From assembly GCA_964613915.1 (NCBI GenBank), contig CAZTIW010000007.1, forward strand, positions 67,828 through 131,827: a stretch of DNA of 64,000 nt. The letters are read 5' to 3'. The stretch comes from an uncultured Thermoanaerobaculia bacterium. Lineage in GTDB: Bacteria; Acidobacteriota; JBCCFW01. Positions 1 through 64,000 of this stretch are shown here, piece by piece (the first letter of the stretch is position 1; each line of letters begins with the position of its first letter). Under the pieces are notes generated by a model. That model ran no database searches. It was not told the origin of the DNA and saw only the letters and a program-made list of their open reading frames with translations. The position numbers and the translations under genes were made by a program.

Positions 1-987
1 GACCCCGAGCGCTCCATGGCGCGCGTGGCCGCCGCCCTCGGCTCGTCAGAGGGCGTTCCGCGTGGCTGGCGCGTCGTCGAACCCGACTCCTTCGGCTGGG
101 CGGCGCTGAACGCGGACGAACCCCTGTTGCTGTCCGAGCTCTCCGATGGCGAGCGGGTCCGCCTGCGCCGTGACGCGGGCGCGCTCGCCGATCGCGCGGG
201 GAGCCTCCTGGCCGTGCCGATGACGTCCGCGCGCCGCCCCGTGGGCGTCCTGCTGCTGCTGCGCGCGCGCGGGCAGGCGCCGTTCACGTCGGCCAGCGCC
301 AAGCTCGCCCGCGCGCTGGCGTCGCAGGCCGGCGTGTCCGTGGGCCACCTGCAGCTCCACGAAGAGAGCAAGGAGATGTTCTTCTCCACCGTGTGGTCTC
401 TCGCGTCGGCGGTGGACGCGAAGGACGCGTACACGCACGGGCACAGCCAGCGCGTGGCGCGCTACTCGGGCGTGCTGGGCCGCGCCCTGGGCTTCGATGA
501 CCAGGAGATCGAGCGGCTCGAGCTCTCGGCGATCCTGCACGATGTCGGCAAGATCGGCGTGCCGGAGGCCATCCTCAACAAGCCGGATCGGCTGACCTCG
601 GCCGAGATGGCGATCATGAAGTCCCATCCCGAAAAGGGCGCCGAAATCCTGAGCACGATCCGCGCCATGCGCGACATCGTGCCGGGCGTGCTCCACCATC
701 ACGAGCGCTACGACGGCATGGGTTATCCGCGCACGCTCAAGGGCGAGAACATCCCGCTCCAGGCTCGCATCATCATCATCGCCGACACGTTCGACGCGAT
801 GACGTCCACGCGACCCTACCGCAACGCCCTGCCCGTTCAGGTGGCGATCGACGAGATCCGCCGGTGCACGGGCACGCAGTTCGATCCCCGGCTGGCCGAC
901 GTGTTCGTCGAGCTCGCCGAACGCGGCATCATCCACCCCATCGAGGGTGTCGTGACGCCGGCTTCCCGAGAGGGCTCACGATCATGA
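1..987 (+). CDS. GAF + HD-GYP c-di-GMP phosphodiesterase (probably 5'-truncated by the window edge)
   Basis: Motifs HSQRV, HDVGKIG, HHERYDGMGYP and ADTFDAMTSTRPYR. A GAF-like segment (LLAVPM...GVLLLL) lies upstream. The frame is open from base 1. Confidence 0.9.
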   Translation, partial: DPERSMARVAAALGSSEGVPRGWRVVEPDSFGWAALNADEPLLLSELSDGERVRLRRDAGALADRAGSLLAVPMTSARRPVGVLLLLRARGQAPFTSASAKLARALASQAGVSVGHLQLHEESKEMFFSTVWSLASAVDAKDAYTHGHSQRVARYSGVLGRALGFDDQEIERLELSAILHDVGKIGVPEAILNKPDRLTSAEMAIMKSHPEKGAEILSTIRAMRDIVPGVLHHHERYDGMGYPRTLKGENIPLQARIIIIADTFDAMTSTRPYRNALPVQVAIDEIRRCTGTQFDPRLADVFVELAERGIIHPIEGVVTPASREGSRS

Positions 988-1418
988 CGCGCCATCGCAA
1001 GGGTCGGATTCTCATCGCGGACGACGAGTACGTGATCTCGCGCTGCGTGTCGTTCATGCTCAAGAAGGAAGGCTTCGACTGCCGCATCGTGTCCGACGGG
1101 CAGGCAGCCATGGACGCCATGCGGGCCGAGCCGCCCGACCTGCTGATCCTGGACCTCGACATGCCCAAGAAGAGCGGCTTCGAGGTCTGTCGCGAGCTGC
1201 GGCAGGAAGCCGCGCTGCGCGGCATGCACGTGCTCGTGCTCACCGCCAAGGGCCAGCCGATGACGCGCGACTGGCGCTCCCGCATCGAGGCCGACTCGTT
1301 CATGCTGAAGCCGTTCGATCCCCGGGCGCTCCTCAAGCACGTCCACGCGCTCTTCGAAACGCTCGCTCCGGCGCTCGAGGAAGACCTGGCCGAGGCGACC
1401 CCCGTCCCGACCCCCTGA
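984..1418 (+). CDS. Single-domain response regulator receiver (CheY-like)
   Basis: ILIADDE, LLILDLDMPKKSG, LTAK and LKPF motifs. ATG at 984 overlaps the HD-GYP stop (ATGA). Confidence 0.9.
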   Translation: MTRHRKGRILIADDEYVISRCVSFMLKKEGFDCRIVSDGQAAMDAMRAEPPDLLILDLDMPKKSGFEVCRELRQEAALRGMHVLVLTAKGQPMTRDWRSRIEADSFMLKPFDPRALLKHVHALFETLAPALEEDLAEATPVPTP

Positions 1419-1430
1419 GCGCGGGGGACG

Positions 1431-1460
1431 TTGACGGCCGCGCTCCCCCCTCCGCATGAT
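1431..1460 (+). promoter_or_regulatory. Sigma70-type promoter TTGACG-N18-CATGAT
   Basis: TTGACG at 1431-1436 and CATGAT at 1455-1460. An ATG follows 7 nt later at 1468, with no SD sequence. Confidence 0.55.
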
Positions 1461-1467
1461 GCTGGGC

Positions 1468-1911
1468 ATGATCGCACGACTGGCACCCCTCCTCTTCGCG
1501 GCGTTCCTTGCCGGAGCGGGCCTCTGCGCCTGTGGCGGCGACTCGACGAACTCCGGCGACCTCATCACCGGCAGCGACGCGGACGGCGACGGCGTGTCGA
1601 ACGCCGAGGACAACTGCCTCCTGGTGCCCAACCCCGGGCAGGCTGACAGCGACCTCGATGGCTTCGGGGACGCGTGCGACTGCGATCGCGTCACCGCCGC
1701 GTGCCTGGACGAGAGCCTCGCCGCCGGCAACTGCGCGAACGGCCGGGATGACGACGGCGACGGTCTCGTGGATGCGGCGGACCCCAATTGCGCGCTCGAG
1801 CGCACGGCTTCCGGGAACTGCGCCGACGGCGTGGACAACGACGGCGATCGCCTGATCGACTGCGCCGAGGCCGACTGTGCCGGCGCGCCCGGGTGCCCCC
1901 CGGCCCCATGA
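1468..1911 (+). CDS. Cys/Asp-rich lipoprotein with thrombospondin type-3-like Ca-binding repeats
   Basis: Signal peptide with lipobox (LCAC). Contains DADGDGVSNAEDNC...DSDLDGFGDACD and two NC(A)xGxDxDGDxLxDxAxxxC repeats. Start at 1468 chosen from promoter spacing; the ORF track gives 1456. Confidence 0.7.
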   Translation: MIARLAPLLFAAFLAGAGLCACGGDSTNSGDLITGSDADGDGVSNAEDNCLLVPNPGQADSDLDGFGDACDCDRVTAACLDESLAAGNCANGRDDDGDGLVDAADPNCALERTASGNCADGVDNDGDRLIDCAEADCAGAPGCPPAP

Positions 1912-2438
1912 GCTCCGGGGGCGAGGACCTCCGGCGCGCGTTCGAGCGCGTGGCTGCGGCGCGGGAGGCGCCGGACCAGAAGGTTGCGGCCGAAGGCGTG
2001 CGCGTTCTCACGTTCGTCCTGTCGGGCGAGCTGCACGCCTTCCGGCTGACGGACCTGGTCGAGGTTGTCGGCAGCGTCGAACCGACGCCCATCCCGTTCG
2101 CGCCGCCCCACGTGCCCGGGGTCGTCAACCATCGCGGGGCGATCGTGCCCGTGGTGGATCTGCGGCGCGCGTTCGGCCTGCAGGTGCACTACCGGCGCGA
2201 GAGCGGTCGCACGATCCTCGTGCGCCACGGCGACGCCATCGTGGGGTTTCTCGCCGACGCCATCGCGGCCATCCGCTCCATTCCGGCCACGGCCATCGAG
2301 CCGCCGCTCGCCACGATGGAAGCCTCGCGCGCGCGATTCCTCGAGGGATGCGTCCGGCTCGACAACCAGGCGCTTCTCGCCGTGCTGTCGGTGGCGGCGC
2401 TGTTCGAGGGACTGAGCGCGCCATCCGAGGCCGAGTGA
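1908..2438 (+). CDS. cheW: CheW adaptor protein
   Basis: VLTFVLSGELHAF...PHVPGVVNHRGAIVPVVDLR...GFLADAI...FLEG. ATGA overlap with the upstream lipoprotein. Confidence 0.9.
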   Translation: MSSGGEDLRRAFERVAAAREAPDQKVAAEGVRVLTFVLSGELHAFRLTDLVEVVGSVEPTPIPFAPPHVPGVVNHRGAIVPVVDLRRAFGLQVHYRRESGRTILVRHGDAIVGFLADAIAAIRSIPATAIEPPLATMEASRARFLEGCVRLDNQALLAVLSVAALFEGLSAPSEAE

Positions 2439-2974
2439 CGCCGCCCGCGCGGGCCGAAGCGCGTGCCCGGCGGGCGCCGGTCCGGCGGCGGCGCGCGGCG
2501 CCCGTGCTCGTGCCCGAGGGCTCCGTCGAGCTCCTGCACTTTTCGGTCGGCAAGCTGCTCTTCGCGGTCGCCCGGACGGCCGTGCGCGCCATCCGGCCGT
2601 CGCCGCGCCTGCGATCCGTGCTGGGCGGCCCGCAGGCGTCGGCGGGGCTCCCGCTGGTGTCGCTCTCGACCGTGCTCGGTCTCGAGCGCGACGCCTCGGT
2701 GGATCGCCGCGTCATCGAGGTCGTCCACTGGGGCCAGCGCCTCGGTCTCGAGGTGACCGCGATCGTGGGCATGCACCACGTGCCGCCGTCCGACTTCCAC
2801 CCGCTGCCGGCATGGCTCAAGCAGACGCTGCGATCCCGCGCGGTGCTCGGCATCGTGCGATGGCGTCCGGACGGCACGACGCCGGGCGCCGGCGCGCACG
2901 AGCGCCTGCTGGTCGCGCTCGAGCTGTCGGTCCTTCTCACCGAACGCGGCGTCGAGGTCCCGACCGACACCTGA
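2435..2974 (+). CDS. Second, divergent CheW-like protein
   Basis: LLHFSVGKLLFAV...LPLVSLSTVLGL...LGLEVTAIVG...VLGIV...LLVALEL follows the CheW pattern. GTGA overlap at 2435. Confidence 0.7.
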   Translation: MTPPARAEARARRAPVRRRRAAPVLVPEGSVELLHFSVGKLLFAVARTAVRAIRPSPRLRSVLGGPQASAGLPLVSLSTVLGLERDASVDRRVIEVVHWGQRLGLEVTAIVGMHHVPPSDFHPLPAWLKQTLRSRAVLGIVRWRPDGTTPGAGAHERLLVALELSVLLTERGVEVPTDT

Positions 2975-3119
2975 GCCGCCCCGCGAGCGCGCTCGAGCCT
3001 CGCGGGCGAGAATTCCCATCGGTTGGAGGAGCTTCCATCGGCTCGCGAGCGCCGCGTCGCCAGCGGCTCCGGAACGGGCACGCGGGCGCCTTTCGCCACG
3101 ACGGCCGCGCCGGAGGGCG

Positions 3120-3135
3120 TGGCACGCGGGCTGCA
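3120..3135 (+). promoter_or_regulatory. Sigma54 (-24/-12) promoter
   Basis: TGGCACGCGGGCTGCA has GG-N10-GC spacing and is a close match to TGGCAC-N5-TTGCW. Confidence 0.6.
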
Positions 3136-3146
3136 CGGAGCCGACC

Positions 3147-5450
3147 ATGGGCGCCCGGCCCCCCTGCCACTCCTCCCGGCACCGCCGCCACCTGACGCGC
3201 ACGCTCGACGCCGCCGGTCCTCGCCGGCAGACGGACGAGCGGGGCAGCGCGCTCGCGCTCGTCCTGTTCGCGTCCACCGCCCTGAGCCTGATGGGCGTCG
3301 GCATTCTCGTGCTGAGCGAGGCCGAGGCGCTGCGCGCCAAGGCGTTCGCGGAGCGGTCACGGTCGCGCGCCGCAGCGGAAGCCGCGGTGGGGCTCGCCTC
3401 GACCTGGTTCACGACGCCCGACCGGGCGTTCGCGCTGCCGCCGCCGCATGCCTGGCGCCTGGATCTGCGGCGTGGCGACTCGGATCTCGACGGACGCGAG
3501 GACGCTGGCTGCGATGGCTCGACCGAGGCGGGGCAGTGGCGCGGCTACCCGCTGGTGCCGCCGCAGGACGATCCCGAGATGGACCGGATCGTCGCGCGTG
3601 CCTGCGGCGAGCCGGCAACGCCGGACCTGCTGCTGGAGTCGCCAGAGGCGCTCGCCCGCATCGGCGAACTCATCGGCAAGGACATCGTCGTGGAGCGGCT
3701 GGCCATCCATGCCGGCCCCGATCTCAACCGGTCGCGATCGGCGCTCACGATCGAGGCCACGACATCCGTGCGGCGCGGGCAAATCACGGTCGCGCGCATG
3801 ACGGTCACGGGACGCGTGCAGGCGCTGCCACGGATCCGCGGCGACGAGGTCCTGCTCGCGCGTGGCGGGATCCGGCTGGAAGCGGGCGCGACCGCGGCGT
3901 GGGGCATCGTGCGCGCCGGCGGCAACATCGATCTCATGCCGCTCGACGACGACAGCTTCCCGCGATCGGGCCTGCCGCGACGCGCCGACGGTTCGCCTGT
4001 CGGGTGGGCCACGGGAGGAGCGACCGACTGGGATCGATCGACGCCGGAGCGCGAGTACGTCCTCACGGAGCTCATCGGCCGCACGCGCCAGGGGGTTCCC
4101 GTGCGCACGGACCTCGTCCGCCCGCCGCCGCTCGCGGATCCGTGGCTCGGGATTCAGGCCGGCGGCGGGGTCACGGCTGCCGGCGTGGACATCGCGCGAG
4201 ACGTCACGCGGCAGCCCTGGCCCTACGATCCGCGCGTCACGACCGTCGAGGACGACCTGTCCTTCATCACGACGGGCGCCGGTCCGCGGGATGCGCTCGC
4301 CGACGGTCGCATCGCTGCCCTGGCGGACCTGACGGCGGGAGCCGCCACCGGCGGCGGGCTGCGCCGCTTCGTCCTCGACGCGTCGGCCTCTCGCGCCGAG
4401 CCCCTCTGGCGCGAGAACGGTGATGGCCCCGCGCGCACGGCGGACGCCTGGCTGGGCGGCACGCGGGGAGCGCCGGTCGTCGCGGCCTTCGTGACGGGCG
4501 GCGCGCCAGCGCCGGCGCGCGTCACGATCACCGGCGCCCGGGGGCTCATCATGATCGAGGCCGGAGAGGTCGTGCTCGATCCGAGCGGTCCGGCGCCGGC
4601 CATCACGGCGAACATGCCGGGCGAGCCCTACGTCGATCTCGGGGCTGACCTTGACGGCGACACGGTCGTGGATCCCTCGACGATCGGCAACGGCCGGTGG
4701 GATCGCGACTTCGACGGCGACGGCGTGGCGGACACGGGCGACTCTGACGGCTGGGAACTGGCGCAGATCGCCGTGCCGTCCTACTGGGTGCCGTACCGCG
4801 ACGCCAGTCCGACCATGCTGCCGAGGTTCCCTCACGAGGCGTTCCTCAATCTGGCCTATCCGATTGATGGCAAGCCAGGACCGGTCCGCGTCGCCTTCCG
4901 CGCGGAGACCGAAGGCGAGCCCGCTCCCGTGGACGACCTCGATGGCGATGGTCTCGTGCGCGCTGGCTTCGATCGCGTGACGACGCTCGCGCGCGACCGC
5001 CGCGGCGCTCGCGTGTCCGTGAACGCGCACGCGCACGCGCTCGTGGTGAACATGACCGGCTCGGTGACGCTGCGTGCGGGGTTCTCCCTCCTCGGCGCCG
5101 TGCGCGCGCAGGGGGACATCGTGCTCGAGCCCGGGGCGCGAGCCCTGTTCGATGAAGCGCTCGGGCGCGAGGGCAGGCTCGCGCTGCCCCTGCCGATGAC
5201 GGTCCTCGCCGGGATTGCCTTCTCCAGCCGGGGCGGCCGCCTCGCGGCCGGAGAGCCCGTCCCCGAAGGCGAGCCGCTGGCGCCTGGAGGCGAGGGCGAT
5301 CCGGAGGGCGGTGAAGGCGGCGGGGCGGGCAAGCCCGGCCCGGGCGCCGGCTCCCCCGGGGCGGGCGGACGCGAGAGTGGAGGAGCGGGCTCCGGCCCGC
5401 GGGGGCCCGAGCCCACCGAGCCCTCCGGGCCCCGGACGCGCCGTCGCTGA
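3147..5450 (+). CDS. Large PilX/GspK-like protein with DxDGD Ca-binding motifs and a Gly/Pro-rich tail
   Basis: ERG|SALALVLF...hydrophobic helix...AAAEAAV is a PilX-type N-terminus lacking Glu+5. DLDGD/DFDGDG motifs are present. The C-terminus is low complexity. Confidence 0.6.
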   Translation: MGARPPCHSSRHRRHLTRTLDAAGPRRQTDERGSALALVLFASTALSLMGVGILVLSEAEALRAKAFAERSRSRAAAEAAVGLASTWFTTPDRAFALPPPHAWRLDLRRGDSDLDGREDAGCDGSTEAGQWRGYPLVPPQDDPEMDRIVARACGEPATPDLLLESPEALARIGELIGKDIVVERLAIHAGPDLNRSRSALTIEATTSVRRGQITVARMTVTGRVQALPRIRGDEVLLARGGIRLEAGATAAWGIVRAGGNIDLMPLDDDSFPRSGLPRRADGSPVGWATGGATDWDRSTPEREYVLTELIGRTRQGVPVRTDLVRPPPLADPWLGIQAGGGVTAAGVDIARDVTRQPWPYDPRVTTVEDDLSFITTGAGPRDALADGRIAALADLTAGAATGGGLRRFVLDASASRAEPLWRENGDGPARTADAWLGGTRGAPVVAAFVTGGAPAPARVTITGARGLIMIEAGEVVLDPSGPAPAITANMPGEPYVDLGADLDGDTVVDPSTIGNGRWDRDFDGDGVADTGDSDGWELAQIAVPSYWVPYRDASPTMLPRFPHEAFLNLAYPIDGKPGPVRVAFRAETEGEPAPVDDLDGDGLVRAGFDRVTTLARDRRGARVSVNAHAHALVVNMTGSVTLRAGFSLLGAVRAQGDIVLEPGARALFDEALGREGRLALPLPMTVLAGIAFSSRGGRLAAGEPVPEGEPLAPGGEGDPEGGEGGGAGKPGPGAGSPGAGGRESGGAGSGPRGPEPTEPSGPRTRRR

Positions 5451-5544
5451 GGGGGCTCGCGGGACCGCGGGGCTCGCGTCGGCCGCGTCCCGCGATGCAT
5501 GCTGGAGACTGAAGCCGCCCGGGGCGGCGCAACGGAGACGTGAC

Positions 5545-6852
5545 ATGGCAGCGACGCGCTGGAGCCTTCGAAGCATCTTCACGCTCCTGTCGGCGGGCCT
5601 GGTCCTGGTCGGCGGGGCGATCATCGTGCTGGCCATGGACGTGCAGATGCGCGCCGGCCGCACCGAGGCGGCGTTGATCACGGGCACCATCGTGCTCGTG
5701 ATCGCCGTGGCCGTCACGGCGCTGGCCGCGCACTTCGTTTCGGGCAGCGTCGTGCAGCCCCTCGAGCGCATGGTGGACGTCGCGTCGGCCGTGGCGCAGG
5801 GCGACTATCAGCGCGTGGCCGAGCTGCGGTCGCAGATTCACGAGATCGGCGAGCTCGCCGACGCCTTCGCCGCCATGCGCCGCCACCTGGCCGAGGTCGC
5901 GCAGCAGGCCCGCCGCGTGGCGTCGGGCGATCTCTCGCATCGCATCGCGGGCGGAGGCGATCTCGCCGAGGCCTTCAACACGATGGCCGACTCGCTCTCG
6001 AGGCTGATCGGCCAGCTGCAGCAGGCCAGCGACCGCATCGGCAGCGCGTCCTCCGAGATCCTGACGGGATCCCGCGCCGCCGAGCGCGGGTCCACCGAAC
6101 AGGCCTCGTCAATCGCCCAGACGACGGCGACCATGGACGAGCTGCTGGCGGCCTCGAAGCAGATCGCGGCGTCCTCTGACGCCGTCGTGAAGATCGCCGA
6201 GCGCACGCTGTCGGCGGCCAAGTCCGGCGAGGATGCCGTGCAGCAGAGCATCGGGGGCATGCAGGAGATCGCGAGCAACAACCGGCAGACGGCCGAGCGG
6301 ATCCTCGAGCTGTCCGAGCGGAACCAGCAGATCGGCAACATCGTGGACCTGATCGACGAGATCGCCGACAAGTCCGACCTGCTCGCGCTCAATGCCGCCA
6401 TCGAGGGCGCCAAGGCCGGCGAGGCGGGGAAGGGCTTCGCCGTCGTGGCGACGGAAATGCGGTCGCTCGCCGAGAACGTCGTCGAGTCCACGAAGGAGAT
6501 CAAGGCGCTGATCTCCGAGATCCAGAAGGCCTCGAACGCCTCGGTGCTGGCGACCGAGGGCCAGATGAAGGCGACGGATCGCGGCACGCAGGTGGCGCAG
6601 AAGACGGGCGACCAGCTGCGCGAGATCCTGCAGATGGTCGTGCAGACGACCGAGGCCGCCAAGCAGATCTCGCTCGCCACGCAGCAGCAGCGGACGGGCA
6701 CGGAGCAGGTCGTGCAGTCCATGTCCGAGATCGCGCGCATCGCCCGATCGAACGTGGCGGGCGCGTCGCAGACGACCGGCGCGACGTCGGAACTCGCGCG
6801 GCTCTCCGAGGAGCTCAAGGCCGCCGTCAGCCAGTTCCGCCTGACCCGCTAG
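5545..6852 (+). CDS. Methyl-accepting chemotaxis protein (2 TM, tandem HAMP, no periplasmic sensor domain)
   Basis: Signalling tip DLLALNAAIEGAKAGEAGKGFAVVATEMRSLAE. Two hydrophobic helices are separated by about 11 aa. GGAGA RBS lies before ATG 5545. Confidence 0.92.
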   Translation: MAATRWSLRSIFTLLSAGLVLVGGAIIVLAMDVQMRAGRTEAALITGTIVLVIAVAVTALAAHFVSGSVVQPLERMVDVASAVAQGDYQRVAELRSQIHEIGELADAFAAMRRHLAEVAQQARRVASGDLSHRIAGGGDLAEAFNTMADSLSRLIGQLQQASDRIGSASSEILTGSRAAERGSTEQASSIAQTTATMDELLAASKQIAASSDAVVKIAERTLSAAKSGEDAVQQSIGGMQEIASNNRQTAERILELSERNQQIGNIVDLIDEIADKSDLLALNAAIEGAKAGEAGKGFAVVATEMRSLAENVVESTKEIKALISEIQKASNASVLATEGQMKATDRGTQVAQKTGDQLREILQMVVQTTEAAKQISLATQQQRTGTEQVVQSMSEIARIARSNVAGASQTTGATSELARLSEELKAAVSQFRLTR

Positions 6853-6942
6853 CGGAGGCAGCTTGACGCCCTTGCATCGCATGCCAGCGCGCGTTCGCCC
6901 GTCGCGACGCGTGGCCCGCGCGAGCGTTCCGGGCTAGCGCGC

Positions 6943-9840
6943 GTGGACCTCTCGAAGTTCCTCGGGAAGTTCCGCGACGCGACGCGCGATCACCTGCGTC
7001 GCATGAACGAGCTGCTCCTGCGCCTCGAGCAGGAGCCCGGTTCCGAGGACTCGGTCACGGAGCTGATGCGGGAGATCCACACGCTCAAGGGCGAGGCGCG
7101 CATGATGGGGGCGAGCGCGATGGCGGATCTCGCGCACGCCACGGAGGACCTGCTCAAGGCGCAGGAGGCTGCGAGATTCGAGGGCCTCGCGAGCGTCATT
7201 GACCTGCTGTTCGCGGTGTTCGACGACACCGACCGCCTGCTGCGCGAGATGCTCGGCGAGGCGCCCGCCGAGGTGGACGTGGCCGCGCGCTGCCGGGCGC
7301 TCCGCACCGCGGCGGGCCTTCCACCCGAGCCCGAGGACGAGCCCGTCGAGGCCAGCGACGCGCCTCCCGTCGACGACGCTCCGTCGCGCGCCCTTTCCAT
7401 GCAGCCGTTGCCCGAGCTCCCCTCGGTGGCGTCCCCTCAGGACGAGGGCCTCGACATGGGGGATCTCGGGCTCGAGGAGGACGAGGACGACGGCGACTGG
7501 GAGCCGCCACCGCCCGATGCCGACGTCGATCCGGAGGCCGCCCTGCGCGAGGCGTTCGGGCTTCAGGCCGGCGTGGCCCAGGAGATCGGCGAGGGCGGCG
7601 CCGTCGCTGCTCCTGGCGAGCGCGCGGTCTCCGTCGGCGGGAGCTCCCAGAAGTTCGTCGCCCGGTATCGGGACGTCGCGCAAGAGCGGCTGCGCGCGTT
7701 GCAGGCCGCGCTGACGGCGCTCGGACGATCCGCCGATGACACGGCCGCGCTGGGAACGCTGGCGGATGAAGCATCCGCCCTCGCCGACGAATCGCGGCAG
7801 CTCGGCTTCGACGACGCGGCCCTTCTCGCCCACGGGTGCGCCGCGGTCGGCGCCGTCAGCGATCCCGCCCGCGTGCGAGCGAGCCTCGGCGCCGTGGCCG
7901 ATGCGCTCGAGGCGCTCGGGCGCATCGTCGCCGAGCGGCTCGGCGGTCCGCCGGCGAACGCGGACGTCGGCACGCTCCTCGAGCGCCTGGCGGAGGCTCG
8001 CCCCCCGGAGGGCGAAACGCCTGTCAGCGCTCCGGCGCGCGCGGGAGGCGGGACGGTCGCCGCGCAGTCAGCGCCGGTCGCGCCCGTTCGCGGCGCGGTC
8101 GAGGAGACCATCCGCGTTTCCGTGGGCCGGCTCGACCGGCTCGGCATGCTCTCGAGCGACATCTACCTCAGCCATGCGTCGGCCGAGACGCGCTTGCGCC
8201 ACCTGCGAGGCCTTCTCGAGCAAGCCAAGGCCTGCGTCCAGGCGGTCGGACAGGCCCGGTCGGCGCTGGGCGCGGCGGGGGCGGCCGGAGGCGCGGTCTC
8301 GTCGCTGATTCCGATCCACGACGAGCTGCTCACGAGCGCGCGCGCCCTGCGACGCGGCGTGCGCGATGTCCTGCGCGTCGAGCGCGACGAGCTGCTCCGA
8401 TCGGGCCACGCTGTCGTGGAACTGCGCGAGCGCGTTCGCGAGCTGCAAGTGCTCCCGGTCTCGACGCTCTTCGACCTCTACCCGCGCATGGTGCGCGATC
8501 TCGCGCGCGATCTCGGCAAGCAGGTCAAGCTCGTCATCGAGGGGGGCGATCGCGAGCTGGACAGGCGGGTGCTGGACGAGATCCGCGACCCCATGGTGCA
8601 TCTCCTTCGCAACGCGATCGACCACGGGATCGAGAGTCCGTCCGTCCGGCAGGCCGCGGGGAAGCCCGCCGCCGGGACGCTCACGCTGTCCGCCCGCGCT
8701 GACGGCGACCACGTCGTCATCGAGGTGCGCGACGACGGCGCGGGCATCGATCCGGCCGCGATCCGCCGCGTGGCGGTGGCACGGGGCGTGCTGTCGGCGG
8801 ACGAGGTCGCGACGCTCAGCGACGAGCGCGCCATGGACCTCATCTTCAACGCCGGATTCTCGTCGCGGGACGCCGTGACCGACGTGTCGGGTCGCGGTGT
8901 CGGTCTGGACGTCGTGCGCGAGCGCGTGGATCGGCTCGAGGGCACGCTGTCCGTCTGGTCCGTTCCGGGGCAGGGGACTCGGTTCGTCGTGCGCCTGCCG
9001 CTCACGCTCGCGATGGCGAGGCTCATCCTGGCGCGCGCGGGCGGCCTTCTCGTCGGCCTGCCTGCCGCGCTCGTGGACGAGGTGCTGCCCATCCACGAGT
9101 CACAGGTCCGCCGCGTGGAAGGCTACGAGGCCGTCGAGTGGTCGGGCCGCGCCGTGCCGCTGGTCTCGCTCGCGGGCCTGCTCGATCGCGATCCCGAGAC
9201 GATCCCCGGCGCGAACCGCCACGTGGCGGTCGTGCACGTGGACGAGCACGTCGTGGCGCTGGTCGTGGACGCCTTCGCTGGCGAGCGCGAGGCGGTGGTC
9301 AAGCGGCCGGATCCGTTCCTGGGCAAGCTCCGCCACGTCGCCGGGGCGACGATCCTCACCACGGGCGAGGTCGTGACCGTGTTGCACGTGCCGCAGATCA
9401 TCGCCGCGACGATGGGCGTCGAGCCCGCCAGGCTGCAGGCGCGCGTGCGGGTTGCGGCGGAGGCGCCGGCGCGCAAGCGCCGCCTGCTGGTGGTGGACGA
9501 CTCGATCATCGTGCGCGACATGATGAAGAGCGTCCTCGTCGCGGCTGGATTCGAGGTCACGCTGGCGGTGGACGGGCAGGACGGTCTCGACAAGCAGACG
9601 GCTGGCGGCTACGACGCGGTCGTCACGGACGTCGAGATGCCGCGCATGACCGGACTCGAGCTCGTGCGCACGCTGAGGCAGATCCCCGCCATGGCGCGCG
9701 TGCCGATCGTCATGGTCACGACGCTCGACAGCCCCGAGGCGCGGGAGGAAGGCATGCGCGCCGGGGCCTCGGCGTACCTGGTCAAGAACCTGCTCGACAT
9801 GCGTCACCTGGTCGCCACGATCGAGCGCCTGCTCGGCTGA
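6943..9840 (+). CDS. cheA: CheA-CheY hybrid histidine kinase (FrzE/ChpA-like)
   Basis: Hpt REIHTLKG; P3 ETIRVSVGRLDRL; HATPase HLLRNAIDHGIE, DDGAGID, GFSS, GRGVGLDVV; CheW domain; C-terminal receiver VDDS/VTDVEMP. Confidence 0.95.
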   Translation: MDLSKFLGKFRDATRDHLRRMNELLLRLEQEPGSEDSVTELMREIHTLKGEARMMGASAMADLAHATEDLLKAQEAARFEGLASVIDLLFAVFDDTDRLLREMLGEAPAEVDVAARCRALRTAAGLPPEPEDEPVEASDAPPVDDAPSRALSMQPLPELPSVASPQDEGLDMGDLGLEEDEDDGDWEPPPPDADVDPEAALREAFGLQAGVAQEIGEGGAVAAPGERAVSVGGSSQKFVARYRDVAQERLRALQAALTALGRSADDTAALGTLADEASALADESRQLGFDDAALLAHGCAAVGAVSDPARVRASLGAVADALEALGRIVAERLGGPPANADVGTLLERLAEARPPEGETPVSAPARAGGGTVAAQSAPVAPVRGAVEETIRVSVGRLDRLGMLSSDIYLSHASAETRLRHLRGLLEQAKACVQAVGQARSALGAAGAAGGAVSSLIPIHDELLTSARALRRGVRDVLRVERDELLRSGHAVVELRERVRELQVLPVSTLFDLYPRMVRDLARDLGKQVKLVIEGGDRELDRRVLDEIRDPMVHLLRNAIDHGIESPSVRQAAGKPAAGTLTLSARADGDHVVIEVRDDGAGIDPAAIRRVAVARGVLSADEVATLSDERAMDLIFNAGFSSRDAVTDVSGRGVGLDVVRERVDRLEGTLSVWSVPGQGTRFVVRLPLTLAMARLILARAGGLLVGLPAALVDEVLPIHESQVRRVEGYEAVEWSGRAVPLVSLAGLLDRDPETIPGANRHVAVVHVDEHVVALVVDAFAGEREAVVKRPDPFLGKLRHVAGATILTTGEVVTVLHVPQIIAATMGVEPARLQARVRVAAEAPARKRRLLVVDDSIIVRDMMKSVLVAAGFEVTLAVDGQDGLDKQTAGGYDAVVTDVEMPRMTGLELVRTLRQIPAMARVPIVMVTTLDSPEAREEGMRAGASAYLVKNLLDMRHLVATIERLLG

Positions 9841-10096
9841 AGCGCCAGGGGGTTTCATCTCCACGCATCATGGAACCCACCGGACGCATCACGCGGGGCA
9901 TGGCCGCGTGGCCGGGAGGGGACGCCGGGGGACGGCCGCCCCGGCCGGGGCCGCCGGGAGCCGGCGGGCCCCCCGCTGATGATGCGGACTCGGAGTCGCC
10001 GCGAGCGAGCTGGCGGCGTCCTTGACGCCGGGCAGGGGGTCCGGCACTCTTGCGCGGCATCCCCAGCACTGAAGGCCGGAGGCAGAAGGATCCGCC

Positions 10097-10504
10097 GTGA
10101 GCGACGCGTCAGGAGCGAGTCCCGAGGTCAAGGGCAAGGTCCTCGTCATCGACGACTCCGAACTCGTGCTCGAGCTGACGCGCGACGCGCTCGAGGAAGC
10201 CGGCTATCGCGTGTACACGAACTCCTCGTGGATGGAGGTCAACTCGACCATTCGCGAGCACCGTCCCGACATGATCCTTCTGGATCTCATGATGCCCTCG
10301 ATGAAGGGCGAGTCGCTGTGCGAGATCCTCAAGAAGTCCTCATTCGGGCGCTCCATCCCCATCATCATCTTCTCCACGAAGGAGGAGTCCGAGATCCAGC
10401 GCCTGGCAGAGGACGCCGGGGCGGACGGGTACATCGTGAAGCGCATGAACCGCCGGGACATCGTCGAGGCCGTGGACCACTTCTTCGAGAAGTTCTGTGC
10501 GTGA
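10097..10504 (+). CDS. Single-domain response regulator receiver
   Basis: VLVIDDS, ILLDLMMPSMKG, IFST and IVKR motifs. Confidence 0.88.
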   Translation: MSDASGASPEVKGKVLVIDDSELVLELTRDALEEAGYRVYTNSSWMEVNSTIREHRPDMILLDLMMPSMKGESLCEILKKSSFGRSIPIIIFSTKEESEIQRLAEDAGADGYIVKRMNRRDIVEAVDHFFEKFCA

Positions 10505-10560
10505 TCGCCGGCACTCTGCCGTGCCGCGCGCATGCGGAGCCCCATGATCGCTGATCATGG

Positions 10561-10606
10561 CGGGTCGTGCAGCGCGACCCTGGCCGGGTCGTCCGGCGCG
10601 ACCCTG
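10561..10606 (+). repeat. Two tandem 22-bp hairpin-forming repeats upstream of gltX
   Basis: cgggtcgtgcagcgcgaccctg (10561-10582) and cgggtcgtccggcgcgaccctg (10585-10606), each containing a GGGTCG...CGACCC inverted repeat. Confidence 0.75.
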
Positions 10607-10620
10607 ACCCCGGCGCCCTC

Positions 10621-12075
10621 ATGACACGCACCGTTCCGCGCACGCGCATCGCGCCGTCGCCGACGGGCGATCCGCACGTGGGCACGGCGTACATGGCCGT
10701 GTTCAATCGCGCCCTCGCGCACGCGGGCGGCGGCCAGTTCCTGCTGCGCATCGAGGACACCGATCGGCAGAGATTCAACGCCCGGTCCGAAGCGATGATC
10801 TTCCGGGCGCTGGACTGGCTCGGGCTGCGCCCCGACGAGGGGCCGGAGACCGGCGGTCCGCATGCGCCCTACCGGCAGTCGGAGCGCTTGCCGCTGTACC
10901 AGACCCACGCGCAGGTGCTTCTCGAGCGCGACCGCGCGTACCGGTGCTTCTGCACGGGCGAGCGGCTCGAGCGCCTGCGCGCCGCGCAAGCGGCCTCCAG
11001 GCAGCCCCCGCGCTACGACAGGACGTGCTCGGCCATCCCGCGCGATGAGGCCGAGCGGCGAGGCGCGAGCGAGACGCACGTCGTGCGCCTCCGCGTGCCG
11101 CTCGACGGCTCGACCGTCGTGCGCGACGCGTTGCGTGGCGAGGTCGCGTTCGAGAACGCGCTGCTCGACGATCAGGTGCTCCTGAAGTCCGACGGCTTCC
11201 CGACCTACCACCTGGCCGTGGTCGTGGACGATCGCGAGATGGGCATCACGCACGTGATCCGGGGCGAGGAGTGGATCCCGTCCACGCCCAAGCACGTGAT
11301 GCTCTACGACGCGTTCGGCTGGCCCGAGCCGACCTGGTGCCACATGCCGCTGCTGCGCAACGCCGATCGCAGCAAGCTGTCCAAGCGGAAGAACCCGACG
11401 TCGCTGGACTGGTTCCGCGAGCAGGGCTATCTCCCCGAAGCGCTGGTGAACTTCCTGTGCCTCATGGGGTGGTCGCATCCCGACGGAATCGAGTTGTTCG
11501 GGTGGGAGGAGTTCGTCCGCGTCTTCACGCCCGATCGGATTCACCTGGGCGGCCCGATCTTCGACATGGACAAGCTCGCGCACCTGAACGGCCTCTGGAT
11601 CCGCTCGCTCGAGCCCGCCGCGCTTCTCGAGAGACTTCGCTCCGAGCATCACCTCGGTGAACAGGCGATCGGCGCGCCCGAGCCGCTGCTTCTCGGCGCG
11701 GTGGAGCTCGTTCGCGACCGCCTGACGCGGCTGTCCGAGTTCCAGAGCCTGACCGACTTCTTCTTCGCGGATCCCGCCCTCGAGGAGGCGGCGTTGCGAG
11801 GGAGGATGACCGCGCAGGCCGCACGCGGAGCGCTCGACGGGGCGCACGCGGCGCTCGCGGGTCTCGGTTCGTGGGCGACGCCGGACATCGAGGCCGCCGT
11901 GCGCGATCTCGGCGAGGCCGGGCCGCTCAAGAAGAAGGATCTGTTCATGACCTTGCGCGTGGCGATCACGGGACGCACCGTGTCCACGCCTCTCTTCGAA
12001 ACCATGGCCGCGCTCGGGCGAGACACCTCGCTCAAGCGGCTCCGGCGCGCGGCCGACGCCGTGCCCGCCACCTGA
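10621..12075 (+). CDS. gltX: Glutamyl-tRNA synthetase
   Basis: RIAPSPTGDPHVG (HIGH motif), FLLRIEDTD, DGFPTYHLA, HVIRGEEW, KLSKR (KMSKS motif) and LRVAITG. Confidence 0.95.
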   Translation: MTRTVPRTRIAPSPTGDPHVGTAYMAVFNRALAHAGGGQFLLRIEDTDRQRFNARSEAMIFRALDWLGLRPDEGPETGGPHAPYRQSERLPLYQTHAQVLLERDRAYRCFCTGERLERLRAAQAASRQPPRYDRTCSAIPRDEAERRGASETHVVRLRVPLDGSTVVRDALRGEVAFENALLDDQVLLKSDGFPTYHLAVVVDDREMGITHVIRGEEWIPSTPKHVMLYDAFGWPEPTWCHMPLLRNADRSKLSKRKNPTSLDWFREQGYLPEALVNFLCLMGWSHPDGIELFGWEEFVRVFTPDRIHLGGPIFDMDKLAHLNGLWIRSLEPAALLERLRSEHHLGEQAIGAPEPLLLGAVELVRDRLTRLSEFQSLTDFFFADPALEEAALRGRMTAQAARGALDGAHAALAGLGSWATPDIEAAVRDLGEAGPLKKKDLFMTLRVAITGRTVSTPLFETMAALGRDTSLKRLRRAADAVPAT

Positions 12076-12094
12076 TCACGCCGAGGACTCCCCG

Positions 12095-12292
12095 ATGCCC
12101 AAGAAGAAGACGACTGCGAAGACCACCGAACAGCGCGTGGAGGCGCTGAAGAAGCAGGCCAAGCGCCTGGCCGATCGCGCCAAGAAGGCCGCGGGCGAGG
12201 CCGAGCGCAAGCTTCGCAAGGGCGTCAAGCGCGCCCAGCGCAAGGCCCGGCGGATCGGCAACCCGCTGGCGAAGTCCGCCAAGAAGGCCTGA
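12095..12292 (+). CDS. Small Lys/Arg/Ala-rich basic protein
   Basis: 65 aa with 16 K and 9 R against 5 D/E. Preceded by GAGGA. Codons are GC3-rich and AAG-rich, as in real genes. Confidence 0.7.
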   Translation: MPKKKTTAKTTEQRVEALKKQAKRLADRAKKAAGEAERKLRKGVKRAQRKARRIGNPLAKSAKKA

Positions 12293-12310
12293 CGCGGGCG
12301 GCGGGAGCCC

Positions 12311-13117
12311 TCACCAGCCGACGATGGAGTATCCGGCGTCCACGTGCAGCGTTTCGCCCGTGACGCCGGAGCCCAGGTCCGAGAGCAGGTAGAGCCCGCT
12401 CGAGCCGACCTCTTCGGCCGTGACGTTGCGACGGAGCGGTGCCTTCTCGCGGTGATGCTTGAGCATCTCGGTGAACGAGCCGACGCCTCGCGCCGACAGC
12501 GTCGAGATCGGCCCGGCGGAGATGCAGTTCACGCGGATGCCCACGGGGCCGAGCTCGAAGGCCAGCTGCCGGACCGCGTGCTCGAGCGCCGCCTTGGCAG
12601 AGCCCATGACGTTGTAGTTGGGCACGGCGCGCTCGGCGGCCATGTACGACAGCGCGAGCACGGATCCGCCGCGACCCGGCGGGCTGCCTTCAGCTTCCGG
12701 GGGCGCCTCCATGAGCGGCGTGGCGTGCTTCATGACCGCCACGAGCGAGAAGGCCGAGATCTCGAGCGCCACGCGCCAGCCCTCGCGCGACGTGTCGCGA
12801 TAGGCGCCGGCGAGGTCTTCCTTCTGCGCGAAGGCGATGGAGTGCACGCAGGCGTCGAGGCGCGAGGTCTCCTCTCCGATGTGCCTGAAGAGCGCCTCGA
12901 TCTGGGCATCATCCGCCACGTCGCAGGGGAGGACGAGCGCGCCGGGGAGGTCGGCCGCGAGGTCCCGCACGCCGGCCTCCAGGCGGTCGCCCTGATACGT
13001 GAGGATGAGCCGCATGCCCGCGCGGTTGAGCGCCAGGGCGATCGCCCAGGCCAGACTCCGCTTGTTGGCGACGCCAAGAATGAGGCCGGTCCGGCCGGTG
13101 AGGTCGACGGGGTACAC
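12311..13117 (-). CDS. fabI: Enoyl-ACP reductase
   Basis: LILGVANKRSLAWAIA, HSIAFA, YNVMGSAKAALE and RVNCISAGPI motifs. GTG start with a GGAGA RBS. Confidence 0.95.
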   Translation of the reverse strand: MYPVDLTGRTGLILGVANKRSLAWAIALALNRAGMRLILTYQGDRLEAGVRDLAADLPGALVLPCDVADDAQIEALFRHIGEETSRLDACVHSIAFAQKEDLAGAYRDTSREGWRVALEISAFSLVAVMKHATPLMEAPPEAEGSPPGRGGSVLALSYMAAERAVPNYNVMGSAKAALEHAVRQLAFELGPVGIRVNCISAGPISTLSARGVGSFTEMLKHHREKAPLRRNVTAEEVGSSGLYLLSDLGSGVTGETLHVDAGYSIVGW

Positions 13118-13241
13118 CAGGGTCTCCTTGTCCCGGAGAGCCCCGGCAGGAGGCCCTCGCGGCGCCCCGAGCATGCCACGCCGCCATGATAGAGTCGCTG
13201 CGCCAGCGGCGTCTTTCTGCTGCGATCTGGTCTGGAGATCC

Positions 13242-14828
13242 GTGCCCCCCGAGATCCGCTTCGAGCAATCCGGCGAGCGCCGCTCATTCGTGCTCGTCAA
13301 GGATGAGATCCTGATCGGTCGTTCGCCCGAGAACGATCTCATCGTTCAGGACGGCTCGATCTCGCGCCATCACGCCAGGATCCATCGCGAGGGCGGCGCC
13401 TGGCGCCTGTCAGATCTCGGGAGCAAGAACGGGACGCACGTCAACGACGCGGCGGCCGGGGGGACCGTCCTGCGGGACGGCGACGCCATCCTGCTCGGCA
13501 AGGTCCCCATGACCTTCCACGACGCGGCCGAGGGCGTGGCGCTGACGTCGCAGCCGGGCACCATGGTGGACGACGCCTCGGGCACGATCTGCCGGTCGGC
13601 GGTGGACTTCTCCGCCATGGCGGGCAAGCCTGCCGCGGCCACGGAGCGCGCGGCGCAGCTCGACGCCGAGCGCCTGCGCAAGCTCGTCGCCGTGGTGACC
13701 GAGGTGTCGGCCGCGCTCCTGTCGAGCCTGCCGCTCGAGAAGGTGCTCGACTCGCTGCTCGACATCGTCTTCCAGCACCTGCCCGTCGAGCGCGCGTGCG
13801 TCCTGCTCTGGGACGAGAAGCGACAGGAACTGATCCCGAAGGTCATGCGGTCGCGCTCCGAGAAGACCAAGGGCGAGATCAACATCTCGCGCACCATCGC
13901 CGAGAAGGTCTTCCGGGAGAAGGTCGCCGTGCTCACGACGGACGCGCAGCACGACCCGCGGTTCGCGGGCGGAGCGTCCATCCTCGCCCTGGGCATCCGC
14001 TCGGCCATGGCGGCCCCCATCTGGAGGGGCGATCGCGTGGACGGCATCATCTACGTGGACACGCCTCTCCACGTGAAGGCGTTCGACGACTTTGACCTGG
14101 ACCTGCTTTCCGCGCTCGGCAACCATGCCGCCGTCGCCCTCGAGCAGTCCCGGCTGCAGGAGTCCATCCTGAGCGAGCGCCTGTCGCGGCAAAAGCTCGA
14201 GCGGTATCACTCGCCCGGCGTGGTCGAACGGATCACCAAGTCCGGCGGCCAGATGGAGATGCTCGAGGCCGACGAGCGCGAGGTCACCGTGCTCTTCGCC
14301 GACGCCGTGGGGTTCACCGATCGGTGCGAGCACGTCGAGCCCCGCGAGATTGCCGAGTTGCTCAACCGGCACTTCAGCCGCATGGCGGACATGGTGTTCC
14401 GGCACGAGGGCACGCTGGACAAGTTCATCGGCGACTGCCTCATGGCCGTCTTCGGAGCGCCCTTTCCCGTCGAGGACCATCCCGTGCGGGGCGTCCAGGC
14501 GGCCGTGGACATGCGCGAGGCCCTGCGCGAGCTGAACGAGGAGCTGCCCGAGAGCGACCGCCTCGAGTTCCGCGTGGGGCTTCACTCGGGCAGGGTCGTC
14601 GCCGGCGACATCGGGTCGGCCAAGCGTTCCGACTACACGGTGCTCGGCGCGACGGTGAATCTGGCCGCGAGGATCCAGGGGAGCGTCGCGGAGCCCGGGC
14701 AGATCATCATCAGCGATGCCACGGCCTCCGCGCTCGGGAACCGGTTCCGCCTGCGCGAGGTGGGGGAGTATCAGCCCAAGGGCATCTCGCGTCCGGTGAT
14801 GTGCTTCGAGGTTCTCGGCCACGCCTGA
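13242..14828 (+). CDS. FHA-GAF-class III adenylate cyclase
   Basis: FHA (IGRSPENDL...ISRHHA...DLGSKNGT), GAF (IRSAMAAPI...IIYVD) and cyclase (VLFADAVGFT, DKFIGDCLMAVFG, DYTVLGATVNLAARI). Confidence 0.92.
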   Translation: MPPEIRFEQSGERRSFVLVKDEILIGRSPENDLIVQDGSISRHHARIHREGGAWRLSDLGSKNGTHVNDAAAGGTVLRDGDAILLGKVPMTFHDAAEGVALTSQPGTMVDDASGTICRSAVDFSAMAGKPAAATERAAQLDAERLRKLVAVVTEVSAALLSSLPLEKVLDSLLDIVFQHLPVERACVLLWDEKRQELIPKVMRSRSEKTKGEINISRTIAEKVFREKVAVLTTDAQHDPRFAGGASILALGIRSAMAAPIWRGDRVDGIIYVDTPLHVKAFDDFDLDLLSALGNHAAVALEQSRLQESILSERLSRQKLERYHSPGVVERITKSGGQMEMLEADEREVTVLFADAVGFTDRCEHVEPREIAELLNRHFSRMADMVFRHEGTLDKFIGDCLMAVFGAPFPVEDHPVRGVQAAVDMREALRELNEELPESDRLEFRVGLHSGRVVAGDIGSAKRSDYTVLGATVNLAARIQGSVAEPGQIIISDATASALGNRFRLREVGEYQPKGISRPVMCFEVLGHA

Positions 14829-14843
14829 TCGCGCGGCGGCTGC

Positions 14844-15689
14844 TCACTGCGGCTGGACGGCGAGGAACGACGGCACGGGCACGCCTGCCACGAGCAGCGC
14901 AGGGTCTGACCCCGCGACGTGCAATTGCGAGGAGGAGCCGCCATCCAGGTTGATGGCGGCCGCGAGGCCCGCGCCCCCGTCCGCCGGCGAGCGCGCGAGA
15001 AGCCGCGCGAGCTCTCCGAGCGTCACGGCGCCCGTGGTGGCCCCGATGACGATGCGGCCCTGCGCATCCTGGCCGACGAAGGACCGGCGCGCGACGCGCG
15101 GGGACGTGAGGGTCCGCGCCTTCCCGTTCATCACGAGCAGGGGGCCTGCTTGCACGGCCTCGGTCGTGCCGGCCGGAAGCGGCGCGGCGGCCTCGCCCAG
15201 CACGAGGCGCCCGGAGGCGATCGCGGCCCACGCCCAGCCGCGACGGTTGACCGCCTGGATCTGCCGGCCGCCGCTCACGAGCGCGCCGACGGGGTGGCCC
15301 CGCTCGTCGAAGTAGGCGGCGTTGATCACGGCCAGCGCGCCGGACTCCGCGGCGAAGGGCGAGGCGAGGTGGCGCGTGAAGGCGCCGGTCTGGCTGGTCG
15401 GGGCGGCGGACACCAGGCGGTGGGCGGCCGGGTCGAGCCGCACCAGCCACGCGACGTCAGGCGCCTCCGCTCGCGCCGGCAAGTCGAGGCTGCGCAACTC
15501 CAGCCCGCCCGGGAGCGCGCGCCAGGCGCCGCCCGTGGCTCCGCCCGGCGCGCCCGCGCCGTGGGCGAGGGACGCGGTGGCCGCGAGGAGAGCCGCGAGG
15601 ACGGCGATGCTTGGCCTGCGCGGCCGAGAGGCTACAATGCCCGCCCAGGAGCTGCCGATGCCCGATTGCCGTGGAAACTCTGCTCGCAT
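14844..15689 (-). CDS. Secreted phosphodiester glycosidase family protein (NAGPA/DUF2233-like); start uncertain
   Basis: AVINAAYFD, VQAGPLLV, RSFVG and AINLDGGSSS motifs, with a signal-peptide-like N-terminus. Confidence 0.75.
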   Translation of the reverse strand: MRAEFPRQSGIGSSWAGIVASRPRRPSIAVLAALLAATASLAHGAGAPGGATGGAWRALPGGLELRSLDLPARAEAPDVAWLVRLDPAAHRLVSAAPTSQTGAFTRHLASPFAAESGALAVINAAYFDERGHPVGALVSGGRQIQAVNRRGWAWAAIASGRLVLGEAAAPLPAGTTEAVQAGPLLVMNGKARTLTSPRVARRSFVGQDAQGRIVIGATTGAVTLGELARLLARSPADGGAGLAAAINLDGGSSSQLHVAGSDPALLVAGVPVPSFLAVQPQ

Positions 15690-16392
15690 TCTCGCCGTGA
15701 TTCTCGCCGTTCTGGCACTGGCGTGCCACCGGCGGCCGGATTTCGACCTGACGCTGGCGCAGCTCGATCTGGCTCAGGCGTTCGAGAAGCCGTCGGGCAG
15801 CATCCAGATTTACGGGGATGGCCGAGGAACTGACCCCAAGCAGTGGATCGTCGAGTTCCGCATCCAGGGCCTCGAGCCCTTCATGGAGGCGCGGTTCGAC
15901 GGGCAGAAGGATCGCTGGGCGCTCGGAGGCGTCCGCGAGCGGGGGACAGGGACCGAGGGCCCCTGGGAGAGCGTCGCGGTGCTGCTCAACCGCGTCAAGG
16001 GCGAGACGGCGAGCCGCGGGCAGGAGACCATGGCCCGGATGCGAGCGCTGGCGGACTACATCGGCCAGTACGCCCTCCGCAACGGCAACCGCTTCCCGGC
16101 GGCGGACATGGCGGGGCTGAGGGGCCTCATCATCCGGGAAGGCATCGTGCAGGAGCGCGACTGGCATCACGACACGGATGGCTGGGGCCAGACGTTCCGC
16201 TATCACGCGGCCCCCGACGGTCTGGGCTACGTCGTGATCTCGCCAGGGGCGGATGGCGAGCTGGACCGGCCCGAGGACGAGTACTACGCGAACGCCGACC
16301 AGGGGATCGAGGCGTACGGCGGCCTGTCACGTGATCCGGGGGCGGACATCGTGCTCGCGAGCGGCGACCTGGTCCAGGGCTTCGAACCCTGA
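15658..16392 (+). CDS. Lipoprotein with a C-terminal GspG/T2SS-G-like pilin core
   Basis: Lipobox LALAC. Helix MARMRALADYIGQYALRNGNRFP is followed by DGWGQTFRY...VISPGADG, which resembles the GspG DPWGxxYxY...SxGxDG signature. Confidence 0.6.
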   Translation: MPDCRGNSARILAVILAVLALACHRRPDFDLTLAQLDLAQAFEKPSGSIQIYGDGRGTDPKQWIVEFRIQGLEPFMEARFDGQKDRWALGGVRERGTGTEGPWESVAVLLNRVKGETASRGQETMARMRALADYIGQYALRNGNRFPAADMAGLRGLIIREGIVQERDWHHDTDGWGQTFRYHAAPDGLGYVVISPGADGELDRPEDEYYANADQGIEAYGGLSRDPGADIVLASGDLVQGFEP

Positions 16393-16396
16393 GCGA

Positions 16397-16684
16397 TCAG
16401 GTGATCGGCTTGTAGTTGGCGAGCAGGCGATCGACCTCGCGCGCCCACTCCGCGCTGTCGGCCGTGAGCACCTTCAGCACGCGCTTCATCTCCGCGGGGC
16501 TGTCGCGCTGAAAGCCGTCGAGCAGCAGCGCGAGGACGCGATCGCGGTCCTTAGGATCCAGCATCCGCTCGATGCGGCTGAGCATGCGCTCGGGCGAGGG
16601 CAGGTCAAGCCCCTGCATCGCGGAGACGATGCGCGCTCGCACTTCTTCGGTATTGCCGGTCCCCGTCGGCGTGTCCTTGGCCAT
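16397..16684 (-). CDS. Hypothetical all-helical protein (95 aa)
   Basis: GGAG RBS, amphipathic helical pattern and typical codon bias. Confidence 0.65.
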   Translation of the reverse strand: MAKDTPTGTGNTEEVRARIVSAMQGLDLPSPERMLSRIERMLDPKDRDRVLALLLDGFQRDSPAEMKRVLKVLTADSAEWAREVDRLLANYKPIT

Positions 16685-16831
16685 GACTCGCAACTCCTTG
16701 CCGCACGCTTCCCCACGTCCGGCCGAGCGCACGCGGCGCTTCTGGCAAGTAGTCTAGGCCCCCGTGGGCGAGTTTTCCAATACGAAAAACCGGGTCAGCC
16801 CACCCTCTGTCGCGGCCAAGAAACGCGCCGG

Positions 16832-17140
16832 CTAGGTTGCTGCCTCGGCCGTGGCTGCTCTTTCGACCCAGGCGAGGGCTGTCCGCGGCACGACCCAGTG
16901 CACGCCGCCCTCCGTGTTGACCCTGAACGCCCCGCGCTCGTGCCACTCGAGTGTTCCCACGACCTCCGACCCATCCCGAAGCCGCAGCCGGAGGGGAACG
17001 CCTGCCTCCGCCATGCGCTGGAAGTAGGACAGCTCGGGACTGCCGCGGCGAGGGGGCGTGGTGGCCGAACGGCCCTGGGCGGAGCCGAGGAACGCGGAGG
17101 GGCCGAGAATCGGCTTGCGGGGGTTCCGGGAGGGGGGCAT
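16832..17140 (-). CDS. Hfq-like Sm/LSm-fold RNA-binding protein
   Basis: ELSYFQRMAEAGVPLRLRLRDGSEVVGTLEWHERGAFRV...HWVVPRTALAWVE fits the Sm1/Sm2 pattern. Start at 17140 or 17149. Confidence 0.65.
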   Translation of the reverse strand: MPPSRNPRKPILGPSAFLGSAQGRSATTPPRRGSPELSYFQRMAEAGVPLRLRLRDGSEVVGTLEWHERGAFRVNTEGGVHWVVPRTALAWVERAATAEAAT

Positions 17141-17198
17141 GGCGTCCATCTTCCGCGTGACCCGTCCCCGGGGTCAAGCCATCGGCGGCTCCACACGA

Positions 17199-17231
17199 CG
17201 AAATAGAGGCGAACTCAGGGCGAAAAAAAGG
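17199..17231 (+). promoter_or_regulatory. Triple 11-bp-period repeat, candidate LexA (GAAC-N7-GAAC type) operator
   Basis: cgaaatagagg / cgaactcaggg / cgaaaaaaagg, located directly upstream of the mrfA-like helicase. Confidence 0.5.
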
Positions 17232-17266
17232 TGGATCTGCGGAGCGGGGTTGCGCGATGATCCCGC

Positions 17267-19864
17267 ATGCGTGAGCTCCCCGTGGCTGCCGAAGCGCCGG
17301 ATTCGGGCGAAGGCCTCGTGCCGCGAGCCGCTGCACGGGAACTTCTCGGCCGGCCAGCCGTCGACGATCTGATCGCAGCCATGGGCATCGCCCCGGCGTC
17401 GGCGCGCGGTCGCGTGGCTGACGGCGCGGGAGGCGTCCGCTTCCACGCCGTGCAGCCGGCGAGGCCCGCCCGGATCGCGCCCTGGCCCGATGAGATCGCG
17501 CCTGCGGTCCGGCGCGCTCTGGCGGCGCGCGGGATCGACGCCCCGTGGACGCATCAGGCTCAGGCGATGCGGCTGGCCCTGGCGCGCCGCGACCTCGTGG
17601 TCGTCACCCCCACGGCCTCCGGGAAGTCGCTCTGCTTCGCGGCTCCCATCCTGACGCGCTGCCTGCACGATCCGTCTGCCCGCGCGCTGCTGATCTTCCC
17701 CACGAAGGCGCTGGCGCTCGATCAGGCCCAGGCGCTGCACGATCTCGTCGAGGCTGTTCGCCGTGAAGCCGGACCCGGCGCCCCCGAGATTCCAGTCTCG
17801 ACGTACGACGGCGACACGCCGGCGGGCGTGCGGCGGTTCGTGCGCGAGAAGTGCCGGCTCGTGGTCACGAACCCGGACATGCTCCATGCGTCGGTGCTGC
17901 CTCACCACGCGCGCTGGGCGCCGCTCATGCAAGGACTGACGCATGTCGTCGTGGACGAACTCCACGCCTACAAGGGCGTCTTCGGCAGCCACGTGGCGAA
18001 CGTCTTGCGCCGCCTCCGCAGGGTCGCGGCGTTCCACGGCAGCCGGCCGTGCTTCATCTCGTGCTCCGCGACCATCGCCAACGCCCGGGAGCACGCGGCG
18101 GCGCTGACCGAGGCGCCCGCCGAGATCGTGGACGACGACGGCGCGCCGCGCGGCGAGAGACACGTCGTGCTCCACGATCCGCCGCTGCTGGATGCCGCCT
18201 CGGGGTACCGCCAGCCCGCCATCGAGGCCGCCCGCGGCCTGGCCCTTCCGTGCATCCAAGCGGGCTTCCAGACGATCGTCTTCACAACTTCGCGACTGAA
18301 GGTCGAGTTGCTGACGCGGTATCTGCACGACGACCTGAACGCGCTCGGCCTGCCCGCGACGCTGGTCGAGGCCTATCGCGGCGGACACCTGCCCGGGCAC
18401 CGCCGGCGCGTGCAGGCGGCGCTGCGCGCGGGCACCCTGCGCTGCGTCGTGACCACGAACGCCCTCGAGCTGGGGCTCGACATCGGCGCGCTCGATGTCG
18501 CGATCCTGGCAGGCTGGCCCGGGTCCATCGCCTCCGCATGGCAGCAAATGGGCCGCGCAGGGAGGCGGGGCCGCACGTCGCTCTGCGTGTTCGTGGCGGG
18601 ATCCTCGCCGATGGACCAGCACGTCGTGGCCCATCCCGAGCACCTGCTCGGAGCCAGTCCCGAGCACGCGCGGCTCAACGCCGACAACCTGCTCATCCTG
18701 GCCGATCACTTGAAGTGCGGCGCGTTCGAGCTGCCGTTCACGCGCGGCGAACCCTTCGGCGGGCTGAGCGGGGAATCGGCGACCGGCGTGCTCGAGCTCT
18801 TCTCGCAGGACGGCCTGCTGCACGAGGAGGGCGGCGTCTTCCACTGGACGCAGGAGACCCATCCGGCGGAGGCCGTGAGCCTTCGCGCGGTCTCGTCCGA
18901 CAACTTCGTGGTCGTGGACACGTCGCGCGTGCCGCCGCGCGTGATCGCCGAGGTCGACTTCCCGTCCGCGCCGACCACGATCCACGAGAAGGCGATCCAC
19001 ATCGTCGCCGGCCGCTCGTACCAGGTGGATCGCCTCGACCACGAGGGCCGCAAGGCCTACGTGACGCCCGTGGACTGCGAGTACTACACGGACGCCATCA
19101 CGTTCCGGACGGTCTCCGTTCTCGACGTCGCGGCCACGCGGCCGGCGCTGGCGCCCGGGGCCGGCATCGTGCTGCATCACGGGGACGTGCGCGTCAGCGA
19201 CAAGGCCATCGGCTTCAAGAAGATCCGGCTCCGCACGCACGAGAACCTGGGTTACGGGGACATCGCCCTGCCGGAGCGCGAGATGCACTCCACGGGCTGC
19301 TGGTTCACGATCACGCCCGCGGCGCTTGACCGGCTGGCCCGCTGGGGAGCCACGCGCCGCGACATCGTGGAGGGGCTCGCGGGCGCGGGCCACGTCGTCC
19401 ACGCGATGGCGTGCATCGTGGCGTCGTGCGAGGCGCGGGATCTCGGCATGGGGATCGGCGGCTCGGGCGGCACCGGGCCCGCGGACGGCGTGGGCTGGGC
19501 CGCCGGGGGCGGGCTTGGCGGCGCCCTCGAGATCCGGCAGGGCGGGCAGCGCGTCACGCGCGCGCCCGATCAGGACGCCCTGCTCGGAGTCCTCGGGCAA
19601 TTCGAGCCGACGTTCTTCCTGCACGACGCCGTGCCGGGCGGGGTCGGGCTCGCCCCGCTTCTCTTCGAGCGCCATGACCTCGTCATCGCCATGGCCCTGC
19701 GCGCGCTCGCTCGGTGCGCCTGCGAGGAGGGTTGCCCCGCCTGTGTCGGCCCGCGTCGCGGCCGCCGTTGCCGCGAGGTCTCGCTGCGCCTGCTCGAGGA
19801 AGCCGCCGGCGGAATCAGCGAGGACGCGGGGACGTCCGCCGGGGCGACCGCGGCGAGCCCATGA
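17267..19864 (+). CDS. mrfA: MrfA/YprA/Hrq1-family DEAD/DEAH helicase with DUF1998 (Zn-binding) C-terminus
   Basis: TPTASGKS, IFPTKALALDQ, VVDELHAY, SATIAN, TNALELGLDIG and QQMGRAGR motifs. C-terminal CACEEGCPAC. Confidence 0.88.
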   Translation: MRELPVAAEAPDSGEGLVPRAAARELLGRPAVDDLIAAMGIAPASARGRVADGAGGVRFHAVQPARPARIAPWPDEIAPAVRRALAARGIDAPWTHQAQAMRLALARRDLVVVTPTASGKSLCFAAPILTRCLHDPSARALLIFPTKALALDQAQALHDLVEAVRREAGPGAPEIPVSTYDGDTPAGVRRFVREKCRLVVTNPDMLHASVLPHHARWAPLMQGLTHVVVDELHAYKGVFGSHVANVLRRLRRVAAFHGSRPCFISCSATIANAREHAAALTEAPAEIVDDDGAPRGERHVVLHDPPLLDAASGYRQPAIEAARGLALPCIQAGFQTIVFTTSRLKVELLTRYLHDDLNALGLPATLVEAYRGGHLPGHRRRVQAALRAGTLRCVVTTNALELGLDIGALDVAILAGWPGSIASAWQQMGRAGRRGRTSLCVFVAGSSPMDQHVVAHPEHLLGASPEHARLNADNLLILADHLKCGAFELPFTRGEPFGGLSGESATGVLELFSQDGLLHEEGGVFHWTQETHPAEAVSLRAVSSDNFVVVDTSRVPPRVIAEVDFPSAPTTIHEKAIHIVAGRSYQVDRLDHEGRKAYVTPVDCEYYTDAITFRTVSVLDVAATRPALAPGAGIVLHHGDVRVSDKAIGFKKIRLRTHENLGYGDIALPEREMHSTGCWFTITPAALDRLARWGATRRDIVEGLAGAGHVVHAMACIVASCEARDLGMGIGGSGGTGPADGVGWAAGGGLGGALEIRQGGQRVTRAPDQDALLGVLGQFEPTFFLHDAVPGGVGLAPLLFERHDLVIAMALRALARCACEEGCPACVGPRRGRRCREVSLRLLEEAAGGISEDAGTSAGATAASP

Positions 19865-21102
19865 CCCCGGCGACGCTACAGGCGCGCTGGCGTGCGCTCC
19901 AGGAAGCCACGGGCGTCGCGGCAGGCGATCCCGCGCCGTCGCCCTCGCCCGGCGAGCCCGGGGCGCCCCCTGCAGGCCCGCCCGCCGCGGCTGCGTCGGC
20001 ATCGGGAGGGAAGCTTCACGAGAGCGAGGTCGCGATCCCTGACTGGGGCGCCGCGCCGCCGGCCGAGACGATGCGCCGGCTCGCGGTGCTCGCGCGCGAG
20101 CCGGCGATCGCGCGGCTGAGTCCCGAGGACCTCTTGTTTCTGGACCTCGAGACCACGGGACTGTCCGGAGGGTCGGGCACGATGGCGTTCTGCTTCGGCC
20201 TCGCCCGCTTGAGGCGGCGCGCGGGGGGCCTCGTGCTCGACATCCGGCAGCGCGTCCTGTCGGTGATGGCGGACGAGACGCTGGCCCTCGCGGAGGCTCG
20301 CGCCGCGGTGGACGGCGCGGGCGCGGTCGTCACGTTCAACGGGCGCTCGTACGATCTCCCGCTGCTCCATGCGCGTTGCGTCATGCGACGGCAGCCCGTT
20401 CCACGGCAGCCGCTCCACGTGGATGTCCTGCACCCCGCGCGCCGCCTGCTGCGCGCCAGGCTTCCCGATGTCCGGCTCCTGTCGCTCGAGCGGGCGCTGT
20501 GGGCGCGCGATCGTCTCGATGACCTCCCCGGCGCCGCCATCCCCGCGGCCTTCTTCGCGGCGCTTCGTGGTGACACGGCGCTCATCGACGATGTCGTCCG
20601 GCACAACGCCGACGACCTCGCGACCCTCGCCGGCCTGTGCCCCGTCCTGGCGTGCCTCGCTGGCGGCGGCCGGGCACCCACCGGTCTCGCGGCTGACCCC
20701 CTGGCGCTGGCCGAGCTGCGCCTGGTCGCGGGCGACCGCGAGGCGGCCCTGGCGCTCGTGCGGGAGGCAGGGCCGGCCGCCGGCGCAGGCGGACCCGACG
20801 CGGGCAGGGCGGTCCGGCGCGCCCGGCTCGCGCGTCGATCCGGGGGCGCCGCGGCCGCGCGAGAGTTCTGGCGGGCGGCAAGCGAGGCGCCGGATGCCGG
20901 CCCTGGCCCGTGGGAGGAACTCGCGAAGATCCTCGAGCATCACGACCGGGATCCCGCCGGCGCCCTGCCGGTGGTGCGTCGCGCTCTCGAGACGTTCGGC
21001 GCCGACGGCGCGATCCGGGCCCGGCTCGAGCACCGGCTGGCCCGGCTGCACCGGAAGCTCGCCCGAGCGGCGGGGTTTCGCCAGGACGGCGGTTCCGGCT
21101 AG
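19861..21102 (+). CDS. mrfB: MrfB/YprB-like DEDD (RNase H-like) exonuclease with TPR-like C-terminus
   Basis: FLDLETTGL, VTFNGRSYD, HVDVLHPARR and HNADD motifs. ATGA overlap with mrfA. Confidence 0.85.
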   Translation: MTPATLQARWRALQEATGVAAGDPAPSPSPGEPGAPPAGPPAAAASASGGKLHESEVAIPDWGAAPPAETMRRLAVLAREPAIARLSPEDLLFLDLETTGLSGGSGTMAFCFGLARLRRRAGGLVLDIRQRVLSVMADETLALAEARAAVDGAGAVVTFNGRSYDLPLLHARCVMRRQPVPRQPLHVDVLHPARRLLRARLPDVRLLSLERALWARDRLDDLPGAAIPAAFFAALRGDTALIDDVVRHNADDLATLAGLCPVLACLAGGGRAPTGLAADPLALAELRLVAGDREAALALVREAGPAAGAGGPDAGRAVRRARLARRSGGAAAAREFWRAASEAPDAGPGPWEELAKILEHHDRDPAGALPVVRRALETFGADGAIRARLEHRLARLHRKLARAAGFRQDGGSG

Positions 21103-21132
21103 ACTCCACGCTTCTCCCACCGGTCAGGAGCG

Positions 21133-21597
21133 ATGGAGATCTTCACGCTGGGCCACTCGCTGCGGGCCCCCGCCGAACTCGCTGCGATACTCACCCTCAC
21201 CCGCGCCGGGTTCGTCGCGGACGTGCGCCGCTTTCCGGGCGAGAAGAAGCACCCGGGGTTTGGCCGCGAGACGCTGGAGAAGCTGTGCCTCGACCTGTCG
21301 GTCACTCACGTCGGGCTCGGGCGACTCCTGGGAGGCGCGAGGCCGGAGGGCTACCGGGCCTACATGGAGACCGAGGCGTTCCGCGAGGGGCTGGCCGAGC
21401 TCGTGGACCTGGCTCGCAAGCGTCCAACGGTGATCCTGTGCAACGAGGCCTTCTATTTCCGCTGCCATCGCAAGTACCTGTCGGATGAACTCATGCGACA
21501 GGGCTGGAACGTCACGCACTTCCTCGACGCCGAGCGGCGCTTCAAGCACCGCGTCGGCGCCTACCGGGCTTCGCAGCGACCCGACGAGTGCGAGTGA
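21133..21597 (+). CDS. DUF488 family protein
   Basis: IFTLGHS, VADVRRFP and LCNE...CHR motifs. AGGAG RBS. Confidence 0.85.
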   Translation: MEIFTLGHSLRAPAELAAILTLTRAGFVADVRRFPGEKKHPGFGRETLEKLCLDLSVTHVGLGRLLGGARPEGYRAYMETEAFREGLAELVDLARKRPTVILCNEAFYFRCHRKYLSDELMRQGWNVTHFLDAERRFKHRVGAYRASQRPDECE

Positions 21598-21600
21598 CGC

Positions 21601-23076
21601 GTGAGCCAGACATTCGCGACCCATCCGCTCGCCGAAGTCCTGAGGGATCTCCTGTTCGATCAGGCCTCCGGCGTCCTGTCGGTGCAGGCCGAGAGCTTCC
21701 GTGCCGACGTCATGGTGCACTCGGGCTCCATCATCTACTGCCGCTCCGATGCTCCGGACCAGAAGCTGGAGAACCTGCTCGTCCGCTGGGGCTACATGCC
21801 CGCGGATCGCGTGACGGGACTCGCGGCGCGGCTTGGCGGCAACGTGCGCGCGGGCCTGGTCGCCGAGAACGTGTTCCCCAGCGAGGCTGCCTTCGACGAG
21901 TTCATGGGGCAGATCCTGCGCGAGCGCGTGCTCGAGCTGTTCGCGCATCCGACGGCCTCGTTCGCGTTCGTCGCTAAGGACGTCTCGAGCATGCGGCAGG
22001 TGCCGTTCCCGAGCACGACCCCGAACGTCATCCTCGAGGGTTGCCGTCGCGTGCAGGACATGGGGCCGCTGGCGGATGTCCTCCTGGCCAGCGACGCGTC
22101 GCTCCTGCCCAACGAGCGTCCCGCCGTGACGATCGAGTCGCTCGACATGGCGCCCGCCGAGGGCTACGCGTTCTCGCTCGTCACCGGAGCGAGCACGCCC
22201 GCGGAGATCTGCCGCGTCAGTCCGCTGGGCCAGCAGGAGACGCTGCGGCTGCTCCACGCCCTGCTCGTTCTCGACGTGATCCGTCACCCGCAGATGGTCG
22301 GCCAGCGGTTCGTCGCCGCGGAGCTCATCCGGCGGCTCGCGGCCTCGCGCGATCGAGACGCGGCCGACCGCGAGGCGATCGAGACGGAATACGAGCGGAT
22401 CAAGGGCCTCGAGTTGTTCTCGATCGTGCCTGGCGCGGGGAACATGCCCCTGGCGGAGTTGCGACGCGCGGTGAAGGCTTACCAGGAAGCCTGGAAGCCA
22501 GAGCGCTTCACGCCGCGAGCGGCCCGGGAGATGAGGGACCGTCTCGCCATCATGCAAGGACGCGCCGGCGAGCTCCTCCTGGCGGCGACCCAGGCGGAAG
22601 GCCGGCAGGCCCTCAGCTCGACGCCCTCGGCTCCTGCGGCCGCGGGCGCGGATGCGGGTGATGACCACTTCAAGCGGCTCGAGTTCACCAAGTCGGAGTC
22701 GCAGGCGAAGCTCGAGGAAGCGCAGCGCGAGGCCGAGCGATACTTCTCGAAGGCCCAGGATGCGTTTCGCGCCAAGGACTACCACGCGACCATCCAGATG
22801 ATGCGCGAGGCGCTGCGCCGGGACGAGACGGCGCGCTACCACGCCCTCCTCGGGGATGCGCTGGCCATGAACCCGCACTGGGGCAAGAAGGCCGAGGAGG
22901 CCTACCAGCGGGCCATGGAGCTCGACAAGTACGACGCCAAGCTTCCGCTGGCGCTCGGCCGGGTCTACCAGCGCGCCGGGCTCCGTCAGCGTGCCCGGGA
23001 GCAGTTCGAGAAGTCGCTCACGTTGCAGCCCGACCTCGAAGAGGCCAAGCAGGCGTTGCGCGAGACCTCGCGGTAG
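21601..23076 (+). CDS. DUF4388-like N-terminal domain + degenerate J-like segment + TPR protein
   Basis: LAEVLRDL...SGVLSV...HSGSII, then AVKAYQEAWKPERF, then C-terminal TPRs (AEEAYQRAMELD, AREQFEKSLTLQP). Confidence 0.7.
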   Translation: MSQTFATHPLAEVLRDLLFDQASGVLSVQAESFRADVMVHSGSIIYCRSDAPDQKLENLLVRWGYMPADRVTGLAARLGGNVRAGLVAENVFPSEAAFDEFMGQILRERVLELFAHPTASFAFVAKDVSSMRQVPFPSTTPNVILEGCRRVQDMGPLADVLLASDASLLPNERPAVTIESLDMAPAEGYAFSLVTGASTPAEICRVSPLGQQETLRLLHALLVLDVIRHPQMVGQRFVAAELIRRLAASRDRDAADREAIETEYERIKGLELFSIVPGAGNMPLAELRRAVKAYQEAWKPERFTPRAAREMRDRLAIMQGRAGELLLAATQAEGRQALSSTPSAPAAAGADAGDDHFKRLEFTKSESQAKLEEAQREAERYFSKAQDAFRAKDYHATIQMMREALRRDETARYHALLGDALAMNPHWGKKAEEAYQRAMELDKYDAKLPLALGRVYQRAGLRQRAREQFEKSLTLQPDLEEAKQALRETSR

Positions 23077-23097
23077 CGCCGCAACGGAAACGGGTGC

Positions 23098-25017
23098 TCA
23101 GTTCTTCGGGGCGCTCGCCCGGCTCGTGATGATGCTCGTCAGCCGATCGGGCTGGCCCGCGTCGCGAGCGAGGCTCAGGTACTTGAGGCCGTCGCCGTAC
23201 GGGACCGTCACCTCGCGCAGCACGTCACCGCTGGCGATGAGCAGCCGGACGGATCGTGCCGCGACGCTCTGCGCGATCGCGTCCTCGATGCGTTGCAGGG
23301 AGAAGCGGCGGTCGTTCACGCCGAGCACCTCGACGCCATCGAAGAGGCCGGCGCGGTCGGCCGGGGAGTCCGGCACGACGCGCGAGACGATGCCCGCCTC
23401 GCTGAACGCGCACCCGATGGCGTCGCGGAAGTCCCTGGACTTGCCGCGGTCCTCGCGCTTCTTGAGCGGAGCCGATCGTTCGGGCGCGTACTGCAGGCGA
23501 TGGCCGAGGGAGGACACGAACGCCACCGGGAGCTCGTCCTGCGTCCGGTCGACGCGCTCGCGGAAGAACCCCTCCCAGTCTGCGGGCAGGATGGCCCCGA
23601 GCGCGGCCACCACGTCTGCCAGGTCGTGGGGCAGGACCTCGCCCGCGGGCCCCGAAGCGCCGAGGAACGAGCGACAGAAGTCGTCGAGACTCCGCGTCTC
23701 GTTCGTCTCGCGGCGGATGCGCGCGTCCACCTCCATCCAGATGAGCGCGCCTTCCGCGTAGTAGTCCTGGCTCCGCCGATGGAGGCCCCAGCTCGGCGAT
23801 CCCTCGCGCAGCAGCCATGACGAGGCGGCCGTGTCGCCCAGAGGGCGCCAGCGCCGTCCCTTCTGGTGCATGAGCCCGGAGATGCTCTGGGCGAGGCTGG
23901 CCCGGTAGTCGTCAGGCGACACGAGTCCCGCGCGCGCCGCGAGCACGTCGCCCAGGTATTGCGCCAGGCCCTCGTAGATCCACAGCAGCGACGTGCGCTC
24001 GGGGACCTGGAAGTCCGGCGTCACCATCGCGCGCGGACGCCGCCACTTGCCGCACCACGAGTGCGCGTACTCGTGAGGCAGCAGGTAGGCGACCCACGGC
24101 TCGATGTCCTCCGGATCCGCGAGGGCGCGCTCCTTCACGCCATTGAGGCTGCAGCGCAGGTGCTCGAGGCCGAGATTGCCGATCTCGTCGCTCAGCGTCA
24201 GCAGGAAGTGGTAGCCGTCGTGCGGATACCGGCCGAACATGACGCCGGCCTCGGCAACGACGCGGCGGTAGCGCGCCAGGATCGCCTCCGGCAGTTGCAG
24301 GGCCTCCTCGCTCGCGGCGACGACATGCAGCACGTGAGGCGCGGCCGCTCCGGCATCGGTCAGCGGGAAGGCCCGCACGTGCCGGCCGGCGATGAGCGGG
24401 CTGTCGACGAGCCGCTCGAGCGACACGGGGTCGAAGCGCAGCGCGCGGGGGTCGGCGCTTGGCTTGTCGTCAGAGACGACGAGCGCCGAGGCGTGGCGCC
24501 AGCCGTCAGGCAGGCGCAAGGTGACCGCGACCTTCGCGTCGGCTGTCCTCGTGCCCTCGGGGTAGAGGAACACCGTGTTCCAGTTGAGGATGCCCAGGAG
24601 CGCCGTCCCGTAGCTGTCGGCGCCGCGCGAGTTGGCGGTGGGCTGGTTGCAGATGTACCGCGTGCGCACGACCACGCGGGCGCTTCCGGGCGGCACGGTG
24701 CACGTGAACCGGTGCGGATCGGTCTCGTCGCGCCGCCAGGGAATCGGCTTGCCGTCCGCCGTCTCGAAGGCGAGGCCGCCGAGATTCTGCACGGGCCCGC
24801 CTGGCGAGTGCGTGCCGGGAATCCAGCGCGGGTAGAGGAAGACCTGCTCGCCGGGACCGACGCGCCACGTGATGCTCGCGCTCACGAGCTTGCGCGGGAG
24901 GTCTCGAGCGTCCACCTCCATCTCGGCCACGGCGCCGGCGGCGGCGTTCGTCGCCGTCGCGGCGATCGCCAGCGCGAGAAGGAGGACGATCGACGGGCGG
25001 GGAGGGAGTCGCTTCAC
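23098..25017 (-). CDS. M61-family (glycyl aminopeptidase-like) metallopeptidase with PDZ domain
   Basis: Signal peptide, YPRWIPGTHSP, GLEH, LLPHEYAHSW, LWIYEGL and YYAEG motifs, PDZ SPADRAGL. GTG start with a GGAGG RBS. Confidence 0.9.
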   Translation of the reverse strand: MKRLPPRPSIVLLLALAIAATATNAAAGAVAEMEVDARDLPRKLVSASITWRVGPGEQVFLYPRWIPGTHSPGGPVQNLGGLAFETADGKPIPWRRDETDPHRFTCTVPPGSARVVVRTRYICNQPTANSRGADSYGTALLGILNWNTVFLYPEGTRTADAKVAVTLRLPDGWRHASALVVSDDKPSADPRALRFDPVSLERLVDSPLIAGRHVRAFPLTDAGAAAPHVLHVVAASEEALQLPEAILARYRRVVAEAGVMFGRYPHDGYHFLLTLSDEIGNLGLEHLRCSLNGVKERALADPEDIEPWVAYLLPHEYAHSWCGKWRRPRAMVTPDFQVPERTSLLWIYEGLAQYLGDVLAARAGLVSPDDYRASLAQSISGLMHQKGRRWRPLGDTAASSWLLREGSPSWGLHRRSQDYYAEGALIWMEVDARIRRETNETRSLDDFCRSFLGASGPAGEVLPHDLADVVAALGAILPADWEGFFRERVDRTQDELPVAFVSSLGHRLQYAPERSAPLKKREDRGKSRDFRDAIGCAFSEAGIVSRVVPDSPADRAGLFDGVEVLGVNDRRFSLQRIEDAIAQSVAARSVRLLIASGDVLREVTVPYGDGLKYLSLARDAGQPDRLTSIITSRASAPKN

Positions 25018-25104
25018 CAGGACCTCCGGGATGGGCGGGGCGACGCTACACGACGGCTCGAGGCCGAACAACCGCGGGACGCGCCGGGGACGCGCCGGGG
25101 TCGA

Positions 25105-26319
25105 TCACAGGGCGTTGAGGACTTCCTCGATGCTCGTGTAGCCGTAGACGACCTTGTTCAGGCCATCTCGCTTGAGCGGGATCATGCCCGCCCGGCCTGC
25201 GGCTTCCCGGAGTTCGGCCGGAGACTTTCTGCCGACGATGAGCTCGTTGATCTCCTCGTTGAGCACGAGCAGCTCGAAGAGGCCGAGCGCGTCGCGGTAG
25301 CCCGTGCCCCCGCACGCAGCGCATCCGCGACCGCGGTAGAACTTGATGTCAGGCGTGAGCTTGAAGCCCATGTCCGCCCCCATCTGCTCGGGGGGCTGGT
25401 AGGCCTCCTTGCACCCCTGGCAGATGCGCCGCACGAGGCGCTGTCCCAGCACGGCGTTGACGGCGGCCGTGACCAGGAACGGCTGCACGCCCATGTCCAT
25501 CAGGGTGCTCAGCCCGTTCGCCGCGTCGTGCGCGGACATCCGCGCGATCACGATCCGCTTGGAGAACGCGCCCTGGATCATGAGGCGCGCGACCTCGGGG
25601 TCCGTCACCTCGCCGACGTACGCGACGTCGGGGGCGGAGTCCATCATCGCTCTCACGCCGTCACGGAACGTGAAGTCGCCCTGGAACGAAGGCTTGCCCT
25701 GGACGACGCCCGGCAACTCGTACTTGGGCACCGTCTCGAACGCGGCGATGGCCTTCTGGGGCGAGTTGAGGAGCTTGAGAGAGGCGTAGGCCGTCGTCGT
25801 GCGACCCGATCCCGGCGGGCCGACGATCAGGACCAGGCCGTGCGGCTTGGCGAGCGCGTCCTTGAAGGACTTGAGGACCTCGGGGAAGAAGCCGAGGTGC
25901 TCGAGGCTCGCCTCGAAGCCCCTGCGGTACTGGATCGCGAGCGTCACCTTCTCGCCCAGGACGGACGGAAAGACGTAGGCGGAGCACTCGGCGCGCTGGC
26001 CATCGAGCGTGACCTTGAAGAAACCGGTCTGGGCGATCCGGCTCTTCGTGATGTCCATGCCGCCGAGGATCTTGAAGCGGTTCGCGACCTTGCCGTGGAG
26101 ACTCGACGGCAGCGGATCGAGGGGCTCCATGACGCCGTCCTTGCGCATGCGCACGCGCGTCTCGCTCGGCCCCGGCTCCACGTGAACGTCGCTCGCGCCC
26201 TCGCGCAGGGCGCGCTCGAGAATGCCGTCCACCTTCTCGACGATGCCCTTCTCTTCGAGTTGCGCGGGCTTCTGCCCCTCGTCTTCCTTCGCGCCGGCCT
26301 CGAACTTCAGCTTGGACAT
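25105..26319 (-). CDS. PilB/GspE-family protein with degenerate ATPase motifs
   Basis: GASDVHVEP, GPPGSGRTTT (Walker A K->R), YVGEVTD, AVLGQRLVRRICQGC...GCAACGGTGY. No N-terminal MshEN-type domain. Confidence 0.85.
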   Translation of the reverse strand: MSKLKFEAGAKEDEGQKPAQLEEKGIVEKVDGILERALREGASDVHVEPGPSETRVRMRKDGVMEPLDPLPSSLHGKVANRFKILGGMDITKSRIAQTGFFKVTLDGQRAECSAYVFPSVLGEKVTLAIQYRRGFEASLEHLGFFPEVLKSFKDALAKPHGLVLIVGPPGSGRTTTAYASLKLLNSPQKAIAAFETVPKYELPGVVQGKPSFQGDFTFRDGVRAMMDSAPDVAYVGEVTDPEVARLMIQGAFSKRIVIARMSAHDAANGLSTLMDMGVQPFLVTAAVNAVLGQRLVRRICQGCKEAYQPPEQMGADMGFKLTPDIKFYRGRGCAACGGTGYRDALGLFELLVLNEEINELIVGRKSPAELREAAGRAGMIPLKRDGLNKVVYGYTSIEEVLNAL

Positions 26320-26469
26320 CAGCGAACCCCCGAGGTGTGCGGGGCGGAACGCCGCCGCCGACGGCCTCGCCCGGGTAGAGCCGCCTCGCTGCATCATGCT
26401 CCGGGCTTCGAACGGGCGTCAACGTTGCCCCGGGGCGGGCGAGGGGCCGCGGTCGCAGGCTGGGGTGCA

Positions 26470-26498
26470 TTGACACGGTGGTGACCGCGTGCGAAACT
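26470..26498 (+). promoter_or_regulatory. Sigma70-type promoter for the yceD-rpmF-fab operon
   Basis: TTGACA-N17-GAAACT. Confidence 0.5.
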
Positions 26499-26569
26499 CA
26501 CCAGCTTCCGGTCCAACCCGCCCGTGGGTCTGGCCACCTCGCCAGTCCGCGGGATGGATTCTGCGTTTC

Positions 26570-27169
26570 ATGGACATCGAGCTGAATCGGCTGTCGGCGC
26601 TCCCGATGGCGCTCCAGGGCGACGTTCGGATCGCGGACGACCCCGACTCTTCCCTCGCTCAGGACGGCATCCGCTTCCCGGATCCGTTCCGGATCGATGG
26701 CGAGGTCAGGCTCGACCGCGGGCACGTGCTCGTCAGGGGCCGGATCGAGGGGTCGGTGCAACTGGAGTGCGGCCGGTGTCTCGGCCCGATCATGCAGCCG
26801 GTGGCGCTCGTCTTCGAGGCCCGGTACGCCGAGTCGGGTCTCGCTCCCCGCGTGCCAGGCGCCAGCCCTTCCGGCGGAGCACGCGACGATGACGACGGCG
26901 TCGAACTGACGCCCGAAGACATGGACGTGTCGTTCTTGGCGCCGGGAACCACGACGCTGAAGGCCGCGGAGGTCATTCGAGAGCAGGTGTTGCTCGAGGT
27001 GCCGATTCGGCCGCTTTGCAGGCCCGACTGCCAGGGGCTGTGCCCGCGCTGTGGCGCGGCGCGGAGCGCAGGCTGTGATTGTCCCGGGACTCCGGTCCGG
27101 GACATCCGGCTCGCGGCACTGGCGGAAATCAAGGCCCGACTCGATGGGAGTTCGGGCGGCAGCAACTGA
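26570..27169 (+). CDS. yceD: YceD/DUF177 family protein
   Basis: CGRCL, REQVLLEVPIRPLCRPDCQGLCPRCG and RLAALA motifs. Canonical position before rpmF. Confidence 0.9.
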   Translation: MDIELNRLSALPMALQGDVRIADDPDSSLAQDGIRFPDPFRIDGEVRLDRGHVLVRGRIEGSVQLECGRCLGPIMQPVALVFEARYAESGLAPRVPGASPSGGARDDDDGVELTPEDMDVSFLAPGTTTLKAAEVIREQVLLEVPIRPLCRPDCQGLCPRCGAARSAGCDCPGTPVRDIRLAALAEIKARLDGSSGGSN

Positions 27170-27229
27170 GGACGAACCCCGCTCGCCGGTTGGCCAGACG
27201 CCGCCGGCTGCGGTAGCGAGTGCAAGACG

Positions 27230-27412
27230 ATGCCGAACCCCAAGCGACGCCACAGCAAGGCGCGCCGCGACAAGCGACGCGCGCACGATGCCCTCCAGCC
27301 CGTGACCCTCTCGCGCTGCCCTCGCTGCGAGGAGCCGAAGCTCCCGCACCGTGTCTGCCAGAATTGCGGCACCTACAAGGGCGTCGAGATTCTCGACGTC
27401 GGGAACGGCTGA
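27230..27412 (+). CDS. rpmF: 50S ribosomal protein L32 (Zn-binding form)
   Basis: MPNPKRRHSKARRDKRRAH...CPRC...PHRVCQNCGTYKG. Confidence 0.97.
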   Translation: MPNPKRRHSKARRDKRRAHDALQPVTLSRCPRCEEPKLPHRVCQNCGTYKGVEILDVGNG

Positions 27413-27449
27413 TCGATCTGCACGCGCGGCTGCGACGGAGATCGCGAGC

Positions 27450-28532
27450 GTGACCACGCGGATCGTCGTGGACGCGATGGGCGGCGATCATGCTCCGGGC
27501 GTGGTCGTGGAGGGCTGTGTCAGCGCGGCCCGCGCCGGCGGCGTCGATCTCGTCCTGACGGGGCCCGAGTCGTCCATTCGCGAAGCCTTCGTGCGGGGCG
27601 CGGGCTCCGAAGCCGAGCTGAGCCGGCTGCCGATCCGCTTCGTTGACGCGCCCGAGGTCGTGGGCATGGACGAGATGCCCATCCTGGCGATCCGCCGCAA
27701 GAAGCGTTCGAGCATCCTGCTCGGTCTCAGGCTCGTGCGGGACGGCCAGGCCGACGCCTTCGTCTCGGCCGGCAACACGGGCGCGATCATGGCGGCCGCG
27801 ACGCTCGTGCTGGGACGGCTCCCGGGCGTCGAGCGTCCGGCTCTCGCGGCGCTCCTGCCCAACGCCCGGAGCTGGACAGTGCTGCTGGATGTCGGCGCCA
27901 ACGTGGACATCAAGGCGCAGCACCTCGAGCAGTGGGCCATCATGGGCTCGTGCCTCGTGCGGTCGCTCCGGGGCATCGACGAGCCGCGCGTCGCGCTGCT
28001 CTCCATCGGCGAGGAAGAGGTCAAGGGCAACGACCTGCTCAGGAAGGTCCACCAGGATCTCAAGCGGGCGCCCGTGAATTTCGTCGGGAACATTGACGGC
28101 AAGGACATCTACTCGGGACACGCGGACGTCGTCGTGACGGACGGGTTCACGGGCAACGCGATCTTGAAGGCCTCGGAGAGCCTGCTGAAGGAGCTCCTGA
28201 CCCTCGTGAAGCGCGAGATTGGCGGATCGGTCATGGCGCGCATGGGCGTGCTCTTGCTGGCGCCCCGGCTGCGTCGCATGCGCCGGATGCTGGATCACTC
28301 CGAGTACGGCGCCGTCCCGCTCCTCGGCGTGGCGCATCCCGTCTTCATCGGACATGGCTCGTCCTCGGCGAAGAGCATTCAGAGCGCCATCGGCCAGGCG
28401 CGCGCCTTCGTCGAGGGACGCGTCAACCTCGCCATCCAGGAGAACGTGCGGCAGCTTGCCCTCGTGGCGGAGTCGGCCGCCGCAGAGGTGCCGCCCACGG
28501 TCGCGGGTCGCTCCACCGGAGGCATCGCGTGA
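27450..28532 (+). CDS. plsX: Phosphate acyltransferase PlsX
   Basis: IVVDAMGGDHAP, SAGNTGA, LDVGAN, IGEEEVKGN, VVVTDGFTGN and YGAVPLLG motifs. Confidence 0.97.
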   Translation: MTTRIVVDAMGGDHAPGVVVEGCVSAARAGGVDLVLTGPESSIREAFVRGAGSEAELSRLPIRFVDAPEVVGMDEMPILAIRRKKRSSILLGLRLVRDGQADAFVSAGNTGAIMAAATLVLGRLPGVERPALAALLPNARSWTVLLDVGANVDIKAQHLEQWAIMGSCLVRSLRGIDEPRVALLSIGEEEVKGNDLLRKVHQDLKRAPVNFVGNIDGKDIYSGHADVVVTDGFTGNAILKASESLLKELLTLVKREIGGSVMARMGVLLLAPRLRRMRRMLDHSEYGAVPLLGVAHPVFIGHGSSSAKSIQSAIGQARAFVEGRVNLAIQENVRQLALVAESAAAEVPPTVAGRSTGGIA

Positions 28533-29509
28533 GCATCAGGGCACGAATCGTGGGGACGGGCCGGAGCCTTCCGGAGCGCGTGGTCACGAACAAGGACCTC
28601 GAACGCATCGTGGACACGTCCGACGAGTGGATCTGGACGCGAACGGGGATCCGGGAGCGCCGCATCGCGGCGGAGGGCGAGAAGCTCTCGGATCATGGCC
28701 TGGTCGCCGCGCAGCAGGCGCTCGAGATGGCCGGATGGGAACCCGAGTCGCTCGACCTCCTCGTGTGCGCGACGGTCACGCCGGACTGGCACCTGCCCGC
28801 CACGGCGTGCTTCATCCAGCGGCGGCTGGGCGCCAAGTGTCCGGCCTTCGACCTGCAGGCGGGCTGCTCCGGGTTCATGTACGGGCTCGGCGTCGCCGAC
28901 GCGTTCGTCCGATCGGGGCAGGCGCGGCGCGTCCTGGTCATCGGCGGCGAACTCCTGTCGAAGTACATCAACTGGAAGGACCGCGCGACCTGCGTCATCT
29001 TCGCCGACGGCGCCGGCGCGGTGCTCCTGGAGGCGAGCGAGGGCGAGAGCGGGCTCCTCGCCACGCGCTTGCACGCGGACGGCTCCATGGCGGAATACAT
29101 CTCGATCCCGGGCCTCGGCACCGAGTTCCCCGCGTCGGCGGAGATGCTCGAGAAGGGGCAGCACCTCATCCACATGAAGGGCAACGAGACGTTCCGCCTG
29201 GCGATCCGGTCGCTCACGGATGTCAGCCAGGAGGTCCTCGCGGCCGCCGGCGTCGCGGTCTCCGACGTGACGCTCTTCATCCCGCATCAGGCCAACCGCC
29301 GCATCATCGACTCGGTGGGCGAGCGCCTCGGCATCGGCGAGGACCGCACCTGGATCAACATTGACCGGGTCGGCAACACCTCCGCGGGCAGCATCCCGAT
29401 CGCGCTGGACGAGGCCGTGCGAGCCGGACGGGTCAAGGAGGGGGACCTCCTCCTGTTCGCGGCCTTCGGCGCGGGCCTGACGTGGTCGGGCGCCGCGGTG
29501 CGGTGGTGA
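28529..29509 (+). CDS. fabH: Beta-ketoacyl-ACP synthase III
   Basis: WIWTRTGIRERR, DLQAGCSGF, IPHQANRRI and GNTSAGS motifs. Confidence 0.97.
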   Translation: MSIRARIVGTGRSLPERVVTNKDLERIVDTSDEWIWTRTGIRERRIAAEGEKLSDHGLVAAQQALEMAGWEPESLDLLVCATVTPDWHLPATACFIQRRLGAKCPAFDLQAGCSGFMYGLGVADAFVRSGQARRVLVIGGELLSKYINWKDRATCVIFADGAGAVLLEASEGESGLLATRLHADGSMAEYISIPGLGTEFPASAEMLEKGQHLIHMKGNETFRLAIRSLTDVSQEVLAAAGVAVSDVTLFIPHQANRRIIDSVGERLGIGEDRTWINIDRVGNTSAGSIPIALDEAVRAGRVKEGDLLLFAAFGAGLTWSGAAVRW

Positions 29510-29510
29510 C

Positions 29511-30446
29511 ATGACCGTCGCCTTCGCTTTCCCGGGCCAGGGAAGCCAGCATCCCGGCATGGGCGCCGAACTCGCGGCCGCGCACCCCGAGGCCCGCGCC
29601 GTGTTCGAGGCCGTGGACGACGCGCTGGGAATCCCGCTCTCGACGACGTGCTTCGAGGGAACCGCCGAGCAACTGGCGATGACCGAGACCACGCAGCCCG
29701 CGATCCTCGCGGTGTCCGTCGCCGCCTGGCGCTGCCTGGCCGCGCGGGGCGTCCAGCCGAACTTCGTGGCAGGCCACAGCCTCGGCGAGTGGTCGGCGCT
29801 GGTGGCCGCCGGCACGCTCTCCGTCACGGACGCCGCGCGGGCCGTGCGCCTGCGCGGCCGGTACATGCAGGAGGCGGTCCCGCCTGGCGTCGGCGCCATG
29901 GCGGCGATCATCGGCGGAGAAGAGGCCGCCGTGCGGGCGGCCTGCGAGGAAGCGACGCGTGACGGCGAGCTGGCCTCGCCCGCGAACTTCAACGCGCCGG
30001 GCCAGATCGTGATCGCGGGACACGCCGCCGCCGTCGAGCGGGCGATCGCCGGTTGCCTGGCGCGCGGCGCGCGCAAGGCCATGAAGCTCCCGGTGTCTGC
30101 GCCCTTCCATTGCGCGCTGATGGAGCCTGCGGCGGCGCGGCTGGCCAGCGACCTGGAGCGCGTTTCGTTCGCCGCGCCTTCGGTGCCGCTGATCGCGAAC
30201 GTCACGGCCGCGGAGGTCACGGACGGCGAGGCCGCGCGGGGACTCCTGAGGCAGCAGGTCACGGCGCCCGTGCGCTGGCACGAGTCCGTCGAGCGCCTGG
30301 TGAGCCTGGGCGTGGACACGGTCGTCGAGGTCGGGCCCGGCAAGGTCCTGGCCGGGCTGATCCGGCGCATCGCCAAGGACATTCGGGTGCTGAATGCCTC
30401 GACTCCCCAGGAGATCGAGGCCGTGGCGGGCGCCCTCGCCGCCTGA
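29511..30446 (+). CDS. fabD: Malonyl-CoA:ACP transacylase
   Basis: FPGQGSQ, TQPAI, AGHSLGE and VSAPFHC motifs. Confidence 0.97.
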   Translation: MTVAFAFPGQGSQHPGMGAELAAAHPEARAVFEAVDDALGIPLSTTCFEGTAEQLAMTETTQPAILAVSVAAWRCLAARGVQPNFVAGHSLGEWSALVAAGTLSVTDAARAVRLRGRYMQEAVPPGVGAMAAIIGGEEAAVRAACEEATRDGELASPANFNAPGQIVIAGHAAAVERAIAGCLARGARKAMKLPVSAPFHCALMEPAAARLASDLERVSFAAPSVPLIANVTAAEVTDGEAARGLLRQQVTAPVRWHESVERLVSLGVDTVVEVGPGKVLAGLIRRIAKDIRVLNASTPQEIEAVAGALAA

Positions 30447-30534
30447 GCGCCCCGCTGACGGCCTCTTTCGCGGGGTTCGGCCGCCCGCTGGTATAGAATC
30501 CGGCCCTTCCCGAACGTTCCATCCGAGATCCCCC

Positions 30535-31278
30535 GTGACCTCTTCGCTCGCAGGCAAGGCCGCGCTCGTCACCGGCGCGTCGCAAGGCATCGGCCGCGCG
30601 ATCGCCCTCGCGCTCGCGGGCGCCGGGGCGCGCACGTGGCTTGCGTCCCGCAACGCCAGCGCCCTCGCGGCGCTCGCCGCCGAGATTCGCGGGACAGGCG
30701 GCCAGGCTGACATCGTGGATCTCGACGTGGGCGACGCCGCCAGCATCGAGGCCCGCCTCGAGCCCGTGCTGGGCCAGGGCGGCGCCGAGATCCTGGTCAA
30801 CAACGCCGGGATCACGGACGACGGTCTCCTCGTACGCATGTCCGATGCGCAGTGGGACGGCGTCGTGGATGTCAACCTGGGCGGGAGCTTCCGCGTCACC
30901 CGGACGCTCCTGCGTCCCATGATGAAGAAGCGCTGGGGTCGCGTCATCAACGTCTCGTCGGTGGTCGCGAGTTCCGGCAATGCCGGCCAGGCGAACTACG
31001 CCGCCTCGAAGGCGGGAATGGAAGGCTTCACGCGCGCGCTGGCGCGCGAGGTAGCCTCGCGCAACATCACCGTCAACGCGGTCGCCCCGGGGTACGTCGA
31101 GACGGCGATGACGGAGAAGCTCACGAGCGAGCAGAGAGAGAAGCTCCTGGCCACGGTGCCGGCGGGTCGCATGGGATCGACCGCGGATGTTGCCGCGGCC
31201 GTGGCGTTTCTCGCCTCCGAGGAGGCGGGCTACATCACGGGGCAGGTGCTTCACGTCAACGGTGGCATGTACATGTAG
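30535..31278 (+). CDS. fabG: 3-oxoacyl-ACP reductase
   Basis: [25 protein letters not shown] and [12 protein letters not shown] motifs. A TAGAAT -10-like hexamer lies at 30494-30499. Confidence 0.97.
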
Positions 31279-31313
31279 CGCGGGCGACCGCGTCCCTCAC
31301 TGGAGATGACGAC

Positions 31314-31565
31314 ATGAGCAGGGCCGAGATCGAGGCCAGGGTGAAGGAAATCATCGTCGAGCAGCTGGGCGTCGAGGAGGACGAGGTCACGTCCGAAGCC
31401 TCCTTCCAGCAGGACCTCGGAGCCGACTCGCTCGACATCGTCGAGCTGGTCATGGCTCTCGAGGAGGCGTTCGGCATCGAGATCGGTGACGAGGAAGCCG
31501 AGAAGCTGCAGACCGTCGGCTCGGCCATCGAGTTCATCGAGAAGATCCAGGAAGGCAAGCGCTAG
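31314..31565 (+). CDS. acpP: Acyl carrier protein
   Basis: [11 protein letters not shown]...[24 protein letters not shown]. Confidence 0.98.
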
Positions 31566-31598
31566 AAAAGCTGGCGTGGAGCCCAGGAGCATTCAGGA

Positions 31599-32837
31599 AT
31601 GAGACGCGTTGCGGTGACGGGCGTGGGCCTGCTCACTCCCGTCGGCGTCGGCACGGAGGCCACGTGGGCCTCGCTGCTGGCTGGCACCAGCGGGGTGGGC
31701 CGGATCACGCGATTCGACACCACGGGCTACGACGTCCACATCGCGGCCGAGGTCAAGGGCTTCGACGCCGGACAGTGGATGGACCGCCAGCTCGTCCGCC
31801 GCATGGACCTGTTCGTGCAGTACGCGCTGGCGGCGTCCCGCATGGCCATGGTCCATGCCGGGCTCCCCGATCGCGTGCCGGACGACGAGAGCGAGCGATC
31901 GGGCGTCATCATCGGCTCGGGCATCGGGGGCCTTCCCACGATCGAGGCGACGTACGACAAGCTGCGCGAGAAGGGGCCGAGCCGCATCAGCCCGTTCTTC
32001 ATTCCGGGCGTCATCGTCAACATGGCGGCCGGTCTCGTGTCCATCGAGCTGGGCCTGAAGGGGCCCAACTCGGCGACCTGCACCGCATGCGCCACCGGCA
32101 CGCACGCGATCGGCGAGGCCTTCCGGTTGATCCGGTTCGGTCTCGCGGATCGCATGCTGGCGGGCGGCACGGACAGCGTCATCTGCCCCCTGGGTGTCGG
32201 CGGATTCGCCGCCATGCGGGCGCTCTCCACGCGCAACGACGATCCGGCCACGGCATCCCGCCCGTTTGACGAGGGCCGCGACGGCTTCGTCATCGGCGAG
32301 GGCGCGGGGATTCTCGTCCTCGAGGAGATGGAGTCCGCGCGCCGGCGCGGGGCTCGCATCCTGGCCGAGGTCCTCGGATACGGGATGTCGGCGGACGCCT
32401 TCCACGTCTCGGCGCCAGCCGAGGACGGCGACGGCGCGCGCCGCGTCATGGTCGCGGCCCTGGCGGACGCGAGCACGTCGTCGGATCGCGTGGACTACGT
32501 CAATGCCCACGGGACCTCCACGCCCCTGGGCGACCTGGCCGAGACGCGCGCCTTGCAGGCGACGTTCGGTGCGCACGCGGACCGCCTCATGGTGTCCTCG
32601 ACGAAGTCGATGATCGGCCACCTGCTGGGCGCGGCGGGTGGGGTGGAGGCCGGGGTGACGGCGCTGAGCGTCCACCACGGGGTGGTTCACCCCACGGCGA
32701 ATCTGGTCAACCCGAGCGAGGGCTGCGTCCTCGACTACGTGCCGGGCTCGGCGCGCGAGGTGCCGGTCCGGGTCGCCATCTCAAACTCGTTCGGGTTCGG
32801 CGGCACGAACGCCGCCCTGGTTCTGGGGAAGGTCTGA
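31599..32837 (+). CDS. fabF: Beta-ketoacyl-ACP synthase II
   Basis: RRVAVTGVG, TACATG, NAHGTST, KSMIGHLLGAAG and SNSFGFGG motifs. Confidence 0.97.
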   Translation: MRRVAVTGVGLLTPVGVGTEATWASLLAGTSGVGRITRFDTTGYDVHIAAEVKGFDAGQWMDRQLVRRMDLFVQYALAASRMAMVHAGLPDRVPDDESERSGVIIGSGIGGLPTIEATYDKLREKGPSRISPFFIPGVIVNMAAGLVSIELGLKGPNSATCTACATGTHAIGEAFRLIRFGLADRMLAGGTDSVICPLGVGGFAAMRALSTRNDDPATASRPFDEGRDGFVIGEGAGILVLEEMESARRRGARILAEVLGYGMSADAFHVSAPAEDGDGARRVMVAALADASTSSDRVDYVNAHGTSTPLGDLAETRALQATFGAHADRLMVSSTKSMIGHLLGAAGGVEAGVTALSVHHGVVHPTANLVNPSEGCVLDYVPGSAREVPVRVAISNSFGFGGTNAALVLGKV

Positions 32838-32865
32838 GGGGGAACCCCTCGGCCTGAAGTTTTTC
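32836..32865 (+). terminator. Possible terminator after fabF
   Basis: GAGGGG-GAA-CCCCTC hairpin. The T-run begins about 9 nt downstream, which is atypical spacing. Confidence 0.35.
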
Positions 32866-32883
32866 GATATCGTCAGAAAAAGC

Positions 32884-32896
32884 TAACTCATTGATT
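32884..32896 (-). promoter_or_regulatory. IHF consensus site
   Basis: Reverse complement AATCAATGAGTTA matches WATCAANNNNTTR exactly, within an AT-rich intergenic patch. Confidence 0.5.
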
Positions 32897-32943
32897 CCGA
32901 GCTACTTTGACGCGGAGCGGCTCCGGTCGAGCGCCATCAGGTC

Positions 32944-32972
32944 TTGACCGGAACGCCACGGGAAAGTAGAAA
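32944..32972 (+). promoter_or_regulatory. Sigma70-type promoter for the M23-aroDE-priA genes
   Basis: TTGACC-N17-TAGAAA. Confidence 0.45.
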
Positions 32973-33067
32973 TCGGCTCCCACGCTGCCCCCGGGCAGCC
33001 GCGGCCTCCAGTCGCGGCGAGCGGTCGAGCGGTCATGCGTGCGCACGGAGCCCCTCAGCGAGCCCTC

Positions 33068-33943
33068 ATGCTTCGGCGTTTCTACACGGTCATGATCGTC
33101 CCCCACGAGGGTGGTGCGTTGAGGCGCCTCAGCGTCTCGATGAACTTCATCCTTTCCATGGGAGCGATCTTCCTCTTCTGCTTCCTGTCGTCGGCCTTCC
33201 TCGTCCACTTCTTCCTGGGCGGGGCGCCGGTGATCGCGGCGGATGAGCGGCTGCGGGCCGAGAACGAGCGCATCAACCTCGAGCTCGCGCGAACCCGCGG
33301 CATGCTGCAGGAGACGTCGCTCAAGCTCGAGGTCTTCGCCGACCGGACCGAGGAACTGGCCCGGGCGCAGGGTGTCTGGAACGGGATGGGCGGGGGAGTC
33401 GAGGCCGATCGCAAGCCGGCGGGCGCGCTCTTCGTGGCCGAGGGCGACTGGCTGTCCGAGACCCGCGCCATCCTGGACAAGGCCGACTACCAGCTCGGCC
33501 AGCTCGAGGAGCGCCTCTGCGCCCTCAACGCGGAGCCCGGCAGCGGCGTGGACATGGGCGAGGACGTTCTCTGGCCCGTGAAGGGGCGGATCACGTCGGG
33601 CTTCGGGACGCGGCGCGATCCCTTCGATGGCAGCAAGCGATTCCACGAGGGCGTGGACATCGCGGCGCCCTTCGACACCGATGTCGTGGTGATCGCCGAC
33701 GGGATCGTGATCGAGGCTCGCCGGCATGGCGGGTACGGCAACATGATTCTCGTCCAGCACGCGGGCAACCGGAAGACTCTGTACGGACATCTGCGCCGGC
33801 TGAAGGTGGATGTCGGCGAGCGCGTCACCCGCGGTCAGGTCGTCGGCACGGTCGGCTCGACCGGTCGCGCCACGGGGCCCCACGTTCACTTCGAGGTCCT
33901 CGAGAACGACCGGGCCGTGGATCCGGTCAAGAGCCTGTCCTGA
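33068..33943 (+). CDS. M23 family peptidoglycan endopeptidase with N-terminal TM and coiled coil
   Basis: WPVKGRITSGFG, FHEGVDIAA (HxxxD), YGHL and GPHVHFEV (HxH) motifs. Confidence 0.93.
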   Translation: MLRRFYTVMIVPHEGGALRRLSVSMNFILSMGAIFLFCFLSSAFLVHFFLGGAPVIAADERLRAENERINLELARTRGMLQETSLKLEVFADRTEELARAQGVWNGMGGGVEADRKPAGALFVAEGDWLSETRAILDKADYQLGQLEERLCALNAEPGSGVDMGEDVLWPVKGRITSGFGTRRDPFDGSKRFHEGVDIAAPFDTDVVVIADGIVIEARRHGGYGNMILVQHAGNRKTLYGHLRRLKVDVGERVTRGQVVGTVGSTGRATGPHVHFEVLENDRAVDPVKSLS

Positions 33944-35508
33944 GCCCGTCCGGGCACGCGACCCCGCGCGTTCCCGCAAGCCGCCTCGTCGCCACCTGCT
34001 GGGCCCGCGATCCGCTTGAACTCCTCGAGGCCGTGACCCGCGCCGCGAGCCGGCTGCGTGATGCCGGCGAGCCCCTCATCGAGGCCCGGCTCGACCTGTT
34101 GCAGACTCCCGCGGACGACGCCCTGCTGGCCGCGCTGGCACGGTCATCCCCGCGCGTCATCGCGACTTGCCGGCCGAGCGGTCCCGGCTGTCCCGCGGCC
34201 GAAGCGGATCGCCTGAGCCTGCTGCACCGGGCGGTCGCTCGCGGCGCCGCGGGGATCGACCTGGAACTCGGCGCCACGATCGAGTCGCTTCCGCAGAGCG
34301 CGACGTTGATCGCGTCACACCACGCGAGCGAGCCGCTCGATGCGGCGGCCACGGCGGCCGTCGCCCGCGCCCTCGCCGCCATGCGCCCGAGCATCGTCAA
34401 GCTGGCGATGCCGACGCTTTCTGCCGCCGACGGGCTCGCCTGGGCCGACGCCGCCGCGAGCGCGCTGCCGTCGAGCGTCGGCCTGGCGGCGGTGCCCCTG
34501 TCGCCGGCGGCAACCTGGATGCGGCACCTCGCCGGCTTCCCCGCGCTCGCCGGCGGGCGGCCCCTGTCGGCGCTGACCTACGTCGCCGAAGGCGCGCCGC
34601 TGCCCGGTCCCGCGCTCGGCCAGCCGAGCCTTCACGACGCGCTGGGCGATCTGCGCGTCTCCAGCGTCACCGGCGCCACGCGGGTCCACGCGGTCCTCGG
34701 CTGGCCGCTCGAGCACACCTGGTCGCCGGCGCTTCACGCGAGGCTCTTCACGGCGCGCGGCGAGGACGCGCGCCTGGTGGCGCTGCCCGTGCGTGACGGC
34801 GGGGAGGCGCGCCGCCTGCTCGAGCGCCTTCGCGTCCGCGGCGCCGCGCTGACGATGCCGCACAAGGCGCTCGCGCGCGATCTCGCGAGCCGCTGGCACG
34901 GCGCCGCCGGGCGGCTCGGCTCGGCCAACACGCTGCGCTGGCGTGATGGCGCGTGGGAAGCCGCGGACTTCGACGGTCCGGCGGCCGCCGGCGCGCTCGC
35001 CAGCGTGCTGGAGCTGAGGGACGCGGAGATCGCCGTGGCGGGCGCCGGTGGCGCCGCGCGCGCCGCGGCGCTCGCGCTCGTCGCTGCGGGCGCGCGCGTG
35101 CACGTTCTCGCGCGCGACGTCGCGGCGGCGCGCGAGGTCGCGGACCTGACGGGCGCCGCGGGGTCGGGCCCTCTCGATCCCGATCGCCTGCGACGGAGCG
35201 ATGCCCTCGTGAACGCGACGCCCGCCGGATCGCACGGCGTTCCCGGACTCCTCGCGACCGACGACGCGCTGCCGCGGCGGGCCGTGCTGGACATGGTCAC
35301 GACGCCCCACCGGACGGAACTGGTGGAGAGAGCGCGCGCGGCCGGCCTGAGCGTCGTGGACGGACTCGCGATGCTGGCCCGGCAGGCCGCGGCGCAGCAG
35401 CGGTTCTGGGCGGATGCGGAGGGCGCGACGGGGACGGGCGCGATGCTCGAAGCCGAACAGGTCGAGCGAACGCTCCGCGCGATCGTGCGCGAGGCCGGCG
35501 GCGCATGA
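33940..35508 (+). CDS. aroD-aroE: Fused type I 3-dehydroquinate dehydratase / shikimate dehydrogenase (divergent); start probably upstream of the ORF-track GTG
   Basis: EARLDLL, IATCR, DLEL, ASHH and IVKLA (AroD); GWPLEHTWSP, TMPHK, ANTL, AGAGGAARA and NATP (AroE). Frame open back through a CTG at 33940 that overlaps the M23 stop (CTGA). Confidence 0.8.
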   Translation: MSPSGHATPRVPASRLVATCWARDPLELLEAVTRAASRLRDAGEPLIEARLDLLQTPADDALLAALARSSPRVIATCRPSGPGCPAAEADRLSLLHRAVARGAAGIDLELGATIESLPQSATLIASHHASEPLDAAATAAVARALAAMRPSIVKLAMPTLSAADGLAWADAAASALPSSVGLAAVPLSPAATWMRHLAGFPALAGGRPLSALTYVAEGAPLPGPALGQPSLHDALGDLRVSSVTGATRVHAVLGWPLEHTWSPALHARLFTARGEDARLVALPVRDGGEARRLLERLRVRGAALTMPHKALARDLASRWHGAAGRLGSANTLRWRDGAWEAADFDGPAAAGALASVLELRDAEIAVAGAGGAARAAALALVAAGARVHVLARDVAAAREVADLTGAAGSGPLDPDRLRRSDALVNATPAGSHGVPGLLATDDALPRRAVLDMVTTPHRTELVERARAAGLSVVDGLAMLARQAAAQQRFWADAEGATGTGAMLEAEQVERTLRAIVREAGGA

Positions 35509-37943
35509 GCGGCTACGTCCGCGTCGCCATCGCGCAAGCTCACGGCGACCTGCTGACGTACCGGCTGCGGCCGGGCCAGGCGCCGCGCCCGGGCTCGCGC
35601 GTGGCCGTGCCGCTCGGCCGGCGGCGGGCGACGGGCTTCGTGGTCGAACTCCTGGACGCGCCTGATATCGCCGAGTCCGCGTTGCGCGACGTCAGCGAGG
35701 TGATCGACGACGAGCCTGCCTTCAGTCCCGCTCTCCTCGAGCTCGCGCGCTTCATCGCGGACTACTACCTCTGCCCGCTGGGCGAGGTCCTCCGTGCCAT
35801 GCATCCCGGCGGCGGGTCGCCGCAACGCCGCGTGCGACTCACGGCGCAGGGGCATCTCGCCCTCGCGGGACTCGCGCGCGGCGAGCGACAGCACGCCGTG
35901 CTCGCGGCGCTCGCCGCGGCCGCCGACGGCCTCGCGACCACCGCGCTCGCGCGCAAGGCGGGCAAGGGAAGCCTTGGCGTCCTGCGTGACCTCGAGCGGC
36001 GCGGCTTCATCGAGATCACGACGGTCATGCCGCGGGAGACGGGCGAGGCGTCGGTCATGGCCTACTCGCTCGCGCCGGGCACGCCGCTGATCTCCGCGCC
36101 CGCGCGCAAGGCGACGCTGGGCGAGCGCGCGCGCGGCGTTCTCGCCGAGGCGGTGGCGCCGCTGAGCGTGGCCGAGATCGCCGAAGCGCTGGGCGCGAGC
36201 GAGGGTTCGCTGAGACCGGCGCTGCGCAAGCTCGAAGCGTCGGGCGTCGTGCGGGCGAGCCGGCGCGTCATCGAGCGGTTGCCCGACGCGCCGCCGGCGC
36301 TCCCGGCGTCGCCTGGCGGGGCGGCGGAACGCGTGTTGACCCCCGGCCAGCAAGCGGCCCTCGAGGCCGCTCGCTTGCTCGTGGACGCCGGCAAGTTCGG
36401 CGTCGTGCTGATCGAGGGCGTGACGGGTTCCGGCAAGACGGAGGTCTATCTTCGCGCGCTCGAGCACGCGATCGCGCGCGGGCGGACGGGGCTCTATCTC
36501 GTTCCGGAGATCGCCATCACGCCGCTGCTGCTGCGGACCGTGCGCGCGCGGTTCGGCGAGCGCACGGCGATCCTCCACTCGGCGCTGTCCGAGGGCGAGC
36601 GGCGTGACGAGCGCGCCCGCGCGAGCGCCGGCGGAGCGGATGTCGTGGTCGGCGCGCGCTCGGCGGTGTTCGCGCCGATCCCGCGCCTCGGTCTCGTGAT
36701 CGTGGACGAGGAGCACGAGTCGTCCTACAAGCAGGACTCGGAGCCTCGCTACCACGGCCGGGATGTCGCCGTCGTGCGCGCCCGGCTCGAGGGCGCTGCC
36801 GTGCTGCTCGGCTCCGCCACCCCGTCGCTCGAGTCCTCGCGCAACGCCGAGACGGGTCGCTACGCGCTCGCGCGCATGCCGGAGCGAGCAGGTGGCGCGC
36901 AGCCAGCGCGCGTGGAACTCGTGGACATGCGCGCCGAGTGGCGAGCGACGGGCGGCGCCGCGCTGTCCCGCCGGCTGCGGCAGGCCCTAGACGCCACGCT
37001 CGCGGCCGGCCGGCAGGCCATCATGCTCTTGAACCGGCGCGGCTGGGCGGCCTTCGTGCTCTGCCGCGAGTGTGGCGAGCCCGAGCGCTGCGAGCACTGC
37101 GCCGTCTCGCTCACGGTGCACCTGCGCTCGCGGACCATCCTCTGCCACTACTGCGACTTCTCGCGCGAGATCCCGTCGGCGTGCCGCCGATGCGGCGGTT
37201 CCTACCTGCAGAACATCGGGCGCGGCACCGAGCAGCTCGAGAAGGAGCTCGCGCAGATTCTGCCCGGCGTGGCCGTGGCGCGCCTCGACGCGGACGTGGC
37301 CCGGCAGCGCGGCGCCGTGGGAGCCACGCTGGCGGACTTCGAGGCGGGCCGCACGCAGATCCTCGTGGGAACGCAGATGGTGGCGAAGGGGCACGACTTC
37401 CCGGGCGTCACGCTGGTCGGCGTGCTGCAGGCGGACCGATCGCTCTGGCTGCCGGACTTCCGGGCCTCGGAGAGGACGTTCCAGCTCCTGACACAGGTCG
37501 CGGGCCGCGCCGGCCGCCGGCAAGAGGAGGGCGTCGTGATCGTGCAGACCCACGCGCCCGATCACCCGGCCATCGCGATGGCGGCGACGCAGGACTACCC
37601 GCGCTTCTACGAGGCCGAGAGCCAGGGCCGGGAGGCGCTGGGCTACCCCCCGTTCACGCGCCTCATCGGCCTGCTGGTCAGCGGCCCCGACCAGCAGCAG
37701 GCGCGGGACGCGGCGAGCCGGTTGCGGGAGGCGCTGCGCGAGGAGATTCCCGAGGGCGTGCGCGTGCTCGGGCCGGCGCCGGCTCCGCTCGAGCGGCTCA
37801 AGGAGCGCTGGCGCTTCCAGGTGCTGGTGAAGACCCCGGAGCGCGGAAGCTCGCAGGCCGCCGTGCGGCGCGCGCTGCAGCGCCTGGTCATCCGGGAACC
37901 GCTGCGCGTGGACGTGGACGTGGATCCGCAATCGCTCCTGTGA
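35505..37943 (+). CDS. priA: Primosomal protein N' (replication restart helicase)
   Basis: GVTGSGKTEVY, LVPEI, VVGARSAVF, DEEHESSYKQ, four CxxC pairs, GTQMVAKGHDF and QVAGRAGR. Confidence 0.97.
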   Translation: MSGYVRVAIAQAHGDLLTYRLRPGQAPRPGSRVAVPLGRRRATGFVVELLDAPDIAESALRDVSEVIDDEPAFSPALLELARFIADYYLCPLGEVLRAMHPGGGSPQRRVRLTAQGHLALAGLARGERQHAVLAALAAAADGLATTALARKAGKGSLGVLRDLERRGFIEITTVMPRETGEASVMAYSLAPGTPLISAPARKATLGERARGVLAEAVAPLSVAEIAEALGASEGSLRPALRKLEASGVVRASRRVIERLPDAPPALPASPGGAAERVLTPGQQAALEAARLLVDAGKFGVVLIEGVTGSGKTEVYLRALEHAIARGRTGLYLVPEIAITPLLLRTVRARFGERTAILHSALSEGERRDERARASAGGADVVVGARSAVFAPIPRLGLVIVDEEHESSYKQDSEPRYHGRDVAVVRARLEGAAVLLGSATPSLESSRNAETGRYALARMPERAGGAQPARVELVDMRAEWRATGGAALSRRLRQALDATLAAGRQAIMLLNRRGWAAFVLCRECGEPERCEHCAVSLTVHLRSRTILCHYCDFSREIPSACRRCGGSYLQNIGRGTEQLEKELAQILPGVAVARLDADVARQRGAVGATLADFEAGRTQILVGTQMVAKGHDFPGVTLVGVLQADRSLWLPDFRASERTFQLLTQVAGRAGRRQEEGVVIVQTHAPDHPAIAMAATQDYPRFYEAESQGREALGYPPFTRLIGLLVSGPDQQQARDAASRLREALREEIPEGVRVLGPAPAPLERLKERWRFQVLVKTPERGSSQAAVRRALQRLVIREPLRVDVDVDPQSLL

Positions 37944-37978
37944 TCCCGCCCGGCGCTCGCGGCGCCTACAATCTCCGC

Positions 37979-38440
37979 GTGGTCCAGCCCGCCCTGACCT
38001 CGCGCCCGTCCCCGTGGATGGCTGGCCCCGCGCCTGCCGGGCGGCCCTCGCGGCGCGCGTCGTCCGCCGGAGGGTTCTCGCTCGTCGAGGCGCTGGCGGC
38101 CGTGACGATCCTGGGCTTCGCCCTGCTGATCGGCCTCGGCGTCGTCATCTGGGCTGATCGCCTCGAGCAGCGCGCGATGTTCCGCATGGCCGCGACGGAG
38201 CTCGCCGCGTCGGTGGCCGAGCGCGTCCGCTCGATGCCGTACGAGAGCGTGGCCTCGGGCAGCGTGGACCTGTCGAACGAGATCCTCCCTTCGCTCCCGG
38301 GGCGCGCGGTGCAACTCGACGTGCGCGAGGATCCGGATCTGCTGATGAAGCAGGTCGCCATCACCGTCTCGTGGGAGGCCAGTCCGCCGGGGCGCCTCCA
38401 GCTCGACACGGCGATCGGCTCCGCGGAGGTCTACCGATGA
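37979..38440 (+). CDS. Prepilin-like protein (PilV/GspI-like)
   Basis: AGG|FSLVEAL class III signal with Glu+5. GTG 37979 lies 6 nt after TACAAT; an alternative ATG is at 38018. Confidence 0.75.
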   Translation: MVQPALTSRPSPWMAGPAPAGRPSRRASSAGGFSLVEALAAVTILGFALLIGLGVVIWADRLEQRAMFRMAATELAASVAERVRSMPYESVASGSVDLSNEILPSLPGRAVQLDVREDPDLLMKQVAITVSWEASPPGRLQLDTAIGSAEVYR

Positions 38441-38934
38441 GGCTCCGTGACGCGCGCGGCGTCAGCATGGTGGAGGCCCTGGTCGCCATGCTGATCCTGA
38501 CCATCGTGTTCATCGCCGTCGGCTCGGTGTTCTCGAGCCTGGGGCGGCGGGCCGATCGCGAGGGGAGTCGCGCGCCGGGCATCGGCGGCCCGACGGAGGC
38601 GGCCGTGGAGCGCCTGGAGCGGGACTTGCTCATGGCCGAGCGCGTGAAGCGCGGGGGGAGCGCGCGCGATGGCGCCTTCCTGGTCATCGAGCTGGCCTCC
38701 GGCAGCCGCGTCGAGTGGGCGCTCTTGGACGAGCGCCTCCTGCGCTCGGAGTCCGACCCGGGCGCCGATCCGGAGGTGGAGCCGCGCGCGCGGCTCGTGC
38801 TCGATCGCGTGTGCCTGCTCGAGCTGCGGTCGAGGGGGCATGGCCTCGTCGATCTCGCGCTGCGCCGCGGTGACGAGCCCCTGCGCGCGCGCACCGTGCT
38901 CTTGCGCAACGCGGATCCGGGCGGCGGACCGTGA
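38437..38934 (+). CDS. Prepilin-like protein (PilW/GspJ-like)
   Basis: ARG|VSMVEALVAMLIL, then LERLERDLLMA. ATGA overlap. Confidence 0.75.
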   Translation: MRLRDARGVSMVEALVAMLILTIVFIAVGSVFSSLGRRADREGSRAPGIGGPTEAAVERLERDLLMAERVKRGGSARDGAFLVIELASGSRVEWALLDERLLRSESDPGADPEVEPRARLVLDRVCLLELRSRGHGLVDLALRRGDEPLRARTVLLRNADPGGGP

Positions 38935-39341
38935 GGCGATCGCGGCGCGGGAGCGCGCTCGTCGTGGCGCTGATGCTGCTCGCCATCCTGCACGCGCTCG
39001 TGCTCGCGGTGACGGCGCGCGCCATCGTGGCTTCCCGGGCGGTTCGCCGGGCCGAGGATCGCTCGCGCGCGCTGAACGCGGCCGAGGCCGGCCTGGCGGA
39101 CGCCGTGCAGCGCATGCTCGTGGACAACGTGCCCTCGCGCGGCGAGGGGCGAACGGGAACCTGCGCGTGGGAGGTCGAGGCCGGAGAGGAGCTCCGCGCG
39201 CCCGGCCTGAGCGTGGCCACGTTCGACGCCGAGGCCCGCTGCCGGGAGCAGTCGCGACGGCTGGTCCTGCGCCTCGTGGTCGAGCGCGATCACGTGCTGT
39301 CCATCCGCGCCATCCGCCGCCTGGACTGGACGCCGCGCTGA
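38931..39341 (+). CDS. Short PilX/GspK-like protein
   Basis: RRG|SALVVALMLLAIL...RALNAAEAGL. No Glu+5. GTGA overlap. Confidence 0.75.
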   Translation: MRRSRRGSALVVALMLLAILHALVLAVTARAIVASRAVRRAEDRSRALNAAEAGLADAVQRMLVDNVPSRGEGRTGTCAWEVEAGEELRAPGLSVATFDAEARCREQSRRLVLRLVVERDHVLSIRAIRRLDWTPR

Positions 39342-39374
39342 CGGAGGCCGCGGCGGCGCGGCCCCGCGACGCGG

Positions 39375-40355
39375 TCAGCCCGCCGTGCCCGCCGCGCGGG
39401 CGCGCGTCCACCAGTCGATCGCGTCGAGCAGGCCAGCGCGCAGGTCGCGGCTCGGACGCCATGCAGTCTCGGCGAGCAGGCGGCCCGGGAGGCCCGTCAT
39501 CACGTCGGCGTCGCCAGGCGGGCGCGGGCGCGCGCCGAACTTCACGAGATCGGGGCGGCCCATCTCGGCGCCGACGATTTCGAGAACGTGGCGCAGGGTG
39601 GCGGGATCGCCCGACACCACGTTGACCGCGCCGGTGAGCGGGGACTCCATCAGCGCGACGAATGCGGCGGCGACATCGTCCACGTGCACGAAGTCGCGCT
39701 GCTGCCGGCCATCGGTCGTCTCGATGGGCTCGCCCGCGAGGAGCGCGCGGATCACCGCAGGGATGAGCCGGGCCGGGTGCTCGTGAGGGCCGAAGGGATG
39801 GAAGACGCGGCCCCAGGCGGCCGAGGTCCCGGCGCCTTCCGACCGGGCGAGCCAGTCGCGGCGCAGCGCGTCCTTGCTCGCTCCGTAGAGCGTGTCCGGA
39901 TGGCAGGGGGTGGCCGCCTCATCGCAGGGACCGGCATGCGGGCCGTACTCGGCGACGCTTCCCGCGGCCACGACCCGGCGCGCGCCACTTTCGAGGCAGG
40001 CCTCGAGCAGCTCGAGGCTGGCTCGCGTCCAGGCCACGTTGTCGGGCGTGGTCCAGAACTCGCCCGGCGTCGCGTTCCACGCGAGGTGGAGCACGTGCGT
40101 GGCTCGGACCGCGTGCGCGAGTTCCGTCGGAGCGCCCGGGCGGAGCAGGTCCGTCGTCCGCCACCGGCCGGGATCCTTCGCCCAGGCCGGCACGCTGCGC
40201 GCGACCGGGACGACGTCGTGGCCGCGTCGTTCGAGACGGGCCACGCACGCGCGTCCGATGAACCCGCTCGCGCCGGTCACGAGCACGCGGTGCGGCCGCG
40301 CGGCGGGTGACGTGGCGTTCGCGGGCTCGGCGCGCGGGGGACGTGGCTGGCTCAC
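39375..40355 (-). CDS. NAD-dependent epimerase/dehydratase (extended SDR)
   Basis: VLVTGASGFIG, VLHLAW, GSVAEYG, YGASK and RDFVHVDDVA motifs. Confidence 0.88.
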   Translation of the reverse strand: MSQPRPPRAEPANATSPAARPHRVLVTGASGFIGRACVARLERRGHDVVPVARSVPAWAKDPGRWRTTDLLRPGAPTELAHAVRATHVLHLAWNATPGEFWTTPDNVAWTRASLELLEACLESGARRVVAAGSVAEYGPHAGPCDEAATPCHPDTLYGASKDALRRDWLARSEGAGTSAAWGRVFHPFGPHEHPARLIPAVIRALLAGEPIETTDGRQQRDFVHVDDVAAAFVALMESPLTGAVNVVSGDPATLRHVLEIVGAEMGRPDLVKFGARPRPPGDADVMTGLPGRLLAETAWRPSRDLRAGLLDAIDWWTRARAAGTAG

Positions 40356-40366
40356 GCGGCGCGCCG

Positions 40367-41254
40367 TCAGAGTCCGCGCGCTCGCTCGGGTCGCAGGGGC
40401 ACCCGGCCGTCGAGCGCCGCGTCGATGAGAGCCACGAGGCGATCGCGATCGCGCGGCAGGCGTCCGGCGATGGGCAGGTAGTTCGACGCGTGGTTCGTCC
40501 GAAAGAGGGCGTCGGTCGGGGCCGCCCCGGCGATGAGCGTGCGGAGCTCCGCGAGCAGGTCGCGCACGTCCGGGAGCTCGAACCGTCCCGTCTCCTGGAG
40601 GCGGGCGATGGGCGTGCCCGGCACCACCGTGAGCGTGAGCGCCGCGGCGTATCGCGGGTCCATTTCCGTCAGGAGCCGCGCCGACTCGATCGCGTGCTGC
40701 GCGGAGCGCGCGACGCCACCGGCGCCGAGCAAGAAGATGACCGAGAGATCGAGCCCCGCGCCGCGCGCCCGCCGCGCGGCCTCGACGTGATCGTCGAACG
40801 TGGCGCCCTTGGCGATCCGGCGCAGGGTCTCGTCGTCGCCCGACTCGGGTCCGATGTAGAGCAGCGAGAGTCCCGCCTCGCGCAGGGCGTTCAGCTCCGC
40901 CGGGGTCTTCTCGAGGATGTTGCGCGCCATGGCGTAGCAGGAGACCCGCTCGAGGCGCGGAAAGACGGCGCGACAGGCTGCGAGAATATCCGCCCAGAGG
41001 GCGGGAGGGATGATCAGCGCGTCGCCGTCGGCGACGAACACCTTCGTGACGGCGGGTCCCGCGAGGCGCCCGGCAGCGGCGACATCGGCGAGGATGTCGG
41101 CTCGGTCCCGCACGCGGAACTGCTTGTCGCGATACATGTCGCAGTACGTGCAGTGGTTCCAGGAGCAGCCGATCGTCGCCTGCAGGATGAACGCGTCCGC
41201 CTCGCTCGGCGGCCGGTAGATGCGGCCCTCGTAGGGCGTGATGGTCTGGCTCAC
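40367..41254 (-). CDS. Radical SAM protein
   Basis: YEGRIYRPPSEA...GCSWNHCTYCDMY (CxxxCxxC), FVADGDAL, YIGPESG and FRTNHASNY. Confidence 0.9.
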   Translation of the reverse strand: MSQTITPYEGRIYRPPSEADAFILQATIGCSWNHCTYCDMYRDKQFRVRDRADILADVAAAGRLAGPAVTKVFVADGDALIIPPALWADILAACRAVFPRLERVSCYAMARNILEKTPAELNALREAGLSLLYIGPESGDDETLRRIAKGATFDDHVEAARRARGAGLDLSVIFLLGAGGVARSAQHAIESARLLTEMDPRYAAALTLTVVPGTPIARLQETGRFELPDVRDLLAELRTLIAGAAPTDALFRTNHASNYLPIAGRLPRDRDRLVALIDAALDGRVPLRPERARGL

Positions 41255-41335
41255 GCAGGCGATCATGCCATCGCGGCCGCGCACGCCGCGTGCGGCCGGG
41301 CGGTTCTGCGGCCGGCCCATGGCATGCTGCGGGTC

Positions 41336-41986
41336 GTGGATGCGCGAGGAGGTCATCCAGGTGCCGGTCAGGGCTCGCCCGGGGGTCGGTGTGTCGCCTC
41401 ATGGCGGGCGCTGGTGGTGGTCGCGCTGGCGGCGGCGAGCGGGGCGTGCAGGTTGGCCACGACGGGCCCGGTCGCGCCGGGTCCGGCCACGACGAGCGTT
41501 CGCGATCTGGACGGCCGAGATGTTTCGCCACTGACGTCGGGCCGGGCCCGCGTGACGGTGCTGGTCTTCACGCGCACCGACTGTCCCATCGCCAACCGGC
41601 ATGCGCCGGAGATCAACCGGCTGCACCGGGAGTTCGAGCCACGCGGCGTCGCGTTCTGGCTCGTGTACCTCGACCGGCACGAGGGTTCGGATCGGCTGCG
41701 CGCGCACCGCGCCCAGTACGGCTACTCGTGCGCCGCGCTGCGAGACGACGACCACGCGCTCGTCGCGATGACGGGAGTCCGCGTGACCCCGGAGGTCGCC
41801 GTGTTCGCGGGCGGGCGGATGGTGTATCGCGGCCGGATCGACAACCGCGTTCAGGACTTCGGCAAGGAGCGAGCCGTCGCGTCGCGTCACGATCTCGCCC
41901 TGGCGCTCGAGGCCGCTCTCGAGGGCCGGGTCGTGGATCCGGCGACCACGACGGCTGTCGGCTGCTTCATCCGGGATCTGCGATGA
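41336..41986 (+). CDS. Thioredoxin-fold redoxin (AhpC/TSA-like) lipoprotein
   Basis: Lipobox ASGAC, then VLVFTRTDCPIAN...FWLVY...TPEVAVF...YRGRIDN...TTAVGCFI. Start GTG 41336 chosen from promoter spacing. Confidence 0.8.
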   Translation: MDARGGHPGAGQGSPGGRCVASWRALVVVALAAASGACRLATTGPVAPGPATTSVRDLDGRDVSPLTSGRARVTVLVFTRTDCPIANRHAPEINRLHREFEPRGVAFWLVYLDRHEGSDRLRAHRAQYGYSCAALRDDDHALVAMTGVRVTPEVAVFAGGRMVYRGRIDNRVQDFGKERAVASRHDLALALEAALEGRVVDPATTTAVGCFIRDLR

Positions 41987-44331
41987 CGCCGCGCCTTCGA
42001 TCCACGGCGGCGATCGCGCTGGCGCTGGCCGCGCTCGTCCTGGCTGCGTGTCGCGAGCCCCCGCCCGCGCCGGAGCCGTCGCGCCCGTTGCTGGCGGCGA
42101 CAGGGCCAGCCGGGGCCGCGGACGACGAGCGCGCCGACGCGGCGCCCGCTCCGCTCCCGGCTGGCTATTCGCCACGACCTCCCGGGACCCTGACATTCGC
42201 GAAGGACATCGCGCCGCTGGTGTTCGAGACCTGCGCGCCGTGCCACCGGGGGAGCGGCGTCGCCCCGTTCGAGTTGCTCACGCACGCGCAGGTCAGGAAG
42301 CGCGGCCGGCAGATTCGCAGGCTGGTGCTGAACCGCACCATGCCGCCGTGGCTGCCAGCGCCCGGCCTGTCCTTTCTCGGCGAGCGCCGGCTGAGCGACG
42401 ACCAGATCGGCATGCTCGCGCAGTGGATCGACGAGGGGCTGGCCGAGGGCGATCCGGCCGCGCTCCCGCCGGTGCCCACCTGGCCGGATGGCTGGTTGCT
42501 CGGGCCTCCCGATCTGGTCGTCACCCCGGCCGAGGCCTACACGTTGCGGGCGGACGGGCCGGACCAGTTCCGCAACCTCGTGCTGCCAGTTCCGCTCGGC
42601 AAGACGCGCTACGTCCGCGCGATTGACGTGCGACCCGGCAATCCCCGGGTGGTCCACCACGTGACGATAGAACTGGCGCTCCCGTCCGCGCGTGCCCGCG
42701 ACGCCGCTGATCCGGCGCCGGGCTTTGACGGCATGGCCCTCGCGGACTCGCGGCCGCCCCCGGGGCATCTCGTCGGCTGGACGCCCGGCCGCACGGCGCG
42801 CCTGTCCGAGGAGGACATGGCCTGGCCGCTCGAGGCCGGAACCGATCTCCTGGTTCAGTTGCACCTGAGGCCATCGGGCAAGGTCGAGCGCGTCCAGCCA
42901 ATGCTCGGTCTCTACCTGACGGACCAGCCACCCTCGCGCCTGCCGGTCATCCTGATGCTCCGCAACGACGCCATTGACATTCCGGCGGGCGCGACCGCCC
43001 ATGTCGTGGAGGACCGGCTGACCCTGCCGGCCCCCGTGCACGTCCTCGGGATCTCTCCGCACGCGCATTACCTGGCGTCCACCATGGAGGTCTTCGCGAC
43101 CCTTCCCGACGGGTCGCGCACGGAGCTCCTGCGGATCGACGACTGGGACTTCAACTGGCAGGACCGGTTCACCTACGCGCATCCCATCCCGCTGCCGAAG
43201 GGCGCCGAGATCACGATGCGGTATGCGTTCGACAACTCGGCGGGCAACCCGCAGAACCCCAGCGATCCCCCGCGACGCGTCGTGTTCGGCCCCGAATCGT
43301 CCGATGAGATGGCGACGCTCGGACTCCAGGTGCTGCCGCAGGACCCGGGGGATCGCGCGTCCCTCGACGAGGCGCTCTGGCGCAGGCAGCTCGAGCGCGA
43401 TCCGGGTTCGTGGGAGGGGCATCACACGCTCGCGACCATCGCGCTCACGCAGCAGAGGACCGCCGACGCCATCGCGCACCTCGAGAGCGCCGTCGCGATC
43501 AACCCGGCGCACGCGCCGGGTCACTACGATCTCGGCGTGGCGCGGGCGTCCGCGGGGCGCACCGACGACGCCCTTCGCAGCTACGAGCGTGCGATTCAGG
43601 TGGATCCGACGCATGCGGCCGCCCACCGGAACGCGGCGCAGATCCTGGTCGCGCGCGGGGACCTCGCGGCGGCCATCGAGCTCCTGCGCACGGCGGTGCG
43701 GCTTCGGCCCGACCATCTCGACACGCGCTTCGAGCTGGGCGCAGCGCTTGCCCGGGCCGGGGATCTCGCGGGCGCCGAGGACCAGCTGCGCGCGGTGATC
43801 GCGGGGCAGCCCGGAGCGACCGACGCCCGTCGCGAACTCGCGGGCGTGCTGGCGCGCGCGGGGCGGATCCCGGCCGCGCTCGATGAGCTGCGGGCCGCGA
43901 GCCCGGCGCGCCCGAGCGACGCCCAGGCGCATTTCCAGCTCGGCCTGCAGGTCGAGGCTGCGGGCGCGCCCGCCATCGCGCTGGGCTTGCAGCGGCGCGC
44001 GATGGAGCTCGACCGCGCGTGGGCTGCGCCTTGCGTGCAGGCCGCGCGGCTGCTGATCGCGAACCCGGCAGCCACGACCAGGGATGCGGCCGAGGCGCTC
44101 GCGCTCGCTCGGCGCGCGGCGGATCTCACGGAGAACCGGAACGCGGTCGTCCTCGACACGCTCGCCACGTGCCACGCGCTGTCGGGCCAGCTGGACGCGG
44201 CGATCACGGTCGGCGGACGCGCGCTCGAACTCGCGCGCTCGGAGGATCCCGAGCTCGCGCAGCGCATCGCGGGACGCATCGAGGCGTACCGCGCGGCGCG
44301 GGCCGCGGCGCCGCGTCAGGCCGAAAAGTAG
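41983..44331 (+). CDS. Lipoprotein: heme c domain + copper type II (PHM/DBH-like) monooxygenase + TPR repeats
   Basis: Lipobox LAAC, CAPCH...MPPW, VVHH, VQLH, PHAH, DWDFNWQ and DEM motifs, then multiple TPRs. Confidence 0.8.
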   Translation: MTPRLRSTAAIALALAALVLAACREPPPAPEPSRPLLAATGPAGAADDERADAAPAPLPAGYSPRPPGTLTFAKDIAPLVFETCAPCHRGSGVAPFELLTHAQVRKRGRQIRRLVLNRTMPPWLPAPGLSFLGERRLSDDQIGMLAQWIDEGLAEGDPAALPPVPTWPDGWLLGPPDLVVTPAEAYTLRADGPDQFRNLVLPVPLGKTRYVRAIDVRPGNPRVVHHVTIELALPSARARDAADPAPGFDGMALADSRPPPGHLVGWTPGRTARLSEEDMAWPLEAGTDLLVQLHLRPSGKVERVQPMLGLYLTDQPPSRLPVILMLRNDAIDIPAGATAHVVEDRLTLPAPVHVLGISPHAHYLASTMEVFATLPDGSRTELLRIDDWDFNWQDRFTYAHPIPLPKGAEITMRYAFDNSAGNPQNPSDPPRRVVFGPESSDEMATLGLQVLPQDPGDRASLDEALWRRQLERDPGSWEGHHTLATIALTQQRTADAIAHLESAVAINPAHAPGHYDLGVARASAGRTDDALRSYERAIQVDPTHAAAHRNAAQILVARGDLAAAIELLRTAVRLRPDHLDTRFELGAALARAGDLAGAEDQLRAVIAGQPGATDARRELAGVLARAGRIPAALDELRAASPARPSDAQAHFQLGLQVEAAGAPAIALGLQRRAMELDRAWAAPCVQAARLLIANPAATTRDAAEALALARRAADLTENRNAVVLDTLATCHALSGQLDAAITVGGRALELARSEDPELAQRIAGRIEAYRAARAAAPRQAEK

Positions 44332-47300
44332 CGCGCGTCCGGGTGCTGGAACACCAGGGCCGAGACGCTGGCCTCGGGCTCCATCATGAAGCCTTCGGTC
44401 AGCGTCACGCCGATGCTCTCGGGCCGCAGGAGCTGGAAGAGCGTCTCCTGGTCCTCGAGGCGCGGGCAGGCCGGATAGCCGAAGGACACGCGCAGGCCGT
44501 GGTAACGCGCGCGGTAGATGTCCTGCATCGACAGGTCAGGCGGATCCGGCCAGCCCCACGAGCGCCGGATGGTCGCGTGCAGCCACTCGGCCGCGGCCTC
44601 GGCGCCCTCGATGGCGAGAGCTTGCAGGGCGTGCGCCTGGACGTACTCGCCAGCGTCCATGAGCGCGCGCGTCGTCGCGCGCACGTCGTGGCCGCACGTG
44701 GTCACGAACAGCGCGACGTAGTCCGGGTCCGCGGCGTTGTCGGACGCGAGGAAGTCGGCGAGGCACAGGCGCTCGCCGCCCGGCTGCCGGGGGAACGTGA
44801 AGCGCGCTCGCTCGGCGCCTCCGGGCCTGTCCAGGACGACGATGTCGTCGCCCGCGCCGATGGCGGGGAAGAACCGCCAGCACGCGCGCACGCCCAGCAC
44901 GCCGGACGCGACGTGGCGGTCGATGACGCGCAGCACCGTGTCGCGCAGCTCGCGGGCCTTGGGATCGTCCTTCTCGAAGAGGCGCGCCACCAGCCCTCGC
45001 AGGCCCAGGTGCTTGCCGTACAGGACCTGCTCGTTGAGCCAGGGCAGGACCGTGGCGAAGTCCACCTCGCCCAGTTCGTGCCGGCGCAGGTCCGGCGGGG
45101 ACTTGCGCTCGACGGCCGCGCGCGGGCGGATCGGTGACGGCGCCTCGGGGGCGGCGGCCACCGGCGCGACGGCCTCCGCCTCGAAGGCTTGCTGGGCCTC
45201 GCGGGCGTCGCGGGCCACGCGCGCGAGGAGCGCCTCGCGGCTGGCGGGCGCGATCAGCTCGTTCATGACGCCGAGCCCGGACGTCGCGTCGGGGCAGTAG
45301 ATGACGGGCGCGTCGTACTCGGGCGCGATGCGCGTCTGCGTGAACTTGCGCGTGAGCGCGGCGCCCCCCACGAGCACGGGCACGCGCAGGCCCGCCTCGC
45401 GGAACGCGCTGGCCGTGACCACCATCTCGCGCGCGCTCTTCACGAGCAGGCCGGACAGCCCGATCGCGTCGGGCTCGTGCTCGCGCGCGGCGCGCACGAG
45501 CGTCTCCGGCAGCACCTTGATTCCGAGGTTCACGACCGTGTAGCCGTTGTTGCCCAGGATGATCTCGACGAGGTTCTTGCCGATGTCGTGCACGTCCCCG
45601 CGCACCGTCGCGAGCACGACCTTGCCCCGCGCGTGCGAGGCGCTCTTCTCCATGAACTGTTCGAGGTGCGTGACCGCGGCCTTCATGACCTCGGCGCTCT
45701 GCAGGACCTCGGCGACGATGAGCTCGTTCGCGTTGAACAGCCGGCCGACCTCGTCCATGCCCGCCATGAGCGGGCCGTTGATGATGTCGAGCGGACCCCG
45801 CTCGCCGGCCAGGGCTTCGTCCAGCGACGGGATCAGGCCGTCGTGCACGCCCTCGACGACGTGACGCGCGAGCCGCTCGTCGAGCGGCAGGCCGGCGAGC
45901 GGCGCGCGATCCGCCTGGCGCGTGCGACCCCGGAAGTGCGCGGCCAGCGCCGCGGTGGGATCGTCGCCGCGCCCGTGCAGCAGGTTCTCGGCGAGCACGC
46001 GCTCGTTCTCGGGAATGTTCGCGTACCGCTCGATGCGCTCGGTGTTGACGATGGCGAGGTCGAGGCCCGCGCGCGTGCACAGGTACAGGAAGACCGAGTT
46101 GACGACCTCGCGGGCGGCCTCGGGGAGCCCGAACGAGACGTTCGAGATGCCCAGGATGGTCGCGCACGCCGGGAGCGCCTCCTTGATGAGGCGGACGCCC
46201 TCGATCGTCTCGATGGCCGAGCCCTCGTACGCCGCGTCGCCCGTGCCCGCCGGGAACACGAGCGGATCGAACACGATGTCGCGCGCGGCGATCCCGTACT
46301 GCTTCGTCAGGATCTCGAACGATCGCAGCGCCACCTCGAGCTTGCGCTGCCGCGTGACGGCCATGCCCTGCACGCGATCCTCGTCGATGCAGCCCACGAC
46401 GACGGCGGCGCCGAAGCGCCTGACGAGCGGCACGATCTCGTCGAAGCGCTCGAGCCCGTTCTCGAGGTTGATGGAGTTGACGAGGCACTTGCCCTGCACG
46501 AGCTCGAGCGCGGCCTCGAGGACGTCGGCGTCGGTCGTGTCGATCATGAGGGGCGCCTTCACCTTGCGCACGAGGCGCGAGACGAGGGTCACCATGTCCT
46601 GGCGCTCGTTCCGGTCGGGGTCAGCCAGGCACACGTCCACGATCTGGGCGCCGCCGCGCACCTGTCGCCGGCCGATCTCGGCGGCGGGATCCCACTCGCC
46701 CGCGTGCACGAGTCGCTTGAAGGCGCGGCTGCCGATGACGTTCGTGCGCTCGCCGACCAGGAGCGGACGCGCCTCGGGCTCGAACGTGACCGCCTCGATG
46801 CCCGCGACCGCGGCGACCCGCCGGCCGGCGGGCACGCGCGGGGGCATGTCCTTCACGGCGTCCGCCAGCAGCCGGACGTGCGCGGGCGTCGTGCCGCAGC
46901 AGCCGCCGACCACGTTCAGCCAGCCGTGGTGCACGAAGTCGCGCAGGGCCGCCGCGAGCTGCTCCGGAGACTCGTGATACGAGCCGTCCTCGTCCGGGAG
47001 CCCGGCGTTCGGATAGCAGGAGAGGTGGCAGGTCGCGAGCTCGGACAGGGCGCGCAGGTGGTCGCGCATGAAGCCGGGGCCGGTGGAGCAGTTCAGCCCC
47101 ACGAACAGGGGATGAGCGTGCTCGATCGACGTCCAGAACGCCTCGACATCCTGTCCGGCGAGCATGGTGCCCGTGGGCTCGATCGTGCAGGAGATCGCGA
47201 GGGGAATCTCGGAGCCGAGTTCCTCGCGCGCCTTCTCGATCGCGATGATGGCCGCCTTGGCGTTGAGCGTGTCCTGGCACGTCTCGAGAAGCAGGACATC

Positions 47301-47792
47301 CGCGCCGCCCTCGATGAGGCCGAGCGCCTGCACGCGGTACGTCTCGAGCATCTCGGGGAACGTCGCCCCGCCCGTCACCGAGAGCGAGCGCGTGGTGGGC
47401 CCCATGGAGCCGGCGACCCAGCGCGCGCGGCCGTCCTCGCGCGCCACGAGATCGCAGGCCTCGCGCGCGAGCCGGGCGGCGATGCGATTGAGATCGCGCG
47501 CGCTGTCTTGCAGGCCGTACTCGGCCAGGACGAGCGGCGTGGCGCCGAACGTGTTGGTTTCGATGATGTCGGCGCCCGCGCGCAGGTACTCCGCGTGCAT
47601 GCGCCGGATGACGTCGGGTCGCGTGGCGACGAGGTTCTCGTTGCAGCCTTCGAGATGCTCGCCACCGAAGTCAGCGGCGGTCAGATCCGCGGCTTGCAGC
47701 CAGGTGCCGGTCGCCCCGTCGAGGACGAGGACGCGCTCGGCGAGAGCGCGGCCGAGAGGGGACGCACGAGGATCCGGCGGGAGCCGGCTCAC
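44316..47792 (-). CDS. metH: Cobalamin-dependent methionine synthase
   Basis: VLDGATGT, GSMGP, GLNC, YPNAGLP, GGCCG, GERTN, GDVHDIGKN (DxHxxG) and FGYPACP motifs. Confidence 0.97.
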   Translation of the reverse strand: MSRLPPDPRASPLGRALAERVLVLDGATGTWLQAADLTAADFGGEHLEGCNENLVATRPDVIRRMHAEYLRAGADIIETNTFGATPLVLAEYGLQDSARDLNRIAARLAREACDLVAREDGRARWVAGSMGPTTRSLSVTGGATFPEMLETYRVQALGLIEGGADVLLLETCQDTLNAKAAIIAIEKAREELGSEIPLAISCTIEPTGTMLAGQDVEAFWTSIEHAHPLFVGLNCSTGPGFMRDHLRALSELATCHLSCYPNAGLPDEDGSYHESPEQLAAALRDFVHHGWLNVVGGCCGTTPAHVRLLADAVKDMPPRVPAGRRVAAVAGIEAVTFEPEARPLLVGERTNVIGSRAFKRLVHAGEWDPAAEIGRRQVRGGAQIVDVCLADPDRNERQDMVTLVSRLVRKVKAPLMIDTTDADVLEAALELVQGKCLVNSINLENGLERFDEIVPLVRRFGAAVVVGCIDEDRVQGMAVTRQRKLEVALRSFEILTKQYGIAARDIVFDPLVFPAGTGDAAYEGSAIETIEGVRLIKEALPACATILGISNVSFGLPEAAREVVNSVFLYLCTRAGLDLAIVNTERIERYANIPENERVLAENLLHGRGDDPTAALAAHFRGRTRQADRAPLAGLPLDERLARHVVEGVHDGLIPSLDEALAGERGPLDIINGPLMAGMDEVGRLFNANELIVAEVLQSAEVMKAAVTHLEQFMEKSASHARGKVVLATVRGDVHDIGKNLVEIILGNNGYTVVNLGIKVLPETLVRAAREHEPDAIGLSGLLVKSAREMVVTASAFREAGLRVPVLVGGAALTRKFTQTRIAPEYDAPVIYCPDATSGLGVMNELIAPASREALLARVARDAREAQQAFEAEAVAPVAAAPEAPSPIRPRAAVERKSPPDLRRHELGEVDFATVLPWLNEQVLYGKHLGLRGLVARLFEKDDPKARELRDTVLRVIDRHVASGVLGVRACWRFFPAIGAGDDIVVLDRPGGAERARFTFPRQPGGERLCLADFLASDNAADPDYVALFVTTCGHDVRATTRALMDAGEYVQAHALQALAIEGAEAAAEWLHATIRRSWGWPDPPDLSMQDIYRARYHGLRVSFGYPACPRLEDQETLFQLLRPESIGVTLTEGFMMEPEASVSALVFQHPDARYFSA

Positions 47793-49813
47793 GCCGGGGG
47801 AGCGTCATCCGGCGAGTCGCCGGTCGCGTCCGGGGCGGCCCCGGGCGCCGCGGCGTCGCGCTGGTCATGGTCGGTGTCCGCGCCAGCCGCCGGGTCCGGC
47901 GCGTGATCGGGGGTGTCGTCCTCGGGACCGTCCGCGTCGTCGAACTCGGCTTGCGCGGCTGCCAGTTCCTCGGCTTCGCGCGCGGCGGCTTCTCGCGCTT
48001 CGAGCCGAGCCTTGAACGCGTCACCGAACACCGCGAAGCCGCTGCGCGGCGCCGCCGCCGGGTTGTGAACCGGCTCGCCGCCGCCCTCGCGCCTGGGCTT
48101 GCGATCGCCCCGGGGCGGGCGCGGGCCATCGCGATGGCCGCCGCCGGGACGCGGGCCGCCCCCGCGCGGGCCGGCCCCGGGACCGGCGCCGCCGCCAGGT
48201 CCGCGACCGTGTCCGCCGCCGGGGCCGCCGCCAGCCCCGCGCCGCGGTCCGCCGCCGGGGCCCCTGTCCTGGTCCCCTCCGCCGCCGTCGTGACGGGCAT
48301 GCCGGGCGGCCGCCGCCGCGGAACGCTCCGCTGCCGTCCGCCGCGTGAGGCGGATCTTCTGGCCGTCCTCGGAGATCTCGAGGATCTCGACGGTCACGCG
48401 CGATCCGGGCGGGAAGGCCTTCGAGAGATCCTCACCGAATGGAATGAGGCTCTCGGAGGCGTGCAGGAGCCCCGTCTTGCGCGCCCCGAGCTTGATGAAC
48501 GCGCCGAACGGCACGCAGTGATCGACGAATCCCTCGACGCGCGCGCCGGCCTCGATCGCGGGCGCTTCGAGGACGTCGCCTTCCGACGCGCCCTCGGGTG
48601 CCGGCAACAGGGTGATGCGTCGCCGCCGGGCGTCCAGGTCCACGATGCGAGCCAGCAGCTCCGTTCCCGCGGCCGGGATGTCCGTGGCCGCTTCCGAGGG
48701 CACGCGCGCCGGGATCAGCCCCTCGAGCCCGGGCGCGAGCTCGACGAACGCGCCGACTGAGGTGACGCGGCGCGAGGTCACCTTGACCACCTGGCCGACT
48801 TGCAGGCTTGCGCCGAGCGTCTCGAACGGATCGGCCTCGAGGGCCTTCATGCTCAGCGAGATCTTCTTGAAGCCCTCGTCGTGCTTGAGCACGAGGACGT
48901 CGATCTCCTGGCCCGACTTCAGGAAGCCCTTCGGATCACCGACGCGCGCGTGGCTCATCTCCGAGACGTGCAGCAGGCCCTGGAGCCCGCCGAGATCCAC
49001 GAAGGCGCCGTAGGCCTGGAAGCCCACGACCCGTCCGGTCAGCCGCGCGCCCGGCGCGATGCGTTCCCGCGCGCTGGCCGCCAGGCGCTTCTGCTCCTTC
49101 TCGAGGAGCTTGCGGCGGGACACGACGATGCTGCGTCCTTCCGCGTCCCACTTCGTCACCAGGAACGGAACTTCCTGGCCCACGGGATCCCCGCGCAGAT
49201 CGTCGCGGCGGAGCGTGAGTTGCGAGCTCGGGCAGAACGCGCGCACGCCGAGGAGGCGCACCTCGTAGCCGCCCTTGATCGCGTGCGCGATGCGACCGGT
49301 CACGGGCGTCCGCTGGCTCATCGCGTCGGCGAGCTTCTCGAGCGCCTCGGCGCGCGCCGATCGCTTGTGCAGCCACAGGCCGCCCTCGGTCTCCTCGAGC
49401 GTTCCCGAAACGGGGTCGCCCACGACCGCGTGGATCTTGCCCTGCGCGTCGGCCAGCTCGATCTTGTGCATCCGCGCGGTGCGGCCATCCTCGAGCAGCA
49501 GGATCGCGTCCTCGGCGTCGAGCGACTGGATCGTGCCCGAGGCCGACGGCCCCTGCGGGGGCTCCTGGCGCTCGGGCGGGGCCGCCGCGGGCGGCGTCGC
49601 GTCCGGGGCCGTTCCGGCAGCGCTCGCTGGCTCGGGCTCGGGCGAGTCGCCGACCGGGCCGGCGGACTCCGGGGCCTCTGGGAGGCCGGGGGTCTCGGGG
49701 GTCTCGGACGGTTCGGGAGAGTCGGGACGGGGCGGCGGCGTGATCGGGTCGGTGCCGCCGGGCGCTTCGTCGCCGCCGGGCGGATCGACCTGATCCGGAT
49801 CGTGTGGGTGCAT
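47789..49813 (-). CDS. Ribosomal protein S1-like paralog (about 5 S1 domains) with disordered termini
   Basis: AFCPSSQL, YGAFVDLGGLQGLLHVSEM, GAFVELAPGLEGLI and FGAFIKLG...GLLHASE. Pro/acidic N-terminus; Gly/Arg-rich then acidic C-terminus. Confidence 0.85.
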   Translation of the reverse strand: MHPHDPDQVDPPGGDEAPGGTDPITPPPRPDSPEPSETPETPGLPEAPESAGPVGDSPEPEPASAAGTAPDATPPAAAPPERQEPPQGPSASGTIQSLDAEDAILLLEDGRTARMHKIELADAQGKIHAVVGDPVSGTLEETEGGLWLHKRSARAEALEKLADAMSQRTPVTGRIAHAIKGGYEVRLLGVRAFCPSSQLTLRRDDLRGDPVGQEVPFLVTKWDAEGRSIVVSRRKLLEKEQKRLAASARERIAPGARLTGRVVGFQAYGAFVDLGGLQGLLHVSEMSHARVGDPKGFLKSGQEIDVLVLKHDEGFKKISLSMKALEADPFETLGASLQVGQVVKVTSRRVTSVGAFVELAPGLEGLIPARVPSEAATDIPAAGTELLARIVDLDARRRRITLLPAPEGASEGDVLEAPAIEAGARVEGFVDHCVPFGAFIKLGARKTGLLHASESLIPFGEDLSKAFPPGSRVTVEILEISEDGQKIRLTRRTAAERSAAAAARHARHDGGGGDQDRGPGGGPRRGAGGGPGGGHGRGPGGGAGPGAGPRGGGPRPGGGHRDGPRPPRGDRKPRREGGGEPVHNPAAAPRSGFAVFGDAFKARLEAREAAAREAEELAAAQAEFDDADGPEDDTPDHAPDPAAGADTDHDQRDAAAPGAAPDATGDSPDDAPPA

Positions 49814-50119
49814 GAACTGCGGCTCCGCGTTCCGCTGGCCGAAAGGGCACCTCTCACGAAGGAGAGGGTGCGGCGGTTTCGGCGTCCGGCGCGCTTCCTC
49901 GTGGGGTAGGGGATGAGCGGTCCGGCGGGAAGGGCCGGATCATGGCAGGAAGCGGCGCCTGGCGCCATTGGAAGCATGGTGCGGAGAAGATCGCGCCTCG
50001 CTGCTGGGATCCAGGCGTTCGTCGCGACGCCCGGCCTGCGCGGGTGCTTGGCGGGCGGCTGCCGAGGCGAGGCGGAGCCAGGAGGGCTGCCGGGCGCGCC
50101 CGGCCTCGGCAGGAACGGA

Positions 50120-50149
50120 AAGGGGGAGCCCTGGCGAGGGCTCCCCCTT
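50120..50149 (-). terminator. Intrinsic terminator after the EF-hand gene
   Basis: Perfect 12-bp stem AAGGGGGAGCCC / GGGCTCCCCCTT with a 6-nt loop. The minus strand continues UUUCCGUU. Confidence 0.7.
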
Positions 50150-50181
50150 GGCTGCGATCGAGCGCGGCCGCTTCCGCCGGA

Positions 50182-50985
50182 TCAGGCAGGCCCGCGGCCG
50201 TGCATCGGCGCACGCTCGCGCGTGCCCCGGCGATCCGCGGCGTTCGCGCGCGCGGCGTCGATCTCGTCACGCGTCAGGTACCCGTCCCGGTTGCCATCGA
50301 TCTTGTCGAAGTGCTGGCGGCGGCGCTCGTTCATCTCGTTCGCCGAGATGACGCCGTCACCGTCCGCGTCCGCGCGATCGAACATCTTGCCGGCGCGCGG
50401 GCCCGCGGGAATCTCCGAGCGCTCGATCTGCCCGTCGCCATCGCGATCGGCGCGGGCCGCGAGACGCCCCTTCGCGGCGAACTCGTCGAAGCTGATGCGG
50501 CCATCGCCGTCAGCGTCCGCGCTCTCGAAGCGGGCCGCTGCCCGATCGGCGCGCCTCGCTTCGCTGGCGGCTCGCATCTCGTCGGGCGTGAGCTGCCCGT
50601 CGCCGTCCGCGTCGGCCGCCTCGAAGCGCTTCCGGCTAGCGGCCTCGGCCTCGGCCCGCGTGAGGACGCCGTCGCCGTCCGCGTCGGCGTGATCGAAGCG
50701 GTCCAGCGCGCGCGCGTCGTTCGGAACCTCGGCGCGCAGCACCCGGCCGTCGCCATCCGCGTCGAGCCGCGCGAAGCGGTCGCGCGCCGTCAGCTCCGAC
50801 CATGACAGCGCGCGGTTGCCGTCCGTGTCGAGGCGCTGGAGGCGCTGGGCCGGCGTCGCGTCGCCGCCGCGAGCGCCGGGAGCGCGATGGGCGCGGGCGC
50901 CGCGCTCGCCGCCGAGCAGGGGAGACGCCAGGGCGCAGCCGGCGAGGCCGACGGCCAGGAGGGTGCGAAGACGTGCAGGGTTCAT
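50182..50985 (-). CDS. Secreted EF-hand protein (8 loops)
   Basis: Signal peptide, then DTDGNRALSWSE, DADGDGRVLRAE, DADGDGVLTRAE, DADGDGQLTPDE, DADGDGRISFDE, DRDGDGQIERSE, DADGDGVISANE and DGNRDGYLTRDE. Confidence 0.9.
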   Translation of the reverse strand: MNPARLRTLLAVGLAGCALASPLLGGERGARAHRAPGARGGDATPAQRLQRLDTDGNRALSWSELTARDRFARLDADGDGRVLRAEVPNDARALDRFDHADADGDGVLTRAEAEAASRKRFEAADADGDGQLTPDEMRAASEARRADRAAARFESADADGDGRISFDEFAAKGRLAARADRDGDGQIERSEIPAGPRAGKMFDRADADGDGVISANEMNERRRQHFDKIDGNRDGYLTRDEIDAARANAADRRGTRERAPMHGRGPA

Positions 50986-51160
50986 GAGGTGCTGTCCTTT
51001 CCGGGCGCTTGCCCGCGCTGCTCGAACCCTTGGACGCCCTCCGCGTCGCGAGGGTTCAACGCGCCGCCGAGACGGCGCCGGCGGCGCGCGTGCGCGATGG
51101 CCGATCGGACTGGCCGCGCCAGCGTGGCATGCTCCCCGGCGTGCTGACGGACGATCCAGC

Positions 51161-52978
51161 GTGATCGTCATCGTCCATGACGGTGACGCGGCGCGTGGCG
51201 CCGAGATCGCGAGTCATCTCGCGCGCCGCCTCGCGTGCGCCGTGGCGCCAGTCGCCGGGGCCACGGAAGGCGAACTCCTCGCGGCCGCCGCTCGCGGCCA
51301 GCATCTCGTGGTCGTCGGGAGCTTCCGGGACGCGACCGACCTCGCGCTCACGCGCCGGAGCCTCGGGAGCGTGGACGGCGAGGTTCACGCCTACCGCGTG
51401 GTGGATGGCCCGGCAGGTGGCGCCGCGTCCGCCGAGAGCGGCGACGCGGGGCTGCCCGTCAGCGCGGCCGGACGGTCGGCGGACGCCGTGGCGGGCGCGA
51501 TCTGGCAGGACGCGTGCGAGATGGTCGTGCTCTCGCCGCCGGATCCCTTCTGGGCACAGAAGGCCGAGCACGAGCGCGCGCTGCTCGCGCGCGAGCTCGG
51601 CGCGCTCGCGATCAGCATCGAGCATGTCGGCAGCACGGCCGTGGCCGGGCTCGCGGCCAAGCCCGTCGTGGACATCCTGGTCACGATCGACCGGCTGGAC
51701 GATCCCGCGAGGCTCCTCGGGCCGATGGGGCAGGCCGGCTACGCGTTCGTGGACTACCCGGAGAACATCAGCCGCTGGTTCTTCCGCAAGGGCACGCCGC
51801 GATCTCACCACGTGCACGTGGCCGAGCATGGCGGCTCCGAGCATCGCGCGCTGCTGGACTTTCGCGACGCGCTGCGGGCGGACGCCGTCACGCGCGAGAG
51901 TTACGAGCGGCTCAAGCACGCGCTCGCGGCCGCGCACCCGCGCGAGCGCGCCGCCTACGGCGCTGGCAAGACGGCTTTCGTGGACGCCACGCTGGCCGCC
52001 TGGCGCGCGCGCGCGACGCCCGCGCTGCCGGGCGTGGCGCGTAGCCCGCCGGGCGGGGGAGGGCGGCTTCGCCGCCACGCGCGCCGGGCCTTCATCTTCA
52101 CGCGGGCTCTGGGATCCAACGCCGTCAACATGGTGTCGAAGGATCTCCACGCGGCGCTGCGCCGATCCACCGGCCGTGGCGTGGACGGACAACCACCGGA
52201 GACCATCGCGAGGTACTTCCAGTTCTGCCTGCAGGACTACTGCCGCGATCTCGGCGTGCCCGACGGCGGCGTGGACGAGTTCCTGCGCGGCAAGGTCGTC
52301 CTCGAGTACGGACCGGGCGACATCCCTGGCGTCGCGCTCCTCATGGTGGCGCGCGGCGCCGAGCGCGCGATCTGCGTGGATCGCTTCCCTCTCCTGAGGT
52401 TATCTGAGACGAACCGCGCGGCGGTCACGGCCCTCGCGGCGAGCCTCCCGCCCGCGCAGCGCGAGCGCCTGGCCAGCTGCTTCACGGAGCCGGACCATCG
52501 CGGCGCCCTGCATCCCGACCGCGTCCGCGTGGTCGTGGATCGGGATGGGCTCTCCGGCTTGCGCGGCCAGGCCGACATCGTGATCTCGCGCGCCGTGCTC
52601 GAGCACGTGAACCGGCTCGACCGGACGCTCGAGGACTCCGTGCTCGCCCTGCGGCCGGGCGGGGTCGCGTGCCACGTCGTGGATCTCAAGAGCCACGGCT
52701 TCGAGTGGGAGCATCCTCTCGACTTCCTGACCGTACCCTCATGGCTGTGGCGCAGCATGAGCAGTCACAACGGCAGCATGTCGAACCGGCGGCGCCTGTC
52801 CGACTACCGGCGCATCGTGGCGGGGCTCCCCGTGAGCGATCTGACGATCACGCCCACGGACGTGATCCCGCCGGAGCTCGCCGAGAGCATCCGCCCGCGG
52901 CTCGCGCGCGAGTTCGCCAGCTGCGACCTCGACGACCTCACGACGCTCGGTTTCTGGATGAGCCTCTGCCGGGCGTGA
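51161..52978 (+). CDS. Fusion: unknown alpha/beta domain + GrpB (UPF0157) domain + class I SAM-dependent methyltransferase
   Basis: DPFW...IEHVGSTAVAGLAAKPVVDI...HHVHV...FRDALR...YGAGKT (GrpB); VLEYGPGD...VDRF...SRAVLEHV (MTase). No stop between the domains. Confidence 0.75.
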   Translation: MIVIVHDGDAARGAEIASHLARRLACAVAPVAGATEGELLAAAARGQHLVVVGSFRDATDLALTRRSLGSVDGEVHAYRVVDGPAGGAASAESGDAGLPVSAAGRSADAVAGAIWQDACEMVVLSPPDPFWAQKAEHERALLARELGALAISIEHVGSTAVAGLAAKPVVDILVTIDRLDDPARLLGPMGQAGYAFVDYPENISRWFFRKGTPRSHHVHVAEHGGSEHRALLDFRDALRADAVTRESYERLKHALAAAHPRERAAYGAGKTAFVDATLAAWRARATPALPGVARSPPGGGGRLRRHARRAFIFTRALGSNAVNMVSKDLHAALRRSTGRGVDGQPPETIARYFQFCLQDYCRDLGVPDGGVDEFLRGKVVLEYGPGDIPGVALLMVARGAERAICVDRFPLLRLSETNRAAVTALAASLPPAQRERLASCFTEPDHRGALHPDRVRVVVDRDGLSGLRGQADIVISRAVLEHVNRLDRTLEDSVLALRPGGVACHVVDLKSHGFEWEHPLDFLTVPSWLWRSMSSHNGSMSNRRRLSDYRRIVAGLPVSDLTITPTDVIPPELAESIRPRLAREFASCDLDDLTTLGFWMSLCRA

Positions 52979-52999
52979 GGGCCGCGACGGCGAAGGCTC

Positions 53000-54016
53000 T
53001 CAGGTGCGCAGCAAGCCCGCGCCCCACGTGAGGCCGGCGCCGAACCCCAGCAGCAGGATGGACCTGCCGGGCGCGAGACGCCCGGTCGTGGCCGCCTCGT
53101 CGAGCGCGATGGGGAGCGAGGCGCAGGACGTGTTGCCGTAGCGCTCGAGGTTGATCAGCACGCGGTCGAGCGGCAGCCCGAGCGCGCGCGCGGTGGCCTC
53201 GAGCAGCCTGGGGCTGGACTGGTGGGGCACGACGAGGTCCACGTCGTCGGGACGGATGCGCGCCACCTCGAGCACCCGGCGCGCGGCCGCCACCGAGTGG
53301 CGCACCGCGCTCTTGAAGAGCTGCGGCCCGCGCATCGCGAGGGCGCGAGCGCCTCCGGGCGCATCGGTGGCGTGAGGCTGCCGCGACCCTCCGGCCGGCA
53401 CCCTCAGCAACCCGGCGCCACCGCCGTCCGATCCGAGGCATGCCGCCTGCAGTCCCTGTCCCGTGTCGCTGGCCGGCCCGAAGACGGCCGCGCCCGCTCC
53501 GTCACCGAAGATGGGCGCCACCGTGGGATCGTGCTGATCCACGAGGCGCGAGACGACGTCCGTGCCCACGACCAGCACGCGGCGCGCGAGGCCGGACGAA
53601 AGCGATTGCGCGGCGATCACCACGCCGTACACGAAGCCTGCGCAGCCGGCCTGCAGGTCGAACGCGCCCGCGCCGTGGATGCCCAGGCGCTGCGCGATGA
53701 GGGCGGCCGTCGAGGGGAACAGGTGATCGGGCGTGACGGTCGCGCAGATGACCAGGTCGACGGCCGAAGGCGCGACGCCGGCTCGCTCGAGCGCCTGGCG
53801 GGCGGCTGCCACGCCCAGGTCCGACGAAGCCTCGTGCGGCTCGGCGCGCCGGCGCTCGACGAAGCCGACGTGCTCGCGGATCCACGCGGGCTCGACGCCG
53901 CAAGCCCGCGCGATCTCCTCGTTCGTCACGACGGAGACAGGCAGGTGCGCGCCCGTGCCGAGCAGGCGGACGGGAACCGCAGCCGGGATGGACCCGGGCG
54001 CCGGAAGGGTGGTCAA
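53000..54016 (-). CDS. Second FabH-like ketosynthase III
   Basis: DLQAGCAGF, VPHQSS and YGNTSCAS (Cys-His-Asn triad), FGDGAGA. TTG start. Confidence 0.9.
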   Translation of the reverse strand: MTTLPAPGSIPAAVPVRLLGTGAHLPVSVVTNEEIARACGVEPAWIREHVGFVERRRAEPHEASSDLGVAAARQALERAGVAPSAVDLVICATVTPDHLFPSTAALIAQRLGIHGAGAFDLQAGCAGFVYGVVIAAQSLSSGLARRVLVVGTDVVSRLVDQHDPTVAPIFGDGAGAAVFGPASDTGQGLQAACLGSDGGGAGLLRVPAGGSRQPHATDAPGGARALAMRGPQLFKSAVRHSVAAARRVLEVARIRPDDVDLVVPHQSSPRLLEATARALGLPLDRVLINLERYGNTSCASLPIALDEAATTGRLAPGRSILLLGFGAGLTWGAGLLRT

Positions 54017-54093
54017 GCTGGCCTCGCCGAGAGCCCCATCCCGTCGCTGGCCGTGGCAAAAGGTAACGCTCCGGGCGCCCTCCAGGCCAGTCC

Positions 54094-54124
54094 GAACGGC
54101 CCCAGGTCAACCTGCGTCTACACT
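54094..54124 (+). promoter_or_regulatory. Candidate ECF (sigmaE-type) promoter, or sigma70 -10, for htpX-degP
   Basis: GAAC(54094-54097)-N18-GTCTA(54116-54120), overlapping TACACT at 54119-54124. Confidence 0.4.
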
Positions 54125-54131
54125 TTCGGCC

Positions 54132-55000
54132 ATGAATCTCGTCAAGACCACGCTCCTGCTGGCCGCCCTGACCGGCGGCCTGGTTCTGGTGGGCGGTGCC
54201 CTCGGGGGCCGCATCGGCGCCGCCATCGCGCTGGCGGTGGCCGTCCTGATGAACGCGGGCTCCTACTGGTTCTCGGACAAGCTGGTCCTGGCCCGGTACC
54301 GGGCCGTGGAGGTCTCGCCCGCCGAGGCTCCGCGCCTTCATGCCATCGTGGACAGGCTCGTGGCCCGCATGGGGATCCCCAAGCCGCGCGTGCACGTGCT
54401 GCCGTCGGACTCGCCGAACGCCTTCGCGACCGGGCGGAACCCGTCGCACGCGGCCATCGCCGCCACGCAGGGGCTGCTCGAGATGATGGACGACGAAGAG
54501 CTCGAGGGCGTCCTCGCGCACGAGCTCGGTCACGTCGTCAACCGCGACATCCTGGTCTCCACCGTCGCCGCGACGCTCGCGGGCGCCATCATGCTCCTGG
54601 CCCAGTTCGGCCGGTTCCTGCCGCTGTTCTCGGGCGGACGCAACGGCGGGCGAGGCGGCGGCAACCCGCTGGCGTTCCTGTTCGCGATGCTCCTCGCGCC
54701 GTTCGCCGCGACGCTGATCCAGCTCGCGATCTCGCGCACCCGCGAGTATGGCGCCGACGATGCGGGCGTGGAGGTCACGGGCAACCCCGAGGGCCTCGCG
54801 CGCGCGCTCGAGAAGCTCGGGCGAGCCTCCGGCCGCATCCCGCTCGACGCGAGCCCGGCGACCGCGCATCTCTTCATCGTGCGTCCGGCCTCGGTCCTGG
54901 GCGGACTCCAGGCGTTGTTCTCGACGCATCCGCCCATCGAGGATCGGGTCGCGCGCCTGCGCGCGCAGGCCCAGCGCGGCCGCACGGCGGGGGCGCTGCG

Positions 55001-55004
<4 letters not shown>
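54132..55004 (+). CDS. htpX: HtpX membrane zinc protease (M48)
   Basis: PNAFATGR, VLAHELGHV (HExxH), SRTREYGAD and FSTHPP motifs. Confidence 0.95.
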
Positions 55005-56449
<1,445 letters not shown>

Positions 56450-56462
56450 CGCGGCGCGCGGG

Positions 56463-57134
56463 TCAGTCGCCCGTCGCCGGTTCGATGCAGTCGGGCCCGT
56501 CGTGACGGGGATTGTTGACGCGCGTGGAGACGGCCGTGAACCGGAGCTCGCGCGTCGAGGGAACCAGGAGCGGCGCGAGCGCGGACGCCTCCCGTGGCCC
56601 CGCGTCGAGCCAGACCGGGAAGGCGTCGGGCTGAAGGATGACCGGCATGCGATCGTGCACGGGCCGGATCTGATCGTTCGCTTCCGTCGTCACGATCGTG
56701 AACGTGCGCAGGGGACCGTCGGGCGACGCCCACTCTTCCCAGAGTCCGGCGAGCGCGAACGGGCCACCGTCGGGGAGCGTGATGCGGATGGGCTGCTTGC
56801 GGGTCTGTCCGGGGACGACCTGCCACTCGTAGAAGCCGTCCGCGAGCACGAGGCAGCGGCGCTTCTTGAAGGCGTCGCGGAAGGAAGGCTTCTCGTGCAA
56901 CGTCTCCGATCGCGCGTTGATGAGCCGGCTGCCGATCGTGGCGTCCTTGGCCCATCGCGGAATGAGGCCCCAGCGGAAGGAGGCGAGCCGCGCCGGCGCG
57001 TCGTTGGCCACCACGGGCGCGTCTTGCGTGGGAGCGATGTTGTACCGCGGGAGGATGGCCTCGGTGGCCTCGAGCGCCGGCAGGATCGCCTGCAGGTCTC
57101 GCACCGTGACGGTCAGCGTGTAGCGTCCGCACAT
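56463..57134 (-). CDS. SRAP (YedK/HMCES) abasic-site crosslinking protein
   Basis: MCGRY (catalytic Cys2), RYNIAPTQ, INARSET, GFYEW and HDRMPVIL motifs. Confidence 0.95.
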   Translation of the reverse strand: MCGRYTLTVTVRDLQAILPALEATEAILPRYNIAPTQDAPVVANDAPARLASFRWGLIPRWAKDATIGSRLINARSETLHEKPSFRDAFKKRRCLVLADGFYEWQVVPGQTRKQPIRITLPDGGPFALAGLWEEWASPDGPLRTFTIVTTEANDQIRPVHDRMPVILQPDAFPVWLDAGPREASALAPLLVPSTRELRFTAVSTRVNNPRHDGPDCIEPATGD

Positions 57135-57153
57135 GGGGGGAGCCCTCGCGCTC

Positions 57154-58578
57154 TCACGGCGGCGCCGCCCCGTCGGGGGGCGAAGCGGCGGGCGCCGCGG
57201 CTGACTCGCCGAAGCGCAGGACGACGTGATCGAGAATCGCCTGGATCTGCGCGTTCGTCAGCTCGTCTTCGAAGGCGGGCATGATCTCGCCGCCCTCGCG
57301 CACGGCGGCCATCAACTCCTGGAAGTTGCGCCGCCCGGCACGCGCGAACTCGGGATCGCGGAAGTCGGGCGCGTCGGGATCGTCAGGCGCTCCGGTGACG
57401 GCGTGGCACTCCGTGCAATGCAGGCCATAGAGGATGCCGGCCTCGACGGGGCTGACCCGCGCGCCCGGGGCGCGCACGGCCGCGGTCGCCTCGGCGGGGC
57501 TCGAGGCGCGCGACGCATCGGCGATGAAGACCCAGGCGGTCAGGGCCGCGACGAGCGCGACCATCGCGCCGAGCATGGCGAGCGGGAGCTTGCGGGAGGA
57601 CGGCCGCCGATCCTTCGCGCGATCGAGGAAGGGCAGGAGCAACAGGAACGTGGCCATGGCTCCGGGGATGCCCATGGTGCCCACCCAGTCCCACGGCGGC
57701 TCGAAGACGTGCAGGAGCTGGAACAGCCAGTAGAAGTACCACTCGGGCCGCGCGTCGAAGGGCGTCGTGGGATCGGCCACGTCTCCGAGGGGGGCGCCCT
57801 TCACGATCGCCACCACGAGGAGGGCCGCGAGAACCACCGCGAGCGCGACCGCGTCCTTCATCGCCTGGTGCGGCCAGAAGGGCTCGCGGCGTGCCGGGAC
57901 CTCGCCGTTCGCATCCAGCACCGGCGTCACGCCACGCCTGCGAAACAGCGCGAGGTGAACGGCGAGGAGCGTCGCGAGGAGCGCGGGCAGGACGACGACG
58001 TGCAGGACGTAGAACCGGACGAGCGTCAGGTTCCCCATGACCGCGCCGCCCTGGAGGAGCGCCGCGAGCGGCTCGCCCACCACGGGGCTGCTCGCGGCGA
58101 TGTTGAGCCCCACGCGCGTCGCGTAGTACGCGGTCTGATCCCAGGGGAGGAGGTACCCCGTGAACGCGAACCCGAGCACGACGCCGCCCAGGGCGAGGCC
58201 CGTGATCCAGTTCGCCTCGCGCGGCCGGCGATACGCCCCGGTCCACGCGACCTGCAGCAGGTGCGCCACGAGCAGCACGACGAGGAACGACGCGCCGTGG
58301 TGATGCATGCCGCGCACGAGCGCGCCGAACGGGACGCGCTCGGGGTCCATGATGCGCTCGACGCTGGCGTGCGCCGCGTCCACTGTCGGAGCGTAATCCA
58401 GCGACAGCACGAGACCCGACGCGGCCTGCGCGAGCAGGAGCCCCGCGAGCACGCTGCCGAGCACGTACGCCCAGCGCGACCCGCCCGGCACGCTCTCGTC
58501 AGCGAGCCAGCGCCACAGCGTGCGGACGCCCGTGCGCTCCTCGAGCGCGTCCAGCATGCGGCGCACGCGGTCGCTCAC
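57154..58578 (-). CDS. Cytochrome b (b6 + subunit IV-like, fused) with C-terminal monoheme cytochrome c
   Basis: RGMHHHGAS, VAHLLQ, TGYLLPWDQ, RFYVLH, VHL, RPEWYF and C-terminal CTECH. GTG start overlaps the Rieske stop. Confidence 0.92.
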   Translation of the reverse strand: MSDRVRRMLDALEERTGVRTLWRWLADESVPGGSRWAYVLGSVLAGLLLAQAASGLVLSLDYAPTVDAAHASVERIMDPERVPFGALVRGMHHHGASFLVVLLVAHLLQVAWTGAYRRPREANWITGLALGGVVLGFAFTGYLLPWDQTAYYATRVGLNIAASSPVVGEPLAALLQGGAVMGNLTLVRFYVLHVVVLPALLATLLAVHLALFRRRGVTPVLDANGEVPARREPFWPHQAMKDAVALAVVLAALLVVAIVKGAPLGDVADPTTPFDARPEWYFYWLFQLLHVFEPPWDWVGTMGIPGAMATFLLLLPFLDRAKDRRPSSRKLPLAMLGAMVALVAALTAWVFIADASRASSPAEATAAVRAPGARVSPVEAGILYGLHCTECHAVTGAPDDPDAPDFRDPEFARAGRRNFQELMAAVREGGEIMPAFEDELTNAQIQAILDHVVLRFGESAAAPAASPPDGAAPP

Positions 58579-59081
58579 GCGCCGACGGGCCTCTTCTCCG
58601 CGACGTTCGCGACGTAGTCCACCCACTGGACCTGGAGGTCACGGCCCACGAGACGGGTCGGCAGGGCGTCGAGGCCGCGTCGAGCGGGTCCGTGCCGTCG
58701 CGCGCCATCGGCGGCGAAGCCCGAGTCATGGCACGGGCAGCCGAACTCGGAGCGCGGCCCCGACCACTGCACGGAGCATCCGAGATGCGGGCAGACCACG
58801 GACAGGACCTTGGCCTCGTTCTCGCCCGTGCGGATGGCCCAGGCCGCCCGCACCTGCTCGCGGACCTCCCATCCGTCGCGGACGCTGACGGGGATCGCGA
58901 CGCGAACCGGCTGGCCGATGACGAGCGCGTCAATGCTGCCGACCGACTGGAAGGCGTCCGCTTCCTCGCGCGGCATGCGCGCCGCGCTCACCAGCCGGCC
59001 GACGAGCGGCACGCCGGCCGCGAGCCCCGCGATGGCGCCGGCCCCGGCCGCGACGGCGGAGAGGAACTTGCGTCGGTCCAT
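58575..59081 (-). CDS. Rieske [2Fe-2S] protein with Tat-like signal
   Basis: MDRRKFL, CPHLGC and CPCHDSGF motifs. Confidence 0.93.
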   Translation of the reverse strand: MDRRKFLSAVAAGAGAIAGLAAGVPLVGRLVSAARMPREEADAFQSVGSIDALVIGQPVRVAIPVSVRDGWEVREQVRAAWAIRTGENEAKVLSVVCPHLGCSVQWSGPRSEFGCPCHDSGFAADGARRHGPARRGLDALPTRLVGRDLQVQWVDYVANVAEKRPVGA

Positions 59082-59252
59082 TCGCCGAGCATGCCAGAGG
59101 CGGCCGTGTCGTCGCAGGGCCGGACCGGCGCGGGCGGGGGGCCAGAACGAAGGCCTTGACCGCGCGGGCCAGCATGACCGACCTTTGTTCGATATCGGGC
59201 CACCCCGGGCCTTCCCCTCTCTCGGCCGCAGGTCGAGACTGGACTGCCAGCC

Positions 59253-62200
59253 ATGCGATGCCGCGCGCTCCGTCCGCTTCGAGCCTTCTCGCCGTGCGCC
59301 GCGGCCGTGCTGCTCCTTCTCTGTTCCGCCGCCGCCCCGCGCGCGGGGGCCGCGAGCGGCGGGCCGGCGCCGGGGCCCGCGCCCTCCGTTCGCGACGCGT
59401 CGGCCGTGCACGCGCGGCTCGGGCCCGCGTGGTCGCTCGACCCTGACCCGGCGACCGGGCGGCCGCGGCGCCTCGCGGGCGGCGCGATCCCGTGGTTCTC
59501 GACCAGTGGGGGCGATGCGAGGCGCCCCACCGACGCGGACATCCTCGCGCGCGCGCGGGCCTTCCTCTCCGAGAACGCCGACCTGCTCGGCATCGTGGAC
59601 ACCCCGCGACCGGCCGAGCCGGCGGTCGTTCGCGCGGACGGCGGCCAGCTCGCGTTCGTGCACTTCGAGATCGCGCCGGGCGGCGTGCCCGTCGAGGGCT
59701 CGCGCGTCACGCTGGTCCTCTCGAGAGGGAACCTGATCTACGCGCACCTGGTGGGCACGGAGCCGGTCGCCGCCAGTCCGGACGCCGACATCTCCGACGT
59801 GGACGCGATCGCGATCGCGATCGAGGCCGCGGCCATGCCGCGCGGAACGCTGGCGCGGGCCCCCGACGCGAGCACGGTGTTCCTGCGCGAGGGCGGATCG
59901 CATCGGCTCGCCTGGATCGTCACGCTGACGGCGGCCGCGGGCCCTCGCCGGATGGTCGTGCGCCTCGACGCGCGCGACGGTCGCGTGCTGTCGGTCCTGG
60001 ACGAGACCGTGTCGGCGTGCGATCCCGTGCCCGGCGGGGGAGCCGAGCGCCGCGTTCTCGGAGGCGTGCGCCCGACCTCGCCGGCGGACGCCGAGCGTCC
60101 CGAACTCCTCCCGCACGCGAGCGTGGGCACGGCCGTCGCGGACGTCGCGGGACTCTTCGCGCCACCGCCGGGTTCTCCTCAGGGCCGGCTCGACGGGCCG
60201 GTCGTTCGCGTCGAGTGCGTCGGCTGCTCGCTTCCGGTTTCACCGCTCGCGCCGCTCGATGCGCGCGGCGACGCCGACTTCGGATCGGGCGGGCGCGACG
60301 CGACGGGCAACGGCATGGCGACGCCGGCCGATCGCGCGTCCTACTTCCACGCCGAGGCCGCGAGGCGCCTGGCCTCGCGCTACCTGGACCTGCCGTGGTT
60401 CGCGGATCCGCTCGTCGTGCGCACGAACGTGGACTCGGCCTGCAACGCGTACTGGGACGGTTCGACGCTGACCTTCTTCCGGTCCTCCGCGCGCTGCGGC
60501 AACACGGGCGAGATCCGCGATGTCATCCAGCACGAGTGGGGCCATGGCCTGGACAGCCGCGACGGCCTGCCGCCCCCGCCGCTCTCCGTGGACGGCGCCA
60601 CCGGCGAGGCCGTGGCGGACATCGTGACCATCCTGCGCAGTCGGGACGCATGCATCGGCGAGGGGTTCTTCGTCAGCGTGTCGGACTGGCCCTCGGCCGC
60701 GTGCTCGGGCGTGCGCGACCTCGACGAGCTGGCGGCGGGCCATGACTTCGGATCGCCGGCGACGCTCTCCACGAGCAACGTCGCGAGCAAGTGCCCGGCG
60801 AGCGCGTACTACCGGGGCCCTCTCGGCCGCGAGGGACATTGCGAGGGCGAGATCCTGGGGCAGGCGTTCTGGCACCTGGCCAGGAATCTCCTCGACGGCG
60901 TGGCGTACGCGTCGGGCACGCCGCTTCCGGGAGGCGCGTTGCCGGAGGAGGAAGCCTGGCAGCTCCTCGAGCGCCTCTTCTTCGCGTCGCGGCCCATCAT
61001 GGCGTCGTATGCGCCCAGCACCATGCAGTCCATCGGGCCCTCGGCGCACGACGCGTTCCTGCTCGCGGACGACACGGGTGACGGCCTCGCCAACGGAACG
61101 CCCCACGCCGCGATGATCCACGAGGCCTTCGCGCACCACGGCATCGCCGAGACGCCGCTCGCCGGTCCGACATCGCCGCCCTGCGTCGCGCCCGCGGATC
61201 CCCTGGTCACGACGAGCTCGCCGACGGATCCGTCATCCGGGCTGCCCGCCGTGCTCGTGGCCTGGACCGACACGGGCGCCGCGACCTACGAGGTGCTGCG
61301 CGCCGACGACGCGGGCGACGCGTTCCTGCCGATCGCAGCCCCGCTTCCCGCGGGCGCGCGGTCCTTCCTCGATCGCGGGGTGCTTCCGGGGCGCGCGTAC
61401 GGCTATCGCGTCGTCGCGAGTTCCGCGGCCGGGTGCCGGTCGCCGGGCGCCACGCCGGTCACCGGCTCGGCCGGCCCGCTCCTGCGGCTGGCCGCGGTCG
61501 TTCTCGACGACAGCCTGCTCGGCAACGGCGATGGCCTCCTGGAGGAGGGCGAGCAGGCCGACATCCGCTTCGACCTGGGCAACGACGGGAGCGGCCCCGC
61601 GAGCGACCTCGCGGTCACGCTCGCGAGCACCGATCCGCTCGTGCAGGTCACGGTCGCGGGGCCCATCTCCTACGGCACGATCGCCTCGGGCGCGACCGTC
61701 GCGGGGCCCAGCGCGTTCCGCCTGAGCGCGCTCGCGGGCGCGCCGCGTCATGCGCGGCTCGTCGTGAGCGGCGAGGCGCGCGAGGGGTGCCTCCGCGCGC
61801 AGCACCTTCTGGAACTGGCCGTCGTGGATCTCGCGCTCGCCAGCCATCGCGTGGAGGACGGCCTCGGCGGCGATGGCGACGGCGCATGGGAGCCCGGCGA
61901 GACCGTTGACCTGGCGGTCTCGCTGCGCGATCTCGGGCTGAAGGACGCCACGAGCGTCGCGGGCACGCTGGCCTTCCGCGCTCCCGTTCCGGGCGTCACG
62001 CTCGTGCGCACTGGCGCGACGTGGCCGGTGATCGCCTCGGGCGCGACCGCCGAGTCCATGGCGCCTCACTTCGCGTTGAGAGCCGACGCCGCGCTCGGTC
62101 CGCGCACGCCCGTGCCGCTCCGTCTCGACGTCACGGTGCAGGGCCGGGCGCACCGCTCGTTCAACCTGGACCTGACGGTGGGCGGCATGCCGCAGGCGAC

Positions 62201-64000
62201 GATCGAGTGGTCCTCGCCGGGCGCCACCACGTCGCCCACGCCCATCGTGCTGCAGCTGACCGACGACGACGGCGATGGCGTCATCACGCGGTGCGACATT
62301 CCCGATGTCGTCATCGGCCACTGGGCGAACAACCTGATCCGCGCGTTCTCGGGCGCGAACGGCGCGTTGCTCTGGGAGGTGGGCGTCGCTCCATGCATCC
62401 GATTCAACGCGTTCGGCGCGTTCGCGGGCGGCGACATGGACGGCGACGGCCGCAACGAGATCGTGTTCGGGGATCTCGACGAGTACCTCTGCGCGCTCCG
62501 CGACGACGGGTCGCTCTTCTGGAAGACGGCCGCGCCCGTCCGCTCGGGCGGCGCGGGCGCCGTGCCGCACCTCTTCGACCTCGACGGCGACGGCACCGTG
62601 GAGGTCGTCAGCGGACACACGCTGATCGATGGGCGCGACGGCTCGGTCAAGTGGGAGAACGCCGGCACGCTGAGCTCGCGCACGCTCGTGGCCGATCTCG
62701 ATCTGGACGGATCGCTCGAGATCATCGCGGGCCGATCGACCTGGCGCGCGGACGGGAGCGCGTTCGGCGCGACGTTCGAGGACATGTCGCTGGCGGGCGC
62801 CGCGGCGAACATGGACGACGATCGCTACCCGGAGATCCTGTCGCTGGGATCCGGCGCGACGCGCGGCGTCGTCACGGTGTTCGAGCACGACGGCTCGATC
62901 AAGTGGCAGCGCGCGGATCTGCCGGCCACGGGTGGAACGCATGGGCCGCCGTGCGTCGGCGACTTCGACCGTGACGGCAGGGCCGAGATCGCGATGCCGC
63001 GCGGCACGGTCTTCATCGTGCTGGATGACGACTCGACCGAGCTCTGGAGCGCGCCCATCCTGGACGCCTCGGGCGCCTCGGGGTGCTCGGTCTTCGACTT
63101 CGACTTCGACGGCGTGCCGGAGATCGTCTATCGCGACGAGAGCTTCGTCACCGTGTACGACGGCCTGTCGGGTCAGGTCCTGTGGCAGCAAGCGGCCAGT
63201 TCGGGCACGGGATACGAGTACCCGCAGGTCGTGGACGTGGACGGCGACGGGCTGGCGGAGATCCTCGTGACGGGGAGCGTGCCGGGGCGCGTCGGGCAGC
63301 TGCATGCCTTCGGTCACTCCGGTTTCCCGAGCGGGCGGGGCGTGTGGAACCAGGAGGACTACTCCGTCACGCACGTCGAGGACGACGGCTCCATCACGCC
63401 GGCGCCCCTTCCACGCTGGCTGACGGGCAACGACTTTCGCGGTCAGAGCAGCGTCTGCCCGTGCGATGGGCCGGCCCCGGCGTTCACGTTCCGGTCGGAC
63501 TGCGATGCGACGACGTGCTTCACCGCGCTGGTCGCGGGCGGCAGGCTCCCGCTGCGCGTGGAGTGGGATTTCGGCGACGGGTCGCCGCTCGTCACGGGTC
63601 CCACGCCGTGCCACGTCTACGCCGGTCCGGGCAACTACCCGGTGATCCTGCGCGTTCACGACGCCAACACGTGCGTGGTCGAGACCGGCCAGATCGTGCG
63701 CATCGGCGATCCGCTGGACGCGAGCCTGGTGGCGAGCCCCGCGTGCGCGGGCGCCGACTCGTGCTTCACGGCCACGGTGACGGGCGGCGTCGGGCCGCAT
63801 GACGTGACGTGGGACTTCGGCGACGGTTCGCCGCAGGCCACGGGCCTCTCGACGTGCCATGCGTTCGCCGGGGGGAGCTTTCTGGTGACGCTGCTCGTTC
63901 GCGACGCCCGCGGCTGTCTCGCCGATGCCTCCGTCCTGGTGGACGCATGGGATCCCGCGTCCATCCCGGAGATCAGCCCGCGGGGGTCGGCGCAACCGCT
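59253..64000 (+). CDS. Very large secreted thermolysin/fungalysin-like metalloprotease with FN3-like, repeated beta-sandwich, FG-GAP propeller and PKD domains (3'-truncated; absent from ORF track)
   Basis: Read by eye in frame from ATG 59253. Signal peptide, propeptide (ARAFLSENADLLGI), QHEWGH at 60531-60545, GEAVAD, HCEGEI, eight DxDGDG-type FG-GAP motifs and two WDFGDG PKD motifs. Frame verified at 60531, 61506, 62280 and 63552; the ORF track lists no ORF ending in this frame. Confidence 0.88.
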   Translation, partial: MRCRALRPLRAFSPCAAAVLLLLCSAAAPRAGAASGGPAPGPAPSVRDASAVHARLGPAWSLDPDPATGRPRRLAGGAIPWFSTSGGDARRPTDADILARARAFLSENADLLGIVDTPRPAEPAVVRADGGQLAFVHFEIAPGGVPVEGSRVTLVLSRGNLIYAHLVGTEPVAASPDADISDVDAIAIAIEAAAMPRGTLARAPDASTVFLREGGSHRLAWIVTLTAAAGPRRMVVRLDARDGRVLSVLDETVSACDPVPGGGAERRVLGGVRPTSPADAERPELLPHASVGTAVADVAGLFAPPPGSPQGRLDGPVVRVECVGCSLPVSPLAPLDARGDADFGSGGRDATGNGMATPADRASYFHAEAARRLASRYLDLPWFADPLVVRTNVDSACNAYWDGSTLTFFRSSARCGNTGEIRDVIQHEWGHGLDSRDGLPPPPLSVDGATGEAVADIVTILRSRDACIGEGFFVSVSDWPSAACSGVRDLDELAAGHDFGSPATLSTSNVASKCPASAYYRGPLGREGHCEGEILGQAFWHLARNLLDGVAYASGTPLPGGALPEEEAWQLLERLFFASRPIMASYAPSTMQSIGPSAHDAFLLADDTGDGLANGTPHAAMIHEAFAHHGIAETPLAGPTSPPCVAPADPLVTTSSPTDPSSGLPAVLVAWTDTGAATYEVLRADDAGDAFLPIAAPLPAGARSFLDRGVLPGRAYGYRVVASSAAGCRSPGATPVTGSAGPLLRLAAVVLDDSLLGNGDGLLEEGEQADIRFDLGNDGSGPASDLAVTLASTDPLVQVTVAGPISYGTIASGATVAGPSAFRLSALAGAPRHARLVVSGEAREGCLRAQHLLELAVVDLALASHRVEDGLGGDGDGAWEPGETVDLAVSLRDLGLKDATSVAGTLAFRAPVPGVTLVRTGATWPVIASGATAESMAPHFALRADAALGPRTPVPLRLDVTVQGRAHRSFNLDLTVGGMPQATIEWSSPGATTSPTPIVLQLTDDDGDGVITRCDIPDVVIGHWANNLIRAFSGANGALLWEVGVAPCIRFNAFGAFAGGDMDGDGRNEIVFGDLDEYLCALRDDGSLFWKTAAPVRSGGAGAVPHLFDLDGDGTVEVVSGHTLIDGRDGSVKWENAGTLSSRTLVADLDLDGSLEIIAGRSTWRADGSAFGATFEDMSLAGAAANMDDDRYPEILSLGSGATRGVVTVFEHDGSIKWQRADLPATGGTHGPPCVGDFDRDGRAEIAMPRGTVFIVLDDDSTELWSAPILDASGASGCSVFDFDFDGVPEIVYRDESFVTVYDGLSGQVLWQQAASSGTGYEYPQVVDVDGDGLAEILVTGSVPGRVGQLHAFGHSGFPSGRGVWNQEDYSVTHVEDDGSITPAPLPRWLTGNDFRGQSSVCPCDGPAPAFTFRSDCDATTCFTALVAGGRLPLRVEWDFGDGSPLVTGPTPCHVYAGPGNYPVILRVHDANTCVVETGQIVRIGDPLDASLVASPACAGADSCFTATVTGGVGPHDVTWDFGDGSPQATGLSTCHAFAGGSFLVTLLVRDARGCLADASVLVDAWDPASIPEISPRGSAQP

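Follow-up and report, generated by a model that had tools for sequence, protein, structure and literature searches.

A conserved chemosensory gene cluster carrying a pilin-family gene between its CheW and receptor genes in uncultured Acidobacteriota-like bacteria

The closest described counterparts of the locus analysed here are two chemosensory systems of pseudomonads: Pil-Chp of Pseudomonas aeruginosa (Tfp class; PilG-K and ChpA-C), whose output is cAMP and pilus motors and not c-di-GMP hydrolysis, and Wsp of Pseudomonas (ACF class), whose output is the directly phosphorylated REC-GGDEF cyclase WspR, which synthesizes c-di-GMP. Kinases combining multiple Hpt domains with a receiver (REC) typically belong to the ACF or Tfp class, and these two classes account for 93% of multi-Hpt CheA proteins (PMC10782961); homologues of WspA and PilJ are receptors of the 40H type (PMC11253619). 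On the pilin side, ComZ is a ligand-binding tip pilin with an inserted beta-solenoid (PMC6561018). A contact between PilA and PilJ of P. aeruginosa was seen in two-hybrid experiments, and its signalling role is disputed (bioRxiv 10.1101/2022.05.13.491915). The transfer of information from pili or pilins to a chemosensory kinase is contested even in Pseudomonas, and the gene cluster described here bears on that question.

Positions 1-10504 of the window, by which we mean the whole 64-kb stretch of DNA that was analysed, hold nine co-oriented genes on the + strand, all in GC3-supported frames, with intact open reading frames and a coding-type GC3 of 0.85-0.93. The gene set and orientation given in the earlier note were borne out, as were the stop/start overlaps it had listed within the first gene pair and within the lipoprotein-CheW-CheW-like trio (ATGA at 984-987, ATGA at 1908-1911, and GTGA at 2435-2438). 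MCP signalling, CheW, and Hpt/HATPase_c/CheW kinase domains occur together, as in a Che-type pathway, with Pfam scores above gathering thresholds. Positions 1-10700 were covered by Logan contigs from bioreactor and wastewater metagenomes with 0 mismatches and 0 gaps in each, and because two independent metagenome assemblies contained the identical sequence, we conclude that the cluster is not an assembly artefact. Apparent rearrangement joints in Logan contigs came from unrelated contigs that matched over short stretches by chance; the contigs of full length were colinear. A promoter and terminator scan of the region returned a single promoter-like site (1431-1460) and no + strand terminator, and none of the RNA-seq runs screened contained the region. 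A GC content of 72%, TSP3/MYXO-type repeats, and DUF4388 at first suggested Myxococcota, an origin that was set aside in view of the homologues described below, from an Acidobacteriota MAG for the kinase and from Thermoanaerobaculia for distant relatives of X.

The chemosensory core begins with two coupling proteins. CheW1 (1908-2438, + strand; CheW E 3.1e-30), whose gene overlaps that of the lipoprotein by ATGA, is 48-60% identical to CheW1 of loci L002, L008, and L014, and the divergent CheW2 (2435-2974, + strand; CheW E 7.3e-9, 35.8 bits against a cut-off of 23.5), whose gene overlaps that of CheW1 by GTGA, is 36-54% identical to its orthologues. The receptor (MCP; 5545-6852, + strand; 435 aa; MCPsignal E 5.3e-38, HAMP E 2.5e-16) has two transmembrane helices separated by a loop of ~11 residues, with no periplasmic sensor domain, followed by HAMP and the signalling domain. 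By length it is 40H-like: relative to Tsr (36H), each arm carries symmetric 14-aa insertions, the tip lies at about residue 293, and the C-arm spans 142 aa, about 20 heptads. A strict methylation motif was found neither in this MCP nor in four of five orthologues, which is weak evidence given that the consensus is that of enteric bacteria. The kinase, a CheA-CheY hybrid (6943-9840, + strand; 965 aa; Pfam Hpt, HATPase, CheW, and REC), is ordered as Hpt1, which has its histidine, a His-less Hpt-like repeat (residues 234-352), HATPase, CheW, and REC; the second Hpt-like region can be aligned with Hpt repeats in the kinases of L008 and L014, serine standing in place of the histidine, and Pfam detected no P2 domain. 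It belongs to a tight clade of seven proteins, outside which identity is at most 41% and the names are a mixture of CheA, ChpA, and WspE; an Acidobacteriota MAG supplies its sole named close homologue. The cluster ends with REC2 (10097-10504, + strand; Response_reg E 2.6e-25), a single-domain receiver that is the most conserved protein of the system (82% identical to its counterpart in L015 and 70% to that in L010), gives only generic receiver matches in a PDB search, and is directly followed by gltX, as it is in L010 and L015.

With a kinase that combines two Hpt-like domains with REC and an MCP of 40H-like length, the system appears to be of the ACF/Tfp type in the Wuichet-Zhulin scheme, an assignment made from kinase layout (multiple Hpt, C-terminal receiver, no P2) and MCP length. 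The cluster is conserved, and this assignment agrees with its original description as non-flagellar and Frz/Chp/Wsp-like. It departs from Tfp- and Wsp-type systems in having no CheR plus CheB: Pfam scans of GC3-supported ORFs found neither in the 64-kb window, in keeping with what had first been remarked, tblastn of relatives' CheB against the window matched REC domains only, and an upstream search of the kind that the earlier note had proposed found neither gene in 5.4 kb. Among the loci compared, L008, L014, and L015 encode CheB; none encodes CheR.

At its upstream end the window opens within a gene for a GAF-HD-GYP protein (3' part at 1-987, + strand; Pfam HD_5 E 1.4e-41, 142.5 bits; GAF_3 E 5e-7). 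The full gene, seen in L001, encodes 455 aa, begins upstream of the window edge, and is preceded there by a GAF-HisKA-HATPase kinase gene. The motifs ILHDVGK and HHERYDGMGYP are intact in translation, and the protein is a predicted c-di-GMP phosphodiesterase; its orthologues form a clade of 18 clusters at no less than 56% identity, after which scores drop sharply. The next gene, overlapping it by ATGA, encodes REC1 (984-1418, + strand; Response_reg E 2.8e-24), a single-domain receiver that carries the DD, phospho-acceptor D, T, and K residues and is 70-73% identical to REC1 of L008, L018, and L019. Phospho-acceptor residues are intact in all receivers of the cluster.

Two genes of the cluster encode predicted extracytoplasmic proteins. 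The first (1456-1911, + strand) encodes a lipoprotein-like secreted protein of 151 aa with thrombospondin-type-3-like and acidic double-disulfide repeats. The calcium-binding role first assigned to it is less firm than was written, being based on DxDxDG-type motifs; Pfam TSP_3, at 23.6 bits, falls below its cut-off of 25, and the acidic double-disulfide repeat family NF033662 of NCBIfam matches at 53.9 bits, above the cut-off of 41. The second, X (3147-5450, + strand; 767 aa), resembles a giant minor pilin of the PilX/ComZ kind. It has the architecture of a pilin, with a short basic leader ending in Gly, an ERG|SAL motif, a single hydrophobic helix at about residues 34-57, E58 and E60, a beta-rich body that contains DxDxDG loops and the conserved cysteine pair Cys122/Cys153, and a tail rich in G, P, and E. 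The Glu at mature position 5 is absent, as it also is from GspK and PilX. An AF2 model of X (pTM 0.68, with one third at low confidence) shows a 58-residue helix (31-88) followed by beta strands, and its best PDB match by Foldseek is ComZ (6qvi, E 2.9e-4), with low TM-scores of 0.19/0.26.

The label PilX-like, under which X was first described, holds at the level of the family. X alone gives no Pfam match even at E<=10, no NCBIfam match, and no match in a PDB sequence-profile search, and the matches of its relatives to Pfam PilX_N are sub-threshold (P0004, 20.2 bits against a cut-off of 25.5; P0002, E 1.5). When the X family was compared with large PilX_N proteins, hhalign aligned the two end to end over 641 columns (probability 100%, E 3.7e-91), the X-family profile search reached P0015 at E 3e-32, and the N-terminal alignment revealed an RGSAL, hydrophobic, and E motif common to both. 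We conclude from these profile comparisons, and not from the X sequence alone, that X is a relative of the PilX family. The X family is rare: a search of 5.8 billion 90%-identity clusters yielded 4 proteins, and one of 1.84 billion representatives yielded 14 at E<=1e-30; within GTDB genomes, its distant relatives are from Thermoanaerobaculia.

The earlier note had asked whether the PilX-like and lipoprotein genes are syntenic in relatives, and the answer differed between the two. X lies between CheW2 and the MCP/CheA genes in contigs of five other metagenome samples, with syntenic orthologues at 49%, 46%, 40%, and 28% identity. The X slot is taken in three sister loci by a secreted protein of ~950-980 aa (Y) that is unrelated to X. 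The slot after CheW2 is thus always filled by a large extracytoplasmic protein, X or Y, in the loci recovered, which were few as the scans of GTDB and JGI contigs relied on exact peptide patterns. Since an unrelated protein replaces X in the sister loci, X is dispensable to the pathway, and a specific transmembrane contact between X and the MCP cannot be universal. Orthologues of the lipoprotein were found only in the closest relatives, L002 (56%) and L003 (59%), and a 37-aa stretch of it is 62% identical to the C terminus of the L019 Y protein.

Comparison of the loci also revealed a long and a reduced form of the system. L008, L014, and L015 carry a TonB-dependent receptor, a periplasmic binding protein, CheB, and an MCP periplasmic domain, and the window lacks all four, such that the window cluster is a reduced form of the fuller system found in relatives. 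Where orthologues have the ~170-aa MCP periplasmic domain, genes for the TonB-dependent receptor and the binding protein are present as well, and since the alignment of the window MCP to 584-616-aa orthologues starts only at residues about 183-240, it is this part that the window MCP lacks. Given an MCP loop of ~11 residues and the absence of receptor and binding-protein genes, the window cluster retains just two extracytoplasmic proteins, X and the lipoprotein.

We tentatively favour, at somewhat less than an even chance, a pathway in which X gives an envelope or surface signal to the sensor-less MCP and the receivers pass the output to c-di-GMP hydrolysis. X would be held by, or matured from, its single pilin-like N-terminal helix, with the remainder outside the cytoplasm, and, perhaps together with the Ca-binding-type lipoprotein, it would be the extracytoplasmic partner that reports the state of the envelope or surface to the MCP, most simply via helix-helix contact in the membrane. 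The MCP would set CheA activity via CheW1 and CheW2, and CheA, with one functional Hpt and one His-less, would phosphorylate the receivers, its own REC acting as a sink, REC2 as the conserved CheY-like output, and REC1 as a third target. REC1, which is translationally coupled to the GAF-HD-GYP enzyme, may in turn modulate c-di-GMP hydrolysis. A more specific version, in which the pilin-family protein X was recruited as a dedicated extracytoplasmic co-receptor that signals to the sensor-less MCP through membrane helix contact, thereby tying surface or envelope state directly to c-di-GMP breakdown, and in which the slot is modular, taking X or Y as alternative sensors, strikes us as doubtful; if true, the disputed idea that a pilin talks to an MCP would here be hard-wired and encoded in an operon.

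The link to c-di-GMP hydrolysis, which the earlier note had proposed as the output, was upheld in part. The HD-GYP domain is intact, and the block GAF-HK/GAF-HD-GYP/REC1/CheW/CheW is kept in five of the six informative loci (window/L001, L002, L008, L018, and L019), where HD-GYP/REC1 adjoin CheW/CheW with gaps of ~35-170 bp and HD-GYP identities of 59-66%. Exact gene order that lasts in this way usually reflects a functional link, and because the HD-GYP gene stays adjacent to REC-CheW-CheW in these five loci, an output to c-di-GMP hydrolysis is plausible. On the other side, the HD-GYP protein has a GAF domain and no receiver, and thus not the REC-fused output of a Wsp-type system, and a GAF-HisKA-HATPase kinase gene stands directly upstream of it in every locus that reaches that far, so the HD-GYP protein possibly belongs to a separate two-component module. 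The locus would then consist of two modules, with the GAF kinase, HD-GYP, and REC1 forming a two-component system and the che genes and X acting through REC2, for example on a type IV pilus motor as PilG/PilH do, and c-di-GMP would not be the che output. L009, the most distant X-bearing locus, retains CheW-X-...-MCP-CheA with HD-GYP and REC1 absent, and L002 has two toxin-antitoxin-like genes inserted between REC1 and the lipoprotein/che genes. The best conserved protein, REC2, stays at the che end of the cluster, and a T2SSE-family ATPase and, at 38371-39341, minor pilins are encoded elsewhere in the window. Against the conserved adjacency of HD-GYP/REC1 to the CheW genes, we regard the division into two modules as rather unlikely.

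The pathway in which X signals to the MCP has a second competitor, one that assigns X to the output. As cargo, X would serve as adhesin or tip subunit of a fibre, either a pseudopilus or one like a type IV pilus; it would be co-expressed with the che genes or displayed under their control, and the MCP would sense the membrane, a cytoplasmic signal, or HAMP-level input. Sensor-less MCPs are common, and a different large secreted protein can occupy the place of X. Wherever a distant homologue of X was verified, as for the large PilX_N homologues of L005 and L017 and the more distant relative in L013, it was found in a minor-pilin operon beside FimT/GspH-, PilV-, and PilW-like genes, and beta-solenoid pilins like ComZ are ligand binders that sit at the tip (PMC6561018). 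However, no other pilin, PilY1, or assembly gene was found beside X in any che-linked locus. Moreover, X was kept when the set of TonB receptor, binding protein, and MCP sensor domain was lost, leaving X and the lipoprotein as the only candidate extracytoplasmic inputs, and we consider a cargo role for X unlikely. It is highly improbable that the window cluster is a decaying remnant with no coherent function, as the absence of CheB, TonB-dependent receptor, binding protein, and MCP sensor domain relative to L008, L014, and L015 and an MCP without the methylation consensus might suggest, since its nine ORFs are intact, catalytic and phospho-acceptor residues are kept, and the same short form, lipoprotein included, is retained in lineages whose X is only 46-49% identical.

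The cluster is evidence of a previously undescribed chemosensory lineage among uncultured Acidobacteriota-like bacteria. With a pilin-family gene fixed between CheW and a sensor-less receptor, it offers a minimal system in which to test pilin-receptor signalling and the coupling of che genes to c-di-GMP; its parts (X, MCP, two CheW proteins, CheA, two or three receivers, and one HD-GYP protein) could be rebuilt in a host. The long form, with its TonB-dependent receptor, binding protein, and CheB, set beside the reduced form bears on how pathways gain and lose inputs.

The cluster is real and conserved, and its arrangement is new to the literature searched, although every part is of a known family. 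Our literature searches found no account of a che cluster that contains a PilX or minor-pilin gene, nor of the trio of TonB receptor, PF04392 protein, and chemoreceptor, and brought up no described class with this order of genes, so that the arrangement the earlier note did not recognize remains without a described match. The system resembles Pil-Chp in having more than one Hpt, some without His, a C-terminal receiver, and no P2, in its two CheW-type proteins, two single-domain receivers, and 40H-type receptor, and in a tie to type IV pilus proteins (there the PilA-PilJ two-hybrid contact); it shares CheB with Pil-Chp only in its long-form relatives. It differs in that the pilin-family gene lies inside the che operon, the kinase carries only 2 Hpt-like domains where ChpA has 8-9, CheR was seen in no locus and CheB is missing from the window, the receptor lacks a periplasmic domain, and genes for a GAF-HD-GYP protein and a GAF kinase adjoin the che genes; the window kinase is only about 32-38% identical to proteins that JGI names ChpA. 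With Wsp it has in common a CheA-REC hybrid, two CheW-like proteins, a 40H receptor, a candidate c-di-GMP output, and a putative link to the surface or envelope. In place of WspR, however, it has a candidate GAF-HD-GYP hydrolase and a separate receiver, and whereas Wsp has CheR and CheB and no pilin-like gene, the window cluster is the reverse. In RpfG-type HD-GYP proteins, too, a phosphorylated receiver is expected to control the phosphodiesterase; here the receiver is a separate, translationally coupled polypeptide and the enzyme carries GAF instead. Finally, X is like ComZ of Thermus thermophilus, PilX, and GspK in its N-terminal pilin-type helix and large, beta-rich, solenoid-like body, and it is a full-length profile homologue of the large PilX_N proteins of fimT/pilV/pilW/pilX-like operons. 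This likeness permits no inference of a DNA-binding or priming role. Unlike ComZ, PilX, and GspK, X has no companion pilin genes, bears a G/P/E-rich C-terminal tail, and lies below Pfam PilX_N detection.

At ∼72% G+C, the window yields noisy raw ORF lists; coding frames were chosen by third-position GC. The frames supported in this way bore out, as the same list, the nine plus-strand genes that an earlier note had read across positions 1 to 10504: a GAF and HD-GYP gene whose 5′ part is cut by the window edge (1–987), a single-domain receiver (REC1, 984–1418), a 151-aa lipoprotein-like protein (1456–1911), the coupling protein CheW1 (1908–2438), a second, divergent coupling protein (CheW2, 2435–2974), a 767-aa protein termed X (3147–5450), a 435-aa MCP (5545–6852), a 965-aa CheA–CheY hybrid kinase (6943–9840), and another single-domain receiver (REC2, 10097–10504). 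The next gene is gltX (∼10567–12075). The stop/start overlaps among the nine genes were also confirmed (ATGA at 984–987 and 1908–1911; GTGA at 2435–2438), and in translation the HD and GYP motifs and the receiver residues are intact. Positions 1 to 10700 are reproduced without mismatch or gap by Logan contigs of two studies unrelated to each other, one on a bioreactor metagenome (contig of 16,170 bp), the other on a wastewater metagenome (15,196 bp). One of the two contigs (L001) extends 5.4 kb upstream of the window, into the remainder of the HD-GYP gene (455 aa in full), a kinase gene (918 aa, GAF-HisKA-HATPase), and a gene in divergent orientation. The organisms are uncultured, and we found no transcript data for this region. 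Scans for promoters and terminators were uninformative, with one promoter-like site (1431–1460) and no plus-strand terminator.

The che core is intact and conserved and, judged by kinase architecture and MCP length, appears to be of ACF/Tfp type. The kinase has an Hpt domain with its His (REIHTLKGE, in the fuller stretch REIHTLKGEA), a second Hpt-like repeat at residues 234 to 352 in which Ser replaces the phospho-accepting His (DEASALADES), a C-terminal receiver, and no P2 domain; the orthologous kinases of relatives with the long form of the cluster carry three Hpt repeats or more. Of CheAs with multiple Hpt domains, ∼93% fall into the ACF or Tfp class, and >90% have a receiver (PMC10782961). 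Beyond its own seven-member clade, no protein exceeds 41% identity to the kinase, and the neighbors there bear a mixture of the names CheA, ChpA, and WspE. Set against Tsr, the window MCP carries a 14-residue insertion in either arm, and its C-arm spans 142 residues, lengths that make it 40H-like; Pseudomonas WspA and PilJ homologues are 40H receptors (PMC11253619). As the earlier note had stated, neither CheR nor CheB was found in the window, nor was either present in the 5.4 kb added upstream, and CheR did not turn up in any of the loci compared. The strict methylation consensus is missing from the window MCP and from four of its five orthologues.

Searched by itself, X gave no match in Pfam or NCBIfam, even at E ≤ 10, and none among PDB sequences. 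Its family is very small, with three further proteins among 5.8 billion 90%-identity clusters and 14 proteins at E ≤ 1e-30 in a full HMMER pass of the X profile over 1.84 billion representatives; weaker matches were mostly confined to profile positions ∼15 to 100. Pfam PilX_N was sub-threshold in two family members (P0004, E 6e-4, 20.2 bits; P0002, E 1.5). The distant full-length relatives of X are genuine large PilX_N proteins of minor-pilin operons: in the Thermoanaerobaculia MAG locus L005, a prepilin peptidase, a GspH/N_methyl pilin, and a 1091-aa N_methyl protein precede the 817-aa relative; in L013, a GspH-like pilin, a 1677-aa N_methyl protein, and a PilX_N protein (E 3.8e-10) are followed by an NtrC-type regulator; and in L017, FimT-like and PilV-like pilins and a 1517-aa N_methyl protein precede an 870-aa PilX_N protein. 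Profile–profile comparison of the X family with the large PilX_N proteins gave a probability of 100% (E 3.7e-91, 641 aligned columns), and both share an N-terminal [DE]RGSAL, hydrophobic stretch, and Glu, a motif also present in the window's own small PilX_N protein (38931–39341). X has one hydrophobic segment (residues 36–57) and a body in which DxDxDG-type loops and the pair Cys122/Cys153 are conserved; its G/P/E tail is of low complexity. In the AlphaFold model of X, from an 11-sequence alignment (pLDDT 67, pTM 0.68), a 58-residue helix at the N terminus leads into beta structure. The only significant PDB matches of the model were the three chains of Thermus thermophilus ComZ (E 2.9e-4, probability 0.96), with low TM-scores (0.19/0.26); beta-solenoid ice-binding proteins came next (E ∼0.1). 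In ComZ, a beta-solenoid is inserted into a pilin, and a place at the pilus tip has been proposed for this protein (PMC6561018). Given the PilX_N homology, the shared N-terminal motif, and the ComZ-matching model, the "PilX-like" label of the earlier note is correct at family level, but it is undetectable from X alone.

The position of X is kept in contigs of five other metagenome samples, of which L004 and L010 cover only its downstream side. L002 reads HD-GYP, REC, two inserted small genes, lipoprotein, CheW, CheW, X, MCP, and CheA; L003 and L004 are fragments in the same order; and L010 reads X, MCP, CheA-REC, REC, and gltX. The insertion in L002 (1902–2577), an antitoxin-like gene of PhdYeFM type (95 aa) and a 51-aa ORF on the opposite strand, breaks the cluster between REC1 and the lipoprotein gene. 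L008 runs from an RR-PAS-GAF-kinase through HD-GYP, REC, CheW, CheW, X, a TonB-dependent receptor, a PF04392 binding protein, a 591-aa MCP, and a 1317-aa CheA-REC to CheB; L009, with an unrelated PALP gene upstream, has CheW, X, TonB-dependent receptor, binding protein, MCP, and CheA. L015 holds MCP, CheA, four inserted regulator genes, CheB, REC2, and gltX, the insertion (5880–10879) comprising HTH_18, a sigma-70 family factor, and two NtrC-type sigma-54 activators. Identity to the window proteins is 46 to 49% (L002–L004), 40% (L008), and 28% (L009) for X, 65% for HD-GYP, 73% for REC1, 52% for CheW1, 43% for CheW2, 68 to 73% for the cytoplasmic part of the MCP, 56 to 62% for the CheA core, and 82% for REC2. 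Ser/Thr protein kinase genes, not che genes, follow X-like relatives in L011 (2048–6858, two of them with TPR regions) and L016 (2697–3263), which suggests that the large PilX-like family is repeatedly paired with signaling genes.

Synteny in relatives, proposed earlier as a check on this arrangement, held in part: the X gene keeps its slot down to 28% identity, but it is replaced in three sister loci, and lipoprotein orthologues occur, among the loci compared, only in L002 and L003. The sister loci (L014, from the NCBI Acidobacteriota MAG GCA_039029535.1, L018, and L019) were traced via kinase and HD-GYP orthologues and have the same gene frame as the window. There, the slot after CheW2 holds Y, a ∼950- to 980-aa signal-peptide protein without a Pfam match (L014 1625–4570; L018 11803–12873; L019 10148–12991), which gave no match to the X profile. 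The C terminus of the L019 Y carries a 37-aa TSP3-like stretch 62% identical to the window lipoprotein. We conclude that the place after CheW2 and before the receptor genes is fixed for a large secreted protein, either of the pilin family or of another kind.

In the long form, a TonB-dependent receptor and a PF04392 (ABC_sub_bind) periplasmic protein lie between X or Y and the MCP (L008 12321–15824; L009 4367–7802; L014 4686–8090). Orthologous MCPs of 584 to 616 aa have a ∼170-aa segment between their two transmembrane helices, and this periplasmic segment is found together with the TonB-dependent receptor, the binding protein, and CheB. The window and L002 MCPs have a loop of ∼11 residues there; the receptor of the short form is sensor-less. 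When the three accompanying proteins of relatives were compared with the window by tblastn, only receiver domains matched. With the periplasmic segment and all three proteins missing, the window holds a reduced form of the cluster, and the sole extracytoplasmic proteins left in it are X and the small lipoprotein.

Our reading of how the cluster works draws entirely on comparative evidence. X (or Y) may be an envelope-side partner feeding the MCP, in the case of X most simply through its pilin-type helix touching the MCP transmembrane helices; CheA would then phosphorylate REC2, REC1, and its own receiver, and REC1 would tune the HD-GYP enzyme. The Pseudomonas precedent, PilA–PilJ, should be used with caution because its signaling role is disputed, while the contact is reproducible in two-hybrid assays (bioRxiv 10.1101/2022.05.13.491915). 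Alternatively, the HD-GYP block could be a separate two-component module, with che output through REC2 acting elsewhere; against this, the GAF-kinase, GAF-HD-GYP, and REC1 block adjoins CheW-CheW in five of six informative loci. X could also be cargo or output of a pilus-like fiber. Decay of the short form is unlikely, since every ORF is intact and the form is kept among lineages with X at 46 to 49% identity.

Elsewhere in the window, just after priA, two overlapping minor-pilin-type genes (38371–39341, plus strand) encode an N_methyl pseudopilin of 187 aa (E 1.9e-4) and a PilX_N protein of 136 aa (E 1.1e-5) that passes the Pfam cut-off; besides the giant X, the genome therefore encodes a small PilX of the conventional kind. 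A T2SSE-family secretion/pilus ATPase (25105–26397, minus strand, E 1.5e-71) and a 356-aa protein that weakly matches T2SSG, a major pseudopilin family (15322–16392, plus strand, E 2.6e-4), suggest that machinery for pili or type II secretion is encoded near the cluster. Another nucleotide-second-messenger enzyme close to the che genes, an FHA-GAF-adenylate/guanylate cyclase (12999–14828, plus strand), is encoded directly behind gltX and an enoyl-ACP reductase-like gene; among the mechanical ORFs it overlaps a minus-strand ORF (12311–13342) by ∼340 bp, so its true start probably lies further downstream. The pair formed by a DEAD/Helicase_C protein with an MrfA Zn-binding domain and the RNase_H_2-superfamily protein after it (17267–21102, plus strand) resembles MrfA/MrfB-type DNA-repair pairs. 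A 329-aa ORF with several EF-hand motifs (50182–51171, minus strand; EF-hand_1, 113.7 bits) overlaps the listed start of an opposite-strand GrpB-methyltransferase ORF, and one of the two calls is therefore too long. A protein of >1581 aa with FG-GAP, PKD, and PQQ-propeller domains (59253–63998, plus strand) runs past the window end.

Literature searches found no description of a che operon with a giant PilX-family gene inside it, of a slot alternating between two unrelated secreted proteins, of the TonB-receptor/binding-protein pair that goes with these in the long form, or of the HD-GYP neighbor. Every domain comes from a known family, and the overall logic resembles that of Pil-Chp and Wsp, systems that the two CheW proteins and two single-domain receivers of the window also bring to mind.
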